64,000 nt of DNA from Roseibacillus sp. (GTDB lineage Bacteria > Verrucomicrobiota > Verrucomicrobiia > Verrucomicrobiales > Akkermansiaceae), in NCBI GenBank assembly GCA_051251855.1, contig JBPOGI010000001.1, positions 960,001-1,024,000 on the forward strand. The letters are read 5' to 3'. Below, piece after piece: positions 1 through 64,000 of this stretch; within the stretch, counting starts at the first letter, position 1, and each line of letters opens with the position of its first letter. A program made the translations under genes and the position numbers. Under the pieces are notes generated by a model. The model saw only the letters and a program-made list of their open reading frames with translations, made no database searches and was not told the DNA's origin.

Positions 1-2206
1 TGGTGCCGATCAGCACCTCGCCATCGGTGGACTCAAGGTCATAGGCGATTTGCATCTGCTGGGCAGGTTTCAAGGTAGGGATGGTAAGGATGACGGTCTC
101 GCGGTCTTCGCTCAATTCTGCAGCTGTTACTTCCACGCTGTCCTGTTTTTTGTGGCTTTTTTTCTCTTGCTCAAGAGCACTTTTCTCGGCTGCAAGGTCG
201 GGGTTGTCGATGGAGAACTGGCCGGAACCATACTGGGGCCCTCGAATGTATTTCCAACGCTTGATGGCGAAGGACTCGGGGTCGGTGGCGAGTTCTTCAT
301 CAAGCTCGCTATCGAATCGCAAGGTGAGCTTGTCGCCGGAAACGGACATGGCTTCAGGGAGTCCAAGGAGAGTGCCTTCGTTGTGGCGGATGCGCTGAAT
401 TCCGGATTCGGTGGCGGCATTGGATTGCCAGCCTCTCATCCCAGCCACATACATTGAACCGTCTTTGTGGAAGGCGGCACGTTGAGCTGAGGATGAAAGT
501 TTGATGGGCAGCTTAATGACCCCTCCTTGAATTTGGCCATTATCAAGCTGCTGTGTCAAAACGCGGTAGACAGTTGATTGACCGTAGGAAAGATGGAGGA
601 GTTCTCCGGGAGAGAGGCCAATCTTGGCCTGCTTGGGAACCCAGATTTGGCCGCCGCCCGAGTTATCGACATTCATGGGGAGATAGCAAAGAGGCTCGTG
701 GAACTCTTTCTCGAGGCCTTGTCGTGCTTGTTCAGTGCCGAGAAAGACAGGGCGTTGGTCTTTCGTGAAGTAGTTGATTTTGCAGCAGGGCTGCCAAGTG
801 CCTTCGTTTTCGCCGGTCGTGAGCTCGCCATTGGGACCGACTCCAATGCCACCAGGCGCGCGCAGCCCTGTGGCGACAACGGTTAGGTTTTTGCCGTCAG
901 GAGTGAGCTTCATGAAGGCTCCATTGTGATCGAGGATTTTGTCGAAGTTACGGCCACCTGGGCGGACGGGGGATGCCTTGGCAAAGTAGAAGTTGCCCTC
1001 GGAGTCGGTCTCGAGTCCGAAGGAGAACTCGTGGAAGTTGTCGGTGATGAGAACGTCGTAGTTGAAGACTTTATAATGATCGGCCTCGTTATCGTCGTTG
1101 AGGTCAATGACTTGCCAGATGCCATCGCGGCAGTTGAGGTGAATGACATCGTTAACGATCTTCAGTCCCAAGGGCTCGAAGAGACCTGCGGCGAAGCGCT
1201 TCCAAGTAAGGGTCTTGAATTCATTGAGCCCTGAGACGATCCAGACATCGCCACCCCACGTGCAGACTGCTGCGCGGTCGCCCTCGGAGAAGATGTCAAA
1301 ATCGGTGATGCGAACCTTGTTTTTGTAGGGGGACTGTTCGAGTTGAGGTGGGAGAGGAATCTGGTCGACAAGAAAGGCACCGTCACTGTTGCTAAGGGCT
1401 GCTGCCACTTCGAAGGTTTCGGGATAGATAGATGGTCCGCCTTCTGTTTGGCTATCGAGGCCAAGAATTCCGCTTCGCATCAGTTCGATGGCGCCACCTG
1501 GATAGTAATCGATTCCAATGATATCGGTGCTTTGCTTAGTGAGGTCCCAAACAATCCCGTCGTCTCCTTGAGTCATGGTGACCGTTCCCTTGGGTTTGGA
1601 CGACTCTTCGGAAGGGATGGTGGAAAGACGGGTGCGATAGGTGCCCTCATGGCCTTCGATATGGAGAATGCGTCTGATGTTTTCACCATCCATAACGACT
1701 TTTTCAAGGATTGGAGTCCCGTTAACCTTGTAGTCGAGAATAACTTCGTGCCCATGGCGGTAATAGCCTTTGAATTGCAAGTGCTCAAAATTCCCATGAC
1801 CAGGATGTTTTCGAGTGTCAGCAAAGGACCCTTCTGAGTCGGCCCAAGCTGGGCTGTTGGCGTTGTTAAAATAAGGAGACTCCTGATTGAGAATTTTGTT
1901 CTGGGTCCCATGTTTTCCGGCGAAGGGTGTGTTATCGAGTGAGACTCCCTTATTGGTAGCTGTGACGAGTTGCAAGGTCTCGGTATTGAAGACGGCGACC
2001 AAGTTTCGATTTTCGGGATCGGGATGGAGGAGAATCCCTTTGATTGCCGCATCGGAACGATATTCGCCCTGATAATAATCTCCCCAAGTTTGCGCAAAGG
2101 CTGGGCCAAAGTCCGCGTGGTCGAACCAAGTGCTTTTTTCCTTTTTCTTAGGGGCGGCAGATAGGGAAATAATTGAGAGAAAAAGAAATGAATAGAGAAC
2201 GTTCAT
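1..2206 (-). CDS. Secreted DUF6797-like PVC-family protein (3' end runs off the window; absent from the ORF track)
   Basis: Hand translation from ATG at 2206: MNVLYSFLFLSIISLSAAPKKKEKSTWFDHADFGPAF (signal peptide) ... LLHLSYGQS ... YVAGMRGWQSNA ... WKYIRGPQYGS ... DGEVLIGT. Both ends are in the same frame and the track shows no closed ORF in that frame. Family call is by recalled motifs. Confidence 0.75.
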   Translation of the reverse strand, partial: MNVLYSFLFLSIISLSAAPKKKEKSTWFDHADFGPAFAQTWGDYYQGEYRSDAAIKGILLHPDPENRNLVAVFNTETLQLVTATNKGVSLDNTPFAGKHGTQNKILNQESPYFNNANSPAWADSEGSFADTRKHPGHGNFEHLQFKGYYRHGHEVILDYKVNGTPILEKVVMDGENIRRILHIEGHEGTYRTRLSTIPSEESSKPKGTVTMTQGDDGIVWDLTKQSTDIIGIDYYPGGAIELMRSGILGLDSQTEGGPSIYPETFEVAAALSNSDGAFLVDQIPLPPQLEQSPYKNKVRITDFDIFSEGDRAAVCTWGGDVWIVSGLNEFKTLTWKRFAAGLFEPLGLKIVNDVIHLNCRDGIWQVIDLNDDNEADHYKVFNYDVLITDNFHEFSFGLETDSEGNFYFAKASPVRPGGRNFDKILDHNGAFMKLTPDGKNLTVVATGLRAPGGIGVGPNGELTTGENEGTWQPCCKINYFTKDQRPVFLGTEQARQGLEKEFHEPLCYLPMNVDNSGGGQIWVPKQAKIGLSPGELLHLSYGQSTVYRVLTQQLDNGQIQGGVIKLPIKLSSSAQRAAFHKDGSMYVAGMRGWQSNAATESGIQRIRHNEGTLLGLPEAMSVSGDKLTLRFDSELDEELATDPESFAIKRWKYIRGPQYGSGQFSIDNPDLAAEKSALEQEKKSHKKQDSVEVTAAELSEDRETVILTIPTLKPAQQMQIAYDLESTDGEVLIGT

Positions 2207-2350
2207 CAGTGGTAGATTCTGCATTTAAGACCTTCTCCTACGAAGTAAAACGGTAGAATATTCCGACTTTAACACTGGAAGTTCTAGAAAGCTGAATGAA
2301 AATGGGCTTGTTTCCGTCTCAAAGCAGTGTTCAAAGATACCAACTCCTCG

Positions 2351-3169
2351 ATGAAAAACCTGACTCTCCCCACGCTATTCGCCTTCAGCCTTTTGCAGAC
2401 TACTCCCCTTGTAGCCAATGAATTATCTGATTTAGTAAGACCGAATCTCGATGAACTTCGTGAGGCAGCAGAGGAGGAAAGGCTCAAAGAGGAGGCTCGC
2501 CTCAAGAGGTTGCAGGAAGAAGAGGAAGCCAAGCGTCTTGAGGAAGAAGCTCGTTTGGAAGCTATCGAAGCCGCGAAAAAGGATCCTCTTGTTGATCCTG
2601 AGAGCTTGAAGCTCGCAGGTGATACCGCTGGCAAAGAGTCTTACAAGATCGAGTCGGGTGGAACCCTGGGCGCGATTGCGTCAGACCGTTATGGAAGCTC
2701 ACAGTATTTTCCCATTGTGGAGCACTGGAATGGAGTGAACGCGACCAAAATTTTTGTGGGTCAAGTGATCAAGACCCCAAGTATCGCCACCATCATGAAG
2801 ATTAAGGGCAAGAATGTGCTCGCCCGTTATCCTGATGAAATGTCAGCGATGCTTCAATTACGAGAGGACTATCTCGTTCTTGAACCTCAGTTGCGAGCGG
2901 GTGGCGAAATGAGTGAGGAACTCAAGACGACGCTCACTGAGATGCATGCGACGGCAAAGAAGATTCATGCGGGCTTTCTAGTGAAGCGTCCCGGAGTCCA
3001 TGAGTATGCAAGTGGACTGTTGGCACAATGTAAGAATGTGGTGGACCAGTTTGCGGCCATGAAGAATGGAGACCTAGGAAACAAAAACTCTCGGATTACC
3101 CGAGTGCATACTTGCTTGGGATACGCGATGAGGAATGCGATGGTCTGGGGTGAAGAAGACTTTAAGTAA
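2351..3169 (+). CDS. Secreted LysM-domain protein with a Glu/Arg-rich coiled coil
   Basis: Signal peptide MKNLTLPTLFAFSLLQ; EEERLKEEARL coil; LysM-like YKIESGGTLGAIASDRYG...WNG...IFVGQVIKTP. Confidence 0.75.
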   Translation: MKNLTLPTLFAFSLLQTTPLVANELSDLVRPNLDELREAAEEERLKEEARLKRLQEEEEAKRLEEEARLEAIEAAKKDPLVDPESLKLAGDTAGKESYKIESGGTLGAIASDRYGSSQYFPIVEHWNGVNATKIFVGQVIKTPSIATIMKIKGKNVLARYPDEMSAMLQLREDYLVLEPQLRAGGEMSEELKTTLTEMHATAKKIHAGFLVKRPGVHEYASGLLAQCKNVVDQFAAMKNGDLGNKNSRITRVHTCLGYAMRNAMVWGEEDFK

Positions 3170-3222
3170 GGGGCTTGTCTCTTTCTTTTCACTCGTAGAG
3201 TGGGCTTCGGCCTTGAAGCTGA

Positions 3223-4050
3223 TCACTGTTTTAAGGAGAGAGCCACGGCTGATATGCCCTCAGAGCTTTTGAGCTCAGCGCCCTCTGGGTAGCGAGAGCT
3301 AAGATAGCCCAAAGCTGGATAACCATGCTCTGTCTTTTTGTTGGAAACTGACGTCACCTCGAGGAGCGTTTTTTCTTCACCAGGTATCGAGAAGGTAAGA
3401 GGTAGGTTGCTGGTAGGCTGGTCGAGAGAAAGGGGGATAAGCTTGCGATTGGTTTTTCCTGCCCGCTTCATTCGGGAGATGACTTCTTGGCCAAGGTAGC
3501 AACCTTTGTGAAAGGAAACAGCGAGGTCTTCGAGACCTGTTTCGGCCGGAAGAGAGCCCAAGAGGTCTATCGTTCGAGGTACTCCCTTGGCGATTCTCAG
3601 AGCTTCTTGGGTACTTTGAGAGGTGAGGTCCTTCGCCTGATTGGTAGCTTTCTCTACGGCGCTGGTGGCTTGATAGAGGTCGCGCCCGAAGGTCCCAAAG
3701 CGGTTCACGAGCCCGTCCGCGGCATCGCTTTGGGAGGGCTCATGGAGGAGGAGCCAGATTTCGCTTTCGTCGGTTAGCTCACAGTCGTCGGCGATGAGAT
3801 ACCGGTCCATGCGTGCAAGGACATCATCCGTGGAGCGGCCTTCAACGCTCAAGAGAAATCCCTCAGCATCACGATGGATGGTGCCATCAAAAAGAATACG
3901 CCCCTTGGCATCGCAGACGAAGGTATAGCGCGACTGGCCTTCTTTAATGCCGGTGACTTGTTGGGTCACTTGGCCATTGAGATAGCGTTCGGCATCGGGG
4001 CCGCGAAATCGCAGGTGGGTCAGACCGTGAAGAGGAATGAGGTCGCTCAT
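3223..4050 (-). CDS. ygfZ: Folate-binding YgfZ/GcvT-family protein
   Basis: GPDAERYLNGQVT and the signature KGCYLGQE. Confidence 0.9.
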   Translation of the reverse strand: MSDLIPLHGLTHLRFRGPDAERYLNGQVTQQVTGIKEGQSRYTFVCDAKGRILFDGTIHRDAEGFLLSVEGRSTDDVLARMDRYLIADDCELTDESEIWLLLHEPSQSDAADGLVNRFGTFGRDLYQATSAVEKATNQAKDLTSQSTQEALRIAKGVPRTIDLLGSLPAETGLEDLAVSFHKGCYLGQEVISRMKRAGKTNRKLIPLSLDQPTSNLPLTFSIPGEEKTLLEVTSVSNKKTEHGYPALGYLSSRYPEGAELKSSEGISAVALSLKQ

Positions 4051-5006
4051 TAGGAGTCCTTAAGATCGGGATTCATTTTTGCCAAGAGTCTTTGATTGAA
4101 CTCGTCGGCCATGTCATAGCCGAGTTTGCGCAGCTGTAGATCGAGGGCTGCGACGGAGACGAGTCGGGCGGTGTCTCGTCCGGGGGCCACGGGAATCTCG
4201 ACATTGGGCACTTTAAGTCCGAGAATTTCAAATTTCTTTCGTTTGATACCCAGTCGGTCGACTTCGTTGAGGTCCGCTTGTCCCTTAAGGGTGATAATCA
4301 TATCGAGTCTTTTGTGAGGGCGAATGGCCGAGAGCCCGTAGAGGTTGGCGACGTTGATGATGCCAATTCCACGCATCTCGATAAATCCTCTGGAAAGTTC
4401 TGGTGAGGAAGCGATGAGCTCTCCACCCAGTCCTTGGACATGAACCATGTCATCAGCGACTAAGGCGGCTCCTTTTTCTAGAAGTCCGATGGCTGTCTCG
4501 CTCTTACCGGCTCCAGACTTACCCATAATGAGGATACCAATACCGCGATAATCCACCATGACGCCGTGGATGGTGGTGGTTGGCGCAAAGTCGGTTTCAA
4601 GACAACGGGTTGCCTCATTGAGGAACTTCATTGTCACCATCGGAGAGGTAAAGATAGCTATTTTCTCTTCTTGCGCGGTCTGGATGAGCTCGGCAGGAAA
4701 AGGAAGGTCGCGTGCAAGAACCAAGCAGGGAGGCTTCTGTTTGCAGAAGGCTTGAAAGCGCTTGGCTCGGGTCTTGTCATCGAGCTTTTTAAGGTAAGAG
4801 ATTTCCGAATTTCCAAGAACTTGAATTCTTTTCTTTGCGAAATAGGTGAAGAAACCAGCGAGGGCGAGACCGGGTCGGTTGGGCGCAGGTTCTCGAATGA
4901 GTTCGTTAAATCCGCATTCCTCTCCAACAAGTGAAAGCTGAAGTTCCTCTTGATGTCGGGAGTAGAATTCTCCGACTGTAATGGATTTTACTATCTTTGC
5001 TTTCAC
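4050..5006 (-). CDS. hprK: HPr(Ser) kinase/phosphorylase
   Basis: NRPGLALAGF, Walker A GKSGAGKSE, LVADD, EMRGIGII, PVAPGRD; its stop overlaps the ygfZ start (TAATG). Confidence 0.95.
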   Translation of the reverse strand: MKAKIVKSITVGEFYSRHQEELQLSLVGEECGFNELIREPAPNRPGLALAGFFTYFAKKRIQVLGNSEISYLKKLDDKTRAKRFQAFCKQKPPCLVLARDLPFPAELIQTAQEEKIAIFTSPMVTMKFLNEATRCLETDFAPTTTIHGVMVDYRGIGILIMGKSGAGKSETAIGLLEKGAALVADDMVHVQGLGGELIASSPELSRGFIEMRGIGIINVANLYGLSAIRPHKRLDMIITLKGQADLNEVDRLGIKRKKFEILGLKVPNVEIPVAPGRDTARLVSVAALDLQLRKLGYDMADEFNQRLLAKMNPDLKDS

Positions 5007-5014
5007 ACCGAATT

Positions 5015-6067
5015 CTATTCCGGTGTCTGAAGGCTTGTCGAGGGTGGTTCCGAGTTGCGTTGCGCCTTTACCCGAACAATCTCGCGCTCGTAACCACGAC
5101 TGCTATCGACATAAGATTCTAAGATGCCGATTTTGCTGAGAAGGAGGGTGATGCCGAAGCTGATATCGAGCTCGTTTTTGGCGAAGCCAGACTTGGCGCT
5201 GGAACTAAAGCGGTGGTGATTGTCGTGCCACTCACTGGCAAGGATACCATAAATCCATTGGTTCACTGCAAGCGAATGAGTATCAAGTTTGGGCTGGTGC
5301 TCGCTTTCTTCGTCATGACCGCGAAAGTTGAAGTCGCGCATGATGAGCAAGAAGGTCACCGCTCCGAAGTAGAAGGCAGCTAAGAGGTCGGGGCGACCCA
5401 GAAGGAGAAACAACGAAATCCAAAAGGTATTGCAAACTAGAAATCGGGCGGGGTAACGCCATTCCTTTTCGAAGGAACCGGTCTCTCGGAAACGCTCAAT
5501 GGTGTTCCATTGGGAGGGAATGCGTGAGAGGAAGTTGAAGCAAAATCGGGCCTCTTTTTCCGACATTTGGCGGTTAAAAAAATTGGCAGACTCAGTGGCC
5601 GAGAAGCTTCCCCAATAGCCATTCCGAGGGCCATAAGGATCGCCCGGAGTGTCCGAAATCTTATGGTGCACAAAGTGGGGAATGACATAAGTCTCTTCCT
5701 TAATCATGAGAGGATTGAGCCAATAGATGACCTTAGCGGACCATGAGTGGCGAAATTTAAAGGCTCGGTGTGAACCGTAGCGATGATACCAGAAGGTGTG
5801 GAAGAAATGGGCATGCAGGAGAGCGAAACCGAGCCACCAAAGGATACCCGACCAGCTTAAGTAATCGCGAAAGAAGAAAAATGCGGCAACGAGTCCAAGA
5901 GCATGTTGGCTCAGCCAAATCCAAGTAGCGAAGGCTTCGCGGTTGCGAAAGATATTCACGGTATCGAGCCACTCGGGGAAAACATCACGAAAGGTCGGCT
6001 TTCGTTTAGCACGAATGACGGAGATATACTTGCGGGGCCGGAGGAGATTTTTGGCAAGCGAAGACAT
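5015..6067 (-). CDS. Membrane fatty-acid desaturase (acyl-CoA desaturase-like)
   Basis: His boxes HTFWYHRYGSH, HFVHHKISD and WHDNHH; several TM segments. Confidence 0.85.
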   Translation of the reverse strand: MSSLAKNLLRPRKYISVIRAKRKPTFRDVFPEWLDTVNIFRNREAFATWIWLSQHALGLVAAFFFFRDYLSWSGILWWLGFALLHAHFFHTFWYHRYGSHRAFKFRHSWSAKVIYWLNPLMIKEETYVIPHFVHHKISDTPGDPYGPRNGYWGSFSATESANFFNRQMSEKEARFCFNFLSRIPSQWNTIERFRETGSFEKEWRYPARFLVCNTFWISLFLLLGRPDLLAAFYFGAVTFLLIMRDFNFRGHDEESEHQPKLDTHSLAVNQWIYGILASEWHDNHHRFSSSAKSGFAKNELDISFGITLLLSKIGILESYVDSSRGYEREIVRVKAQRNSEPPSTSLQTPE

Positions 6068-6117
6068 TGGAGCAAGTTTTTGGGAACTTATCTTATCTAT
6101 CGAAAATTGCTAACCAT

Positions 6118-6150
6118 AAAAGCGAAGCCTCTTCTGAGACTTCGCCTTTT
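6118..6150 (-). terminator. Intrinsic terminator after fadL
   Basis: Minus strand GCGAAGTCTC-AGAA-GAGGCTTCGC followed by TTTT. Confidence 0.65.
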
Positions 6151-6174
6151 GAAAGTGCTTTGCGCAGGGCTTCT

Positions 6175-7479
6175 TTAGAAACTTCCACTCATGCCGAGGG
6201 CGAAGAGGTGGATGTTGCCTTCGCCGATACTGTCGGTTCCGATGAAGCCGCCGTCATTTTCTCCCAAGCTCACTTCATCAACCATGACAAAGGAGTAGCC
6301 TGCATCGATTTTCATGTTTTCGGTGACTGCATAGCTTGCACCCAAGCTCAACCAGATGCGATCTCCGTCGGGGATACGAAGAGTACGGAACTCGTCGTCC
6401 ACTGGGCTTTCATCATAAGCAATACCCGTGCGGAAGGTCCAAGAATCGTTATGCTGGTAGGTAGCACCGATCGAATATCGAAAGGCATCATTCCAGTTTT
6501 CGGGAGTGGCAAGAATAGGGTCCACTGGCACTGGAGCAAAGGGGTTGGCATTGACCACGCCCGTTTTGGGCTCAAGGGTTTCGAAAGAACTCCATTGCGT
6601 CCAGAGAATGTCTCCATGGAATGCCCACTTATCATTCACTTCATGATAGAGGCTCAACTCCACTGTGGCGGGCAGCTCCACGTCCAAGGTGCCATCATAG
6701 ACTCCATCTACATCAAAGACTCCACCGGGGACAAGAGTGTTGAAAGCGGGGGATAAGGTGACGTCGCCCTCCAGCTCGAGCTTCATCGAGGAACGGTAAT
6801 GAAGACCGATACGAGTGCGCTCTGAAAGCTCGTAGAGAAAGCCGATGTTGTATCCGAAGGCGATGTCATCTCCTTCCAAACCGAAAAGCCTTGCTCCCAT
6901 ACCTCCAGGTGCGAGAGAGGTAATCTCACCTTCCGCATACATAACATTAAAGCCTGCTCCAAGAGTGAGTTGATCATTGATTCGATAGGCAATCGAAGGA
7001 TTAAAATTAACGGTGGTGATTTCTGAATAGTCGGTGGCAACCAAGGCTGCGGTGGAGGTCTCGTAGTTAGTGCGCAGACCGAAAGTAGAAAAGAGACCAG
7101 CGCCGACGGCGACCTTGTCGTTGATACGCTTAGTTCCATAGACGTAGGGAACCCAAGCGGACTCGGCGATATCGTCGTCCTTCAGTGCAGGGCCTCCGTT
7201 GCCACCCGTCAGCGCGGGATAGAGGGTCGCGTTCGCACCTGGGTCGATATAAGTGATCCCTGCCGAAAAATTCCATTCACCACCGAGCATGATCATTGCC
7301 GCAGGGTTGGATGCGACGACGGAGGCGTCATCGGCAATGGCAGCTTCACCAGAGAAAGCGCGACCCAAGCCTGAAGCCGAGCGCTCCGCGAGTTGAAATC
7401 CAGCTCCCAATAATGAGGGGGTCATAAGAAGCGAGGTTACAAGAATCGGGCTGACAATTGGTTGGTGTGGAGTCTTCAT
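6175..7479 (-). CDS. fadL: Outer-membrane long-chain fatty acid transporter (FadL/OmpP1 family)
   Basis: AGFQLAERSASGLGRAFSGEAAIADDAS..NPAAM, RTLRIPDGDR, C-terminal Phe; start moved to MKTPHQ (7479). Confidence 0.92.
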   Translation of the reverse strand: MKTPHQPIVSPILVTSLLMTPSLLGAGFQLAERSASGLGRAFSGEAAIADDASVVASNPAAMIMLGGEWNFSAGITYIDPGANATLYPALTGGNGGPALKDDDIAESAWVPYVYGTKRINDKVAVGAGLFSTFGLRTNYETSTAALVATDYSEITTVNFNPSIAYRINDQLTLGAGFNVMYAEGEITSLAPGGMGARLFGLEGDDIAFGYNIGFLYELSERTRIGLHYRSSMKLELEGDVTLSPAFNTLVPGGVFDVDGVYDGTLDVELPATVELSLYHEVNDKWAFHGDILWTQWSSFETLEPKTGVVNANPFAPVPVDPILATPENWNDAFRYSIGATYQHNDSWTFRTGIAYDESPVDDEFRTLRIPDGDRIWLSLGASYAVTENMKIDAGYSFVMVDEVSLGENDGGFIGTDSIGEGNIHLFALGMSGSF

Positions 7480-7577
7480 TTGAGAAATGCGGAATATTAA
7501 CCGATTGGCTATATTGCCGACAATCGTCACTTGAGGTCAAGGGGTGAGACTGACCACGGTGTCAGCAGAAAAGTTTC

Positions 7578-7895
7578 TCAGGCAGCTAGAAAGTGCTGAA
7601 TGAGAATCCCCCCTGCTGTGAGAAGACCAAAGAGGGCATAAACCGAAGGTTTGCGTCGTAAACTGCGCCCTCCGTGTGCGAGAAGTCGTGACCACAACAC
7701 CAAAAGAAAAAAGAAGATAGTAACGAAAGCCGCTCCGGTGAGGAAGGGCTTGAATCCTCCGTTCACGAGCCAATGAACGAATTCGAGGAGAAAAAAACCT
7801 CCACCCAAAAGAATGATGGCACCGACGACTACTCTCAACGTGGCATCGAGTTGATGGTCAGGAGGGAGGGGGCGGCTTTCGTCCTCAGGAATCAC
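7578..7895 (-). CDS. Small 3-TM membrane protein, unknown function
   Basis: Three hydrophobic segments; GTG start preceded by a promoter-like motif. Confidence 0.6.
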   Translation of the reverse strand: MIPEDESRPLPPDHQLDATLRVVVGAIILLGGGFFLLEFVHWLVNGGFKPFLTGAAFVTIFFFLLVLWSRLLAHGGRSLRRKPSVYALFGLLTAGGILIQHFLAA

Positions 7896-7901
7896 AGAAG
7901 A

Positions 7902-7994
7902 AGTTTAGCCGCCATGAGTGATTCTGCAAATCGTAAAGGAAGAGAGAGCACTGGCGGGAATAGGCATTGCGAGAAGTCACTGGAAGGCTACGTT
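7902..7994. promoter_or_regulatory. Back-to-back sigma70-like promoters
   Basis: Plus: TTGCGA(7967)-N16-TACGTT-N6-ATG(8001). Minus: TTGCAG(7929)-N16-TAAACT-N6-GTG(7895). Confidence 0.55.
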
Positions 7995-8000
7995 CACAGC

Positions 8001-8495
8001 ATGATTGACATGCTGGTTCGGCTCTACGATTTGCCGGAAATGGAGCCGACTTATCAAAGAGTGGCTGGAGAGGGAATTATTTTGAGACGACCGAGTGTTT
8101 ATGAGAAGCACCTCGTAGCAAAGTGGGTAGGCGAGCACTTTTCGCCAAAGTGGGTGAGTGAGGTGGAAGTGGCGATGAGCCATCAACCGGTGAGCTGCTT
8201 CATTGCGACTAAGGACAAGGAGATTCTAGGGTTCGCCTGCTATGATACCACCTGCAAAGGCTACTTTGGTCCCACCGGAGTTGGCGAAGCGGCACGAGGA
8301 AAAGGGGTCGGGAAGGCTCTCCTCTTCAAAGCTCTCGAGGGGTTGCGTGACCTTGGTTATGCTTATGGTTTTATTGGAGGAGTCGGTCCTCGCGAATTCT
8401 ATGAGAAGGCATGTGGAGCAGTAGAAATCCCGGGAAGCGATCCTGGGATTTATCAGGACATTTTGCCCGAACCCCCAGCTCCTAACCCTAATTAG
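8001..8495 (+). CDS. GNAT-family N-acetyltransferase
   Basis: Acetyl-CoA-binding motif FGPTGVGEAARGKGVGKALL, FYEKACG; start at MIDMLV. Confidence 0.88.
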   Translation: MIDMLVRLYDLPEMEPTYQRVAGEGIILRRPSVYEKHLVAKWVGEHFSPKWVSEVEVAMSHQPVSCFIATKDKEILGFACYDTTCKGYFGPTGVGEAARGKGVGKALLFKALEGLRDLGYAYGFIGGVGPREFYEKACGAVEIPGSDPGIYQDILPEPPAPNPN

Positions 8496-8497
8496 AA

Positions 8498-9208
8498 ATG
8501 GGTAACGGAAAAGAAATTGCTCAAAGTGGGGGGCAAGACGCTGGTTACGTCAGGGAAGCCTTTGCCAAAATCGCGGATCGTTATGTAGTCACGAATCATG
8601 TGCTGAGTGCTGGCACTGATATCTTGTGGCGCCGCAAAGTGGCCCGAATGGTCAAGAACTGGGAACCTTCACGGATTCTCGATGTGGCAACAGGAACAGG
8701 CGATTTAGCTTTGGAAATGCAAAAGGTGAGCCCAAATGCCGAGATCGTAGCGACTGATTTTTGTGCGGAGATGTTAGCTCATGCGAGCCGACGTGGTATT
8801 GGGCAAACCCAAGTGGCTGATGCGCTCAATCTGCCGTTTGAGGATGGAACGTTTGACGCGGTGACTGTTGCCTTTGGACTTCGCAATATGGCCGACTGGG
8901 AGGCGGGGCTGCGTGAAATGGCACGGGTGTGTCAAGGGGGGCACCTGCTCGTTCTTGATTTTTCTCTACCCAAGGGGCCTTTGGGTCGTCCGTATGGTTT
9001 TTATCTCAATAAAGTGCTCCCAAAGGTTGCGGGGTTACTCACCGGACAAGGGCAGGCATTTGAGTATCTTGCGGGAACTATTGAGAAGTTTCCGAGCGGT
9101 TCAAAGATGGTAGAGCTGTTTGAGAAGAGTGGCTTCCGAGAAGTGAAAGCTCAGCCCCTGAGCGGAGGAATTGCATCCGTTTACACCGGTTTTTCTCCCA
9201 AGCCTTGA
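8498..9208 (+). CDS. ubiE: Ubiquinone/menaquinone biosynthesis C-methyltransferase (UbiE/MenG)
   Basis: IADRY..NHVLSAG.D..WR, LDVATGTGD, VAFGLRN. Confidence 0.9.
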   Translation: MGNGKEIAQSGGQDAGYVREAFAKIADRYVVTNHVLSAGTDILWRRKVARMVKNWEPSRILDVATGTGDLALEMQKVSPNAEIVATDFCAEMLAHASRRGIGQTQVADALNLPFEDGTFDAVTVAFGLRNMADWEAGLREMARVCQGGHLLVLDFSLPKGPLGRPYGFYLNKVLPKVAGLLTGQGQAFEYLAGTIEKFPSGSKMVELFEKSGFREVKAQPLSGGIASVYTGFSPKP

Positions 9209-9211
9209 GTG

Positions 9212-9982
9212 CTAATTTTCTTGAGCGAAATCTGCTCTCGTAATCGCGTGTTTACTAGCGCAACGAGGACATTGCACAGTGACTTGTTCGGCTCCATCAA
9301 AGAGTTCGTCCAGCTTATCTCTCCAGACAGCGAGGGCAGGCATGATTCGCTCGCGGTTACAGCCACAGAAGAAGTGAAAGGCGCGATTCTCTAAGGGGGA
9401 AAGTTCTTCGGTTTCCTCAAAGGCTGCTACCTTCTCACTGGTAAGGCTCTCAAACCACTCTTCGTCAAAGTCTGGTTGTGCAGCGAGGAGGACGAAGTTC
9501 TCGTCAGGGAGTTCGAAAATCTTCCCGGGCCGCTGTTCGGATTGTTTGTAGTAGTGGCTGAGCCAATCAAATGGTTGGTCAGTCTCCAACGCTACGGTCG
9601 AAAGCCGAGGCTGGCTCTCGGGCTCGGTAACTTGACTGTAGAGAAGGTTTTGAGGAGGCTCGCGAACATCTTCGGTGAAGATTCGGCCAACGATGTTTTC
9701 GTGGGTCGAGGACGCGGTGGCAAAAAAGTTAACGCGGGGGGCTCTCAAGTTGACGGTCCAAGCGTGGACTTCGGCCCAAGGACGAGCAACCGCATGGAGA
9801 GTCAGGGCGACGAGAAGTTCCTTGAGCTTGTGATCGAGCTCGGCTGGGTATTTGAGGTCGTGATCGGCGAGATGAAGGTAGTGATCCATGAAGATATCCG
9901 TAAAGTTAGCTCGAACCATTAAGGTGTTGCGATGACGGATGAAGATGGATTCGACGCGGGTGCGGTCGGACGCTATGGGCAT
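9212..9982 (-). CDS. Hsp33 (HslO)-like redox-regulated chaperone, divergent
   Basis: HYYKQSEQ and C-terminal Zn motif FFCGC...CPRC. Confidence 0.75.
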   Translation of the reverse strand: MPIASDRTRVESIFIRHRNTLMVRANFTDIFMDHYLHLADHDLKYPAELDHKLKELLVALTLHAVARPWAEVHAWTVNLRAPRVNFFATASSTHENIVGRIFTEDVREPPQNLLYSQVTEPESQPRLSTVALETDQPFDWLSHYYKQSEQRPGKIFELPDENFVLLAAQPDFDEEWFESLTSEKVAAFEETEELSPLENRAFHFFCGCNRERIMPALAVWRDKLDELFDGAEQVTVQCPRCASKHAITRADFAQEN

Positions 9983-10076
9983 GGGGGTAGTGGGATGAAT
10001 GGGAGGCCCTGAGTCAAGAATCAAGACGTTGAATTGTCTGGTTTTAAGAATCTGATGGGAGCAACGTATCCGGAAT

Positions 10077-10646
10077 ATGAAGGTTCTTTTTCTCTCTCTT
10101 CTATGGATCGGCTATGTTTCAGCGGTCACCAAGGAAGTGGTTCAGGTGTTTCAGCCAGTATCATACCACGATACGGATAGCGCGATGGAATTCGGAGTCA
10201 AGGGGGAGTTGATACAGGCTGCGGTCGTGGAGCGTGCAGTGGTATTGTCAGGCGCATTTCCAGAAGACTTGGTCAAGGCTGTCGGAATGCCTTTTCGATT
10301 TGAGACCAACAATCCAACCTATGATGTAAAGGAAGCGAACTTGGTGGTGCTTTGTGGTTTGGCGATAGAGGTCACTCGAGAAGAGAAATCCATTGAGGTA
10401 GTGATCGATTGCAGCAAGTTTGCGATTCCTGAGCTGGTCGAATTGACTGATAAGCAAATTTTGACGATGACAATCGAGGCCATTCGGCGCACGGCACGAG
10501 TTTACTACCAAGCCGGAGCTTATGAGGCTTTCAAGTGTCACCTGCGACTCGTGGGGTTAGGAGAAGATCGGAAGGAACTTCAGAGTTTAGATTCCAAATT
10601 TCAAGTGGGCCCAAGTCGCGAGAGTGAGTCGAATGAAAGCGATTAG
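10077..10646 (+). CDS. Hypothetical secreted protein
   Basis: Signal peptide MKVLFLSLLWIGYVSA; 4-nt convergent overlap with the next gene. Confidence 0.7.
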   Translation: MKVLFLSLLWIGYVSAVTKEVVQVFQPVSYHDTDSAMEFGVKGELIQAAVVERAVVLSGAFPEDLVKAVGMPFRFETNNPTYDVKEANLVVLCGLAIEVTREEKSIEVVIDCSKFAIPELVELTDKQILTMTIEAIRRTARVYYQAGAYEAFKCHLRLVGLGEDRKELQSLDSKFQVGPSRESESNESD

Positions 10647-11893
10647 AGACTCTCATTACTTGCCAGTATTTTCTTGGCAGCTTCCTGCCCTGAAATAATG
10701 GCCCCCTCGATGGAGGTTGAAGTGCGATAGTCGCCACAAAGATAGAGAGGGGGCTTCGGATCCGCAACGCATGCTGAGTCCGGAAGTTGTTCTGGCAGGG
10801 CTTCAGGAATGAGGATGGTCCGGAGGTGCTTCCAATCCGAAACTTCTTCTCCAAACCAGTTGGCGAGATCTTCCTTCACCTCGTCAGGTAAGGACTCTTG
10901 TTCGTGGCTCCCAATGAGTGATACGGAGATGAGTGATTGGCCAGAAGGGGCATAGTCTGGACAAAGATCCGTGAGGACGGCGACGTTGTTAACGAGACCC
11001 GTTTTCTCGCCATTGAGCGCGAGAATAGGCTCATTGAGAGGGGACTTAGATGAGGAGAAATAGAGGTTCGTAACAGAGCGCCAAGTGATGTGAGGAATTT
11101 GGATCTCTGGAGCAATTGCCTTGGCTGCGTTGTGCGAAGTTGCGAGGACAATGGAAGACGCTTCGATGGTTTCTCCAGAGTTGAGATGAATTTGGTTCCT
11201 CGAGACTTTCTGGACTGGGCAATGATAGCGAATTTGCCCTTCAGGGATACGAGTGGCTAGCTGCTTGGCTAACTCTCCCATTCCCTTGGCGGGAAGGCAG
11301 GCTGAACCTTCGGTGAACATTTTAAAAGTGAACTCAAACATCTTGCTGGAAGTTCGAAGTTCTCTTTCGAGAAAGATGCCGCCATAGAAACTCCTGAAAA
11401 AACCATCGATCATTCGTTCGCTAAATCCGAAGCGGCGCAAGTAGTCTTTGGTAGTTTGGTCCTCACGTTCAGCAATCTCAGTGAGTGATGACTTAATGAG
11501 CATCATTCTCAAACGGGCCACCAAGGCCTTGTCAAAGAGGTTGCCAATGGGAGCGGTAGCGCTTGCCCAGAGATACTTTGGCCTCCGGAAAATATCCATC
11601 ACTCGATGCAGTTTCCCGTCGGAGTAGACTAAGGCTCCAGGTTCGAATTTTTTAAGGTTCAGTTTGGAAAGGTCAAAGAGACTCCCCGCTGTTGGATAAG
11701 AATCGAGGTAGACTTGAAATCCTCGGTCGAGCAAGAAACCATCGACTTCGTCGGTGCGGACTCTTCCGCCCGGTCCGTCAGAGCTCTCTAAGATGAGCAC
11801 CTTCTTCTTGTGTTTCTGCAGTTCAAGTGCGCAAGAAAGGCCTGATAACCCTGCTCCGATGATTACGGCATCATATTTATTATGGAGCGTCAT
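10643..11893 (-). CDS. Flavin-dependent amine-oxidase-family oxidoreductase
   Basis: IIGAGLSGL, GGRVRTD..DGFLLDRGFQV, LCGDY...SIEGAIISG. Confidence 0.88.
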   Translation of the reverse strand: MTLHNKYDAVIIGAGLSGLSCALELQKHKKKVLILESSDGPGGRVRTDEVDGFLLDRGFQVYLDSYPTAGSLFDLSKLNLKKFEPGALVYSDGKLHRVMDIFRRPKYLWASATAPIGNLFDKALVARLRMMLIKSSLTEIAEREDQTTKDYLRRFGFSERMIDGFFRSFYGGIFLERELRTSSKMFEFTFKMFTEGSACLPAKGMGELAKQLATRIPEGQIRYHCPVQKVSRNQIHLNSGETIEASSIVLATSHNAAKAIAPEIQIPHITWRSVTNLYFSSSKSPLNEPILALNGEKTGLVNNVAVLTDLCPDYAPSGQSLISVSLIGSHEQESLPDEVKEDLANWFGEEVSDWKHLRTILIPEALPEQLPDSACVADPKPPLYLCGDYRTSTSIEGAIISGQEAAKKILASNESL

Positions 11894-11943
11894 GCTTAAT
11901 GAAAAATATGTCTATAATCATTATATCAAAAACGCAACTTGTT

Positions 11944-12951
11944 TTACTGCTTGGAGTCTCCAACTTGCCTGTTTCCTTTTGTCTTGGTCTTGACTCTGAG
12001 GAGGTCTTTGTTGGCAGTCAGATAGAGCATGGAATACTCGGCACCACCCCAAGCAAGGTTCGCGGTTCGTCGCCCGGTCAGGATTTGGCCCAAGAGTTTT
12101 CCTTGAGGGCTGAGAACGATGACTCCACCGGGGCCACTGCTCCAGATATTACCCATAAGGTCTACCTTAAGTCCGTCGGGAAGTCCGGGGAGTTTTGGCT
12201 CGAGAGTTGCTGAGTCGAAAAGAATAGTCGGGGGGCCTAGATTAAGTTCTTTATCGACGGGGTAGCTTAGAATGTGAGCTGCGGGGCCGTGGGACTGGGC
12301 GATATAGAGCGTTTTTTCATCTGGGGAGAGGGTGACGCCATTGGGTCGCACTAGGTCGGAAATCACTCGGGTGAGTTGTCCATCAATATCCCAGCGATAT
12401 ACACCGTTCTCTTCCATTTCCCGTTCTGGACCCTCTCCTTGGTTAGGTAATCCATAGGGAGGATCGGTAAAGAAGATAGAACCGGAAGAATGAACCACAA
12501 GGTCGTTAGGAGAGTTGAGGCGCTGCCCTTTGTAGTTATCGGCGAGAGTTCGTTTTCCGCCGTTTTTGGTGAGAATAGAAAGCCGGCGGTCGCCGTGTTC
12601 GCAGGTAAGAAGGCGGCCTTGAGCGTCGAATGCTAAGCCGTTGGAACCAGGTTCGTTTGAGTTAGAGGATGGACCAGTGAAGCCGGAAGGCTTGAGGAAG
12701 GTAGTCAGTCCATCTTCTTCAGACCAAGAGTGAACGATATTATTTGGGACGTCTGAGAAGAGAAGTCGCTGATGAGCCGTATCCCAGACAGGACCCTCAG
12801 ACCAACGGAAGCCTGAGGCTAGGACTTCAATCTCGGCATCAATATCAATGAGAGCTTTAAAGGAGGGATCATGGCTAATGATGGAGGTCTTGGGAAGTGG
12901 GTCTCCAAACAATTGGGAAGCAAGGAGAAGAGTTGTGAGGAGCGATTTCAT
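11944..12951 (-). CDS. SMP-30/gluconolactonase family protein, secreted
   Basis: WSEGPVW, GSNGL, NSPNDL, PNGV.LSPDEK.LY, PDGLKVD. Confidence 0.92.
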   Translation of the reverse strand: MKSLLTTLLLASQLFGDPLPKTSIISHDPSFKALIDIDAEIEVLASGFRWSEGPVWDTAHQRLLFSDVPNNIVHSWSEEDGLTTFLKPSGFTGPSSNSNEPGSNGLAFDAQGRLLTCEHGDRRLSILTKNGGKRTLADNYKGQRLNSPNDLVVHSSGSIFFTDPPYGLPNQGEGPEREMEENGVYRWDIDGQLTRVISDLVRPNGVTLSPDEKTLYIAQSHGPAAHILSYPVDKELNLGPPTILFDSATLEPKLPGLPDGLKVDLMGNIWSSGPGGVIVLSPQGKLLGQILTGRRTANLAWGGAEYSMLYLTANKDLLRVKTKTKGNRQVGDSKQ

Positions 12952-12979
12952 ATCGATAAGAGAATATTTTGTTTGGCTT

Positions 12980-14365
12980 TTAGGTAAGTTTAGTCAGCAC
13001 TGCTGATGCAAGAGAGAGGACGAGGAAGAATCCACACATGTCGGTGCAGGTGGTGAGAATGGGACCGCTGGCGAGAGCGGGATCGACTTTGCGGCTCTTC
13101 AAGAAGAGAGGCACAAGGCCACCCAAGAGAACGGACAAGATAGTGTTGAGCGCTAGGGAGGCCGCGACCACTCCACCCAAGAAGAGATTTCCTTTCCAAA
13201 CGAAGGCCACAATTCCTAACAGAATCCCAAGAAGAGTGCCGTTGATGACGCCGACCAGACCTTCTTTGAAAACGACGCGGAGGTAGTCACCGGGGCGCAG
13301 GATACCGAGGGTAAGTTCACGAATGCTGACTGCGACAGCCTGATTGCCGCTGCATCCCGACATGTCAGAGACGATGGGGAGAAAGACAGCCAAGGCGATG
13401 ACCTCTTGCAAGGTTGCCTCGTTCGCGGCAATGACGCTTGCTGCGGCTAGATTCAATACGATGTTAGGAGCGAGCCAAGCAAGACGCTTGCGGCAGCGGT
13501 CGAGGAGGGGCATTGATCGTAATTCTTCACCATCGACAATACCTTGTGATTGTAGGTAAAGCTCTGTTTGTTCGTCAGAGGTCTCACGCTGGACGGTGTC
13601 GCGTGGGACGACCCCTAGCAGGCGACCTTCCGCATCCACGACGGGGAGACCGAGGAAGGGTCTCTTTTTGAAGATTTCAGCTAAATCATGAAAGTCCAAC
13701 TGGTCAGAAACGGAGAGAGGGTCCGGAATCATGAGGTCCTTCAGGGGCTTGCTACGTGGTGCCCAGAAGAGTTGGCGGAGTTGTAGAACTCCCTTGAGCC
13801 GTCCTTTCTCATCCACCACGTAGAGATATTGAATGTCGCGGTCGGAGTAGTCGTCGGCGTGATCATGCAGTTCATCGAGAAGCTTCTGCACGGTGAGGTC
13901 TTGGGGAAAGGAAACGGGGCTTCCTCGCATCAAACTGCCGGCGCAACCCTCTTCGTATTCGAGGCGACTCTTGAGTTCGGTTAGGGTCTCATTGTCGCCG
14001 ATTTCTTCCAAAATCTCCGCTGAATCCTCGTCTTCCAGCTCACGGAGGAGGCGGCTACTCGTCTCCGGCGGGAGGCAGCTCACAGCGGCTGCGGTTTGTT
14101 CACTGGGAAGGGTGTCTAGCAGTTCGACCGCCTGTGCTTCGGGAAGCTCTTCGAGTAGTTGGGCGAAATCTTCGGAGCCGATTGTTTCCGCCAGTGCTTC
14201 GCGCTTTTCCTGGGTGAGTCGGGAGACGGCACGCGCTTGGTCCTCGGCATCCAAACTGTTGAGGATTCCCATCGTTGAAGAGGCATCTGTGGATTGAAGG
14301 GCGTCGTCGAGGGCTTGCCAAGTTTCGCTCTCGGTAGGAGGGGAAAGGGGCTCGGGTGAACTCAT
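12980..14365 (-). CDS. mgtE: Magnesium transporter MgtE
   Basis: MgtE_N, CBS pair, GCSGNQ, DPALASGPILTT.TD; start MSSPEP supported by TGGTCA-N17-TAGTCT-N7-ATG. Confidence 0.93.
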   Translation of the reverse strand: MSSPEPLSPPTESETWQALDDALQSTDASSTMGILNSLDAEDQARAVSRLTQEKREALAETIGSEDFAQLLEELPEAQAVELLDTLPSEQTAAAVSCLPPETSSRLLRELEDEDSAEILEEIGDNETLTELKSRLEYEEGCAGSLMRGSPVSFPQDLTVQKLLDELHDHADDYSDRDIQYLYVVDEKGRLKGVLQLRQLFWAPRSKPLKDLMIPDPLSVSDQLDFHDLAEIFKKRPFLGLPVVDAEGRLLGVVPRDTVQRETSDEQTELYLQSQGIVDGEELRSMPLLDRCRKRLAWLAPNIVLNLAAASVIAANEATLQEVIALAVFLPIVSDMSGCSGNQAVAVSIRELTLGILRPGDYLRVVFKEGLVGVINGTLLGILLGIVAFVWKGNLFLGGVVAASLALNTILSVLLGGLVPLFLKSRKVDPALASGPILTTCTDMCGFFLVLSLASAVLTKLT

Positions 14366-14545
14366 GCGGCGGAGACTACGCAAGCCTCAGGCCCTTGACC
14401 ATCATTGGGTCCGTTCTTATCGAGGAATTCTGTGATTAGGGCGAGGCGTTAGGGCATCTTCTCCGGATGGAGTTAGGCAGATTCCGGTGAGAACTGTCAT
14501 TTGAGCCTTTTCAAGAAGGCTTCCAATCGTCAGTTTTTCGGCCGC

Positions 14546-15418
14546 ATGGATAGAACGATTTGGTTGGATGGGAAGTTGGTTCCCGAAGCAGAGGCGAAGG
14601 TATCGGTTTTTGATCACGGCTTGCTTTATGGAGACGGTGTCTTCGAGGGGATTCGTTTCTACAACGGACGGGTTTTTCGTCTTGAAGAGCATACCAAGCG
14701 ACTTTTTCTTTCTGCGAAGGCGATTCTCATCACCCTCCCTTGGACAGCCGAGGAGATTAATGAGGCAGTCTGCGAGACGATCCGTGCCAATGGGTTGCAG
14801 GATGGTTATATTCGACTGGTGATCACCCGTGGAGTGGGAGGATTGGGGCTGAATCCATACCTCTGCAAGACTCCTTCAATGTTCATCATCGCCTCGACGA
14901 TTTCTCTCTATCCTAAGGAGCACTATGAGAACGGCTTGGAACTCGTCACTTGCGGGACTCGCCGACCCGCGCCCGGTGCCCTGAGTCCTCAGGTGAAGTC
15001 TCTCAACTATCTCAACAACGTTATGGCCAAGGCGGAAGCGATTAAGGCAGGTTGTGTGGAGGGATTGATGCTGAACGAGCAAGGCTATGTCGCGGAATGC
15101 ACCGGAGACAACATCTTCATCGTGAAAGACGGCAAGGTCTTCACTCCGCCCATCAGCGATGGCTCGCTTGACGGGATCACGCGGCAAGTGATTTTTGAGC
15201 TGTGTGAGGCCGAGGGGCTCACCTTGGAGGAGAGAACCATGACTCGATATGATGTTTTTACTGCCGACGAGTGTTTCCTGACGGGAACAGCAGCGGAAGT
15301 GATTCCCGCTACTAAATTGGACGAGCGAGAGGTCGGTGATGGAAAGCCAGGACCTATCACTCGACGTCTCATTGAGGGCTTTACCAAGGTCACCCGTTCG
15401 ACTGGAACCCCGTTTTAG
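14546..15418 (+). CDS. ilvE: Branched-chain amino acid aminotransferase
   Basis: HGLLYGDGVFEGIR, KSLNYLNN, LDGITR, FLTGTAAE. Confidence 0.95.
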   Translation: MDRTIWLDGKLVPEAEAKVSVFDHGLLYGDGVFEGIRFYNGRVFRLEEHTKRLFLSAKAILITLPWTAEEINEAVCETIRANGLQDGYIRLVITRGVGGLGLNPYLCKTPSMFIIASTISLYPKEHYENGLELVTCGTRRPAPGALSPQVKSLNYLNNVMAKAEAIKAGCVEGLMLNEQGYVAECTGDNIFIVKDGKVFTPPISDGSLDGITRQVIFELCEAEGLTLEERTMTRYDVFTADECFLTGTAAEVIPATKLDEREVGDGKPGPITRRLIEGFTKVTRSTGTPF

Positions 15419-15499
15419 ACATCTTTCTCAGTTCGTTCCGCAAAATGGCATGGATTTTCTTTTAGATATCCGCCGAGAGGGGGCTAACTTGGGGGAGAG

Positions 15500-16033
15500 A
15501 TGAAGTGTCAAAAGTGCGACGAGAAAGCCACTGTCCATTTTACCCAATTGGAAAAAGGGGAAATGAACAAGATGTCCTTCTGCGAGAGCTGTGCAACTGA
15601 GGAGGGAATTATGGATTTATCTGGCTTTGGGCTTGCTGACTCGGTGATGGCTGCGGGCTCAGCTACAACTCCTGTGAGTAAGGTGGGCGAGGCTTGTCCT
15701 GGATGTGGCTTCACCAAGAGTAAATTCCAGCAGACTGGCCGACTAGGATGTAGTCAGTGCTATCTGACTTTCTCAGACGAGATTTTGTCACGGCTGGGGC
15801 CAATGCATCGCGGACTGCGTCACTTTGGAAAACATCCTGAAGGATTTCAAGGAGACGCGTTCTCCGAGCGGCTGCTTGAGGAGTGCAAAGAGCGTTTGGA
15901 AGCGGCGGTGACTGCTGAGAACTATGAAGAGGCAGCTCGTATTCGAGATGAGATTCGTCAACTAGAGGAAGGTCGCGAGACGGCAGAAAGCGGTGCGGAT
16001 CTTTCTGCCGAGCAAGGAGACGTCACATCATGA
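15500..16033 (+). CDS. mcsA: McsA (UvrB/UvrC-motif, 4x CxxC) activator of McsB
   Basis: CQKC, CESC, CPGC, GRLGCSQCY; UVR motif ENYEEAARIRDEI; upstream of mcsB. Confidence 0.9.
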   Translation: MKCQKCDEKATVHFTQLEKGEMNKMSFCESCATEEGIMDLSGFGLADSVMAAGSATTPVSKVGEACPGCGFTKSKFQQTGRLGCSQCYLTFSDEILSRLGPMHRGLRHFGKHPEGFQGDAFSERLLEECKERLEAAVTAENYEEAARIRDEIRQLEEGRETAESGADLSAEQGDVTS

Positions 16034-17151
16034 TGCGATTCTCGACATTGTTGAAGAATCCCGCCGACTGGATGGCTGGCGATCACGACGACCATTCTGT
16101 GGTGCTGACGAGTCGAGTGCGGTTGGCTCGAAACATTGCGGGAGAACCTTTTCCAGGATGGGCCAAAAAAGAGGAGCGGGTTGCGGTTTTGGAACGGGTG
16201 CGCGAGGAAGTTGAGAATTTACCTGGGATGAAAGACGCCTTTTCGCACGGGTTAGAGGAGCTTTCGTCCGTCCAGAAGCAGGTCCTTGTTGAGCGGCATT
16301 TAATTAGTCGCGAGCAAGCTGCTCGGGGCGAGGGCAGCGCTGCGATTGTGAATCGCAAGCAAACTTTCAGCCTGATGCTCAATGAAGAAGATCATCTCCG
16401 GATGCAATCCATTCGTGCAGGGCTTAGTTTATCGAAGGCTTTTAGACAGCTTTCAGAGCTCGAGGCCGAACTCTCTCGCCGAGTGCCGTTCGCTTTCGAC
16501 GGTCGTTTGGGATATTTGACCGCATGTCCTACCAATGTCGGCACGGGGATGCGAGCCTCGGCGATGTTGCATCTGCCAGGATTGGTATTGGCTGACGAAG
16601 TGGGCCCCACTCTTCAAGGGGTGGCCCGCCTGCGTTTAGCTGTGAGAGGCTTCTATGGAGAAGGTACGGAGTCGTTAGGAAACCTCTTCCAAGTTTCAAA
16701 TCAATCAACCTTGGGTGAGTCCGAGGAAGAGATTGTCGCTCGGTTGGAGCGTGTCATTGGGGATGTCGAGGTTCATGAACTCAATGCTCGCCAGCGGTTA
16801 CTAGAGAATGATCCCGAGATGATTCTCGACCGAGTGGGGAGAGCTTACGGTGTTTTAAAGTATTCTCATGTAATTCCTTCCAAGGAAGCGCTCAACCTCT
16901 TGTCTCTGTTACGTTTGGGGGCCGAGTTGGGCTTCTTTGAAAAAGGTCTTCGGCGGGTCTGCGATCTGCTTCTGATGGATATCCAACCTGCTCACCTCCA
17001 ACTTCACACTGGTAAAAAACTAGATGCCGAGAGCCGTGACTCGATTCGGGCAGAAATCATCCGGGGTCGGTTGCAAAATCTCGCTCCTCCTGCTATAAAT
17101 AAGACAACGATTAAAGAGCTGGAGAATTCCAGCGAAACAGAAAATGAATAA
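16030..17151 (+). CDS. mcsB: Protein-arginine kinase McsB
   Basis: [41 protein letters not shown]. Confidence 0.93.
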
Positions 17152-19654
17152 TTTTACACCAAGAGCCCAGCAAGTTCTGGCGCTGGCCCGCAAGGAAGCG
17201 GACCGATTCAACCACAATTACGTCGGTACTGAGCACCTGTTGCTCGGTCTGATTAAGTTGGGTCAAGGAGTGGCGGTGAGCGTGTTGGAACGTCTCGGTC
17301 TCGACCTGGAGACCGTCCGCATGGAAGTCGAGAAGGAGGTGGGCACTGGGCCTGACACTAAGATCAGTGGAAGCGTTGCCTATACCCCTCGAGTCAAAAA
17401 AGTTCTGGCACTGGCGAACAAGGAAGCCAAGTCGCTCAATCACTCATACGTGGGTACTGAGCATCTCTTGCTTGGATTACTGCGCGAAGGAGAAGGCATC
17501 GCCGCTCGGGTGCTGCAGCGTCTCGAAGTGGATATTCAGAGCACTCGCAACGAGATCCTCGCTGAAATCGACCCCAATTTTGCTCCTGACGACGATGACT
17601 TGTTCGAGGAATTTGATTCAGAGGATGAGATGGAGGAAGAAGAGGAAGTGGAAGGGGAAGGCAAGAGTAAGACTCCAGCCCTTCGTGCTTTTGGGCGTGA
17701 CCTCACTAAGCTGGCTCGAGATGGCAAGCTCGATCCTGTGATTGGGCGCGCTCCCGAGATTGAGCGCGTGATTCAGATTCTCTGCCGCCGCACCAAGAAC
17801 AATCCCGTTCTCGTCGGCGAAGCTGGTGTCGGTAAGACCGCAATCGTGGAAGGTTTGGCTCAGGAAATTTCCTCGGGTAATGTTCCTGAGATTCTTAGAG
17901 AGAAAAAGGTAATCACTCTCGACCTCGCTCTCATGGTGGCTGGCACAAAGTATCGTGGTCAGTTCGAAGAGCGTATCAAGGCCGTGATGGACGAAATCCG
18001 GAAGGTTGGAAACGTCATTCTCTTTATCGATGAGCTCCACACCATCGTTGGCGCTGGGTCTGCCGAAGGAGCAATGGATGCTTCAAATATCATTAAGCCG
18101 GCCCTCAGCCGAGGCGAGTTGCAGTGTGTGGGAGCTACCACTTTGAACGAGTTCCGCAAGTTTATCGAAAAGGATGCAGCTCTTGAGCGCCGTTTCCAAA
18201 AGGTGAAAGTCGAAGAGCCATCCCCTGAAGATGCCATTGCTATTCTGGAAGGTCTCCAAGAAAAGTATGAGGCCCACCACAAGGTTAACTATACAGAAGA
18301 GGCAATCGAGGGAGCAGTGAAGCTCAGTGCTCGATACCTCACTGACCGTTTTCTTCCTGATAAAGCGATCGACATTATTGACGAGGCTGGAGCCAAGGCG
18401 CGCATTAGCACGATGACCCGTCCTCCTTCCATCAAGGACCTTGAGAAGAACATTGATGTCATTCTCAAGAATAAGACGGACGCTATTGCCGATCAGGATT
18501 TCGAGCGTGCGGCTTCTCTTCGTGATGAGGAAAAGGCAGCTAAGAAAGAGCTGGAAGATACTATCGAGAATTGGAAGGCCGATTCGGAAGAAAAGATTGT
18601 CGATGTCGATGGCGATGATGTGATGTCCGTGGTCTCCAAATGGACCGGAGTTCCTCTCCAGCGCATGGAGAAGAAGGAAGCGGGCAAGCTTCTGAAAATG
18701 GAAGAAGAACTCAAGGAGCAGGTCATAGGACAAGACCCTGCGGTGGAAGCCATTTCCAAGGCACTTCGTCGTTCCCGAGCCGACCTTAAGGATCCCAAGC
18801 GCCCCATCGGATCGTTCCTTTTCTTAGGGCCGACCGGTGTAGGTAAGACTTATCTCGCGCGTAATCTTGCTGAATTCATGTTCGGTGATGCTGATTCACT
18901 CATTCAACTCGATATGTCGGAATACATGGAGAAATTCACCTCCAGCCGACTGATTGGTTCGCCTCCAGGATATGTGGGCCACGAAGAAGGAGGTCAGCTC
19001 TCTGAAGCAGTTCGTCGCAAACCTTACTCCGTCGTATTGTTCGATGAGGTGGAGAAAGCGCATCCCGACGTGATGAATCTTTTGCTCCAGATATTGGAGG
19101 AGGGAACTCTCACCGACAGTCAGGGCCGCAAGATCGACTTCCGTAATACTATCATCATTCTCACTTCCAACGTGGGAGCGAGCACCATCAAGAAGCAGAC
19201 CTCCCTCGGTTTCAATGCAATGACGGCAGAAGACGGCGGCTTTGAGGATATGAAAGGCAAGATTTTAGAGGAATCTAAGAAGCACTTCCGCCCTGAATTC
19301 TTAAACCGTTTGGATGAGCAAGTTGTCTTCCATACTTTGGAAAAACCTGCGCTTTCTCGTATTATCGATCTTGAAGTCGGTAAGTTGGAAGGACGTCTTT
19401 TAGAACGTCAGATGGAGTTAGATATCACTTCTGATGCGCGTGACTTCCTGATTGAGCAAGGGTATGACTCTGAGTATGGAGCGCGTCCCATGCGCCGAGC
19501 GGTGGAGCGCTTCCTTGAGGATCCTCTTGCGGAAGCATTGTTACGCGGTGACGTGAAGGATGGTGACTTTATCGAAGTGACCCTCGTAAAGGATGCGAAA
19601 GAACTGACCTTTAAGCCTAAGAAGCAAAAAAAGGAACCTGAGCCAGCCGTTTAA
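17144..19654 (+). CDS. clpC: ATP-dependent Clp protease ATPase subunit ClpC
   Basis: Two Clp-N repeats ([11 protein letters not shown]), Walker A GEAGVGKT and [11 protein letters not shown] middle domain, ClpP-binding LGF loop. Confidence 0.96.
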
Positions 19655-20127
19655 TGAAATTAAAGGGAGGTCATAGAGTGCTTCTGGCTGGACTTGTCTT
19701 CGCGAGCTTTCCTGTGGCTGGGGGAGCTCAAAGTCTCTATTTGATTTCTCCTGTCAGCGACGCTTTGGAAGACCAGTTAGTGGTTACCAGAGCATTCGAC
19801 GCCAACATTGGATACGGCACTCGCGTTGTCGAAACTCAAGCCAGCATTCTTGGTTCAAGCGCACAGTCGGCGTGGTCGGTGAGGAGAGAACTGGTAGCAA
19901 TCGATTATAATTTGGCCTCTAGCTGGCTCGCGCAGCTGGAGGATGCTCCTAGGCGGGAAAGGCCAACGATACCAATTCATGGTTTACCTCTCGATTCTGC
20001 GTCGATTTGCTCATGCACAGAATTGGTGACTAATAATGGGTCCAATTTGTCGGTTATACCGGAGCCCTCTCAAAGCTCTCTCGTGCTTGCTTCTGCCGTT
20101 CTTTTATTGCGGAAGCGACGCAGTTAG
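19654..20127 (+). CDS. Small PEP-CTERM (exosortase-targeted) surface protein
   Basis: N-terminal signal peptide; C-terminal VIPEPS + hydrophobic helix + RKRRS. Confidence 0.75.
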   Translation: MKLKGGHRVLLAGLVFASFPVAGGAQSLYLISPVSDALEDQLVVTRAFDANIGYGTRVVETQASILGSSAQSAWSVRRELVAIDYNLASSWLAQLEDAPRRERPTIPIHGLPLDSASICSCTELVTNNGSNLSVIPEPSQSSLVLASAVLLLRKRRS

Positions 20128-20289
20128 CTGGTGGAACCCTCCAATTGCAAGTACCTAACGACCGAGTGGGAAGAGGCCTCGAGTCGTATCTTATTTATTT
20201 AAGAAATTTCCACTTTCCCTAAATGTTGGAAAAATAGCAAATAAAAGAACAATTCTCAATTTGGTCCTCGTTTATGAGGAAGACTAAAT

Positions 20290-22176
20290 ATGAAGACGAT
20301 GAATTGGATGGTGATGGGACTTCTAGGACTGGTGATGACGACATCGGCCCAAGAAGATGTGCAAGTTGAAGGAGGAGTAACCGGAGAAAATCCTGAAGAA
20401 GCTATTCCGGCTCAAGTGGAGGGAGATGAGCAGGAAGACGCTATTCGAAGGGTGACCCTTTATCAAGGAACGGCCTTGGTGACGCGGGAAGTCCGCGTTT
20501 CAGCAGAGCAGGAAGGAGCCTTTGAGGTCATCGTGGAGGGGCTTCCCACCGCAACCGATCCGGAGTCGGTGTTCGCTGATGAAGGTCAAGGTTTAGAGGT
20601 TCGCTCGGTGACATGCCGTATGCGTTCCAGTGAGGAAACCAAACGCGTGAAGTCTGAGGTCGCCAAGTTGGAGAACTTAATCAAGGAGTTGGACCGAAAA
20701 TGTTCTGAGGCGCGCAACGAGATTGCTCTTCGAAGAATCCGTCAGGACTATCTCCGCAATCTGGGAGCTTTTGTTGCCCCGGCGGCTCGGCAGGAAATGT
20801 CGCATGGGGTTTTGCAAGCTGAGGAGTTGGCGACGGTGACTCAGATGCACTTCAAGGAATACGAAACGGCTTCACAAGAGATCATGAAGCTGTCGAATCA
20901 GATTGATGACGATAGTGAGACTCTGGCTACCTTGCGGAGAGATCGCGATAAGCTCGCATCAGGACCGACTCAAATTTATGATGCCGTTGTTTTTGTAGAG
21001 AAGGAGCGGGGCGAAGAGGCGGTCTTCAACTTGAACTATCTCGTGAGCGATTGTGGTTGGTCGCCAGTTTATAATGTGAGAGGTGTGAGTGGAGGAGATG
21101 AGGTGCGCATTGAGTTTAACGCCTTGATTCATCAAGTCAGTGGTGAGGACTGGAAAGACGCAGGACTGGTTCTGTCAACGGCTTCTCCCACCGTTAACGC
21201 CAAAAATCCAGAGCTGACGGCGCTTCATGTTCAGGTGCAACAAGGAGGGGTTCTGCCCAATATGGTAGAGGCGCAAGAGCAAGTGAATCGCTACAATGTC
21301 GCTCTCAAAGGGAAGAAGGAAGCGAATCGAAAGGTGCTGAGCGGTAAGTCGGTGGAAGATTTTGCGGATGCTAACTTTGCGGCTAACGAATTAGCAGCCA
21401 GTGCGCAGCTAGTGGAGCTTTCCATGAGGGCCGGTCAGTTGAAGCAATTGAATCAGAATCGAGAGGAAGAGGACTTGGCGATTCAGTATGAGTTAGAGCG
21501 ATCGGTCACCTTGGTGAGTAGGAGGGAAGCGCAAATGGTTCCTGTTCTAGATGCACAATGTCCAGCTGAGTTCTATCATGTCGCAACTCCGGTTTTAACG
21601 AGTGCGGTCTCCCGAGAAGCGGAGTTGATTAACACGAGTGAAAGGGACCTGTTAGGTGGTCGAGTGAATGTCTACCTCGATGATAAGTTCATCGGCAGAA
21701 CGGAGATGCCAACCATCGCGCGAGGTCGCAATTATACTCTAGGATTTGGAGTCGATGGCCAACTGCGAGCACGCCGTTCGTTGGTGGATCGCACTGAGAC
21801 GGTCCAAGGAGGAAACCGTTTGGTTGAGATCGACGTCGAGGTTGTGATCGACAACTTTAAGGGAGAAGAAACCAATGTTCGTTTGCGTGAGCGCACTCCC
21901 TTCATGGATGACACCGCAAGTCTCCGAGTTTCTTTGAGCCAAACCTCGGAGCCTCTCTCCACAGAACGCGACTATGCACGCTTCGAGCGACCCAAAGGAA
22001 TTTTGCGATGGGATCTTCTGGTAGGCCCCGGTGCTGGTGAGAAAGCAACGGACATCAATTACTCCTATCGTTTAGAGTATGATAAGAACGTCACCTTGGA
22101 AGAAGTGAGTGGAGAGAAGAAGTCAATTCTCCGCAGCGAGTTCATGGAAAAATCGCGCAGATCGCAGGGGCGGTAG
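20290..22176 (+). CDS. DUF4140/DUF4139 (MuiA-family) secreted protein
   Basis: IRRVTLY...ALVTR, coiled coil, WSPVYNVR, Q.SGEDW..A.L.LSTA, LGFGVD. Confidence 0.85.
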   Translation: MKTMNWMVMGLLGLVMTTSAQEDVQVEGGVTGENPEEAIPAQVEGDEQEDAIRRVTLYQGTALVTREVRVSAEQEGAFEVIVEGLPTATDPESVFADEGQGLEVRSVTCRMRSSEETKRVKSEVAKLENLIKELDRKCSEARNEIALRRIRQDYLRNLGAFVAPAARQEMSHGVLQAEELATVTQMHFKEYETASQEIMKLSNQIDDDSETLATLRRDRDKLASGPTQIYDAVVFVEKERGEEAVFNLNYLVSDCGWSPVYNVRGVSGGDEVRIEFNALIHQVSGEDWKDAGLVLSTASPTVNAKNPELTALHVQVQQGGVLPNMVEAQEQVNRYNVALKGKKEANRKVLSGKSVEDFADANFAANELAASAQLVELSMRAGQLKQLNQNREEEDLAIQYELERSVTLVSRREAQMVPVLDAQCPAEFYHVATPVLTSAVSREAELINTSERDLLGGRVNVYLDDKFIGRTEMPTIARGRNYTLGFGVDGQLRARRSLVDRTETVQGGNRLVEIDVEVVIDNFKGEETNVRLRERTPFMDDTASLRVSLSQTSEPLSTERDYARFERPKGILRWDLLVGPGAGEKATDINYSYRLEYDKNVTLEEVSGEKKSILRSEFMEKSRRSQGR

Positions 22177-22205
22177 TTCTCTTTATTCGTCTCTCGCCGC
22201 CTTTT

Positions 22206-23678
22206 CTAGGCAAGGATACCTTTCACCACTTTGGGTGATGAGGTGGGCCCAATGAGGCGTTGATTCAGACCTTGGTAGGGGAAGCTATGCTTGTGTGGGT
22301 CGATACCTAGAAGGTGCTGAATGGTGGCTTGAAAATCGTGAACGTGGACGGGGTTTTCGGCGACGGAATAGCCAAGAGGATCGGTGGCACCATAGGTGAT
22401 GCCTGGCTTTACCCCGCCGCCGGCCATCCAAGTGGTGAAGCAGTCGGGGTGGTGGTCGCGGCCGAGGAATTTGGAGCCACCCCGAGCTTCGTTCATGGGG
22501 GTGCGTCCGAATTCGCCTCCCCAGACGACAAGGGTGTCTTCCAACATGCCACGCTGCTTGAGGTCTGAGAGTAATGCCGAAATTGCCTGGTCGGAATCAC
22601 GGCATTTTTTCGGGAATTTTGTTTCTAGGTCATCACCAGGACCAGTGCCGTGGATGTCCCATCCCCAGTCAAACAATTGCACAAAGCGCACTCCTTGTTC
22701 AACAAGGCGGCGGGCTAACAAGCAGTTGTTTGCAAAGGAAGCTTCCCCAGGTTTCGCTCCATATTTTTCGAGTATCTGAGGAGACTCGTTGGAAATATCC
22801 ATCACGCCGGGAACCGCGACTTGCATGCGATAGGCCAGTTCGTATTGCTCGATTCGGGTCAGGGTCTCTGGATCTTGATATTGCTCAAGTTCCATGCGGT
22901 TGAGGTGACTCAGAGTGTCGAGGCTCTTGCGGCGGATATCACGGGACATGCCGTCGGGATTGGATACGTAGAGAATCGGATCGCCTTTGGACCGGCATTG
23001 CACCCCTTGATAGACGGAGGGAAGAAAGCTGCTGCCCCAGAGGGATTTTCCGCCCGAGGGATTCTTCCCGCCGGAGACCATGACCATGTAGCCGGGCAAG
23101 TTATCGTTCATCGAACCAAGGCCATAAGTGGTCCAAGCGCCCATGGAAGCACCGCCGAATTGAGCGCTTCCAGTGTGCAGGAGGAGCTGGGCAGGAGCGT
23201 GGTTAAACTGGTCGGTGTGCATCGACTTGATGAAGCACATGTCATCGGCGTGTTGGGCGAGATTTGGCATCATCTCACTTACCCAAGCACCGGACTCTCC
23301 GTGTTGCTGGAAATCATAGATGGAACCCAGAAGTTTCGGTCTACCCTTGATGAAGGCGAAGGTCTTTCCTTCGATGAGTTCTTCGGGACAGTCCTTGAGG
23401 TGGTTCTTAATGAGCTCTGGCTTGTAGTCCCATAGCTCGTGCTGGGGTGGGGAGCCCGCCATGTGAAGATAGATGACTTGCTTGGCCTTGGGCGCGAAAT
23501 TGGGGAGGTTGGCTTGCACATCACTAAGGGGAGCGCTGGCTGCGGTGGCAGATTTCCCCATGAGTTGGCTCAGAGCAGCGGCACCGATGCCAGCATTGCA
23601 GCGCTGTAAAAAGTGACGACGAGTGAGCGCGCTTGCTCGCGAGAAGCGAAGTTCGTTGTGTGGGTCGAGTCTGTTCAT
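22206..23678 (-). CDS. DUF1501 sulfatase-like protein with Tat signal
   Basis: TRRHFL Tat motif, YLHMAGSPPQ, LLARRLVEQGVRFVQ, WGGEFGRTP, GRDHH; start MNRLDP at 23678. Confidence 0.9.
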   Translation of the reverse strand: MNRLDPHNELRFSRASALTRRHFLQRCNAGIGAAALSQLMGKSATAASAPLSDVQANLPNFAPKAKQVIYLHMAGSPPQHELWDYKPELIKNHLKDCPEELIEGKTFAFIKGRPKLLGSIYDFQQHGESGAWVSEMMPNLAQHADDMCFIKSMHTDQFNHAPAQLLLHTGSAQFGGASMGAWTTYGLGSMNDNLPGYMVMVSGGKNPSGGKSLWGSSFLPSVYQGVQCRSKGDPILYVSNPDGMSRDIRRKSLDTLSHLNRMELEQYQDPETLTRIEQYELAYRMQVAVPGVMDISNESPQILEKYGAKPGEASFANNCLLARRLVEQGVRFVQLFDWGWDIHGTGPGDDLETKFPKKCRDSDQAISALLSDLKQRGMLEDTLVVWGGEFGRTPMNEARGGSKFLGRDHHPDCFTTWMAGGGVKPGITYGATDPLGYSVAENPVHVHDFQATIQHLLGIDPHKHSFPYQGLNQRLIGPTSSPKVVKGILA

Positions 23679-23679
23679 C

Positions 23680-26571
23680 TTATTTGCACAAAAAGGCGTC
23701 GAGGTTGAGGAGGACGTTGGCGACCACGGTGAGGGAGGCAAGTTGGGCGGCGTTTTCTGGGTTGGCAGGAGTGGGAACTGTGCCCGCAAGCTCCAAGGCT
23801 TCTTCGGGATTGGCTTCGTATTCGGCGAAGGTGTCTTGGTAGAGTTGAGCGAGGGCATCGACTTTCGCGCTTTCGACCTCATCTAACAGGACGAGTCGGT
23901 ATCCTTCACGGATTTGTTCGTTCAGGTCTTCGGAGTGCGCGGTCATCTTGCGGGCCAATGCTTGGGACGCTTCCACGAAGACGACGTCATTGAGAGTCAT
24001 GAAAGACTGCAGCGGAGTGTTGGTGCGGAAGCGACGCATCACGCAGACGTCGCGGGAGGCCATGTCAAAGGTGTCAAAAAGGGGATGGGGGTTGCTGCGC
24101 TTGAGGTAGGTATAGAGCGCGCGTCGATAGCGGTCGCGGCCCTTGCTTTCGACCCAAGCAGTGTTGCCGGAGAAAGCATTGGTGAAGGTCTTGATGGGGC
24201 TCGGGGGGTAGACTGGAGGTCCGTATAGGGTTCGATCGAGAAGTCCCGAAACAGCAAGCGCTTGGTCGCGGACGACTTCGGCAGTGAGTCGGAAGCGAGG
24301 ACCGCGCGATAGCAAGAGATTGCGTGGGTCGAGTTCGAGCTTCTCGGGGGTGGCCGTCGACGCCTGTTGATAGGCTGAAGTCATGACGAGAGTTTTGAGG
24401 AGCTTTTTCTGGTCCCAATCCTGCTCCATGAAGGTGACTGCTAACCAGTCTAACAGTTCGGGGTGAGAGGGGAGAGAACCTTGGGTTCCGAGGTCTTCTT
24501 CGGTCTCTACGATACCGATTCCGAAGAGGCGGGCCCAATACCGGTTCACGGCGACCCGAGCGGTGAGAGGGTTTTCCTTAGAGATAATCCATTGGGCCAC
24601 TCCTAAACGATTCTGAGGCGCGCCCTCAGGCATACTGCCATAAGTTTGTGGGATGGTAGGGCTGACTTCCTCGCCAGGCTGCAAGAATGAACCACGGGTC
24701 ATGATGTGGGTCTTGCGTTGCTTGTCGGTAGGGAGTTCGACCATGACCGGCACGCGCAGAGGCGAGTGGAGCTTTTGTTTGAGCTGGGCGAGTTGGCGTC
24801 CCAGCGGGTCGAGCTTCTTTTGTTTAAAGAGAGTGGCGGCATCCGTCACCTCAGTAGCGGAGAGCCGAACGCGGCCGGCGGTCAAGCGAGGCCACTGACC
24901 TTTGAATACGAGTTCCGTTTCTAGAATGGAGCCTTTGGGAGCTTGGATGGGCTTTGCGAGACTGAAGACCGCAGTGCGGCGGACTTTGTAACCCTCTTGT
25001 CGGTGGTTCACGGCCCACCCGTTCTTGTGGGGTTTATCGTCAATGACGTTCTCAATGTTGTAATTGGGTTGCGCGTGATCGGCAGCCGCCTTGGAGATTT
25101 TTTGAAGGGTTCGTTTGCCATCAGGAGTCAGGAGATAGAGCTTCACTTGACTCAAGATGAAGGCGCCTTCTGGGGCGCGCCCGACGTGGTCATTGTGTCG
25201 GATGTCAGGAATGACTTCGAGGCGCAGGGCACTCGTAGCGTTGAGAGGGGCGGGTGCGCGAAGGGTGTAAGTGGGGTATTCCGCATTGTTCCCGACGGCA
25301 AGTAGGGAGCCATCTTCCTGCGGCTCAAATTGAACGCCATCGGTGGCCGAGGAGTTGTCGAGAGGGAGAGTTTTCCACGGCGATTTCTCGAGTGCTTCTT
25401 GCTCAATACGAGCGATTTGAGAGCGGAGCTCTTCCTTTTCGTGCTCGCGGCCCATGGGCTCGACATCCATCCGTGGCCGGTCGTCGCGATGGTCGGTGTC
25501 CTTGGTTTGATTGAAGAAGGCGTAGAATTCGTAGTATTCCTGATGTGTGATGGGATCATACTTGTGGGTATGGCACTCGGCACAGCGAATGGTGAGACCC
25601 ATGGTAGAATTGACAGTGGTGCTCAGCCGGTCTTTGACGGCAATTGTTCGAAACTCTTCGTCGTTGGTTCCTCCTTCATTATTACTCAGAGTGAGTCGGT
25701 GAAAAGCAGTTGCGAGTCGCTGTTGGTCGGTGGCGTCTGGGAGAAGGTCGCCTGCAATTTGTTCAACGAGGAACTGATCGTAGGGCACGTTGTCGTTGTA
25801 GGCCTTGATGACCCAGTCACGCCAAGGCCAGATGTCGCGGTGTTCGTCACCAGAATAGCCAACGGTGTCGGCATAGCGGGCGAGGTCCATCCACATTGAG
25901 GCCCAATGCTCTCCGTATGCGGGAGAGGCTAAGAGGCGGTCGGCGGCGCCAGCAACGGCTTGTTGGGGAGCGCTCGCATAAGCTTCCGAAAAGGTGGTCA
26001 TCTCTTCCTGAGTAGGTGGAAGTCCTGTGAGGTCTAGCGAGAGTCGGCGAAGCATTTCGACGGCGGGAGCAGGCTCAGATGGGGAGAGATTTTTCTCCTG
26101 GAGTTTTGAGAGAACAAAACGGTCGATATCGCTCTGGCCCCATTCTGATTTTGCGACTTCGGGCAGGGCAGGTAAACTTGGAGGAACGAATGACCAATGG
26201 GTCTCGTATTCAGCTCCCTCAGTTATCCATTGCCTGAGAAGACTGATTTCCTCTTCGCTCAGAGAGTGCCCATGGTCTGGTGGAGGCATGACGTCGTCGG
26301 GGTCGTCTGTTTCGACGCGCTGGATGAGAAGACTCCCATCGGGGTCACCGGGAATAGCGCTCGCTTCGCCTTCAGCCGTGGAGGTGGCTCCTTCGAAGGT
26401 GTCAAGGCGTAGGTCTGCTTTTCTGTCTCCCGGGTCGGGGCCGTGGCATCCGATACAGTTCTTCGAGAGGATGGGGCGAATCTGAAAATTGAAAGAAATC
26501 TCTTCTGCAAGAGAGGCCGTTAAGAGAGCACAAGTGGTTGTGAGAAGAATAACAGGTGTTAAGTAACTCAT
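23680..26571 (-). CDS. Planctomycete cytochrome c + PSD1 (DUF1549/DUF1553) protein
   Basis: IRPILSKNCIGCHG, LDLTGLPPT, CAECHTHKYDP, NPLTARVAVNR.W, HPELLDWLA, TNTPLQ. Confidence 0.92.
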   Translation of the reverse strand: MSYLTPVILLTTTCALLTASLAEEISFNFQIRPILSKNCIGCHGPDPGDRKADLRLDTFEGATSTAEGEASAIPGDPDGSLLIQRVETDDPDDVMPPPDHGHSLSEEEISLLRQWITEGAEYETHWSFVPPSLPALPEVAKSEWGQSDIDRFVLSKLQEKNLSPSEPAPAVEMLRRLSLDLTGLPPTQEEMTTFSEAYASAPQQAVAGAADRLLASPAYGEHWASMWMDLARYADTVGYSGDEHRDIWPWRDWVIKAYNDNVPYDQFLVEQIAGDLLPDATDQQRLATAFHRLTLSNNEGGTNDEEFRTIAVKDRLSTTVNSTMGLTIRCAECHTHKYDPITHQEYYEFYAFFNQTKDTDHRDDRPRMDVEPMGREHEKEELRSQIARIEQEALEKSPWKTLPLDNSSATDGVQFEPQEDGSLLAVGNNAEYPTYTLRAPAPLNATSALRLEVIPDIRHNDHVGRAPEGAFILSQVKLYLLTPDGKRTLQKISKAAADHAQPNYNIENVIDDKPHKNGWAVNHRQEGYKVRRTAVFSLAKPIQAPKGSILETELVFKGQWPRLTAGRVRLSATEVTDAATLFKQKKLDPLGRQLAQLKQKLHSPLRVPVMVELPTDKQRKTHIMTRGSFLQPGEEVSPTIPQTYGSMPEGAPQNRLGVAQWIISKENPLTARVAVNRYWARLFGIGIVETEEDLGTQGSLPSHPELLDWLAVTFMEQDWDQKKLLKTLVMTSAYQQASTATPEKLELDPRNLLLSRGPRFRLTAEVVRDQALAVSGLLDRTLYGPPVYPPSPIKTFTNAFSGNTAWVESKGRDRYRRALYTYLKRSNPHPLFDTFDMASRDVCVMRRFRTNTPLQSFMTLNDVVFVEASQALARKMTAHSEDLNEQIREGYRLVLLDEVESAKVDALAQLYQDTFAEYEANPEEALELAGTVPTPANPENAAQLASLTVVANVLLNLDAFLCK

Positions 26572-26714
26572 CGCTACGACCTAAACGTTCCTGTGAGGGC
26601 CAAGTTTGCAGTTTTCTCGATATTATCGCCGTCGTTTGGACATGAAAAGGGCCCTTGTGATGGGCAGCCTTCAGTATCGACATTTTTAGCCAGTTTACTT
26701 AGGGTCTCGCGCAA

Positions 26715-28640
26715 ATGAGCGAGTGGAAATCAGTGTTGGCGGCCGCAGTGGCGGATGGGAATGTTTTGGACAGTTCTAAGGAGAACATCGAACAGTATCT
26801 TTTGGGAGCCAGCGGCGATGTCGCTGAAGCAGCCATCTCCGAGTTGGTGGAGGGCGCTCATTGGGAGGAAATCAACGACCGTTTCTATAAGTCTCTTGAA
26901 TTCGGAACTGGTGGATTGCGCGGCCGTACTATTGGCAAAGTGGTGACCAAAGCCGAGGAGGGTGTCGGTGGGCCCCTTGACCGTCCTGAGCATCCTTGCC
27001 AAGGAACTGCCACGATGAACTATCACAACGTCGGCCGCGCGATGCAGGGGTTCATTAAATATGTGAAGGCGAACAGCTCTGAGGAAAAACCGCGTTTTGT
27101 GATTGGCCATGATACTCGTCACTTTTCCCGCGACTATGCCGAATACTGCGCGAAGCTTTGCGCTGAGTTAGGTTGTGACGCCTACCTCTTCGATGGTCCG
27201 CGTGCGACGCCTCAGATTTCTTATCAAATTAGGCAAGTGAACGGGGCTGGGGGAGTGATTTTGACTGCGAGTCACAATCCCTATCATGACAATGGCTTCA
27301 AAGCTTATCTCGATGATGGCGGTCAGATTGTTGAGCCGGCGGCGAGTGGGATTATCGGTGAAGTGAATGCGCTACAAAGTGCCGAATACGAGGCGGTTCC
27401 CGCAGACCAGCAGGGCCAGGTGATTACTTTAGGTGCGGAAGCTGATGAAGTTTATATGGCCGAAACGCAGACTCTTCTTCTTCAGCCAGAGTTGCTCGAA
27501 GGTCGTTCCGCGAAGGTGGTCTACACGAGTATCCACGGCACGGGAGGACACATTGTGGTGCCACTCTTGAAGAAGCTTGGATTCGAAGTTTTGACCGTGC
27601 CAGAGCAGGAAATTTCAGATGGACGTTTTCCAACAGTGGCTTCTCCCAACCCTGAGAATGCGGAGGCCTTACAAATGGCGATGGACCTCGCGATCAAGGA
27701 AGGTGCTGAGGCCGTGATTGGAACCGATCCTGATTGTGACCGGATGGGGGTCGCAGTGCGTAATGCTGCAGGTGAGATGGAACTGATTACCGGCAACCAA
27801 ATCGGTTCCTTGATGGCCTGGTATCGGATCAAGACGATGTTCGAGAAGGGTTGGCTCACCGAGTCGAACCGCAGTCGCGCGGTGCTTATCAAGACTTTTG
27901 TTACGAGCACGCTGCAGGATACCATCGCGCATCAGAATGGCATTTCGGTAGTCAATACTTTAACTGGTTTCAAATGGATCGCGGCCAAGCTTCGCAAGTA
28001 TGAATACGCTTTGCCGAAGGATAAGGTGTCTGACTATCGCGCTTTATCGGCTGAAGAGAGCCGTAAGCTCCGTCTCGAGTATTCTAAATTCTTCGTCTTT
28101 GGTGGCGAAGAGAGCTACGGCTATCTTGGAGATGACTTTGTGCACGACAAAGATGGCAACGGAGCAGTGGTAATGTTCGCTGAACTGGTCGCTTATGCCG
28201 CGAGCAAGGGGTGTAAAGTGACTGACTTGATGGACGAGGTTTATCAAGAATACGGGGTCCATTTGGAAATCGGGAAATCGATTTATATGGAGGGCGCTGA
28301 AGGAGCAGCCAAGATTGCTAAACTTGCGAAGAGCTACTCCGAGAACCCGCCGACGGAAGTGGACGGAAGCAAGGTTGCGAAGGTGAGAGACTTTAATACG
28401 GATACCATTTTTGACGAAGAGGGGGACGAAGTTCCAGCTCAGGCAATGCTCATCGTTGACTTGGAGGATGGTCGTGTCTTTGCGGTGCGGCCCAGTGGCA
28501 CAGAACCTAAGATTAAATACTATCTCTTTGGGAAAGATGGAGCCAATCCTGCCGATTTAACCGCCAGCAAGGGCAAGGTTCTCAGCTCGTTGGAGTCGAT
28601 GTGGACGGCCATTGAGGCTGATATTGCCAATAGGATTTAG
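26715..28640 (+). CDS. Phosphoglucomutase/phosphomannomutase
   Basis: FGTGGLRG, TASHNP, DPDCDR, GEESYG, RPSGTEPKIK; promoter TCGACA-N17-TAGGGT-N9-ATG. Confidence 0.93.
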   Translation: MSEWKSVLAAAVADGNVLDSSKENIEQYLLGASGDVAEAAISELVEGAHWEEINDRFYKSLEFGTGGLRGRTIGKVVTKAEEGVGGPLDRPEHPCQGTATMNYHNVGRAMQGFIKYVKANSSEEKPRFVIGHDTRHFSRDYAEYCAKLCAELGCDAYLFDGPRATPQISYQIRQVNGAGGVILTASHNPYHDNGFKAYLDDGGQIVEPAASGIIGEVNALQSAEYEAVPADQQGQVITLGAEADEVYMAETQTLLLQPELLEGRSAKVVYTSIHGTGGHIVVPLLKKLGFEVLTVPEQEISDGRFPTVASPNPENAEALQMAMDLAIKEGAEAVIGTDPDCDRMGVAVRNAAGEMELITGNQIGSLMAWYRIKTMFEKGWLTESNRSRAVLIKTFVTSTLQDTIAHQNGISVVNTLTGFKWIAAKLRKYEYALPKDKVSDYRALSAEESRKLRLEYSKFFVFGGEESYGYLGDDFVHDKDGNGAVVMFAELVAYAASKGCKVTDLMDEVYQEYGVHLEIGKSIYMEGAEGAAKIAKLAKSYSENPPTEVDGSKVAKVRDFNTDTIFDEEGDEVPAQAMLIVDLEDGRVFAVRPSGTEPKIKYYLFGKDGANPADLTASKGKVLSSLESMWTAIEADIANRI

Positions 28641-28705
28641 GGTCCTTTTGCGCCTGTCAGATTTTTGCTGCGACTTTTGGTCGATATTGGGGTTTAGTTC
28701 GTCCT

Positions 28706-30067
28706 ATGAACAATTCTCTCGTTGCGGTTGGAGTCGGAGGCCTTCTTTTGGGTGGCGTTGGAGGCTTTTTGGCGGGAGGCAATGGAGTTTCCTCAAATGG
28801 AGCGGATGGCGACTCGAGTGCAACTAAGACGGAGCGAGCCAAGGTTGTTGCCGTTGATACGCGCCGAAGCGAGGTGATCCGTGATTTGTCTGAAGTTTAT
28901 CGCGAGCCTAGCCAGACTGCCCGGGTTCAGAAGATGTTGGACTATTACGCCAACTTGGGACCAGGAATGTTTGAGGCGGAAGCGGCGAAGCTGGATGAGT
29001 TGCCATTTTCTGAACGTATCCTCGCATCCTATCTTCTCTTCTCGCAATGGGCAGAAGTGGATCCCATTGCGGCTCTTGCGCACACCGATACGATGGGGCG
29101 TGGCGGTTTTTTTGTGAAGCCAACTGTTCTTCAAAGTTGGGCTTCTACGGATCCCGAGGCGGCGGCGCAGTTCCTCAAAGAGAATCCACGTGACTTTGCA
29201 ATGATGGGCATGATGGGAGGAGGACGAGGACAGGGCGCAGCAGGAACGATTGCTACTGAGTGGGCTCGTCAGGATCCGGAAGCGGCTCTGGCTTGGGCCA
29301 AAGGGCTCGATGGCCGAGAGTCTACTGGAGCGATTGCAAATGTGATTAAGCAAGTAGCGAGCGAAGACCCGGTGGCGGCTCTGGCCATGGCTAATGGTCT
29401 CGATGAAGAAGGGAAGTTGGCTGCCTACCGGTCAATTGCGCCGGAGTGGGCAAAAGACGATTGGGACGCGATGGAAAGTTGGGCTCGAGGTCTACCTGCT
29501 GAACAGCGTGATGCTGCTCTGGCGGAAGGTGCACGTGGGCTCGCGCAGCGTGACCCGATGGAGGCTGCGGCCAAGTTGCTGACGATTGCGGAAGGAGATG
29601 CCAAGAATCGGGCCTTCGATGATGTGATCGAAAGCTATGCCCAACAGGACCCACAAGGCGCGATGAATTTCCTTCTCACCAATGGTAGCGAGGATATTCA
29701 GGAAGATGCCATGCGTGAAGCGATGGGACCGCTGGCACGCACCAATCCTACTGCTGCGCTCGAGGTAATCAATTCTCTAGATGACAATGCCGTTCGTGAT
29801 CGAGCGGTCAGTACATACGTTTTTAGTGCGAATGATACGGACCCCCAGGAGGCAATAACTTTGGCTGCGACCATCGGCGATGATGAGACTCGGGAGCGAA
29901 CAGTGGGGATGGCTGCCGGACGCTGGTACCGCGAGGACGAAGCTGCAGCGGACGCCTATTTTGCCGATTCAGGTTTGATTGCTGACGACACACTCCAGCA
30001 GATTAAGGACCGCGCCGAGAATGGCGGAGACCGAGGTGGACGTCGGGGTGGTGGCCGAGGACGCTAA
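28706..30067 (+). CDS. Membrane-anchored helical-repeat protein (WAxxDPxAA repeats) with RGG tail
   Basis: N-terminal hydrophobic Gly-rich anchor; ~8 DP.AA-type repeats; C-terminal GGDRGGRRGGGRGR. Confidence 0.8.
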   Translation: MNNSLVAVGVGGLLLGGVGGFLAGGNGVSSNGADGDSSATKTERAKVVAVDTRRSEVIRDLSEVYREPSQTARVQKMLDYYANLGPGMFEAEAAKLDELPFSERILASYLLFSQWAEVDPIAALAHTDTMGRGGFFVKPTVLQSWASTDPEAAAQFLKENPRDFAMMGMMGGGRGQGAAGTIATEWARQDPEAALAWAKGLDGRESTGAIANVIKQVASEDPVAALAMANGLDEEGKLAAYRSIAPEWAKDDWDAMESWARGLPAEQRDAALAEGARGLAQRDPMEAAAKLLTIAEGDAKNRAFDDVIESYAQQDPQGAMNFLLTNGSEDIQEDAMREAMGPLARTNPTAALEVINSLDDNAVRDRAVSTYVFSANDTDPQEAITLAATIGDDETRERTVGMAAGRWYREDEAAADAYFADSGLIADDTLQQIKDRAENGGDRGGRRGGGRGR

Positions 30068-30070
30068 GAA

Positions 30071-30096
30071 AAAGGGGGCAATTTGCCTCTTTCTGA
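30071..30096 (+). terminator. Probable intrinsic terminator
   Basis: AAGGGGGCA-ATT-TGCCTCTTT stem immediately after the stop codon. Confidence 0.45.
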
Positions 30097-30126
30097 TTCT
30101 CCTGCACAAAGCATGATGGAGCTGAA

Positions 30127-30555
30127 ATGATTCCGTTTGCTGAGAGCCGGGTAGCCAGTGTCTTCGAGTGCTATCCTCGCGAGGTTAGGATACGAATGCT
30201 GGCGATTCGGGATCTCGTTTTCATGACTGCTCAGCGAATGGGTTTTGAGCAGGATTTGGTCGAGTCCCTGAAGTGGGGAGAACCGAGTTATACATGTCCT
30301 CAAGGTTCAACTCTTCGGATAGATTGGAAAGAAAAGGCCGCGGATTACTACCGGATGTTTTTCCACTGTCAAACGAACTTAGTTGAAACTTTTCGGAAGT
30401 TGTATCCTCAAGACTTTTACTACGAGGGTAACCGAGCGATCCGAGTCCTCGCAACGAGTGAACCGGATCTTGGTAAGCTTGCGCATTGTGTTGAGCTGTC
30501 TCTCAACTATCACTTAGTGAAGCATCTTCCTAATTTGGGTGTAGTGAAGGAGTGA
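30127..30555 (+). CDS. DUF1801 (YdhG-like) protein
   Basis: ESLKWGEPSY, STLRIDWK, FHCQTNLVETF, YEGNRAI. Confidence 0.85.
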   Translation: MIPFAESRVASVFECYPREVRIRMLAIRDLVFMTAQRMGFEQDLVESLKWGEPSYTCPQGSTLRIDWKEKAADYYRMFFHCQTNLVETFRKLYPQDFYYEGNRAIRVLATSEPDLGKLAHCVELSLNYHLVKHLPNLGVVKE

Positions 30556-30559
30556 ATGA

Positions 30560-31753
30560 ATGGAATCTCTCTCTATCCCACAAGCGAGGAAGCTTGTCCT
30601 ATTATCGCAGAGGGTTCTGACAGTGCAGGGTGGCTCTGCCCAAGATGCGACGCTCTCTGCAATTGAGCATCTCGGCTACATTCAGATTGACGCGATTTCC
30701 GTGATAGAACGGGCCCATCATCATACCTTGTGGAATCGTAATCCACGGTATCAGAGTTCACAACTTGAACAGCTTGTCGAGAGCAGGCAGGTGTTCGAAT
30801 ACTGGGCTCATGCGGCGGCTTACTTACCCATGCGCGATTATCGGTTCAGCCTACCTCGCAAACAGTCTCTCGCAAGTGGAGCGCAAAGCCATTGGTATGA
30901 GCGTGACGAGGTGATGATGAGGTGGGTGAGTGAACGTATCGAGAACGAGGGTCCTCTGATGGCGAAGGATTTTGAGGTTGGTGAAAACAAGGTTGGTGAA
31001 TGGGAAATCAAGCCCGCGAAGCGAGCCCTAGAATATCTATTTATGCAGGGAGACCTCATGGCTTCCCGACGGATTAACTTTCAAAAAGTCTATGACCTTA
31101 CCGAACGGGTGTTGCCTGAAAATATTGACACAACTCAACCGAGTTCAACAGAATACGCTCGATTCCTCATTACAGGATATCTACGAGCGAATGGCTTGGG
31201 GCAAGCTGCAGAAATCGCGTATTTATTGAAGAAGACGAAGCCATTGGTAGCCGCCACTTTGGCAGAAATGGTTTCCAATGAGGAGCTGATTCAGATTCGA
31301 GTTGAGGGGCAAGTCTTCTATGCCTTGGTGACGGCATTGGAACTGTTAGGGAAGCCGCTCAGGCGTCGTCGGCTGAAAATTCTTTCGCCATTCGACAATT
31401 TGGTCATTCAACGTGAACGGATGAAGCGTCTGTTCGATTTCGACTATCTGATTGAGTGCTATGTCCCGATGGCAAAACGGCGTTACGGATACTTCTCACT
31501 TCCTATTCTATGGGACGGGAGAATGGTTGCTCGCATGGATTGCAAGGCAGAGAGAAACCTGTCTTTGCTGCATATTCATCATCTCGCGCTGGAGGCTAAG
31601 AAGTTAGACCTAGACTCGTTTTGTTCGGCCCTTCGAAGAGAATTGAAACTCTTCCTATCGTTCAATCAGTGCACTCGAATTCAGCTTCATAGAACAACGC
31701 CGATGGATATCAAATCGAGTTTGCAAGCTGAGTTCGACAAACTCATTTCCTAG
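30560..31753 (+). CDS. ycaQ: YcaQ/AlkZ-like (HTH_42) DNA crosslink-repair glycosylase
   Basis: IQIDAISVIERAH (QxD), FEYWAHAAAYLP, ILSPFDNL, FDYLIECYVP..KRRYGYF. Confidence 0.88.
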   Translation: MESLSIPQARKLVLLSQRVLTVQGGSAQDATLSAIEHLGYIQIDAISVIERAHHHTLWNRNPRYQSSQLEQLVESRQVFEYWAHAAAYLPMRDYRFSLPRKQSLASGAQSHWYERDEVMMRWVSERIENEGPLMAKDFEVGENKVGEWEIKPAKRALEYLFMQGDLMASRRINFQKVYDLTERVLPENIDTTQPSSTEYARFLITGYLRANGLGQAAEIAYLLKKTKPLVAATLAEMVSNEELIQIRVEGQVFYALVTALELLGKPLRRRRLKILSPFDNLVIQRERMKRLFDFDYLIECYVPMAKRRYGYFSLPILWDGRMVARMDCKAERNLSLLHIHHLALEAKKLDLDSFCSALRRELKLFLSFNQCTRIQLHRTTPMDIKSSLQAEFDKLIS

Positions 31754-32361
31754 GGCTTTGGCTCACGAAAGGCACAGCCTTCGAGGTGGTCATTCACCAT
31801 TCCACACGCTTGCATGAAGGCATATGCGGTGGTGGGTCCAACGAATTTCCAACCACGTTTCTTAAGTTCTTGAGAGAGGCGTTTGGAGGTGGGAGTGGAG
31901 GCAAGGGTAGAGAGGTTTGCTTTAGTGAGCTCTTTAGGGCGTTCGTCAGGAGGAGGAACGAATTGCCAGAAAAACTGGTCGAGGCTACCCGCTTCTTCTA
32001 CCAGTTCACAGGCGCGTTGGGCGTTGTTGATAGTGGCTTCGATTTTGCCTCGGTGGCGAACGATGCCGGCATCCGCGAGAAGACGAGTGATATCCTTTTC
32101 ATCAAAGCACGCTACTTTCTCGAAATCGAAGTTGGCAAATGCGGCGCGAAAATTTTCGCGCTTTCGTAGGATGGTGAGCCAGCTGAGGCCGGATTGAAAT
32201 CCTTCAAGCACCACTTTTTGAAAAAGAAGATGATCGTCGTGAACGGCCTTTGACCACTCGTGGTCATGGTAATGCCGATAGTCGTCAAAAGAATTGCCCC
32301 ACCAACAGCGGGGCAATTGATCAGGACCATATTCGAGTCCGTCTGGAAGTTCCTTAGAAAT
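31750..32361 (-). CDS. tag: DNA-3-methyladenine glycosylase I (start uncertain: TTG 32316 or ATT 32361)
   Basis: RCWW, YHDHEW, LEGFQSGLSWLTILRKR, GWKFVGPTT.YAFMQA.G.VNDH..C. Confidence 0.92.
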   Translation of the reverse strand: MSKELPDGLEYGPDQLPRCWWGNSFDDYRHYHDHEWSKAVHDDHLLFQKVVLEGFQSGLSWLTILRKRENFRAAFANFDFEKVACFDEKDITRLLADAGIVRHRGKIEATINNAQRACELVEEAGSLDQFFWQFVPPPDERPKELTKANLSTLASTPTSKRLSQELKKRGWKFVGPTTAYAFMQACGMVNDHLEGCAFREPKP

Positions 32362-32365
32362 CGTT

Positions 32366-32902
32366 CTACTCGGCTGCTTCAGTGGCCTCTTCTACAGGAG
32401 CCTCTTCCGCTGGAGCGTTTTCTTTGGCAATGCGCTCTTGGAAGGCTTGCATTTTGGCCATCAGCTCAGGCTGCTTGGCTTGGGCTGCATTCATTCCAAT
32501 CTGCATACCCTTTTGAGTCAGCTCAGGCATAGTCATGAGGACCTTCTTACCGAGGGGGGTCTGATAGAAGAGCTCAAGTTCGGTGAGTTCTTCGGCGGAG
32601 AAGGTGTCAGCGTAGAGCTTCTTATACTCCGCGATAATGGCATCTTGGTCGATATCGTTTTCCCACCAACTACTGAAGATCGCATTGAGCTCAGCAACTT
32701 GTGTAGGATTGAGACCCATCTGTTGAATCATGGGTTGGAGCATGGGCTCCATTGCGGTTTTGAAGCCTACGGCCATTTCTTCGCGGATTCCCATCGTTTC
32801 GATGAGCTTATCAGCGGCTGTGAGAATCTCTTCATTGGCCTCCTGAGCAGGAGCAAGGACGGTCAAGAGAGCGAGAGTAGTGGATGCAATCAGTGCTTTC
32901 AT
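32366..32902 (-). CDS. DUF2059 secreted protein
   Basis: Signal peptide; YADTFSAEEL.EL..FYQTPLGKK. Confidence 0.85.
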   Translation of the reverse strand: MKALIASTTLALLTVLAPAQEANEEILTAADKLIETMGIREEMAVGFKTAMEPMLQPMIQQMGLNPTQVAELNAIFSSWWENDIDQDAIIAEYKKLYADTFSAEELTELELFYQTPLGKKVLMTMPELTQKGMQIGMNAAQAKQPELMAKMQAFQERIAKENAPAEEAPVEEATEAAE

Positions 32903-32914
32903 AGCGGCGTAAGT

Positions 32915-33451
32915 TTACGTGGGTTGTTCGCCTCTGGCCATGACAACTTTCCCGGTTCTCACAGTTTCGATAATTTCAAAGGTCGAGAGCATTCCAACTG
33001 CGGCATCGATTTTGGGGCTGTCGCCTTGGAACATCGCAATCATGGAAGTTGGAGTAAGGTCGAGAGCTTTACCGCTGAAGTGATCGACGATTTGAAGAGC
33101 TTCAGTGCGCTTCGATGCATCGACGAGGACTTTGACAAGGAGCATTTCCTTAACGACGGCATTTTCGGCTGAGTGCTCAAAGCAATGAATGACGTCGATG
33201 AGCTTGTTGACCTGTTTAATAATCTGCTCGAGCCCCTCGGGGTCGCCGGAGATGCCAATAGTCATGCGAGAGAAGTCTTTGGTGCGACCTTGTGAGACGA
33301 CAAGAGAGTCGATGTTAAAGGCTCGACGGGCAAAGACTTGGCAAATGCGCATCAGCACGCCGGGGTCGTTGTTGACCAAGACGGAAAGAGTGTGTGCTCC
33401 GCCCCGGGTGAGGTCTTCGACGGGAGTGTCAGTGGTGACGATAGTTTTCAT
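32915..33451 (-). CDS. ilvN: Acetolactate synthase small (regulatory) subunit
   Basis: HTLSVLVNNDPGVL.RI..VFARR.FNIDSL, KQVNKLIDV, ETVRTG. Confidence 0.93.
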   Translation of the reverse strand: MKTIVTTDTPVEDLTRGGAHTLSVLVNNDPGVLMRICQVFARRAFNIDSLVVSQGRTKDFSRMTIGISGDPEGLEQIIKQVNKLIDVIHCFEHSAENAVVKEMLLVKVLVDASKRTEALQIVDHFSGKALDLTPTSMIAMFQGDSPKIDAAVGMLSTFEIIETVRTGKVVMARGEQPT

Positions 33452-33541
33452 GAGAAATTTAGGTGATATGATTGATGTTCGTTTTGAGGAGAGGGTGGCC
33501 GGTTTGAATCCAACACACCCACAAAGGTGAGCGAACAGGGC

Positions 33542-35272
33542 CTAGGTTGAGCCGACAGGTTTGGCCATTTTGGTCTTGGGTGCCTCAGTAATCATGTCTT
33601 CGAGGGCCGCTCCGGCAGGAATCATCGGAAAGACGTTCTCGTTCTTGACGCACTCGGCGTGGATGAGGATGGGGCCGTCGTTGTAGGCGAGAGCTTCCTC
33701 AATCTTCCGTGAGACATCGGCTGGGCGCTTAATGTTGACGCTCGGGATATCGTAGGCGGCTGCCAACTTACAGAAGTCTGGGTTACCGAGGAGATCGACA
33801 CCGGACTCGCGATTGTCGAAGAAGAGTTCCTGCCACTGGCGAACCATGCCGAGGTAGTGGTTGTTGAGAACCACAATTTTGATCGGGAGCTTGTGAATCT
33901 GAGCCGTTGCCAATTCAAAGAGGGTCATCTGGAATCCTCCATCGCCAGAAATAGAGATCACGCACTTTTCAGGTTGGGCGAGCTGGGCGCCGATAGCAGC
34001 AGGGAAGCCAAAACCCATAGTGCCTGCTCCTCCAGAGGAGAGCCAGTGATAAGACTCGTCGTTCTTGTAGAACTGAGCCGCCCACATCTGATGCTGACCA
34101 ACGTCAGTCGAGACGATGGCTTTGCCCTCGGTCTGCTCGTAAAGTTCATGGATGACCTGCTGCATGCGGAGACCGCCTTGCTTGCGGAATGAGAGAGGGA
34201 ACTTCTTCTTGTAGCCGTCGAGGTGAGTAAGCCACTCAGCGGTTTCAAGAGGTTGAATTCTTTCGATCAGCTGAGTGAGCGCTGCTTTGGCATCTCCAAT
34301 GACTTGGACGTCTGGACGGATCATCTTGTCCATCTCGGCGGGGTCGATGTCGATGTGGATGATTTTCGCATCTTGGCAGAACTTTTCAGGATTACCGATG
34401 ATACGATCGTCGAAGCGAGAACCAACATTAAGAAGGAGATCGCATTCGCACATCGCTTTGTTCGCATAGGCCGTTCCGTGCATGCCGAGCATGCCGAGTG
34501 ACAGGTCGTGAGTTTCGGGGAAGACGCCTTTGCCCAAGAGCGTCGAGGTGACAGGGCAACCAAGAGTCTCAGCAATTTGCATGAGTTCGCTATCGGCCCG
34601 TGCAATCATACATCCTTGGCCAGCCAAAATGACGGGGCGCTTGGCTTGAGCAATGAGAGCCGCGGCCTCTTCAATGGAAGAGGGCTCGATGTTCATGGAC
34701 TCGTAAGGGTCATACCCAGGAAGGTCGATGTCGGCGTTCATGTCGCCAGAGAACTCGCCTGAAGAAATATCCTTGGGGATATCGATCAGGACGGGACCGG
34801 GGCGTCCGGTGGTCGAGATGTGATACGCTTCCCGAGCGATGCGGGAGAGGGAGTTGGTGTCCTTAACAAGATAGTTATGCTTCACCACTGGGATAGTGAT
34901 GCCGAAGATGTCCGCTTCTTGGAAGGCGTCTTTACCGAGCATCCAGGTGACTTGCTGACCACAGAGGACAATCATAGGGACTGAATCCATCATGGCAGTC
35001 ATCAGACCAGTGACCGTATTACCTGCTCCGGGACCTGAAGTCACGAGGACTGCGGCAGGCTTGCCAGTGGCACGAGCGTAGCCATCGGCCATGTGAACGG
35101 CGCCTTGTTCGTGACGAACTAGGATGAACTTCATCTTAGTTTTTACCGTTTCAAGGGCATCAAAGATGGGGATTGCGGCTCCGCCAGAATAACCGAAAAT
35201 ATATTCAATACCCAAATCGTCGAGGGTCTTAATGAGAGCCTGCGCTCCGTCGAGTGGTTGTTTTTTAGCCAT
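33542..35272 (-). CDS. ilvB: Acetolactate synthase large subunit, biosynthetic
   Basis: [39 protein letters not shown]...[11 protein letters not shown]. Confidence 0.96.
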
Positions 35273-35290
35273 AAGATTCGCTACGGAGTG

Positions 35291-35319
35291 ACTTTGCTCT
35301 ATTTTTCAGGCGTCCGCAA
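35291..35319 (-). promoter_or_regulatory. Putative ilvB promoter
   Basis: TTGCGG-N17-CAAAGT, 18 nt upstream of the ATG. Confidence 0.4.
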
Positions 35320-35692
35320 GGCGAAAGCGAGTCGTTTTCCCCTAAGTTGATTGTTTTTTCGCGCCAGTCCTCTCGAAGTTGAGTGTTTTCACTGGAAGTC
35401 TCTCTCTTCGGGGGGACGAAGGTTCTAAAATTAAGGCTGTTTTCGCTAAGGGGGCAGTTTTGTCGAGGGTCGGGGGACTTGAGGTAGGCCGTCTGTTAAA
35501 TCTGAAGTTGCTGGGTAAAGTGGAAATTAGTTAGCGAGACTATATGTTTTCGAGCGTTTTAAGAGGGCGATTCACATGGGGTTAACGCAAAGGAAATCAA
35601 GCGATTAAGCTAATCTTAGCAGTCGACAAGTTCTTCCTGTTTGGCGACTTCCAGTCTTTTTGGTATCTGTTACGAGGAAACAACAACAGTTT

Positions 35693-38600
35693 ATGAATAT
35701 TAGAAGATTCCTCTTTTGGATCGTTCTGGGAACGATTCTGTCCGGAAATTTGCTTAGGGGGCAAATACCACCAGTCAACAACCCAGAGGTGTGGCTTCGA
35801 GGGGATTTGGGAGTGGTAACCGACGGTGGTGGATTGATCGAACGGTGGGAGGACCAATCGGGGAATAGCTATCATTTCGAGCAACTCGATGGAACAAAGA
35901 GGCCTTCGTTAGCTCCTCATGGTTTTGTTGTCGGTGGTGGTGTATTGAACGAGATTCCAAGAAATAGTAATGGGAACGCAACTTGGGGTGGGACAGTTGC
36001 GACAGACTTAGTGATTGATGAAGAGGTTCAGGTCACCGAGTTAGCTGTCTTCGATCAAAACCAAGATGGACTCTCGGAGACTATTACAGTTGCCCTTTGG
36101 CAAAGACTCGAAAATGGTACTCCTAATGTATTCGAAGATGACATTGAAGGTGCCATTTTGGTGCAACTGGACTTTACGACGGCGAGCCCAGGAACTCTTG
36201 ATGGCAATCGACGTTGGAAGACGCTTGCAGCTCCGCTGACGCTGCCACCTGGAAGCTACTCACTGGGGGCATGGGGATATGGCGTCCAGAATTACCACTT
36301 TTACAATGATGCGACTCCTTCTCCAGCAAGCCCTGTCAGGCGGGTGGGTTGGGGGCGGTTCTCAGACACGACAGCTCCAGGGGCTTGGCCAAATAATCGA
36401 GGGTCCGGTTCCAGTACAGATCGGTATGCGGGAGCGGTGGATATGCGATACGAGGTCACGGGGACTCCGACTTTGTCGCGGGCAGCGGTTCGGTTCGATG
36501 GCTCTAATGATGGGCTGCAGGCGGTGGATACTCTTTCGCTGAGTCGTCCTGGGAGCGTCTTTGTCGTCTATCGAAGAGATTGGGCTGATGCGGGATATAT
36601 TTTGCAGAATACCAGTGGGACCCACTGGTATCTGGACCACAATACCGCTTACGCGGGAGGAACGGTCAGGGAGCAAGATCGTAGTTGGACTGCGCCTTGG
36701 TATGCAGAGATGCAGAACAGTGCCGATGGCACTCGCTTTCGCACGAATGGGGAAGACTGGACGTATTTTGGCGACTTTAATGGTGCCAATCCCGGTCGGC
36801 TTACGATTGGCGGCGGCGCGGGGCGAAGTAATAGCCCTTTAGGGGTTCGCATCGCTGAGGTCTTGGCTTACGAACGGGAGTTGACGGACTCCGAGAGGTG
36901 GCAGGTGAACGACTATCTCGCGGAACGTTATGGTTTTGAAACTTTGCCAGTGGCGACTCCTAAAATTGCCCCCGAGAATTCGATTGGTTCTGGTTCCGTT
37001 TCGGTATCGATCACATGCGACACTCCCTCGGCAGAAATTCGGTATACGATCGACGGAAGTGAACCGGACGGGTCTTCAATATTGTATGGCGCGTCCTTTT
37101 CGGTAGCGCGCGGGGTAGAGGTGAAATCAAAAGCGTTTCTTGCTGGGAATACTGATAGTGGGGTGGCTGCTCGCTACTATGAGGATAGTAGTGATAGTGA
37201 GATTCCGGTAAGTGGCTCCACGATGTGGTTGCGAGCCGATCGTGGGATCGAGCTTGATTCTGCAGGAAGGGTCGCTCGCTGGCAGGACTTGACGGGTAAT
37301 GGGAGGGATATGACTCAAGGTACGGGATATCAGCGTCCAGAGCTGGATCCGAGCGGGATGGAATTAGGGCAAGGAATAGCGATTCAACCTTCAACAAGGA
37401 GCAATAATGGGGGCAATGCTTATAACGGAACATTGGGAATGGACTTTGTAGTGACTGAGGAAATTGAGGTCACCGAGTTGCGTGCGTTTGACCATTTGGG
37501 AGATGGTTTCGCTACTCCTGTCACGGTGGCGATTTGGGTGCGCGATGATGGCGGAACGGCTCTGACTCCAGAGGACGATCTTCCTGGAGTTTCTTTGGTT
37601 GAGATCGAATTTTCCGCAGCGAATCCCGGGACGCTTGGGGAGTTTTCACAAAGGGTTCAAACCCTACCCAGTCCGCTGGTGTTGGCTCCGGGTAGTTATA
37701 CTCTGCTGGGATGGGGGTTCTCAGGTGACAATAGATACCACAATGGCACGAGTGGGAGTTGGCCTTTGGACAAGGGCATCGAATTTGTGAATCGTTCTCG
37801 CTATCTAGGCACTCTTGGGAGTTGGCCAACAACTTTGGATATTGATGAGGTCAAGTATCACAACTCCGCCAACTTCCGCTTCAATCGCACGAGCGGGACT
37901 GTCGTTTCCCGTCCAACGGTGACCTTTGATGGCGCTGATGACGGGCTATGGGCGCTCCCTGCCACCGATTTAGCCAATCCTGCTACGGTTTATGTGGTTT
38001 ACGATCGGCAGGGAACAGACAGTGGCTATGTGATGCAAAGTAGCCCCGGTCAAAACTGGTGGTTCTTGCGTAATGATGGGGCCTTTAATAACAACTGGAT
38101 TCAGAATCGGGCTATCCCTCGCGCCAAGGTGACGATTGCTGGAATGTCGAGCGATGGCTCCGGCACTCGATTTTTTGTAGATGGCAATGATTGGACCGAA
38201 CGTCCGGGGCAAGTAGGTGCGCCGAGTCGTTTGACGCTGGGTGGCGGCGTTGGGAGGTCCATTGACCCCCTCTGGGTTGAAGTTGCAGAAGTGGTTGCCT
38301 TTGATCGGGTCCTCGATGCCAATGAACGTTTGGAGGTTGAGAATTGGCTACGCACTCGCTATCTCGATGAAGGCGCCATCGGTCCTGAGGTGGTCGTTTC
38401 TCCAGAAGGTGATTTTGGAGCGAGCTCGGTTTCGGTAGAACTCTCTTCGATTTCGGGTGCAGAGATTCGTTATACTCTGGATGCAAGCGAACCCACTCCT
38501 AGTAGCGCTCTCTATTCGGGGGCGATTTTGGTGCCGCGTGACACGAAGGTTCGAGCTCGGGCTTGGCTCAATGGGAACGGAGGAACGATTAACGACGAAT

Positions 38601-41600
38601 TTTATGGTGATTCAGGAACAATCGAGCTGCCGGTTGCAGGGGCGAATTTATGGGTGAGGGCTGACTGTGGTTTGACTTACGATGAGGATGGGGCGGTGAA
38701 GGCTTGGAAAGATCTCACTGGGAATGGGAACGATTTTTTGCAGGAAATTCCCGAGCTTCGACCCCGACTAGATGAGTCCGGTTTAAATTCGAGTGAGCGT
38801 GGAGCAATCCAAGCAACGGATGGCAATGGTAATGGAGTTTACGCCGGATCACTTGGTAATGATTTGTCGGTGACGAGCCCAATTGAAGTAACCCATCTCG
38901 GTGCCTTCGATCATCTGGGGGATGGCTTCAATGGGACGATCACGGTGGAGATCTGGACTCGGAACGACAATGGGACGGCCTCAAGGTCCGATGATACGGG
39001 AGGAACGATGTTGGCGTCGGAGACTTTTACCACGGCTTCTCCCGGCACTTTAGTTGGGCGTCAGCAACGATTTAAAGCTCTCGCTTCAGCAATCACTTTG
39101 GCACCTGGTGAATACACAGTCTTTGGTTGGGGCTATGTTGGTGGAGACCGCTATCGTGAAGGTCGTGGTTCGACTCAGATCAACGATAATCGGTTTTCGT
39201 TTCCCGCTTGTGTCTACAATGGAACCGCAGGGGCTTTCCCAACTGTGGTCGATGGAAGTGGTCCTCTCGATTACAACGGAGTGGCGAATTTTCGAGTGAC
39301 GCCTGTTTCGCCAGTTGCTCAGGTGCCTGCGATTGTGTTCGATGGCGTCAACGATGTCATCCATGGGGTCGATACCATGAACTTTGGTCGCCCTTCCACG
39401 GTCTTTACGGTTTTCGAAATCGATCGTGATGAAAATGGTGATGTCATTCAGAATACTTCGGGAACTGCTTGGGCTATTGATAAGCGAGGCTTCTATGCGG
39501 GGAACTGGGTGAGGCTTGAGGATTTTGCCATTGGTCAGCCGACCTTGGCTACGATGGTCAACGGGGCTGATTATACCGAGGCTTGGCGCAACGGGAAGAA
39601 TGTGACCACCAATAGGACGTTGTCCACGGGTTCACCAGGAAGACTCATTATGGGTGGGGGTGAGAATGGTGTGTCGGTCGATCCTCTTCCGGTCCGAATT
39701 AGCGAGGTGATCGTCTTTGAACGAATTCTCGATGAAGGAGAGTTGAATTTGATGTCTAACTATCTCGCCGAGCGGAATGGTCTCTATTTGCCTCGGGCGG
39801 AGATGCCGGAGATTGGACCCTTTGCTAGTTACGGATCTGGTCCTGTGGAAGTGAATTTGAGTTCGGTAACACCAGGGGCGGAGCTTCGTTACACGATTGA
39901 TGGAAGTGAGCCGACTGCAACATCACTTCTCTACTCGGGACCATTTAATGTTGCTCGAGGGACCCTTGTTCGTGCGCGGGCATTTGGGCCTGGTCTTCAA
40001 GCCAGCACGATTTCCGAAACATTCTTTGGAGATGAGGCGATGCATCCTCTTCCGGTCACAGATCCTGCGATGTGGCTTCGGGCCGATGTTGGGGTTGAAG
40101 AGGGGGTGAATGGTGGGGTCGAGCGTTGGCGCGACTTGTCAGGAAATGGCCATGATGTGGTCCAAGTTTCAGAGGCAAGAGCACCGCAAAGAATTACAGG
40201 ACAGTTTGGCGGGAGTGGCCAAAGCCGGCTCATGGCACCGAATGAGAGCCCTTTGGGCTTGGGTGCCTACAATGGGTTTCTGGCTGCCGATTTTCAAGTG
40301 GACTATCCCATCGAGGTGACTCATCTCGGAGCTTTTGATTCTCTTGGTGATGGAATAGCGGGAGCCATTACGGTGAAGCTCTATGAGACTGATGATGGAG
40401 GCACTTCTGGAAATAGTAATGCCGACCGAGCAGATGATACCTTGGTGAGCTTGTTGGGGGAGCTTACTTTCACAAACGCTAATCCAGGAGTTCTCGACCA
40501 AGGAATTCGGCTTCTCCCCTTGCCGAGTCCTATCATTCTACAGCCGGGGATCTACACTCTCTATGCGACTGGCTATACGGGAGCCGATACCTACCTCAGC
40601 CAAGATTTGACCAACCAACCCGTTGGTTTCGGGGTCACAATGCTGAACCGAAGTCGCTATTCCGGCACGGAAGGGGCTCTATTTCCTGGGATTGCAGTGA
40701 ACGATGATCGCTATCTGATGGTGGCCAATTGTCGCTTTCAACCTGTTGGATTTGGAGGGACATCGCCTGCGAGTGATGCGATTCGATTTGATGGTTCGGA
40801 TGACGGCTTGTTGGGGCCTGCTGATTTTCTTGTGGACCGTCCTTCGACTGTTTTCATGGTTTTTGATCAGCTTTCGTCTTCACAAGGAAGACTTCTCCAA
40901 AGTGGCAGTGGCGCCAATTATTTGCTGGGGCCACATAGTGGAACTCAAGGCTTGTTTGCCAACGGGTGGGTTGCTCAGAGACCAGTGAGTCCTAATCAGC
41001 CTGCTCTCGTGATTGGTGAGCAGGGAACCGACTATAGCCGCTATTTCTACGCGGGTAGCGAATTTACCCAAGAACCTAATTTCACCGGAAATTTAGGTCG
41101 AGTCGCTCTGGGCGGTGGAGAAGGAGTTTACTTCCAGCCCACCAATGCGGATTTGGCTGAGTTAGTGATCTATGATCGTGTGTTGAGTGTGAGTGAGCGT
41201 CAAGCGGTTGCCCAATCGCTTTCCGATAAACATGGTTTGGCACCTCAGCCTCTGCCCGCGCCCGAGATGACGCCGGACGGAGGACTCTATGCTTCCTCTC
41301 AGACGGTGACCATCTCCTCTCCAATTCTGGGATCTGAGATTCGCTATACCTTGGATGGAAGTGAGCCTGATGTCGCGTCGACTCTTTATACTGGAAGTCT
41401 CACGATAGCGGCGGATACCGTGGTGAAGGCTCGTTCCTATGCTGCTGGTTATCTCGCAGGGCCCGTTCAAACGGGAGCCTTCTTTATCGATAGTGGTGCG
41501 CCTGTGCCTCCTTCTCGCAGCACGATGGAGCTTTGGCTCCGAGCTGAGAAGGGAGTCGAGGGCAGTGGCTCAGATGTTACTGTTTGGAGAGACCTTTCAG

Positions 41601-44600
41601 GTCGGGGTGCAGATGCCACCGTTGTCGGTTCTACTAACCTTCCGCAATTAAATGCCTCTGCTATTGGAGGGGCTCCGGGGGTTGTCTTTGATGGAATTGA
41701 TGACTATTTGAGACTTGAACCAGGCTTCGAGGGCTTTGGCTCAGGGCATACTGCGATTTTTGTCACAAACCCTGATGAGTCACTTTCTAACTGGGAGCGG
41801 CTAATTGATTTTGGTCGTGCCACCAATGTCGATAACCTCTTCTTTGGAAGGAGTGCCGCCACAACCGATTTCGTTCTTGGTACTCGTTCGGGTAGCACGG
41901 CTGGAGGTCTGGGCGCCACTGATGCTTTCCGTTCCTTGTCTGACCAGATTCTCACAGTGGTGCAGAATTCTGATGGAAGAACTCGAATCTATCGAAATGG
42001 CAATCTCGAAGTGGAATCTCCTTCGATTCTATTACCGCGTGATATTTTGAGGACGAGAAACTATGTGGGGCGGAGCAATAGGACAGCTGATGCCTACTTT
42101 TCGGGAGCCATTAGTGAAATCATCCTATTTGAGGGAGCGCTTGATGATTTCGAGCGAGAGGTTTTTGAAGACCAGATTCGTGCGACCTACGGAATTGCGA
42201 GTTCAGCGACAGGCACGGTTGGTTTTTCACCGGATTCGACCTCTCTTTATCCGTCAGGAGTATCTGTTGTTCTTCAAAGCGCAACTCCTGGAGCCGCGAT
42301 TCACTACACTTTGGATGGCTCCATTCCGGACGAGGCTTCTCCATTGTATGCCAGTCCGATTGCTCTGGCTCAGTCGAGTCGCGTTCGCGCTCGCGCCTTC
42401 TTCGTAGGTCTGAATCCAAGTAACCTTTCTGAGACGACTTATCTTGTGGGTGATCCTCCTTCGAGCGGAGACGGCCTTTTGGGTAATTATTATGACAATG
42501 AGGATTTCACCGGAGCGTCTCTTACTCGAGTTGATCCCACTGTTGCTTTCGACTGGGGCTCCGGAAGTCCGGATCCGGCGATCGATTCGAATTCATTTTC
42601 GGTGCGTTGGACGGGGCAAGTGGTGCCTCGTTTCACGGAAGATTATGTCTTCTCGACTTTTGATGATGGCGCTCGCCTCTGGGTGGACTTGAATCAGAAT
42701 GGTACTTTTGAGGACGCGACAGAACTCCTCATTGATGAGCTGGATGCGAGCAGTTTCGTTGAGAGGTTCGCGCCTCCGGTGGCGATGGTGGCAGGCGAAC
42801 TTTATGATATCCAGCTAGAGTATCAGGAGGAGACAGGCACTGCACGAGTCAGTCTGCGCTGGGAGTCCTTTAGCGAACCCTTGGCTGTCATTCCGCAGAG
42901 CCAGCTCTTTAGTGATGCAGAGTTTGGACAGACTGTGACAACGCCAGTAATTTCTCCTGTAGGAGGAACCTACACTGCAGCAGTCGATGTCACTATTGAT
43001 ACGACAACTGCGGGATCGACTCTCTACTACACCGTTGATGGGAGTCTTCCAGACGAAGGTTCGCCTGTGTATACTGGAGTGTTCGTGGTTCCCGCAGATA
43101 CAACTGTGCGAGCGAGGGCCTATAAGGCGGGATTCAATCCCTCCGGTGTAGATACTAAGGTTTACGATATAGATGCGCAGCCTCCCACAATTACTTCCTT
43201 TGCTTGGGATGGGTCCGAACTGTTGGGCGGGGAGACGTTTGTTGCGTCTGGTCAATTCAGTATTGAGGCGACGGACAACCAGGGAGTTGCGAGCGCGGAG
43301 TTCTATTATCAGCCGGTAGGGTTTTCCAATCAGGTCTTGATTGGGCGTGATACTTTTCCGAGTAATGGGCTTACTACCAACTGGAATGTAGCGAGTGTTC
43401 CGGATGGTTCCTATGATATTATTCTACGGGTGTTCGATACAGCAGGGACGTTTTCAGAGACCTCGCGGCAAGTTGACGTTTCTCTCATCACCCTCGCAGC
43501 GCCGGTCATTTCGCAACCTGTCACTGGTTTTGAAATTGAGGAGCCTACAGTTTCCCTACGAGTGGACACTTTGCCATCAGCCAATGTTCGTATTCGCCGC
43601 GATGGAATACTGATTTTTTCAGGCTATGCTAATACTTCCGGTATTCTCAACTACGTGGCGTCGGTGCCGGTGGGAACTAGCTCTTTTGTGGCCACTGCGG
43701 TCAATCGTGCGGGATCGAGCCCAAGTTCGAATTCAGTAGCGGTGACTCGGGTGCGAGAGTTCCCGCAGCTCACGCTTTCTTTCTCGAGCGATACTCTGGC
43801 AGAGGGTTCGCCCCTTAATGGCTTGGTATCGATTCCGGTGGCAGTGGCGGAAAATGTTTCGGTGGTGATTTCTAGCAATCGACCCGGTGAAGTTGAAGCA
43901 CTCGCAGCGGTTACCATTGTTGCCGGCGACACCAGCGCGCCTTTCATCTTAAATGCAGTTCAAGACGCTCGCGTGGAGGCTATGAGCATGGTGAGAGTGA
44001 CCGCGACGGCTCCGAATCATCGTGATGGAGTTGGGAACCTAATGTTGATGGATGATGATACTCCGATTCTGACTTTGGAGATTGATGAAGTCTCGGTGGC
44101 GGAGGACTTCGGAACGGTAACAGCCCGAGTGAGCCGAGCGAATTCTACCAGCCTTTCGCAGCGGATCTCCCTCTCGAATTCTGCTCCTGACCAAGTGAGC
44201 GTGCCAGCCTTCGTGACCATTCCTTCGGGACAGACTGAGATTGGCTTCACGATGAGCGTTAATGATGACGACCTTGCGGATGGCAATCAGTTCGTCAGTA
44301 TTCAGGCAATAGTGGAGTCTAGTGGGCAGGTAGTTTCTTCCTCGACGGTGGAGATTCTCGAGGTGAGAGACAATGAGGGACCATCGTTAGCGCTCATTCC
44401 AAATGCCTCTTTGCTCACCGAGGGTTCGGTCAATACCTTTACTCTCCGACGTTCGGGGATTGCCGTTACCGAGTCTTTGGTGGTGTCGTTGGAACAGACT
44501 CCGACCGGAGAAGTGACGGCTCCTGCAACGGTGACTTTCCCAGCGAACAGTTCTGAGATTTCGGTTTCGGTAACGGCTTTGGACAGCAGTAATCCGGGTA

Positions 44601-47600
44601 CGCGAACGGTGATCTTGCGAGCGACGGCGGTTGGCTATACGGATGGTTTGGCTCGTTTCTCGGTAACTGACGAGGTGTTGCCGGACCTTGCTCCTGATCA
44701 ACTAACGTCTCCTTTGATAGCGAAGTCGGAGAAGAGCATACCTATTTCTTATCGGGTGCGGAATCTGGGCTTGGCGGAGACCGAAGATGTCTCCTATCTG
44801 GAGCGAGTTTACCTGTCCGATGATCCTTCGCCGAGTGATGACGATACCATTGTATATCAGGTCGAGCAGACAGGTGCTGTTGGCGCGGGAGGAAGCTACG
44901 CACGGAACGTCTCAATTTTCACTCCTAGGGAGGAAGGGCAATACTTCATAATCGTGACGATCGATGCTGCTGATGCGGTCACAGAGGTTCTGGAATCTAA
45001 CAATACGATTGTCAGAACCACGCCGCTAGAAGTGCAGCCAGCTTATTCGGTGACGGTTCAGACTGCTGAGACCATGATTCCAGCTAACACTCCGATCGAG
45101 TTTACGGGTTCGGCTACCACCTCCGAAGGACTGGCTGCTGCTTTCTCAACGGTGAGTATCCATATTGGGATGGGAGATACCGAGCGAGTGATTACTGCCT
45201 TCACAGACGCGTTAGGAGTTTTCAGTGCGACGTGGACCCCACTTCCCAATGAAGGCGGCTCTTATACTATTGGCGCAACCCATCCCGGAACGACGAGTGC
45301 GCCGGTGCAGGATTCCTTCGAGATTCTGACGATTGGATTCGACCAGCCACCGGCTGTGAGTTTGAAAGAGGGCGAGTCGGTCATCGTGCAGACCACTCTG
45401 TCCAATCCCAATGAACAGGCCCTAACGGGAGTGAGCTTGGATGTGGTGAGCGACCTCCCAAGTGGACTCACTATCACGCCGATGCTTCCTTCCACGACCA
45501 TTCCTGCGGGTGGCGAACTGATGGTGCCCATCACGGTCTCGGCAGGGAATGGCTTTTCGGGCACTGGCTTCTTTGGTCTTGAAGTGTCGACTGCTGAGGG
45601 AGTGGTGAGGTCGCAGGGGATTTCGGTTCGTTCACAACTCTTAGTTCCGGTTCTCACTTTGGACCCCTCCAGTCTGGTCTGCTCGGTGCTCAGAGGGTCT
45701 TCGAAGACAGTGAGCTTCGAGGTCACAAACACGGGCGGGTTGCAGACGGGAGCAATCCAGGTTCTCATTCCAGATGTGACTTGGATGAGTTTAATCTCCA
45801 GTAATCCCTTGGCCTCACTGGCGCCTGGTGAATCAACAACGGTCAACCTTCAATTGGCTCCTGATAGCACCGTGGACCTCACGCTCTTCACCGGTAATCT
45901 AGCTCTCAATGCCGAGAATGGAGGTTCGCGAAACATCAACTATCGCTTCCGAGTGGTCTCCGATTTGATGGGAGATCTCGCCGTCACGGTGGTCGATGAG
46001 GCTTACTACTTCACGGAAGAGGCGCCTGCTTTAGAGGAGGCGCGGGTGGTGGTTCGCGATGCCATTACTTCGCAGCAAATTGCTGAGTTCACTACTGGGG
46101 TGGACGGGGTGGCTAGTTTTCCGAATTTAATGGAAGGATGGTATCGGGTTGAAGTGACTGCCGAGCAGCATGATCGTTTTTCTGGCAATGTTTTTGTAGA
46201 TGCAGGCTCTACGAAGGAGGAGCTTATTTTCATTTCTCGCCAGCTGGTGAACTACTCTTGGACCGTCGAGGAGATCGAAATTGAGGATACGTATCGTATT
46301 AAAATCGAGACCACCTTTGAAACCAACGTTCCGGCTCCAGTGGTCACCTTGGCTCCCGCTGTCATCAATGTGGAAGAGCTCCAAGAGCTGAGTCAGCAGA
46401 AGGTGGTCAATATAACGATTACGAATCATGGTTTCATCGCGGCTCAGAATAGTGAGTTCGTATTTTCGAGCCATCCCTTCTACACGTTCACTCCTTTGAT
46501 TTCTAGCTTGGGGACGATTCCACCGAGGACGTCGGTTGTGATTCCGGTGACGGTGTCTCGGACTGGGATTTATACTTCCGAAGGGAACGTCATTACTCTC
46601 GATCCCTCGGTCGTGATTCCGACAGGACCCTGTGGGATTCCCTGCGGAGCGGGAGGCGGGCTCTGCTATAGCTACCCTTGTGGCCCGAATGATGTCAATA
46701 AATGCTCCAATATAGGTTTCAGTGGAATCGACGGGGATTGTGGGACGAAGGGTGGGAGTAGCGAAAGTTACCTTGCCTTCCATGGCGGATTCTATGGGGG
46801 AGGCGGCGGAGGTGGTGGTGGCGGAGGTGGGGCTGGCGGTTCGGGGCTTTCGTTCGCGCTTCCTGATCCTTGTGACCCCTGTTTGGCACGAGCCTTCGCA
46901 GAATGTCTCATCGGGTTTGTTCCGGGATTGGGTTGTGTCTACGGAACGATGAAGTGTGTATCTTCGGCCAACCAGGCTGCGGGTGGAGCTGGGGGAACGG
47001 CGTCCACGATTTTTGGAACAAATGGCAACACCCAAGCCGAAGCTTACGTGAATTGCATGAATGCCATTGCCAGTTGTGCCGCCGATGCTTCCAAACTCAG
47101 TCCTTTAGGCTGGTTTATCTCCGCAGTTCAATGTCAGCAAGCCTTCTCTGCCTGTGGTGGCAGTGGCGCAAGCGGGGGCGGAGGAAGTTCCTTGCGAAGT
47201 GCCGAGTCCTCGGATTCGAAGAGTGACAAGAGCTTAGGCGGCGAGAAATCCGGTGGATCTCTAAATGAGACTCTTGCTTCTCAGCTAGGTGAACCATGGT
47301 TGGAGCTAATGAGCGAAGGTGATCGAGCGCGTTCGGCGGAAGTTGCAGATGCCGTTTCCGGGGTGGAGGCCTTGTTCGACTTGATGGCAGTGATGCTTGG
47401 TTCTCGTGAGCGCTATCTCTTGACCAACGAGCCAGGCGGAAAAGAGTGGTTTGCGGCCTATATGGTAGCAATTCAAAGCACGAGCGAAGACGGGCGCATC
47501 ATGAGCGCCAGCGAACTGAGCCAACTGACGACCCTTGCTAACGCGGTTACTGGTGGTTCGGCTCCTTTGGGGGCGGCTGCGGAGCGATGGAATCGGTCTG

Positions 47601-50600
47601 TTGTTTATGGAGCGATGGAAATCTTCGAGGATAGCGATGTTCCCGCTGGTGACAGCACGGACTTTATCGCCAATTCGCTTTTCTTCGCAGCTATCGAAAG
47701 AGGAACTGTGGTCTACGATGAGTCGCTTGAGGATGGCTTCCTCGACCCTACGGAAAAATTTGCAGTAACTCTAAATGACTACCTAAATTCCTTGACTGAA
47801 GGAGGAGGGGGAGTTTGCGCCCGGGTGAAAATTGAGATTTCGCAAGATTTGATGCTCACTCGGACTGCCTTCGAAGCGACCTTGGTGTTAGAGAACGAAC
47901 GCGAGGATGCCGAGGTGACGAATGTCGGTTTCGATCTTCAAATTCGTGACCTGTTAGGGGAGCCTTCCGAGGACCTGTTTAATATTCAAGTCTCCAAATT
48001 GGAGAACTTGGGCGCAATTGATGGCACGGGGGTGATTGCAGAAGATCTCTCAGGTAAGGTGCAGTGGACTTTGATTCCGCGGGATACGGCGGCCTTGACT
48101 GAAGAGACGCAGTATACTGTTGGAGGGGTGATTACCTTTACTCAAGATGGTCTCTCTTACACCATTCCAGTGGAGAACGTGCCTATCACGGTGCGTCCAG
48201 ATGCCTCTTTGACGCTGAAGTATTTCCACCAGCGTGATGTCTACAGTGATGACCCTTACACCGATGCTATTGAGCCATCCGTCCCTTACAAGTTGGCGGT
48301 CCTAGTTGAAAATAGTGGCTATGGGGCTGCGCGGGATTTGAAGATTATTTCGGGACAGCCCGAGATTGTTGAGAATGAGTCGGGGTTGATTATTGATTTT
48401 AAAATCATCGCGACTCAGGTGGATGGGCTACCAATGACGCCGTCGCTCACGGCAGATTTTGGAGACTTACCTCCTCAGGAGAGTTCGATTGCAACTTGGT
48501 TCTTAACGTCGACTCTGCAAGGGCTCTTCATCGATTATAAGGCCACCTTCGAGCACTTATCAGGACTGGGTGATTCGCGGATCTCATTGCTCCAGAGTGT
48601 TGAGATTCATGAAACCATTCGCTTCATCGAAGCAAAAGATGGTTCACAAGCCTTCCTGGTGAATGATGTGCCGGATGTGAATGACTACCCGGATACGATT
48701 CACTTCGAAGATGGCAGCATTGACTTGGTGACGGTCTCGGAAAGTGCTTCCGTTATCGGTTCTCTTGGTGGTGGGAATTTTCAAGTGACATTGGAGACAG
48801 GTGCGTTCTCAGGATGGAATTACATTCGGGTTCCTGATCCGAGTGAAGGGGACTATCAGCTAGTGGGGGTAACTCGTTCGGATGGTGGAATTCTTCCGTT
48901 GGACTTCAATGCCTGGACTTCTGATCGGACCTTTATCGGGCAAGGGCGTCGTCCCCGTTACGAAGATATTTTGCACTTGGTTGATTGCGATAGTCCTGGG
49001 TCTTATATTCTCACTTATGCAACGAATCCTGCTGCGGATTCAGTGCCGCCGAGCAGTAGCGTTACGGCGTTACCCGCAACCAGCCCTAAGGATATTCCTG
49101 TCTTTTGGAGTGGTACCGACAATGTCGGAGTCGCGCTCTACGATGTCTTTGTTTCTTCGGATGGAGGACCGTGGGCTCAGTGGAGAGATAACACTGCTGA
49201 GGTTGGTGCGGTGTATCCCGGCACCGTAGGGGAAACTTACTCATTTTATTCCGTCGCCATTGATGTGGCAGGAAACAATGAAGTGAAGCCACCTTTGGCG
49301 GAAGCGACCACAGAAGTGGTCAATAATAACTTGTCGCCGAGTATCGTGGCGATTTCTGACCAGTCTATTGGGGAGGGGGAAACTTTCCAGCTCCAAGCCT
49401 TGGCTAATGACCCTGATGGGAACAACGCTGACATCCGCTTCTTGGTGGGCACTGGTGCCACGGGATTAACAATCGATCCCATCACGGGACAGATGCAGTG
49501 GGTCACCGGGGAGACCACGGGCGGTTCCGCCGTCAGTGTGATTGTGGTCGCTCGCGATGCGGCTGATCCAGCCGGAGTGGCGAATGAGGAGTTCACGATC
49601 ACGGTGCAAGAGGTAAATAGCGCCCCGACCATTAGCAGTGTTGGACCGCAGACTCTGGAAGAAGGGGGAATGCTAATTGTTGATATTGACTCTGATGATG
49701 GTGATGTTCCGGTGCAGGGCCTGACTTATTCTCTGGGAGCGAGTTCTCCGTCTGGTGCGAGCGTAGATTCGGCTAGTGGGGTGGTGACTTGGATGCCGAC
49801 TTCAGCACAGGCCGATCAGAGTCACGTTATTACGGTGAGAGTAGTCGACAATGGTAGCCCTAATCTCATGGCTGAAACGAGCTTTTCGGTGACGGTCATA
49901 GGTGAAGACGATCTTGCTCCAGTCTTTAATGCCGTTCCTATTCTGTTGTGGCTAGAGGGGCAGAGCTACAGCTTCGATGTTGTTGCTGTCGATCCAAATG
50001 GCGACCCGATCACGTTGGGTGCGAATGTCTCAGGAGCTCCAGGCGCGAGTTTTGCTGACTTGGGTGGAGGCATCGGTCGAGTAGACTGGGATACCTCCGG
50101 AGTCCCATCATCAAGCTATATTATTTCACTGATAGCGTCTGCAAACGGGCTTTCTACTAACGGGCAGTTGGTGATTCGAGTAGAGGAGGATGATTTGTAT
50201 TGGTCCTGGGTTGAAGATGAATTCGGGGAAGTGCTACCGGCAGGACTCGCTGCTGCGGATATTGCTTTCGATGGAGATCCTGACGGTGACCTGAGGACGA
50301 ATGTTCATGAAATGGCCCTTCTGACTGACCCTCTTAAGAGTGATCAGCCCAAGATCGAACTCGAACTCATACAGCAGGGTAATTTCCGTCTTATTCAGCT
50401 AGAAATCCTTCGTCGGACGGGCTCAGAGGCCTACGTCGAACTCTACCCTTTCCGCAGTGATGATTTAAAAGGTCCATGGGAATTTGTCCCTGAGTCGGAT
50501 TGGAACGTGGCTTTCGATCGATTTGGCGATGAAGATTCTCGGCCGGAAACTGAGTCAGTTGAATTCTCGATTCTTGAGTTTGATTCAGAGGAACTTCCTG

Positions 50601-50644
50601 CTGAAAATTTTTTCCGAATTGAGTCCTATGAGACACTTCCCTAG
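35693..50644 (+). CDS. Giant (~4,983 aa) secreted multidomain surface protein: LamG-like/DUF4082-like repeats, FN3-associated (CHB_HEX_C), PA14, Calx-beta-like, CARDB, Cys-rich core, Ig/cadherin-like repeats
   Basis: Uninterrupted ORF; signal peptide MNIRRFLFWIVLGTILSGNLLRG; 5x WLRAD...W.D.SG...FDG.DD; 6x (R/H/Y)YT.D(G/A)S.P; PA14 FSVRWTG..DDGARL; CARDB LPDL...E..ESNN. Confidence 0.9.
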   Translation: MNIRRFLFWIVLGTILSGNLLRGQIPPVNNPEVWLRGDLGVVTDGGGLIERWEDQSGNSYHFEQLDGTKRPSLAPHGFVVGGGVLNEIPRNSNGNATWGGTVATDLVIDEEVQVTELAVFDQNQDGLSETITVALWQRLENGTPNVFEDDIEGAILVQLDFTTASPGTLDGNRRWKTLAAPLTLPPGSYSLGAWGYGVQNYHFYNDATPSPASPVRRVGWGRFSDTTAPGAWPNNRGSGSSTDRYAGAVDMRYEVTGTPTLSRAAVRFDGSNDGLQAVDTLSLSRPGSVFVVYRRDWADAGYILQNTSGTHWYLDHNTAYAGGTVREQDRSWTAPWYAEMQNSADGTRFRTNGEDWTYFGDFNGANPGRLTIGGGAGRSNSPLGVRIAEVLAYERELTDSERWQVNDYLAERYGFETLPVATPKIAPENSIGSGSVSVSITCDTPSAEIRYTIDGSEPDGSSILYGASFSVARGVEVKSKAFLAGNTDSGVAARYYEDSSDSEIPVSGSTMWLRADRGIELDSAGRVARWQDLTGNGRDMTQGTGYQRPELDPSGMELGQGIAIQPSTRSNNGGNAYNGTLGMDFVVTEEIEVTELRAFDHLGDGFATPVTVAIWVRDDGGTALTPEDDLPGVSLVEIEFSAANPGTLGEFSQRVQTLPSPLVLAPGSYTLLGWGFSGDNRYHNGTSGSWPLDKGIEFVNRSRYLGTLGSWPTTLDIDEVKYHNSANFRFNRTSGTVVSRPTVTFDGADDGLWALPATDLANPATVYVVYDRQGTDSGYVMQSSPGQNWWFLRNDGAFNNNWIQNRAIPRAKVTIAGMSSDGSGTRFFVDGNDWTERPGQVGAPSRLTLGGGVGRSIDPLWVEVAEVVAFDRVLDANERLEVENWLRTRYLDEGAIGPEVVVSPEGDFGASSVSVELSSISGAEIRYTLDASEPTPSSALYSGAILVPRDTKVRARAWLNGNGGTINDEFYGDSGTIELPVAGANLWVRADCGLTYDEDGAVKAWKDLTGNGNDFLQEIPELRPRLDESGLNSSERGAIQATDGNGNGVYAGSLGNDLSVTSPIEVTHLGAFDHLGDGFNGTITVEIWTRNDNGTASRSDDTGGTMLASETFTTASPGTLVGRQQRFKALASAITLAPGEYTVFGWGYVGGDRYREGRGSTQINDNRFSFPACVYNGTAGAFPTVVDGSGPLDYNGVANFRVTPVSPVAQVPAIVFDGVNDVIHGVDTMNFGRPSTVFTVFEIDRDENGDVIQNTSGTAWAIDKRGFYAGNWVRLEDFAIGQPTLATMVNGADYTEAWRNGKNVTTNRTLSTGSPGRLIMGGGENGVSVDPLPVRISEVIVFERILDEGELNLMSNYLAERNGLYLPRAEMPEIGPFASYGSGPVEVNLSSVTPGAELRYTIDGSEPTATSLLYSGPFNVARGTLVRARAFGPGLQASTISETFFGDEAMHPLPVTDPAMWLRADVGVEEGVNGGVERWRDLSGNGHDVVQVSEARAPQRITGQFGGSGQSRLMAPNESPLGLGAYNGFLAADFQVDYPIEVTHLGAFDSLGDGIAGAITVKLYETDDGGTSGNSNADRADDTLVSLLGELTFTNANPGVLDQGIRLLPLPSPIILQPGIYTLYATGYTGADTYLSQDLTNQPVGFGVTMLNRSRYSGTEGALFPGIAVNDDRYLMVANCRFQPVGFGGTSPASDAIRFDGSDDGLLGPADFLVDRPSTVFMVFDQLSSSQGRLLQSGSGANYLLGPHSGTQGLFANGWVAQRPVSPNQPALVIGEQGTDYSRYFYAGSEFTQEPNFTGNLGRVALGGGEGVYFQPTNADLAELVIYDRVLSVSERQAVAQSLSDKHGLAPQPLPAPEMTPDGGLYASSQTVTISSPILGSEIRYTLDGSEPDVASTLYTGSLTIAADTVVKARSYAAGYLAGPVQTGAFFIDSGAPVPPSRSTMELWLRAEKGVEGSGSDVTVWRDLSGRGADATVVGSTNLPQLNASAIGGAPGVVFDGIDDYLRLEPGFEGFGSGHTAIFVTNPDESLSNWERLIDFGRATNVDNLFFGRSAATTDFVLGTRSGSTAGGLGATDAFRSLSDQILTVVQNSDGRTRIYRNGNLEVESPSILLPRDILRTRNYVGRSNRTADAYFSGAISEIILFEGALDDFEREVFEDQIRATYGIASSATGTVGFSPDSTSLYPSGVSVVLQSATPGAAIHYTLDGSIPDEASPLYASPIALAQSSRVRARAFFVGLNPSNLSETTYLVGDPPSSGDGLLGNYYDNEDFTGASLTRVDPTVAFDWGSGSPDPAIDSNSFSVRWTGQVVPRFTEDYVFSTFDDGARLWVDLNQNGTFEDATELLIDELDASSFVERFAPPVAMVAGELYDIQLEYQEETGTARVSLRWESFSEPLAVIPQSQLFSDAEFGQTVTTPVISPVGGTYTAAVDVTIDTTTAGSTLYYTVDGSLPDEGSPVYTGVFVVPADTTVRARAYKAGFNPSGVDTKVYDIDAQPPTITSFAWDGSELLGGETFVASGQFSIEATDNQGVASAEFYYQPVGFSNQVLIGRDTFPSNGLTTNWNVASVPDGSYDIILRVFDTAGTFSETSRQVDVSLITLAAPVISQPVTGFEIEEPTVSLRVDTLPSANVRIRRDGILIFSGYANTSGILNYVASVPVGTSSFVATAVNRAGSSPSSNSVAVTRVREFPQLTLSFSSDTLAEGSPLNGLVSIPVAVAENVSVVISSNRPGEVEALAAVTIVAGDTSAPFILNAVQDARVEAMSMVRVTATAPNHRDGVGNLMLMDDDTPILTLEIDEVSVAEDFGTVTARVSRANSTSLSQRISLSNSAPDQVSVPAFVTIPSGQTEIGFTMSVNDDDLADGNQFVSIQAIVESSGQVVSSSTVEILEVRDNEGPSLALIPNASLLTEGSVNTFTLRRSGIAVTESLVVSLEQTPTGEVTAPATVTFPANSSEISVSVTALDSSNPGTRTVILRATAVGYTDGLARFSVTDEVLPDLAPDQLTSPLIAKSEKSIPISYRVRNLGLAETEDVSYLERVYLSDDPSPSDDDTIVYQVEQTGAVGAGGSYARNVSIFTPREEGQYFIIVTIDAADAVTEVLESNNTIVRTTPLEVQPAYSVTVQTAETMIPANTPIEFTGSATTSEGLAAAFSTVSIHIGMGDTERVITAFTDALGVFSATWTPLPNEGGSYTIGATHPGTTSAPVQDSFEILTIGFDQPPAVSLKEGESVIVQTTLSNPNEQALTGVSLDVVSDLPSGLTITPMLPSTTIPAGGELMVPITVSAGNGFSGTGFFGLEVSTAEGVVRSQGISVRSQLLVPVLTLDPSSLVCSVLRGSSKTVSFEVTNTGGLQTGAIQVLIPDVTWMSLISSNPLASLAPGESTTVNLQLAPDSTVDLTLFTGNLALNAENGGSRNINYRFRVVSDLMGDLAVTVVDEAYYFTEEAPALEEARVVVRDAITSQQIAEFTTGVDGVASFPNLMEGWYRVEVTAEQHDRFSGNVFVDAGSTKEELIFISRQLVNYSWTVEEIEIEDTYRIKIETTFETNVPAPVVTLAPAVINVEELQELSQQKVVNITITNHGFIAAQNSEFVFSSHPFYTFTPLISSLGTIPPRTSVVIPVTVSRTGIYTSEGNVITLDPSVVIPTGPCGIPCGAGGGLCYSYPCGPNDVNKCSNIGFSGIDGDCGTKGGSSESYLAFHGGFYGGGGGGGGGGGGAGGSGLSFALPDPCDPCLARAFAECLIGFVPGLGCVYGTMKCVSSANQAAGGAGGTASTIFGTNGNTQAEAYVNCMNAIASCAADASKLSPLGWFISAVQCQQAFSACGGSGASGGGGSSLRSAESSDSKSDKSLGGEKSGGSLNETLASQLGEPWLELMSEGDRARSAEVADAVSGVEALFDLMAVMLGSRERYLLTNEPGGKEWFAAYMVAIQSTSEDGRIMSASELSQLTTLANAVTGGSAPLGAAAERWNRSVVYGAMEIFEDSDVPAGDSTDFIANSLFFAAIERGTVVYDESLEDGFLDPTEKFAVTLNDYLNSLTEGGGGVCARVKIEISQDLMLTRTAFEATLVLENEREDAEVTNVGFDLQIRDLLGEPSEDLFNIQVSKLENLGAIDGTGVIAEDLSGKVQWTLIPRDTAALTEETQYTVGGVITFTQDGLSYTIPVENVPITVRPDASLTLKYFHQRDVYSDDPYTDAIEPSVPYKLAVLVENSGYGAARDLKIISGQPEIVENESGLIIDFKIIATQVDGLPMTPSLTADFGDLPPQESSIATWFLTSTLQGLFIDYKATFEHLSGLGDSRISLLQSVEIHETIRFIEAKDGSQAFLVNDVPDVNDYPDTIHFEDGSIDLVTVSESASVIGSLGGGNFQVTLETGAFSGWNYIRVPDPSEGDYQLVGVTRSDGGILPLDFNAWTSDRTFIGQGRRPRYEDILHLVDCDSPGSYILTYATNPAADSVPPSSSVTALPATSPKDIPVFWSGTDNVGVALYDVFVSSDGGPWAQWRDNTAEVGAVYPGTVGETYSFYSVAIDVAGNNEVKPPLAEATTEVVNNNLSPSIVAISDQSIGEGETFQLQALANDPDGNNADIRFLVGTGATGLTIDPITGQMQWVTGETTGGSAVSVIVVARDAADPAGVANEEFTITVQEVNSAPTISSVGPQTLEEGGMLIVDIDSDDGDVPVQGLTYSLGASSPSGASVDSASGVVTWMPTSAQADQSHVITVRVVDNGSPNLMAETSFSVTVIGEDDLAPVFNAVPILLWLEGQSYSFDVVAVDPNGDPITLGANVSGAPGASFADLGGGIGRVDWDTSGVPSSSYIISLIASANGLSTNGQLVIRVEEDDLYWSWVEDEFGEVLPAGLAAADIAFDGDPDGDLRTNVHEMALLTDPLKSDQPKIELELIQQGNFRLIQLEILRRTGSEAYVELYPFRSDDLKGPWEFVPESDWNVAFDRFGDEDSRPETESVEFSILEFDSEELPAENFFRIESYETLP
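35770..41490 (+). repeat. Four ~1.43-kb (~475 aa) diverged tandem coding repeats within the giant gene
   Basis: WLRxD motif recurs at ~35790, ~37223, ~38648 and ~40070 (fifth, shorter copy at ~41531), each followed by FD..GDG, PG.Y.L, FDG.DD and IRYT.DGSEP blocks. Confidence 0.85.
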
Positions 50645-50689
50645 GAACACAAGCAGGGTATTCCTCTCACTATCTTGACGGAGGTTCCT

Positions 50690-50718
50690 TTGGCACTTCT
50701 GAATGGTTACGCTAACAT
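50690..50718 (+). promoter_or_regulatory. Putative recR promoter
   Basis: TTGGCA-N17-TAACAT, 9 nt upstream of the ATG. Confidence 0.55.
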
Positions 50719-50727
50719 CTTTGGGAG

Positions 50728-51336
50728 ATGGCTAGAGTTGATTATCCTGAAGTAGTAGGGGAGTTAATCGGTGAACTGAAACGTTTGCCCGGAGTGGGAC
50801 CGCGTAGTGCGGAGCGCATTGCGATTTGGCTGTTGCAGAATGAACGAGCCAATCCGCTCGAGTTGGCCGCGGCTCTTCATAATGCTAAGACCGAGATTAG
50901 CAATTGTCAGGTTTGTGGTTTCTTCGCCACACAAGAGGGTTGCCCAGTTTGCAGCGATACTCGCCGAGAGCTGAATCGCATCTGTGTGGTGGAGCAGCCG
51001 GCCGAAGTGTTGCCTCTCGAGAGGTCAGGGGTGTTTAGGGGGCTTTACCATTGCTTGGGCGGCAAGCTATCTCCGCTCGATAATGTGACTCCCGATGACT
51101 TGCGAATCGGGGAGTTGGTGCGCCGAGTGAGTGTGAGCGAGGTTCCGATTGAAGTCGTTCTTGCGGTGGGTGCAGATGTGGAAGGAGAAGCGACTGCTAG
51201 TTATCTTGCTGATGTTTTGAAGGGGGAAAATTGTGAAGTGACCCGATTAGCGCAAGGACTCCCGGCAGGTGGTGGATTGGAGTTCGCAGACGATCTTACA
51301 CTGACGAGAGCGTTTGAAGGTCGCAAAAGCCTTTGA
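50728..51336 (+). CDS. recR: Recombination mediator RecR
   Basis: LPGVGPRSAERIA, C4 Zn finger, CVVEQP, EGEATA.YL, LAQGLP.GG.LE. Confidence 0.96.
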   Translation: MARVDYPEVVGELIGELKRLPGVGPRSAERIAIWLLQNERANPLELAAALHNAKTEISNCQVCGFFATQEGCPVCSDTRRELNRICVVEQPAEVLPLERSGVFRGLYHCLGGKLSPLDNVTPDDLRIGELVRRVSVSEVPIEVVLAVGADVEGEATASYLADVLKGENCEVTRLAQGLPAGGGLEFADDLTLTRAFEGRKSL

Positions 51337-51379
51337 GGGAAATTTGGACAATTATTCAACAATGTTTGAACATCTCGAT

Positions 51380-51540
51380 AGGTCGAGAGTCTTAACCCCT
51401 GAACATCGCATTGGAACACGGTGTTCAACTTCATAAAATGGTTACAAAGTGTTTGAGTTAACTCTCGTCCGTGAGTGCGGGTCCGAGGGTGACGACAACA
51501 ACGCCGCCGGGCTCGAGTGAGTCTGGCGGCGGTCTTTTGT
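51380..51540 (+). ncRNA. Candidate structured non-coding RNA, family unassigned
   Basis: Nested stems CGAGAG..TTAAC/GTTAA-CTCTCG and TGAACATCG/CGGTGTTCA; possible upstream promoter; terminal terminator; no credible ORF. Confidence 0.4.
51502..51540 (+). terminator. Intrinsic terminator, possibly bidirectional, between recR and skp
   Basis: CGCCGCCGGGCTC-GAGT-GAGTCTGGCGGCG followed by GTCTTTTGT; G-U pairs favour the plus strand. Confidence 0.75.
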
Positions 51541-51549
51541 ACAGAAGTC

Positions 51550-52131
51550 TTATTCTGCCTCTTGTGTGTTAGGGGTATCCGCTGGAGCGCTTTTATTCAG
51601 GCGTTCTACAATCAGGGAAGTGATATCAGTCTTGTTTCTTAGATAGATAACAGGAGAAATCTGGGAGGAAGTCTTACCCGCGTTTTCGAGGACAAAGTCG
51701 TAATTCTCTTCTCTACAGACTTTGGAGATCTCTTTGCGAACGATAACAATAATCTCTTCAAGTGATTCGACGAGCTCGCGGGTAGCCTTTTGCTTTTCAT
51801 CGGCAAGATACCGTTCCATCTCTTGGATGAGAGATTGATGCTCAATCGCGAGCGAATTGAACTCTTCGGCAGCTAACTCACGGGTCTCCGCGGCAAGGGT
51901 TTTGTCACGGACGGTCTTCGCTAAATCCTTGAGCTTTGCATCCGTTTCTTGGACCGCAACGACTCGAGATGAAGTCTTTAGAGCCTCAATTTTGGCTTGG
52001 ACATCCTTCTCGATTTTTAGTTTCAGGTGATAATTTAAGTAAACTTCATCCATGTTGATCACCCCAATCTTCGGTTGCGCGGAGGAGGTGAGGGCGCTTA
52101 AGAGAAACAAGAAGCTGAGGAACACTTTCAT
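51550..52131 (-). CDS. skp: OmpH/Skp-family periplasmic chaperone
   Basis: Signal peptide, KIGVINMDEV, long helices, YDFVLE...DITS.IVERLN. Confidence 0.8.
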   Translation of the reverse strand: MKVFLSFLFLLSALTSSAQPKIGVINMDEVYLNYHLKLKIEKDVQAKIEALKTSSRVVAVQETDAKLKDLAKTVRDKTLAAETRELAAEEFNSLAIEHQSLIQEMERYLADEKQKATRELVESLEEIIVIVRKEISKVCREENYDFVLENAGKTSSQISPVIYLRNKTDITSLIVERLNKSAPADTPNTQEAE

Positions 52132-52201
52132 GATACCGATGAAAGTGTTCTTTTGTTCCGGATCTGTCGAGTGGTGGCTTTGTCAGGTGATGGAGCGGAC
52201 C

Positions 52202-53719
52202 TTAGTAGCTCCGTCCCCACAAGGCACGTTGCCGAGTAGGCTCCCCAGTAAGCAAGCAAGGAGCCTCGGTAGCGCCGTCTTCGATGAGAGGAAGACAGCG
52301 AATCGATATTTTGTGTTTTTTGGAAAGTTCTTCTTCCTTCTCTCGGCTGCCATTCCAAGGAGTCAGCAACCAGCCGGGATTGTTATCTGAACTCCAATGG
52401 CTTTCGAAGACCTCCAAATCGTAACACTCCTGAGTGCCTTCATCGCGCAAGCTGGTAGCCCTTTGAAGGAGACCCTGATGAACGGCGTCCAAGTGGGTCT
52501 GGACTTCGCGAAGGAAGTCTTCTCGGTCGAGAAATTGTTTGTCGCGAATGGGTTGGTCACGGCGTTGTAGACAGACCTTCTGCCCTTCAAGGTCGCGCGG
52601 TCCGATTTCGATGCGAAGAGGTACTCCTTTCTTGACCCATTCCCACTTCTTTTGACCACCGCCCATATCGCGGTCATCAACGTGAACGCGCAGGGGTTGT
52701 CCGTGGAAGGTCTGAGCTCCGAGAGTGGCTGCGAGGGCCTCACAAGAATCCAAGATAGCTTGGCGGGAATCTTCTTTGGGCGTGACGGGAATGATGACAA
52801 TTTGTTTAGGAGCCACGCGTGGGGGCAGAACGAGACCATCATCATCTGAATGCGCCATGATGAGGGTTCCGATGAGTCGGGTAGATACGCCCCAAGAAGT
52901 TGTGTATGCGAACTGCTTCTGATTCTCGCGATCGACGAAGCTGATGTCTTGAGCCTGCGAAAAATTCTGCCCCATGAAGTGAGAAGTTCCGGCCTGAATG
53001 GCTTTGCGGTCTTGCACCATAGCTTCAACGGTAAGGGTCATTTCGGCACCAGGGAAACGCTCAGCTTCGGTCTTTTCCCCCATCACTACAGGAATGGCGA
53101 GAATGTCGCGGAGGAAGTCGGAGTAGAGTTGGTGAATGGAGCTCGCTTCGGTGACGGCTTCGGTGGCGGTTTCGTGAGCGGTGTGTCCTTCTTGCCAAAG
53201 GAATTCAGCGGTGCGCAGGAAGAGGCGAGGGCGCATTTCCCAGCGCATGACGTTTGCCCATTGGTTGATGAGCAGAGGAAGGTCGCGATAGCTCTCGACC
53301 CAGCGTGAAAAGGCAGCCCCAATGATGGTCTCGGATGTGGGGCGAATGACGTAAGGTTCGGTGAGCTTTCCAGCGGGAACCATAGTTGTTTTTCCACTTT
53401 CGGGATCCTTCTGAGCTTCGAGGCGATGATGGGTGACCACAGCGCACTCGGTAGCAAAGCCTTCGGCATGCTCGGCCTCTTTTTCTAAGTAGGAAAGAGG
53501 AATAAGGAGAGGGAAATAGGCGTTTTCGTGGCCAGTGGCTTTGAAGCGGGCGTCGAGATCGTTTTGAATAAGCTCCCAGATTCCGTAGCCCCACGGTTTG
53601 ATCACCATGCACCCGCGGGTTTCCGAGTTCTCGGCCATATCGGCACCTTTGATGACTTGCTGATACCATTCGGGAAAGTCGTCGCTACGAATGGGAGTGA
53701 TTGCGGTTTTGTCAGCCAT
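52202..53719 (-). CDS. proS: Proline--tRNA ligase, archaeal/eukaryotic-like type
   Basis: DFPEWYQQVI, RPTSET, QWANVMRWE, EFLWQEGHT, QAGTSH, C-terminal GRSY. Confidence 0.96.
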   Translation of the reverse strand: MADKTAITPIRSDDFPEWYQQVIKGADMAENSETRGCMVIKPWGYGIWELIQNDLDARFKATGHENAYFPLLIPLSYLEKEAEHAEGFATECAVVTHHRLEAQKDPESGKTTMVPAGKLTEPYVIRPTSETIIGAAFSRWVESYRDLPLLINQWANVMRWEMRPRLFLRTAEFLWQEGHTAHETATEAVTEASSIHQLYSDFLRDILAIPVVMGEKTEAERFPGAEMTLTVEAMVQDRKAIQAGTSHFMGQNFSQAQDISFVDRENQKQFAYTTSWGVSTRLIGTLIMAHSDDDGLVLPPRVAPKQIVIIPVTPKEDSRQAILDSCEALAATLGAQTFHGQPLRVHVDDRDMGGGQKKWEWVKKGVPLRIEIGPRDLEGQKVCLQRRDQPIRDKQFLDREDFLREVQTHLDAVHQGLLQRATSLRDEGTQECYDLEVFESHWSSDNNPGWLLTPWNGSREKEEELSKKHKISIRCLPLIEDGATEAPCLLTGEPTRQRALWGRSY

Positions 53720-53776
53720 GTTGTTAATACGATGCGTTAGGATGTTTGAGCGTAAAATGCAATAGGTTCGATTGCC

Positions 53777-54463
53777 CTAGCGAATCCAAGAGCCGTTGAC
53801 CTGAGGCATTCTTCCAAAACTGAGGTGTGAGTAGTCGGTCTTGCCCTTGGCTCCGACCAGGGTAACTCCGGTGGCACGCTTCCAATAGGCTGACATCGAT
53901 TCGCCGGTGTGGCATCCGTAGGACTGGCAAAGAGCATTGGAGCTGAAGACGCTCCCTTTGATGCGCCCGAGTTCAGTTTCATGAATCCACGATTTACAGG
54001 AAGCCATGATTTCGTTGCTATAATCGAGGAGGAAACAATGTTTGTTGGAGTGGCCAAAGAAGTCGAAGTTGGACACTGAACCTCTGGGCAAGGCATTCAT
54101 GTTCCGGAAAAAGTCGGCACTTGAGTTGAGCCAGATGAGCTTGGCGCGCCGCTTGGTCGCTTGTTCGGTGATCCAAGTGACGTAGGGCTTTCCCTCTTCA
54201 CGCCCACGAGTGACGTAGCCTGGTTTATAGACCATCCAGACAACTTTGGTATTCTCGCCGTAGGCTTTCTGGAGAATGTCCATGCGCATAGTGGAAGCGC
54301 GCACAAAGTTAGCCCACCAGCGGTCGTGCTGGTCGGGGCCAACTCGAAGCTCTTCCCAACTGCGCAGAGCAGGGCCGCCACAGAGAATGACATGAACCTG
54401 CTGAGCCGTAGCAGCCAGTTGGCTGAAGGAGAGGAAAAGGAGGATAGCCGCAAGCGTCTTCAT
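53777..54463 (-). CDS. Secreted hypothetical protein, putative clan-CD (caspase-like) cysteine peptidase
   Basis: Signal peptide; FDFFGHSN and QSYGCHTG; promoter TTGGTC-N17-TAGGAT-N6-ATG. Confidence 0.75.
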   Translation of the reverse strand: MKTLAAILLFLSFSQLAATAQQVHVILCGGPALRSWEELRVGPDQHDRWWANFVRASTMRMDILQKAYGENTKVVWMVYKPGYVTRGREEGKPYVTWITEQATKRRAKLIWLNSSADFFRNMNALPRGSVSNFDFFGHSNKHCFLLDYSNEIMASCKSWIHETELGRIKGSVFSSNALCQSYGCHTGESMSAYWKRATGVTLVGAKGKTDYSHLSFGRMPQVNGSWIR

Positions 54464-54607
54464 GGCGTGATCCTAGCGAAGGAGAAGGGGGGGACCAAGC
54501 GAAGAGTGTGACTGAGAATGGGAACTTTTCGGTTCGGGCGCGGTATCAATCAGCTTTGCAAAGAAACTCTCGATAAAAAGTAAGAGACATCTTAGCGCAA
54601 GCAGTGG

Positions 54608-54874
54608 TTATGGTTTTTGGGCACCGTAAGCGAATCCAATAGTGGCCGCTTCAAGAGGCTCCTCGGAATGATCAGAGAGGGACTCGAGAACAGCTTGGAC
54701 ACGGGTTTTCCCTGAGGGAGGATTTTGCATGGCTTGCAGAGCGCTCATGAAGGCAGGATGCCGGAAATCGGCCTCGCCCTCCATCCGATCAAGACGGTCT
54801 AGAAACGAGGCGATATCGATGAGCTTTGCACGCGAATCCATGAAATAGAGGTCTTGTGTTTCTTTTTTAGTCAT
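54608..54874 (-). CDS. Small hypothetical protein
   Basis: Helical 88-aa ORF, DLYFMDSRAKLIDIASFLDRLDR. Confidence 0.75.
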   Translation of the reverse strand: MTKKETQDLYFMDSRAKLIDIASFLDRLDRMEGEADFRHPAFMSALQAMQNPPSGKTRVQAVLESLSDHSEEPLEAATIGFAYGAQKP

Positions 54875-54920
54875 AGGGAATCTTTGATGAGATTGAATGA
54901 GGAATCAAGGAGAAGCATTA

Positions 54921-56174
54921 TTACTCAGAAGGTTTTTGAAGGTGTTCTATAGCGGCCTTGAGCACGGGATCGGTCCATTTCTTGAGGATGTCCTGTGTCT
55001 CAGGGGGAGCCGTGAGCCGTGTTTTAAAGCGTTCAAAATTCGAGAGGTCTACTTCAGAAATCGCGATAGCAATATCGGGGTCAACCCCAACTTCATGGGG
55101 AGTGCGGCCTGAAGGGGTGTGATAAGTGGCAAAGGTGAGGCGAAGCGCGGTGCCTCCATCGCGGCTGGTGATGTTCTGAACGGAACCTTTTCCAAAGGAG
55201 GTCTCTCCAATCAAAGTGGCCCGTTCGAGGTCTTGTAAAGCGGCTCCCACGAGTTCGGAGGCGCTCGCTGAGTTGCGGTCGAGAAGAACGACAAGAGGGT
55301 ATTCACGTTTTACGCGCTGGCGCTCCGCAGTCTTGAGCGCAGGTTGCTGGGCACTAGGCGAACGGCCTTGTGTCGTCACCACTTCAGTGTTGGGTGGAAG
55401 GAAAAGGCTGAGGATGTCGACAGAAATATTGAGGAGGCCTCCGGGGTTTCCGCGAAGGTCAAGAATGAGGGCGTTCATTCCTTGGTCCTCCATTTCGTCA
55501 AGGGCAGCTTCCAATTCGCGGGCCGCGGTCGCGGTGAATTGGGTCAAGCGGGTGTAGCCAATTTCGGGAGCTCCATATTGGTTTAGAAGAAAGGCATCAG
55601 GGAGGGCTGCTTGCTTGATGACTGCATGAAGGAGGTCAACGGTGATCTCTCGTCGAGCGCTCTTTCGGTAAATCGTGAGCTGGAGGCTTTGACCCGGTTG
55701 ACCCATGAGAGTTTTGGTTGCCTCGGGCAGGTCGAGTTCGGTGAGGTCTTGTTCATCTACTCTGAGGAGAGTGTCGCCTTGCCTGAGGCCCGCGCGTTCG
55801 GCAGGGGAGTGGGCTCGAACGCTTCCCAGATAGACTTTGCCATCGCGTTTGCTGAGACTCATACCAAGGCTATGAACCGCAAATTGCTCTTCGATAGCGG
55901 GTCCATCAAAGTCCATGTGTTGAACCGTTTCGGGATGATAGAAGGCAGTAAAGGTATCGAGAGAGTCGAGCATTCCTTCCAAGGCATGATTTACAAGACG
56001 CTCGTAACTCACCTTGTCGGCATCGGGATGATTGCTACGAACTTCTTCTAGAATTTTGATGAATCGTTCGACGTGTTGATAGCCGTCACCGTCATCGGGG
56101 AGAGAAGTGATTTCACCTTCCTGAGCAGCGAGGCAGACGCTGAAGAGAAGGGAAGTCGTAAGGAGGTTTCGCAT
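54921..56174 (-). CDS. S41 family carboxyl-terminal processing peptidase with PDZ domain
   Basis: SPAERAGL, LDLRGNPGGLL, SASASE, GETSFGKGSVQ, YHTPSGR; start MRNLL. Confidence 0.93.
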   Translation of the reverse strand: MRNLLTTSLLFSVCLAAQEGEITSLPDDGDGYQHVERFIKILEEVRSNHPDADKVSYERLVNHALEGMLDSLDTFTAFYHPETVQHMDFDGPAIEEQFAVHSLGMSLSKRDGKVYLGSVRAHSPAERAGLRQGDTLLRVDEQDLTELDLPEATKTLMGQPGQSLQLTIYRKSARREITVDLLHAVIKQAALPDAFLLNQYGAPEIGYTRLTQFTATAARELEAALDEMEDQGMNALILDLRGNPGGLLNISVDILSLFLPPNTEVVTTQGRSPSAQQPALKTAERQRVKREYPLVVLLDRNSASASELVGAALQDLERATLIGETSFGKGSVQNITSRDGGTALRLTFATYHTPSGRTPHEVGVDPDIAIAISEVDLSNFERFKTRLTAPPETQDILKKWTDPVLKAAIEHLQKPSE

Positions 56175-56373
56175 AGCTGAGCCTTTCGAATCTGGAGCAT
56201 GGAGTCCAGACATCTCATGAGGAGGACGCTGGCGAAATTTTCGAGTAAGAAGGGCTGATTGAGCGATCTGGTGAACACGATATTGTCAAAAAATACTCTT
56301 GAGGTGACTGTAAGTAACTCCCAGTAAGAGTGATATTGATATTTTAATTTTGCGGGAAAGTGAGACCCCAGTG

Positions 56374-56402
56374 TTGGCATGAGGTGGTCTCCACGATAGT
56401 AT
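56374..56402 (+). promoter_or_regulatory. Putative promoter of the HD-ybeY operon
   Basis: TTGGCA-N17-TAGTAT, overlapped by the inverted repeat GTGAGACC/GGTCTCCAC. Confidence 0.45.
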
Positions 56403-56453
56403 TCGGGCTTCGAGTGATAGCGTTGGCTGCATTTGAAACAAACCAAACCGATT

Positions 56454-58106
56454 TTGGAATTTTTCGATAAGATTAAGCGAGAGCGTCTAGCACGACGCGG
56501 ATTGTCTTCGGGTAAGAAGCGACGAACCCAAGAGGATCGTCATGTGACGGAGTCTCTCGAAAGTAGCTTGGGACTTCGGATTGGCCTCTATGGTGTTCTG
56601 GCTCTGATCGCGGGCTGGCTAGTGACGACCGTGCCGGGTGGCACCTTTGAGGGCGAGATGGTTGCTGGCTGGACGGTGACTCTGGTGATTCTCGCTGCGG
56701 CTATTCTCATCTTTCACTTTAACTACCCGACGACCTCTGGCCGCAGCAGTAAGACCTTTTTGGTTATTGGTGGACTGCTTGCTGAGCTCTTTCTCATTCG
56801 AGGCGTGATGGCGATGGACCCAGCCCATGAGATGTTGGTGCTTCCGGTGGCTTTGATCCCCATTTTTCACTCGGTTCTCATGGGCCAGCGAATTGGAACG
56901 TTCTCGGCAATTTTCACCTCAATTCTGGGGGCATTGCTAATGGAACCAGGAAAGGCGATGCAGTTCTTAGCTTTTTCTCTGGTGGCGAGTTACACTGGCG
57001 TGCTGGTTACAAGACGCGTTAAAAAGCGGGGGCGTTTACTGAGAGCAGGCTTCTATGTGGGAATCGTGAGCGTGCTGCTTGGGGTCCTCTTTGGCGAAAT
57101 TAGTGTTTCTGGCTTATGGGGTGGCCAAGAGGCCTGTCAAACATGCTTAGCCCAACTGGGAATGTCTTTTGGAATGGGTCTGTTAACGGGAATGGCAGTC
57201 AGTGCAGTGTTGCCCATTCTGGAGGGTGTCTTTCTCGTCACCACGGAAATCAGCTGGCTGGAGATGAGTGATCTCAACCATAAGCTTCTCAAGCGGATGC
57301 AACTGGAAGCTCCTGGCACCTTTCACCACAGTCTGATGGTCGCCCAACTCGCGGAAGCCGCAGCAGAAGCAGTCGGAGCGAACTCGTCGATGTGCCGAGT
57401 TTGCGCCTACTTCCATGACATTGGCAAGCTGAAGAAGCCTCTCTACTTTGTGGAGAATCAGTCGGAAGGGAATCCCCATGATGACCTGACCCCGACAATG
57501 AGCGCGCTCGTGATTGTGGCCCACGTAAAGGACGGGGTCGACATGGCGATTAAGGAGAAGCTTGCTCCAGAGATCATCGATGTCATTCAAGAGCATCATG
57601 GTGATTCTCTGGTCTATTACTTCTACCGGAAAGCTCAGGAACAACAGAGTAAGGAGGAAGGTGAAGTCGAAGACGGTCAAATTTCTGATGAAGAGGTGGT
57701 GGAAGTCGATCGCAAAAATTTCAGTTATCCCGGGCCGGTGCCGCAGTCTCGCGAAAGTGGAATTATCTCTCTGGCTGACGCAGTGGAAAGTGCCTCACGT
57801 AGTCTAGAAAAGCCCAATCCAACAAAGATTCGCACCTTAGTAGACGACATCGTATTGGGTCGAATTAAGGATGGTCAGCTCGATGACTGCGGTTTGACTC
57901 TGAACGATGTGAAGGTGATTCGAGAGGTGTTTTCAAAAACACTTCGCAGTATGCTTCACACTCGCATCGCATATCCTGAGGAGAAAAAGAAGAAGGCTAA
58001 GAAGTCAGCCAAGAAAGAGGGCTCCAAGACCAAGTCCAAGGACGAAGCGAAGAACGTGGTTCCGGTCGAGGAACTGGAGCGTCAGCGCAAAGCCGGAGGC
58101 AAGTAA
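56454..58106 (+). CDS. 7TM-HD (HDIG) phosphohydrolase, PgpH-like
   Basis: Multiple TMs, EAPGTFHHS, YFHDIGK, QEHHG, LADAVESASR; probable TTG start MEFFDKIKR. Confidence 0.9.
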   Translation: MEFFDKIKRERLARRGLSSGKKRRTQEDRHVTESLESSLGLRIGLYGVLALIAGWLVTTVPGGTFEGEMVAGWTVTLVILAAAILIFHFNYPTTSGRSSKTFLVIGGLLAELFLIRGVMAMDPAHEMLVLPVALIPIFHSVLMGQRIGTFSAIFTSILGALLMEPGKAMQFLAFSLVASYTGVLVTRRVKKRGRLLRAGFYVGIVSVLLGVLFGEISVSGLWGGQEACQTCLAQLGMSFGMGLLTGMAVSAVLPILEGVFLVTTEISWLEMSDLNHKLLKRMQLEAPGTFHHSLMVAQLAEAAAEAVGANSSMCRVCAYFHDIGKLKKPLYFVENQSEGNPHDDLTPTMSALVIVAHVKDGVDMAIKEKLAPEIIDVIQEHHGDSLVYYFYRKAQEQQSKEEGEVEDGQISDEEVVEVDRKNFSYPGPVPQSRESGIISLADAVESASRSLEKPNPTKIRTLVDDIVLGRIKDGQLDDCGLTLNDVKVIREVFSKTLRSMLHTRIAYPEEKKKKAKKSAKKEGSKTKSKDEAKNVVPVEELERQRKAGGK

Positions 58107-58546
58107 TGGCAGAACCGGAGGCAGAGCTGTTTGTGCACTACGCAGGCGGTTTAAATGAGGAAGATCTTGCTTGGTTGAGTGCGCAGCTGGGGCCTGTTCT
58201 TAAAGAGGTCATCGGCAATCACCCCGGAACTGGATTAGAGGAACTTGAGGAACTGGAGTTCTCTCTTGTTGATGACGCTACGCTCGCCGAAGTGCACGGC
58301 GACTTTCTCGATGACCCCACCGTGACGGATGTGATCACTTTTCCTCATGGCGAGATTCTGGTCAGCGTGGAAATGGCGGCTCGCCGTGCGGAAGAGTTTG
58401 GTAAGGGACTGCGAGGGGAGACCTTCCTCTACCTTATCCATGGTATTCTCCATCTGGCTGGTCTCGACGATCGCAGTAAGGAAGATGCTGCCGTCATGGC
58501 CAAGGAGCAGGAGCGGGTTTGGTCCAAATTTTACCAAGCAAGCTAA
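58106..58546 (+). CDS. ybeY: rRNA maturation RNase YbeY
   Basis: TDVITF, GEI.VS, IHGILHLAG (the third His of HxxxHxxGxDH appears as D); TAATG coupling. Confidence 0.88.
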   Translation: MAEPEAELFVHYAGGLNEEDLAWLSAQLGPVLKEVIGNHPGTGLEELEELEFSLVDDATLAEVHGDFLDDPTVTDVITFPHGEILVSVEMAARRAEEFGKGLRGETFLYLIHGILHLAGLDDRSKEDAAVMAKEQERVWSKFYQAS

Positions 58547-58596
58547 AGAGCTCGGATGTGAACTAATGTTTCCGGAGCTGCAGGCCCTTTAGGGTG

Positions 58597-58866
58597 CTAA
58601 ATCCCCATTCTCCCCAGAGCATAGGCAATGCGACGGAGAAGGCCTTCGGCCTTGGGGTGCTGAACGGCGAAGTCAGTGGCTGTCTCTTCGATTTGAGAAA
58701 TGACTTTCTCGGGAATCGTCTCTTCTTGGTTATCTTTATCCAAAAGGTCTTCGATTCGCTTCTCGAGCTTACTGAGTTCTTCACGAGTAGTGTCATCTAC
58801 TTCATCAAGATTTTGAAGGTCACGGCGGAGTTGGGTGATTTCCTCTTGCAGGTTTTCGTTGCTCAT
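58597..58866 (-). CDS. DUF4404-like small helical protein
   Basis: FAVQHP...LRRIAYALGRMGI C-terminus. Confidence 0.75.
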   Translation of the reverse strand: MSNENLQEEITQLRRDLQNLDEVDDTTREELSKLEKRIEDLLDKDNQEETIPEKVISQIEETATDFAVQHPKAEGLLRRIAYALGRMGI

Positions 58867-58983
58867 CGTGCAAGGATGATACAGCGGGCTACGGGGGCTT
58901 TGCCAAGCGTGGACTTGTTCCGGAACGCCTTTTTCAACGCCGTCAGCATCCGAAAAGACCTTGCATCAAGGGGACTTCCTTGG

Positions 58984-59024
58984 CATGGCGCATCTCCCGA
59001 CAATGTGGCGGGAGATGCGTTGTG
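58984..59024 (+). promoter_or_regulatory. Hairpin sequestering the SulP RBS and start codon
   Basis: CATGGCGCATCTCCCG-ACAATGTGG-CGGGAGATGCGTTGTG; 16-bp stem with an 11-bp Watson-Crick core. Confidence 0.55.
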
Positions 59025-60551
59025 AATAAGAAGTCGATCAAAGAAGAGTGGTTTTCGAATGTGAAGGCCGATATCCTTGCAGGGCTCGTGGTGGCGCTCG
59101 CGCTGATTCCCGAGGCCATTGCTTTCTCACTTTTGGCCGGAGTCGATCCGAAGGTTGGGCTCTATGCCTCCTTTATTATCGCGGTTATTATCTCTTTCAT
59201 TGGCGGACGTCCTGCGATGATTTCGGCTGCGACGGGCGCGATGGCGTTATTGTTCAAGCCCCTTATTGTCGAATATGGTCGCGTGGAGGGACTTCAGTTG
59301 GTTCTGGCAGCGACCGTTCTCACTGGCATCATTCAGTTTGTCTTGGGCTGTTTCAACATTGCAAAGGTGATGCGGTTTGTTTCCAAAGCGGTCATGACGG
59401 GCTTTGTCAACGCCTTGGCGATTGTCATCTTCATGGCTCAATTGCCGGAACTCGGCTATGGAAAATTACTGGATGACGGACCACCGGTGACTCCAATGGC
59501 TTGGGTGTTTGTCGCGGGTGGCCTCGCCATCATTTATCTTTTGCCTCGTCTGACGAAAGCGGTGCCTTCGCCACTTGTCTGTATCATTGTGCTGACTGCG
59601 GTTGCTCATTTCTTTAAGTTGGATGTCAGGACTGTGGCTCATCTCGGCGAGTTGCCGAGTTCCTTGCCGGTGTTTGCCCTGCCAGAGTTTGCCGCCAAGT
59701 GGACCTTCCTTGAGGTCTTAAAAGTAATTCTTCCGGTCAGCTTGGGTCTGGTCGCGGTAGGTCTCCTCGAGTCGTTGATGACTGCTCAGATCGTGGATGA
59801 TTTCACCGATACTCCGTCGGATAAAAATAAGGAGGCTCGGGGTCAGGGGATCGCGAACTTCGTGACTGGATTCTTCGGAGGAATGGCCGGCTGTGCCATG
59901 ATTGGTCAATCTGTGATTAACGTGAAGTCAGGGGGGCGGACCCGACTTTCTACCTTTCTGGCTGGAGCGGTGCTGATTGTTCTTTGTATCGCGCTCAAGG
60001 ACTTGGTCGGAATGATTCCCATGCCGGCGTTGGTGGCGGTGATGATTATGGTTTCCATTGGAACGTTCAACTGGGGTTCCTTCAAGAACTTGCTCGTTCA
60101 TCCTGCGACCACCAGCATTGTGATGCTCGCAACGGTGGGGACTGTTCTCTATACCCACAATTTGGCGATTGGAGTGGGCGTGGGTGTCCTGCTGGCCGCT
60201 ATCTTCTTTGCACGCAAGGTGGCTCAACTCATCGCGGTGGAGAGTGAACTCGATGCGGCAGGCGAGTGCCGGACTTACCGCGTTTCAGGGCAGTTGTTCT
60301 TTGCTTCCTCCGATAGCTTTGTGGACTTCTTTGACTTTAAGGAGGTGGTCTCCAAGGTGGTGATTGATGTTTCTGAGGCTCACTTTTGGGACCTGACTTC
60401 GGTAGGCGCTTTGGACAAAGTGGTTTTCAAGTTCCGCCGTGAGGGCGCGGAAGTGGAAGTTCTGGGAATGAATGAAGCCAGTGCAACCATTGTAGGTAAG
60501 CTGGGAACTCACGATAAAGAAGGGGCCACAGGAGAGCCCGGTGGTCATTGA
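59022..60551 (+). CDS. SulP-family anion transporter with STAS domain
   Basis: [46 protein letters not shown]. Confidence 0.93.
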
Positions 60552-60587
60552 TTCCCTTTTTTCGAAAAACACGTTAACGTTCTCATT

Positions 60588-61439
60588 ATGAAACCAATTC
60601 TTGCCTGCACTGATGGTTCCCAATATTCGCCCAGTATCTATGACCATGCCGCTTGGGCTGCGCAAAAGGCCGGGACGGCGGTGCGTGTTTTGCATGTTCT
60701 TGAAAGAGAAGAGAGCACTCGAGGCCGAGACTTAACGGGTAGCCTTGGGTTCGATGCTGGGGCTGAATTGATGGAGGAGTTGGTGCAACTTGACGAAGCT
60801 CATGCTCGAGTAGCGCGGTTGCGTGGAAAAGCGGTTTTGGAAGACGCTAAGAAGCAACTTACGGAGCGGGGAGTGCAATCGGTAGAGGCCTTGCAGCGGC
60901 ACGGGGCGCTGGTAGACACCGTGGAAGAGTTTGAAGATGATGCGGAACTGGTCGTGCTCGGGAAGCGTGGTGAGCATGCGGATTTTGCCAAGGGGCACCT
61001 TGGAAGTAACCTGGAGCGAGTCGTGCGGACTGCAAAGATCCCTGTGATGGTGGCTTCGCGGGCCTTTCATCCCATTGAGTCTTTCCTAATAGCTTTTGAT
61101 GGGGGCGCGAGCGCGCTCAAGGCAGTCCACTATGCGGCATCGAATCCTCTCTTGAAGGGGTTGAAGTGTCACTTGATTGCGGTTGGAAAACTAGGGAGCG
61201 AAGTGGAACGTGAGCTGGAAGGTGCCGCTACGGGCTTAAAGGGTGCTGGTTTCGAGGTCGAATCTGAACTACTTCAAGGAGACGTTGAAGACATCATCAC
61301 CCGCGAAGTAGAGGCTAGAAACGCAGGCTTGTTAGTGATGGGTGCTTATGGGCATTCACGAATTCGACGCATGGTCATCGGTAGTACGACGGCGCAACTT
61401 GTGCGTGATTGCCATGTTCCTGTGCTGATGTTCCGTTAG
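60588..61439 (+). CDS. Universal stress protein, tandem USP domains
   Basis: ILACTDGS, LVVLGKRGE..LGSNLERVVR, LVMGAYGHSRIR...GSTT. Confidence 0.93.
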   Translation: MKPILACTDGSQYSPSIYDHAAWAAQKAGTAVRVLHVLEREESTRGRDLTGSLGFDAGAELMEELVQLDEAHARVARLRGKAVLEDAKKQLTERGVQSVEALQRHGALVDTVEEFEDDAELVVLGKRGEHADFAKGHLGSNLERVVRTAKIPVMVASRAFHPIESFLIAFDGGASALKAVHYAASNPLLKGLKCHLIAVGKLGSEVERELEGAATGLKGAGFEVESELLQGDVEDIITREVEARNAGLLVMGAYGHSRIRRMVIGSTTAQLVRDCHVPVLMFR

Positions 61440-61509
61440 GAATGTAAATTGGCGTTGGTTCTTCTTTGTAAATTTTGGGTTTGAGTGTGCATCCAATGAA
61501 GATCCCGAA

Positions 61510-62058
61510 ATGAGGATTCTGATTGCTCTCACGGGGTTGGGTTTGCTCACGCTTCTCTTGAGGCGGATCCCCGAGTCCACGTTTCTGATGTTTAGTTCTC
61601 CTTCGAATAGGACGTTTACTCTCTCACGAACAGGAGTCTCCGTTGGAGCAAAGCCTCAAGTTTTTGAGAACAATGGGATTAACCAACTACGACCTTTTGT
61701 TGAGCGTCTCAATACCTTTTCTGAAGAGTTTCAGTCGGTCCACATATTTACTCTGGATGGTGAACGTGGGTTAGGCCTGGATTCGCAGGACGGTGTGATT
61801 TCGGTAGGCTTTACTGTGGAATGGAGACAGGAAACGGAACGGGAGGATGCCATTCGAGAGTTTTTAAAGGTAAGGGATTATAAGCCATCGAGCGACTATC
61901 TGGCTGCAAATGGTGACGTTCCAGATGCTACTCGGGTTCTGGACTATGAAATTGCCGGCACCACTGAAGAACTCACCGAACTGTTGAGAACTCTCTTACA
62001 GGACATCTACGGTATTCAGCCGAACGAGGCGATTTCGGTATTGTATGAGCCTCGCTGA
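61510..62058 (+). CDS. Hypothetical protein with N-terminal membrane anchor
   Basis: 182-aa ORF with hydrophobic N-terminus; no recognised motif. Confidence 0.6.
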   Translation: MRILIALTGLGLLTLLLRRIPESTFLMFSSPSNRTFTLSRTGVSVGAKPQVFENNGINQLRPFVERLNTFSEEFQSVHIFTLDGERGLGLDSQDGVISVGFTVEWRQETEREDAIREFLKVRDYKPSSDYLAANGDVPDATRVLDYEIAGTTEELTELLRTLLQDIYGIQPNEAISVLYEPR

Positions 62059-62163
62059 GCCTTCTGCTGGCAGCTGCCCGCAAGGTTCAAGGTGAGGAAC
62101 TCTCGAAGATGGACGGGAACCTACAAAGGGAGAAAGTGTATCCTCGACCATAGCGAGGCTAGT

Positions 62164-62856
62164 ATGGAAGACTCGAATAAGATGATATCGGAGTATGTAA
62201 GAAGAGGACTTGGGGGACTGGGTGTTTGTCTTGGACTCTGGTGGATAGGGATGATTGGAAACCCGTTTCTGGCAAGTTTTTGGAGGAGCGAGTGGGAGCC
62301 TTTTGATCTCGGGTTCCTGCTGACGATAGGTCCGATGATGTTGGCGCCTGGAATCTTCCTAGTGATTCACGGAGTCCGGCTTTTTCGCAGTTTTCGCGAG
62401 TCTTCTCTCCGATGGACTACCGGAATCTTAAGCATTTATGGCGCGTTTTGGCTGGCTGCTCGGCTTCTTGAGCTTTTCCCAAACCTGCATTCTTCAAGGA
62501 TTGGGGATTCCGTGTTTCTTTTTGCAAGTAGCTTGGTGGTAATCCCTGTTCACCTTTTTGTGGTGCGGTCTCTTCTTCGGTATTTTACAAACGAGGAACG
62601 GTCTTTGGCGTCTCTCCTGAGTAGAGGAGTGTTGTTTTTAATGGCTTGGCAATTGTGGCTTTTGCTTTCTTCCGTCTTCGATAAATATGCGCCCGTGAAG
62701 GAAGGCTTCACTCACATTTATGAGGAGCCTTGGGAGACTCTTGGTCTTTTTGTGCCGATTGTGATCGCAGTGGGTTCCTACTGCATTTTTTCCTCTATCC
62801 TGACCAAGGCACAAGGGGGGAATGTTAAAGCCGTCGATACTCCTATTGAGTCCTAG
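62164..62856 (+). CDS. Hypothetical ~6-TM membrane protein
   Basis: Multiple hydrophobic segments; start uncertain (62092/62164/62182). Confidence 0.65.
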   Translation: MEDSNKMISEYVRRGLGGLGVCLGLWWIGMIGNPFLASFWRSEWEPFDLGFLLTIGPMMLAPGIFLVIHGVRLFRSFRESSLRWTTGILSIYGAFWLAARLLELFPNLHSSRIGDSVFLFASSLVVIPVHLFVVRSLLRYFTNEERSLASLLSRGVLFLMAWQLWLLLSSVFDKYAPVKEGFTHIYEEPWETLGLFVPIVIAVGSYCIFSSILTKAQGGNVKAVDTPIES

Positions 62857-62890
62857 CCAGGTGCCCCTTCAGTTCGTCGGACTTGTGGAA

Positions 62891-64000
62891 CTAGGAGTCC
62901 TTGTTTGCGTCGTGAAATATGGAAATTTCTGCCTCCTTAGTGCCGAGGAGTTGTTGGGCACGGATCAGGGCGTTGCGGGTGGAGATATTGGGGTTGGAAG
63001 AGCCATACATGAAGAGGTTGGAGGTGCCTTCTTCTTTGCTCGTTCCTTCTTGGAGTAGTTCGAGGACTCCTGAGTTCTTAAGGACACGATAGACGGGACG
63101 TGGGGTGCCAGAAATGAGAACGTGCCGATCGCGCTCTCGCATAAACTTGATAAGGTCGGCCAAGGCGAGAACGGAGGTTGCATCGAGGTGGCGTGCATTT
63201 TTGAGCCGAAGAATCACAACTCTAAGATTATCATCGGCGGCAATCCGTTGAATCTGAGAACGGAAAAGCTCGGAGGCACCGAAGAAGAGGTCTCCTTCGA
63301 CGTGAACGATTGAAATTTCAGGATTTGGCCGAGGACGCTTCTCTCCTAGTTCGCGAAGGTCGCCATCGTCGTGAACCGCGTATTCGACCATTTGGGGGAC
63401 GGCTGCCTTCCGTAAGAAGAGAGCAATGGAGAGCGCCACGCCAATGAAGATAGCGACGTGAAGAGGAGTGAGGAGAGTGGCCAGAAAAGTGGTAACGAGA
63501 ACGAGTGCATCTGAACGGGTCGAACGAAGGCAAACGCGAATATTCTTGGGAGATATCAGCGATATAGCGATGGCAATCACGAGCCCAGCGAGGACGGCCT
63601 TAGGGATGAGAGATACGATAGGAACAGTCGCTAACAAAAAGGTAGCACCTAGACAGAGTAAACCGCAAATAATCGAGGCGAAAGGGGTGCGCGCTCCCGA
63701 TGAATAGTTGAGGGCGGACCGAGTGAGGGAGCCGGAAGCCGGCATGGCCGCCAAGCAGGAGGCTGCGAGATTGGCCATTCCTACTGAAAACATGTCTTGG
63801 TTGACGTCGGGCCTATCTCCGGTTTGGGAGGCAAGGGATTTCGCCATGGCGGTGTTCTCTAGCGAAGCGAGGAAGGCAATGGCAAAGGCAATGGGAAGGA
63901 GCGTGGCGGTTTGGTCGAGAAGGTCCTGAAAACCGCTGATTTGGGGTAAGGATGGAGAGAGGTCGGTGAGACTGAAATTTTGAAAAAAGACGAGGCTTTC
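62891..64000 (-). CDS. Second SulP-family transporter (5' end outside the window)
   Basis: MPASGSLTRSALN..SGART, STAS VEGDLFFGA...LRLKNARHLDAT; frame open to the window edge. Confidence 0.9.
   Translation of the reverse strand, partial: ESLVFFQNFSLTDLSPSLPQISGFQDLLDQTATLLPIAFAIAFLASLENTAMAKSLASQTGDRPDVNQDMFSVGMANLAASCLAAMPASGSLTRSALNYSSGARTPFASIICGLLCLGATFLLATVPIVSLIPKAVLAGLVIAIAISLISPKNIRVCLRSTRSDALVLVTTFLATLLTPLHVAIFIGVALSIALFLRKAAVPQMVEYAVHDDGDLRELGEKRPRPNPEISIVHVEGDLFFGASELFRSQIQRIAADDNLRVVILRLKNARHLDATSVLALADLIKFMRERDRHVLISGTPRPVYRVLKNSGVLELLQEGTSKEEGTSNLFMYGSSNPNISTRNALIRAQQLLGTKEAEISIFHDANKDS

Follow-up and report, generated by a model that had tools for sequence, protein, structure and literature searches.

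The window, a 64,000-nucleotide stretch of a Roseibacillus sp. contig, includes an open reading frame of 4,994 codons (35660-50644, + strand) that encloses, in frame, the core region studied here. Translation likely starts at ATG 35693, which is followed by a signal-peptide-like leader. The gene is flanked by the divergent ilvB and by recR, and no immunity-like gene adjoins it. Pfam separates the N-terminal repeats by Fn3-associated/CHB_HEX_C domains. NCBIfam gave one match, far below threshold and outside the core, Pfam found no RHS or TEN_YD domain over the full length of the protein, and a motif search of the protein for a thioester-like CxEQ was empty. The features are as follows.

35693..50644, +, gene for the giant exported protein, present once in the genome (4,983 aa when counted from the ATG; TTG 35660 is the start given by the ORF finder)
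35693..35761, +, leader resembling a signal peptide, judged by eye
35792..42145, +, five N-terminal repeats whose matches to LamG/ConA lectins are weak and fall below the Pfam cut-off (Laminin_G_3, E 0.0043 and 0.00021)
42470..42868, +, PA14 domain (Pfam E 3.3e-16)
44681..45010, +, CARDB domain, part of the stalk (Pfam E 1e-16)
45962..46246, +, frame domain 1, modelled as a transthyretin-like/CnaB-type beta-sandwich with the DEAYYF loop (VIA Z 13.0, rmsd 1.3, 81 aligned to 5aq0_B)
46247..46330, +, predicted 28-residue beta-strand threading frame domains 3 and 4 (model, covariation, discontinuous VIA matches 94..744)
46331..46741, +, frame domain 2, MSP/ASH-like (VIA Z 10.1, rmsd 3.1, 111 aligned to 1grw_A)
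46568..46642, +, site-1 loop, which has no K/R in this copy, is basic in close relatives and contains a furin-type site in the copies of animals
46742..46870, +, flexible, Gly-rich linker that includes the Gly12 run (46796-46831) and ends where the exchangeable slot begins
46871..47161, +, first part of the type A cargo, a module of four predicted helices containing 9 Cys (modelled at low confidence, with pLDDT of about 40-68)
47162..47260, +, Ser/Gly/Lys linker of site 2, containing one RS and three KS; animal copies have a furin-type site at the equivalent place
47261..47800, +, second part of the type A cargo, a helical domain that bears the conserved motif RWNR[ST] and is missing from type B and empty slots
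47813..48631, +, frame domains 3 and 4, from VCARV (C4053 at 47816), with the DDPYT motif; a separate gene in split systems
48632..48994, +, conserved beta domain ending the frame (model)
49622..49897, +, He_PIG/cadherin-like Ig domain of the C-terminal stalk (Pfam E 2e-10)

The whole protein has 22 Cys, of which 16 lie within 46631-47818 while the other six are spread over about 4,600 aa; 15 of the clustered residues span only 175 aa (aa 3658-3832). An earlier, sequence-only reading of this DNA had singled out the Cys cluster and a 12-Gly run, and both are present and in frame, as is every motif that it quoted. The Gly12 run is encoded by all four Gly codons and is thus not a simple DNA repeat. 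As that reading required, the Cys are conserved in homologues: 13 of the 16 are kept in 76-98 of 98 aligned rows with the same slot type (type A, see below), so the cluster is not due to chance. The poorly kept ones are C3658 (1/98), C3669 (19/98) and C3682 (20/98). The hairpins that it described are only moderately hydrophobic, with a best 19-residue Kyte-Doolittle mean of 1.55 (1.29 with Cys set to 0). Its view of the core as one unit of about 1,000 aa has to be given up, because about 620 of these residues model as beta-sandwich domains.

According to the structural model, the core is a conserved, unnamed frame of four Ig-type domains and a beta domain. The strand at 46247-46330 is predicted to lie antiparallel to the strand at 47813-47896 (covariation registers i+j 741/743, at a low depth of 277 rows, effective 225). 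Ordinary tandem Ig folds had been named beforehand as the outcome that would speak against a special module; the flanks do model as Ig folds, but their arrangement is interlocked and not tandem. The last hairpin of frame domain 2 (46643-46741) carries C3662-C3694 together with the unpaired C3674 of YxCG, and the D-P of DDPYT is invariant. Autocleavage between Asp and Pro at this D-P and a Cys-Gln thioester at YxCG are both conceivable. Frame domain 1 is also matched by the TTR domain of fly teneurin (VIA Z 10.8, rmsd 1.9, 84 aligned). The matches listed by VIA and by the whole-model searches are to single Ig domains; the fusion protein HAP2 is among them by virtue of its Ig domain 3 alone (Z 9.3, rmsd 3.4, 108 aligned). 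A fold search returned no structural relative of the whole model (best TM-score 0.10 and 0.12 in PDB, 0.14 in viral models). The sequence search of solved structures yielded nothing for the core (best E 0.14) and nothing significant for a type A or type B insert, and with profile A5 it matched only the C-terminal cadherin-like flanks. Pfam on the core gave CarboxypepD_reg/SpaA only, below threshold, and ESM Atlas gave no usable match. A HEMIH consensus was rejected as an HExxH metalloprotease motif, as it lies in a predicted beta-strand and reads HETIR in this copy. Homodimer prediction on the empty-slot protein P0106 scored 0.02; the program returned "no answer", and the result is hence neutral.

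The frame holds one internal slot whose content is exchanged between relatives, which were sampled as 150 of 3,724 clusters. Its contents are a Cys-rich helical module (type A, as in the window), a long beta-meander (type B), nothing, an RHS shell or a Hint-ended module. In 149 proteins we counted 152 slots, of which 102 are type A, 40 are type B and the remaining 10 are neither (four of these are empty), and in a set of 80 loci that overlaps with these proteins, 70 loci were classed (40 type A, 23 type B and 7 other); empty slots number five in all. Exchange between types A and B requires 28 changes on a tree built from the flanks only (260 rows), and the flanks of P0069 (type A) and P0125 (type B) are 89% identical. 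Both types occur in Roseibacillus persicicus (L001, L040). Hypervariability between conserved flanks had been anticipated for an alignment of homologues and is borne out by the closest relative, which shares 29% identity with the window's protein in the slot and 74-83% in the flanks.

No Pfam family recurs in more than one of 36 type A or one of 18 type B inserts, and looking for the inserts in other contexts produced next to nothing, with weak matches only. Of 157 type A modules, 45% reach a best hydropathy above 1.6, compared with 3% of their helical domains, and only 3% of the modules go beyond 2.0. Type B strands alternate hydrophobic and polar residues across 20-28 positions. No orphan cargo cassette was found in the organism's own genome or in the fetched loci.

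At E<=1e-30 the frame matches 2,046 protein clusters from bacteria and invertebrates. The bacterial proteins occur in Verrucomicrobia, Planctomycetes, cyanobacteria and Bacteroidota, while the named animal matches come from molluscs, annelids, a hemichordate and a crustacean; 18 unnamed rows cluster with the latter. The earlier suggestion of related giant proteins elsewhere in bacteria and in animals holds, but the animals are not the early-branching ones then proposed. Animal entries with the C-half only were rejected as split genes, being fragments that begin mid-domain.

In several relatives the frame is combined with parts of toxin systems. An RHS shell is fused between both frame halves at locus L100 (RHS_repeat E 1.6e-45), where it has no evident toxin tip, and at L099 an N-half is combined with RHS repeats and with a tip that resembles the phospholipase Tle1 (E 3.3e-23). 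At L085 and in Eleftheria terrae (L090) the N-half stops after the Gly linker and an RHS gene comes next; L090 additionally has an ankyrin gene and a gsp-type secretion cluster. The N-half of L088 terminates in helices and PT-HINT (E 1.4e-12), an autoprocessing domain that stands where animal copies have a furin-type site, and Hint forms end about 25-30 aa past the Hint domain. The stretch upstream of the L098 C-half gene resembles type B at E about 0.009 (3,110 ORFs) and was not counted. The rhodanese-like partners of split systems have no match in the window organism's genome. The RHS cargo of distant relatives thus connects the toxin-type reading proposed earlier to toxin systems; since these relatives share only 29% and 32% identity, function may not carry over from them. 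Overall, the sequence-only reading was partly right: conserved Cys, hypervariability and bacterial and animal kin are borne out, its membrane-inserting or fusion-type domain is hypothetical, and the exchangeable slot, the main point, was not visible to it.

R-x-[KR]-R sites occupy site 1 in 13 and site 2 in 17 of 19 named animal slots, rows that are related by descent and not independent samples, against a background of 27 in 1,669 windows. The core of this copy has no furin-type site. The K+R share of the bacterial site-2 linker is on a par with the core average (0.073 vs 0.069), though above that of the Gly linker (0.027), and [KR][SA] occurs at site 2 in only 41 of 98 rows. The Ser/Gly/Lys linker is nevertheless likely to be cleavable, as first suspected, given the furin-type sites at the equivalent place in animal copies. 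It is likewise likely that a C3738-C4053 disulfide tethers the cargo to the frame, which would be the disulfide-tethered module of the earlier proposal. The two residues are jointly absent: among 157 rows the lone type A row without C4053 also lacks C3738 (one further row lacks C3738 only), the empty-slot protein P0147 lacks both, and in split systems the C-half gene begins a few residues ahead of the C4053 equivalent.

The explanation that we favour, which as a full chain falls a little short of an even chance, is a putative glycan-guided carrier of a protease-released, membrane-active module. To judge from the leader and the conserved Cys, the protein would be exported by Sec and acquire its disulfides, after which the N-terminal repeats (probable lectins) and PA14 may bind glycans, as their domain matches suggest. 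The frame would adopt the modelled architecture, which covariation supports, and comparison of relatives indicates that cargo is swapped at a fixed point after the Gly linker; these two steps jointly we regard as highly probable. C3738-C4053 would then hold the cargo while a cut at site 2, strongly suggested for the animal copies and presumed here by analogy, parts the module from the helical cap domain. The freed module might finally bind or perforate the membrane of the lectin-caught cell. Against the carrier stand the lack of an immunity gene, of an orphan cassette and of a K/R at site 1 in this copy, the empty slots, the moderate hydropathy, the low-confidence model of the module and the lack of a rhodanese-like partner match. 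The core without a furin-type site, the unremarkable K+R content of the bacterial site-2 linker, the distance of the RHS-bearing relatives, the L100 shell without an evident tip, the short ends of the Hint forms and the kinship of the animal rows also count against it. A wider proposal is tentative and rather unlikely, namely that an ancient two-part Ig frame, fused or split and disulfide-joined, serves as an effector-delivery chassis accepting any cargo in one internal slot, from RHS containers to two new membrane-penetrating modules, with interchangeable lectin tips and several secretion routes, and that invertebrates took it up as a furin-activated, pattern-receptor-fused pore-forming defence protein.

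A non-toxic adhesin or recognition molecule is possible but doubtful. The frame would then serve as a display head, and the slot as a variable domain that sets specificity or acts as a spacer, diversifying for new partners or for escape from predators or phage, and cleavage would only mature or shed the protein. Lectin-like, PA14, CARDB and cadherin-like flanks, the lack of both immunity gene and orphan cassettes, the persistence of empty slots and a PEP-CTERM-like gene next in 10 loci agree with this, as do animal copies fused to EGF, cadherin and scavenger-receptor-type domains and the precedent of teneurins, a toxin-derived scaffold turned adhesion receptor (PMC6425310). Left unexplained, however, are the RHS shells, Tle1-like phospholipase tip and Hint domains in the same slot, and the hydrophobic face on two unrelated slot folds. 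The RHS cargo is equally unaccounted for if the saposin-like-layout helical module and the one-sided beta-meander are alternative lipid carriers that bind or extract lipids, without forming pores, for feeding on cell debris or membranes. This is improbable, although hydropathy is moderate and below transmembrane level, one face of the type B strands is hydrophobic over the full length, beyond what spanning a bilayer needs, the disulfide pattern is nested and no immunity gene would be required; no saposin or lipid-carrier Pfam match was found in the 36 type A and 18 type B inserts. We give still less credence to a surface filament or sheath in which the frame self-assembles or cross-links through the unpaired YxCG Cys and the DEAYYF/DDPYT cluster, with the slot as decoration. 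Of the 157 type A slots, 122 have an odd number of Cys, as do 37 of the 40 of type B, but the number in this copy is even (16); C3674 is kept in 156 of 157 rows without a co-varying partner, and a Saccoglossus protein has three slots in tandem. Covariation couples core residue F17 to Y238, V245 and Y766, which may be too long-range for an extended monomer, but the alignment is shallow and a bent monomer could give the same contacts. Cargo exchange would also be left unexplained.

Thousands of very large proteins annotated by their stalk domains only thus have a common core with a cargo slot. The frame connects giant surface proteins of the four bacterial groups to loci with RHS toxins, and also to the uncharacterised proteins with furin-type sites in the animals named above. 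A membrane-active cargo would mean a new way of displaying toxins and a new family of invertebrate effectors; a cargo that only adheres would mean a second, teneurin-like reuse of a toxin-linked scaffold for recognition. The mapped cut sites, tether Cys and slot ends open both readings to direct testing.

No description of this protein family was found in the literature covered, mostly papers outside subscription journals. Alpha-2-macroglobulin and complement proteins combine an Ig-type scaffold, a protease-sensitive linker, an inserted helical domain and, in animals, furin processing. Their general layout resembles that of the frame, but the thioester CxEQ is absent here, and the top Foldseek row, E. 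coli alpha-2-macroglobulin, has a TM-score of 0.07, no more than any Ig chain would give. In layout the type A module, with about 80-95 residues, four predicted helices, nested disulfides and amphipathic character, resembles saposin-like membrane-active proteins, and with an active part that a disulfide would tether after a cut it recalls disulfide-linked two-chain toxins. Its Cys spacing differs, however (8 nested and 1 tether), and Pfam gives no match.

Polymorphic toxin systems, in the main-text part of Zhang et al. 2012 (PMC3482391), include Sec/T2SS-exported RHS and HINT types; "CARDB" and "rhodanese" do not occur in that part. The conserved carrier with an exchangeable effector part described there is found here as well, and distant frame members have RHS repeats, Hint, the Tle1-like tip and an ankyrin neighbour. 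In contrast to the systems described in that part, the variable part of the window's protein is internal, with conserved domains on either side. About 940 conserved and stalk residues follow the slot, a C-terminal effector being found only in split relatives such as L099 and L089, and the window's form has no RHS, Hint, immunity gene or orphan cassette. What teneurins and their bacterial relatives (PMC6425310) share with the frame is a transthyretin-like domain after Ig/CARDB stalks and a bacterial toxin-linked scaffold that is also present in animals. Animal frame copies bear teneurin-type EGF repeats. The window's protein differs in having no FN-plug, NHL propeller or YD shell; its unit is a predicted interlocked Ig frame with a slot.

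The open reading frame 35660-50644 (+), of 4,994 codons, contains the whole cysteine- and glycine-rich region, and the module of 16 cysteines with a polyglycine run that the sequence-only reading had claimed is a real feature. Sixteen of the 22 cysteines of the open reading frame lie in 46631-47818, 15 of them inside 175 residues; the run of 12 glycines uses mixed Gly codons, and 13 of the 16 cysteines are conserved in 76-98 of 98 aligned rows with the same kind of insert (type A, cysteine helices and an RWNR helical domain). Upstream, the protein carries weak LamG-like repeats, PA14 and CARDB, and Ig/cadherin-like repeats lie on the C-terminal side of the region. Among these repeats (35792-42145), all below the Pfam cut-off, the first four show a LamG-like unit apparently split by a second, unassigned beta domain. 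The gene is single-copy in its genome, G000, and flanked by ilvB and recR; among the best 80 of 163 named-genome matches the nearest named relative is Roseibacillus persicicus (83% identity across the downstream 400 residues). At the position held by recR in the window, 3' of the giant gene, 10 of 62 homologous loci with a called neighbour have a gene for a leader-bearing protein of ~230-380 residues whose tail, read by eye, is PEP-CTERM-like (L005:12860-13609, L009, L013, L024 and L040; also L020, L033, L054, L070 and L078). Five of these ten genes are mutually homologous and abut the giant gene's stop codon.

The model of the core, 45960-49010 (59 rows, mean pLDDT 81.9, pTM 0.65), renders both flanks as beta domains (~85-97). 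Between these flanks it places a helical domain, modelled confidently, a four-helix cysteine module of low confidence and two linkers that are disordered. Structural alignment of the model assigns a transthyretin-like fold to frame domain 1 (Z 13.0, rmsd 1.3, 81 aligned), an MSP/ASH fold completed by the first cysteine hairpin to domain 2 (Z 10.1, rmsd 3.1, 111 aligned), and an Ig fold with residues from both sides of the slot to domain 3 (matches span core 94..744). Antiparallel pairing of 28-residue strands, core 96-123 with 618-645, is supported by covariation in 277 rows. On the basis of these alignments and this covariation, the frame is predicted to be interlocked, with domain 2 and the cargo as insertions and the chain coming back at C4053. 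Elsewhere in G000, which has 11 open reading frames of more than 2,500 codons, one of 4,904 codons (C11:235787-250498, -) gives weak repeated matches to the profile of the frame's N-half and none to that of its C-half, and an RHS-like gene (C13:40403-46165, -) has a leader and a hydrophobic C-terminal tip.

The exchanged stretch is bounded by the Gly linker and VCARV. The 152 slots from 149 proteins comprise 102 of type A, 40 of type B and 10 others, four of them empty; in the type B model a single helix accompanies six or seven strands, each 20-28 residues long, with strict hydrophobic/polar alternation. Eighty loci were fetched and ten dropped (truncated, shifted or with stops), leaving 70 usable (40 type A, 23 type B, 7 other). 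On a 260-row flank tree the A/B states need 28 changes, where shuffling gives a mean of 56.8; the types are therefore clustered yet, by this count, have been exchanged many times; in one A/B pair the flanks are 89% identical. The variability proposed for the cysteine segment between conserved flanks was also found within type A: between the window and R. persicicus, identity is 74% and 83% for the two flanks but falls to 29% for the cysteine helices and 38% for the helical domain. A second insertion point is the loop before the first cysteines (site 1), where L021, L041, L042, L043, P0119, P0130, P0132 and P0134 hold large unassigned domains, with little or nothing in the main slot; Pfam scans of five of them picked up PPC or Ig domains only.

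A search with the 1,016-residue core gives 3,724 clusters at E<=0.001 and 2,046 at E<=1e-30, with cluster details taken from the best 150. Among the best 80 of 163 named-genome matches, the core occurs mainly in Verrucomicrobiota, also in Planctomycetota and Nostoc; Calothrix and Flavobacterium are further bacterial members, and Saccoglossus, Halocaridina, several bivalves and gastropods, Owenia and Lamellibrachia are named animal ones. Sixteen named animal rows and 18 further rows form one branch with support 100 (flank tree, FastTree, unrooted). A homologue attributed to the diatom Fragilaria crotonensis (P0262) may be contamination. The domains on either side of the core change freely from member to member, RTX repeats, dockerin and T9SS tails among them, so the family likely uses several export routes. 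Three type A paralogues (5,476-9,641 codons) lie inside ~70 kb of G163:C1, at 4.68-4.76 Mb. Occurrence is patchy, with members in 17 of a sample of 301 genomes of the window's phylum; this sample yielded 17 further stretches for slot comparison.

Slot content of the 17 further stretches
Fused, type A: six
Fused, A-like: one
Fused, slot empty: one
Fused, RHS shell in the slot: L100
N-half, RHS repeats and a Tle1-like phospholipase tip: L099
N-half ending in helices and a Hint-like domain: three
C-half only visible: four

The Hint score exceeds the Pfam cut-off only in L088; it is sub-threshold in L087, L097 and L101, and L103 was recognised by eye. In L085 and Eleftheria terrae (L090) the N-half ends just past the Gly linker, with an RHS gene as the next one; in L090 a gsp-type cluster and an ankyrin gene are present as well. 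The RHS-type repeats of Methylomonas koyamae (L089), read by eye, are in line. The C-half gene of split systems has its own leader and starts just before the C4053 equivalent. The distant, RHS-bearing members are 29-32% identical to the window. A rhodanese-like gene accompanies the split systems (L085, L087, L089, L090, L101, L103), in two together with a transglutaminase gene; with the full gsp-type cluster of L090, these genes could form a dedicated export and maturation kit. At L082/L085 1-4900, on IMG/VR contigs that are probably host DNA beside prophage, the split system adjoins phage baseplate and tail-fibre-like genes, read by eye.

The presence and absence of cysteines across 157 type A rows suggests the pairs 3662-3694, 3669-3682, 3766-3799 and 3749-3825 and, from very few informative rows, 3741-3832 and 3738-4053; it gives no partner for C3674. 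The empty-slot protein P0147 is without C3738 and C4053, and most slots have an odd cysteine count. Of 19 slots in named animal members (one short slot dropped), 13 have R-x-[KR]-R ahead of the first cysteine and 17 have it past the last, compared with 27 of 1,669 background windows. Among the 18 further rows of the animal branch, 2 have it ahead and 9 past; looser dibasic sites are present in 17 rows ahead and in 16 past. Judged from these motifs, an animal-type double cut would excise ~160-190 residues that stay attached through strand insertion and a disulfide. The cleavage-type signal is weaker in bacteria than in animals: per 100 residues, [KR][SA] is found 2.7 and 2.1 times in the two linkers, 1.0 times overall and 0.3 times in the Gly linker. 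Of the two sites in the window's copy, basic residues are present at site 2 alone, the Ser/Gly/Lys linker after the cysteine helices.

The frame architecture and the exchange of its slot are well supported. For their function we tentatively favour a glycan-guided carrier, whose lectin-like end would bind a glycan surface; a cut at site 2 would release the stapled helical module from the helical cap, and the freed module would act on a membrane. Cutting of the linker is suggested by analogy with the animal and Hint forms, and the hydrophobic face in both cargo types, with the toxin company of distant members, points to a possible membrane action. Against the carrier stand the lack of an immunity gene beside the giant gene (its neighbours being ilvB and recR), the lack of orphan cargo cassettes in G000 or the fetched loci, the borderline hydropathy of the module, the existence of empty slots and the distance from RHS forms. 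A eukaryotic target would fit the absence of an immunity gene. That the protein is a variable adhesin is the least unlikely of the other explanations; a lipid carrier is improbable, and a cross-linked surface polymer slightly more so.

The literature consulted describes neither the frame nor the slot; supplements, notably that of PMC3482391, could list such architectures. In its way of working the protein would resemble a polymorphic toxin carrier; unlike classical polymorphic toxins, it has no C-terminal effector, immunity gene or RHS shell. A motif search found no alpha-2-macroglobulin thioester motif in it. Compared with teneurins as portrayed in PMC6425310, it is without their scaffold, and its family shares with them a TTR-like domain and a distribution across bacteria and animals.
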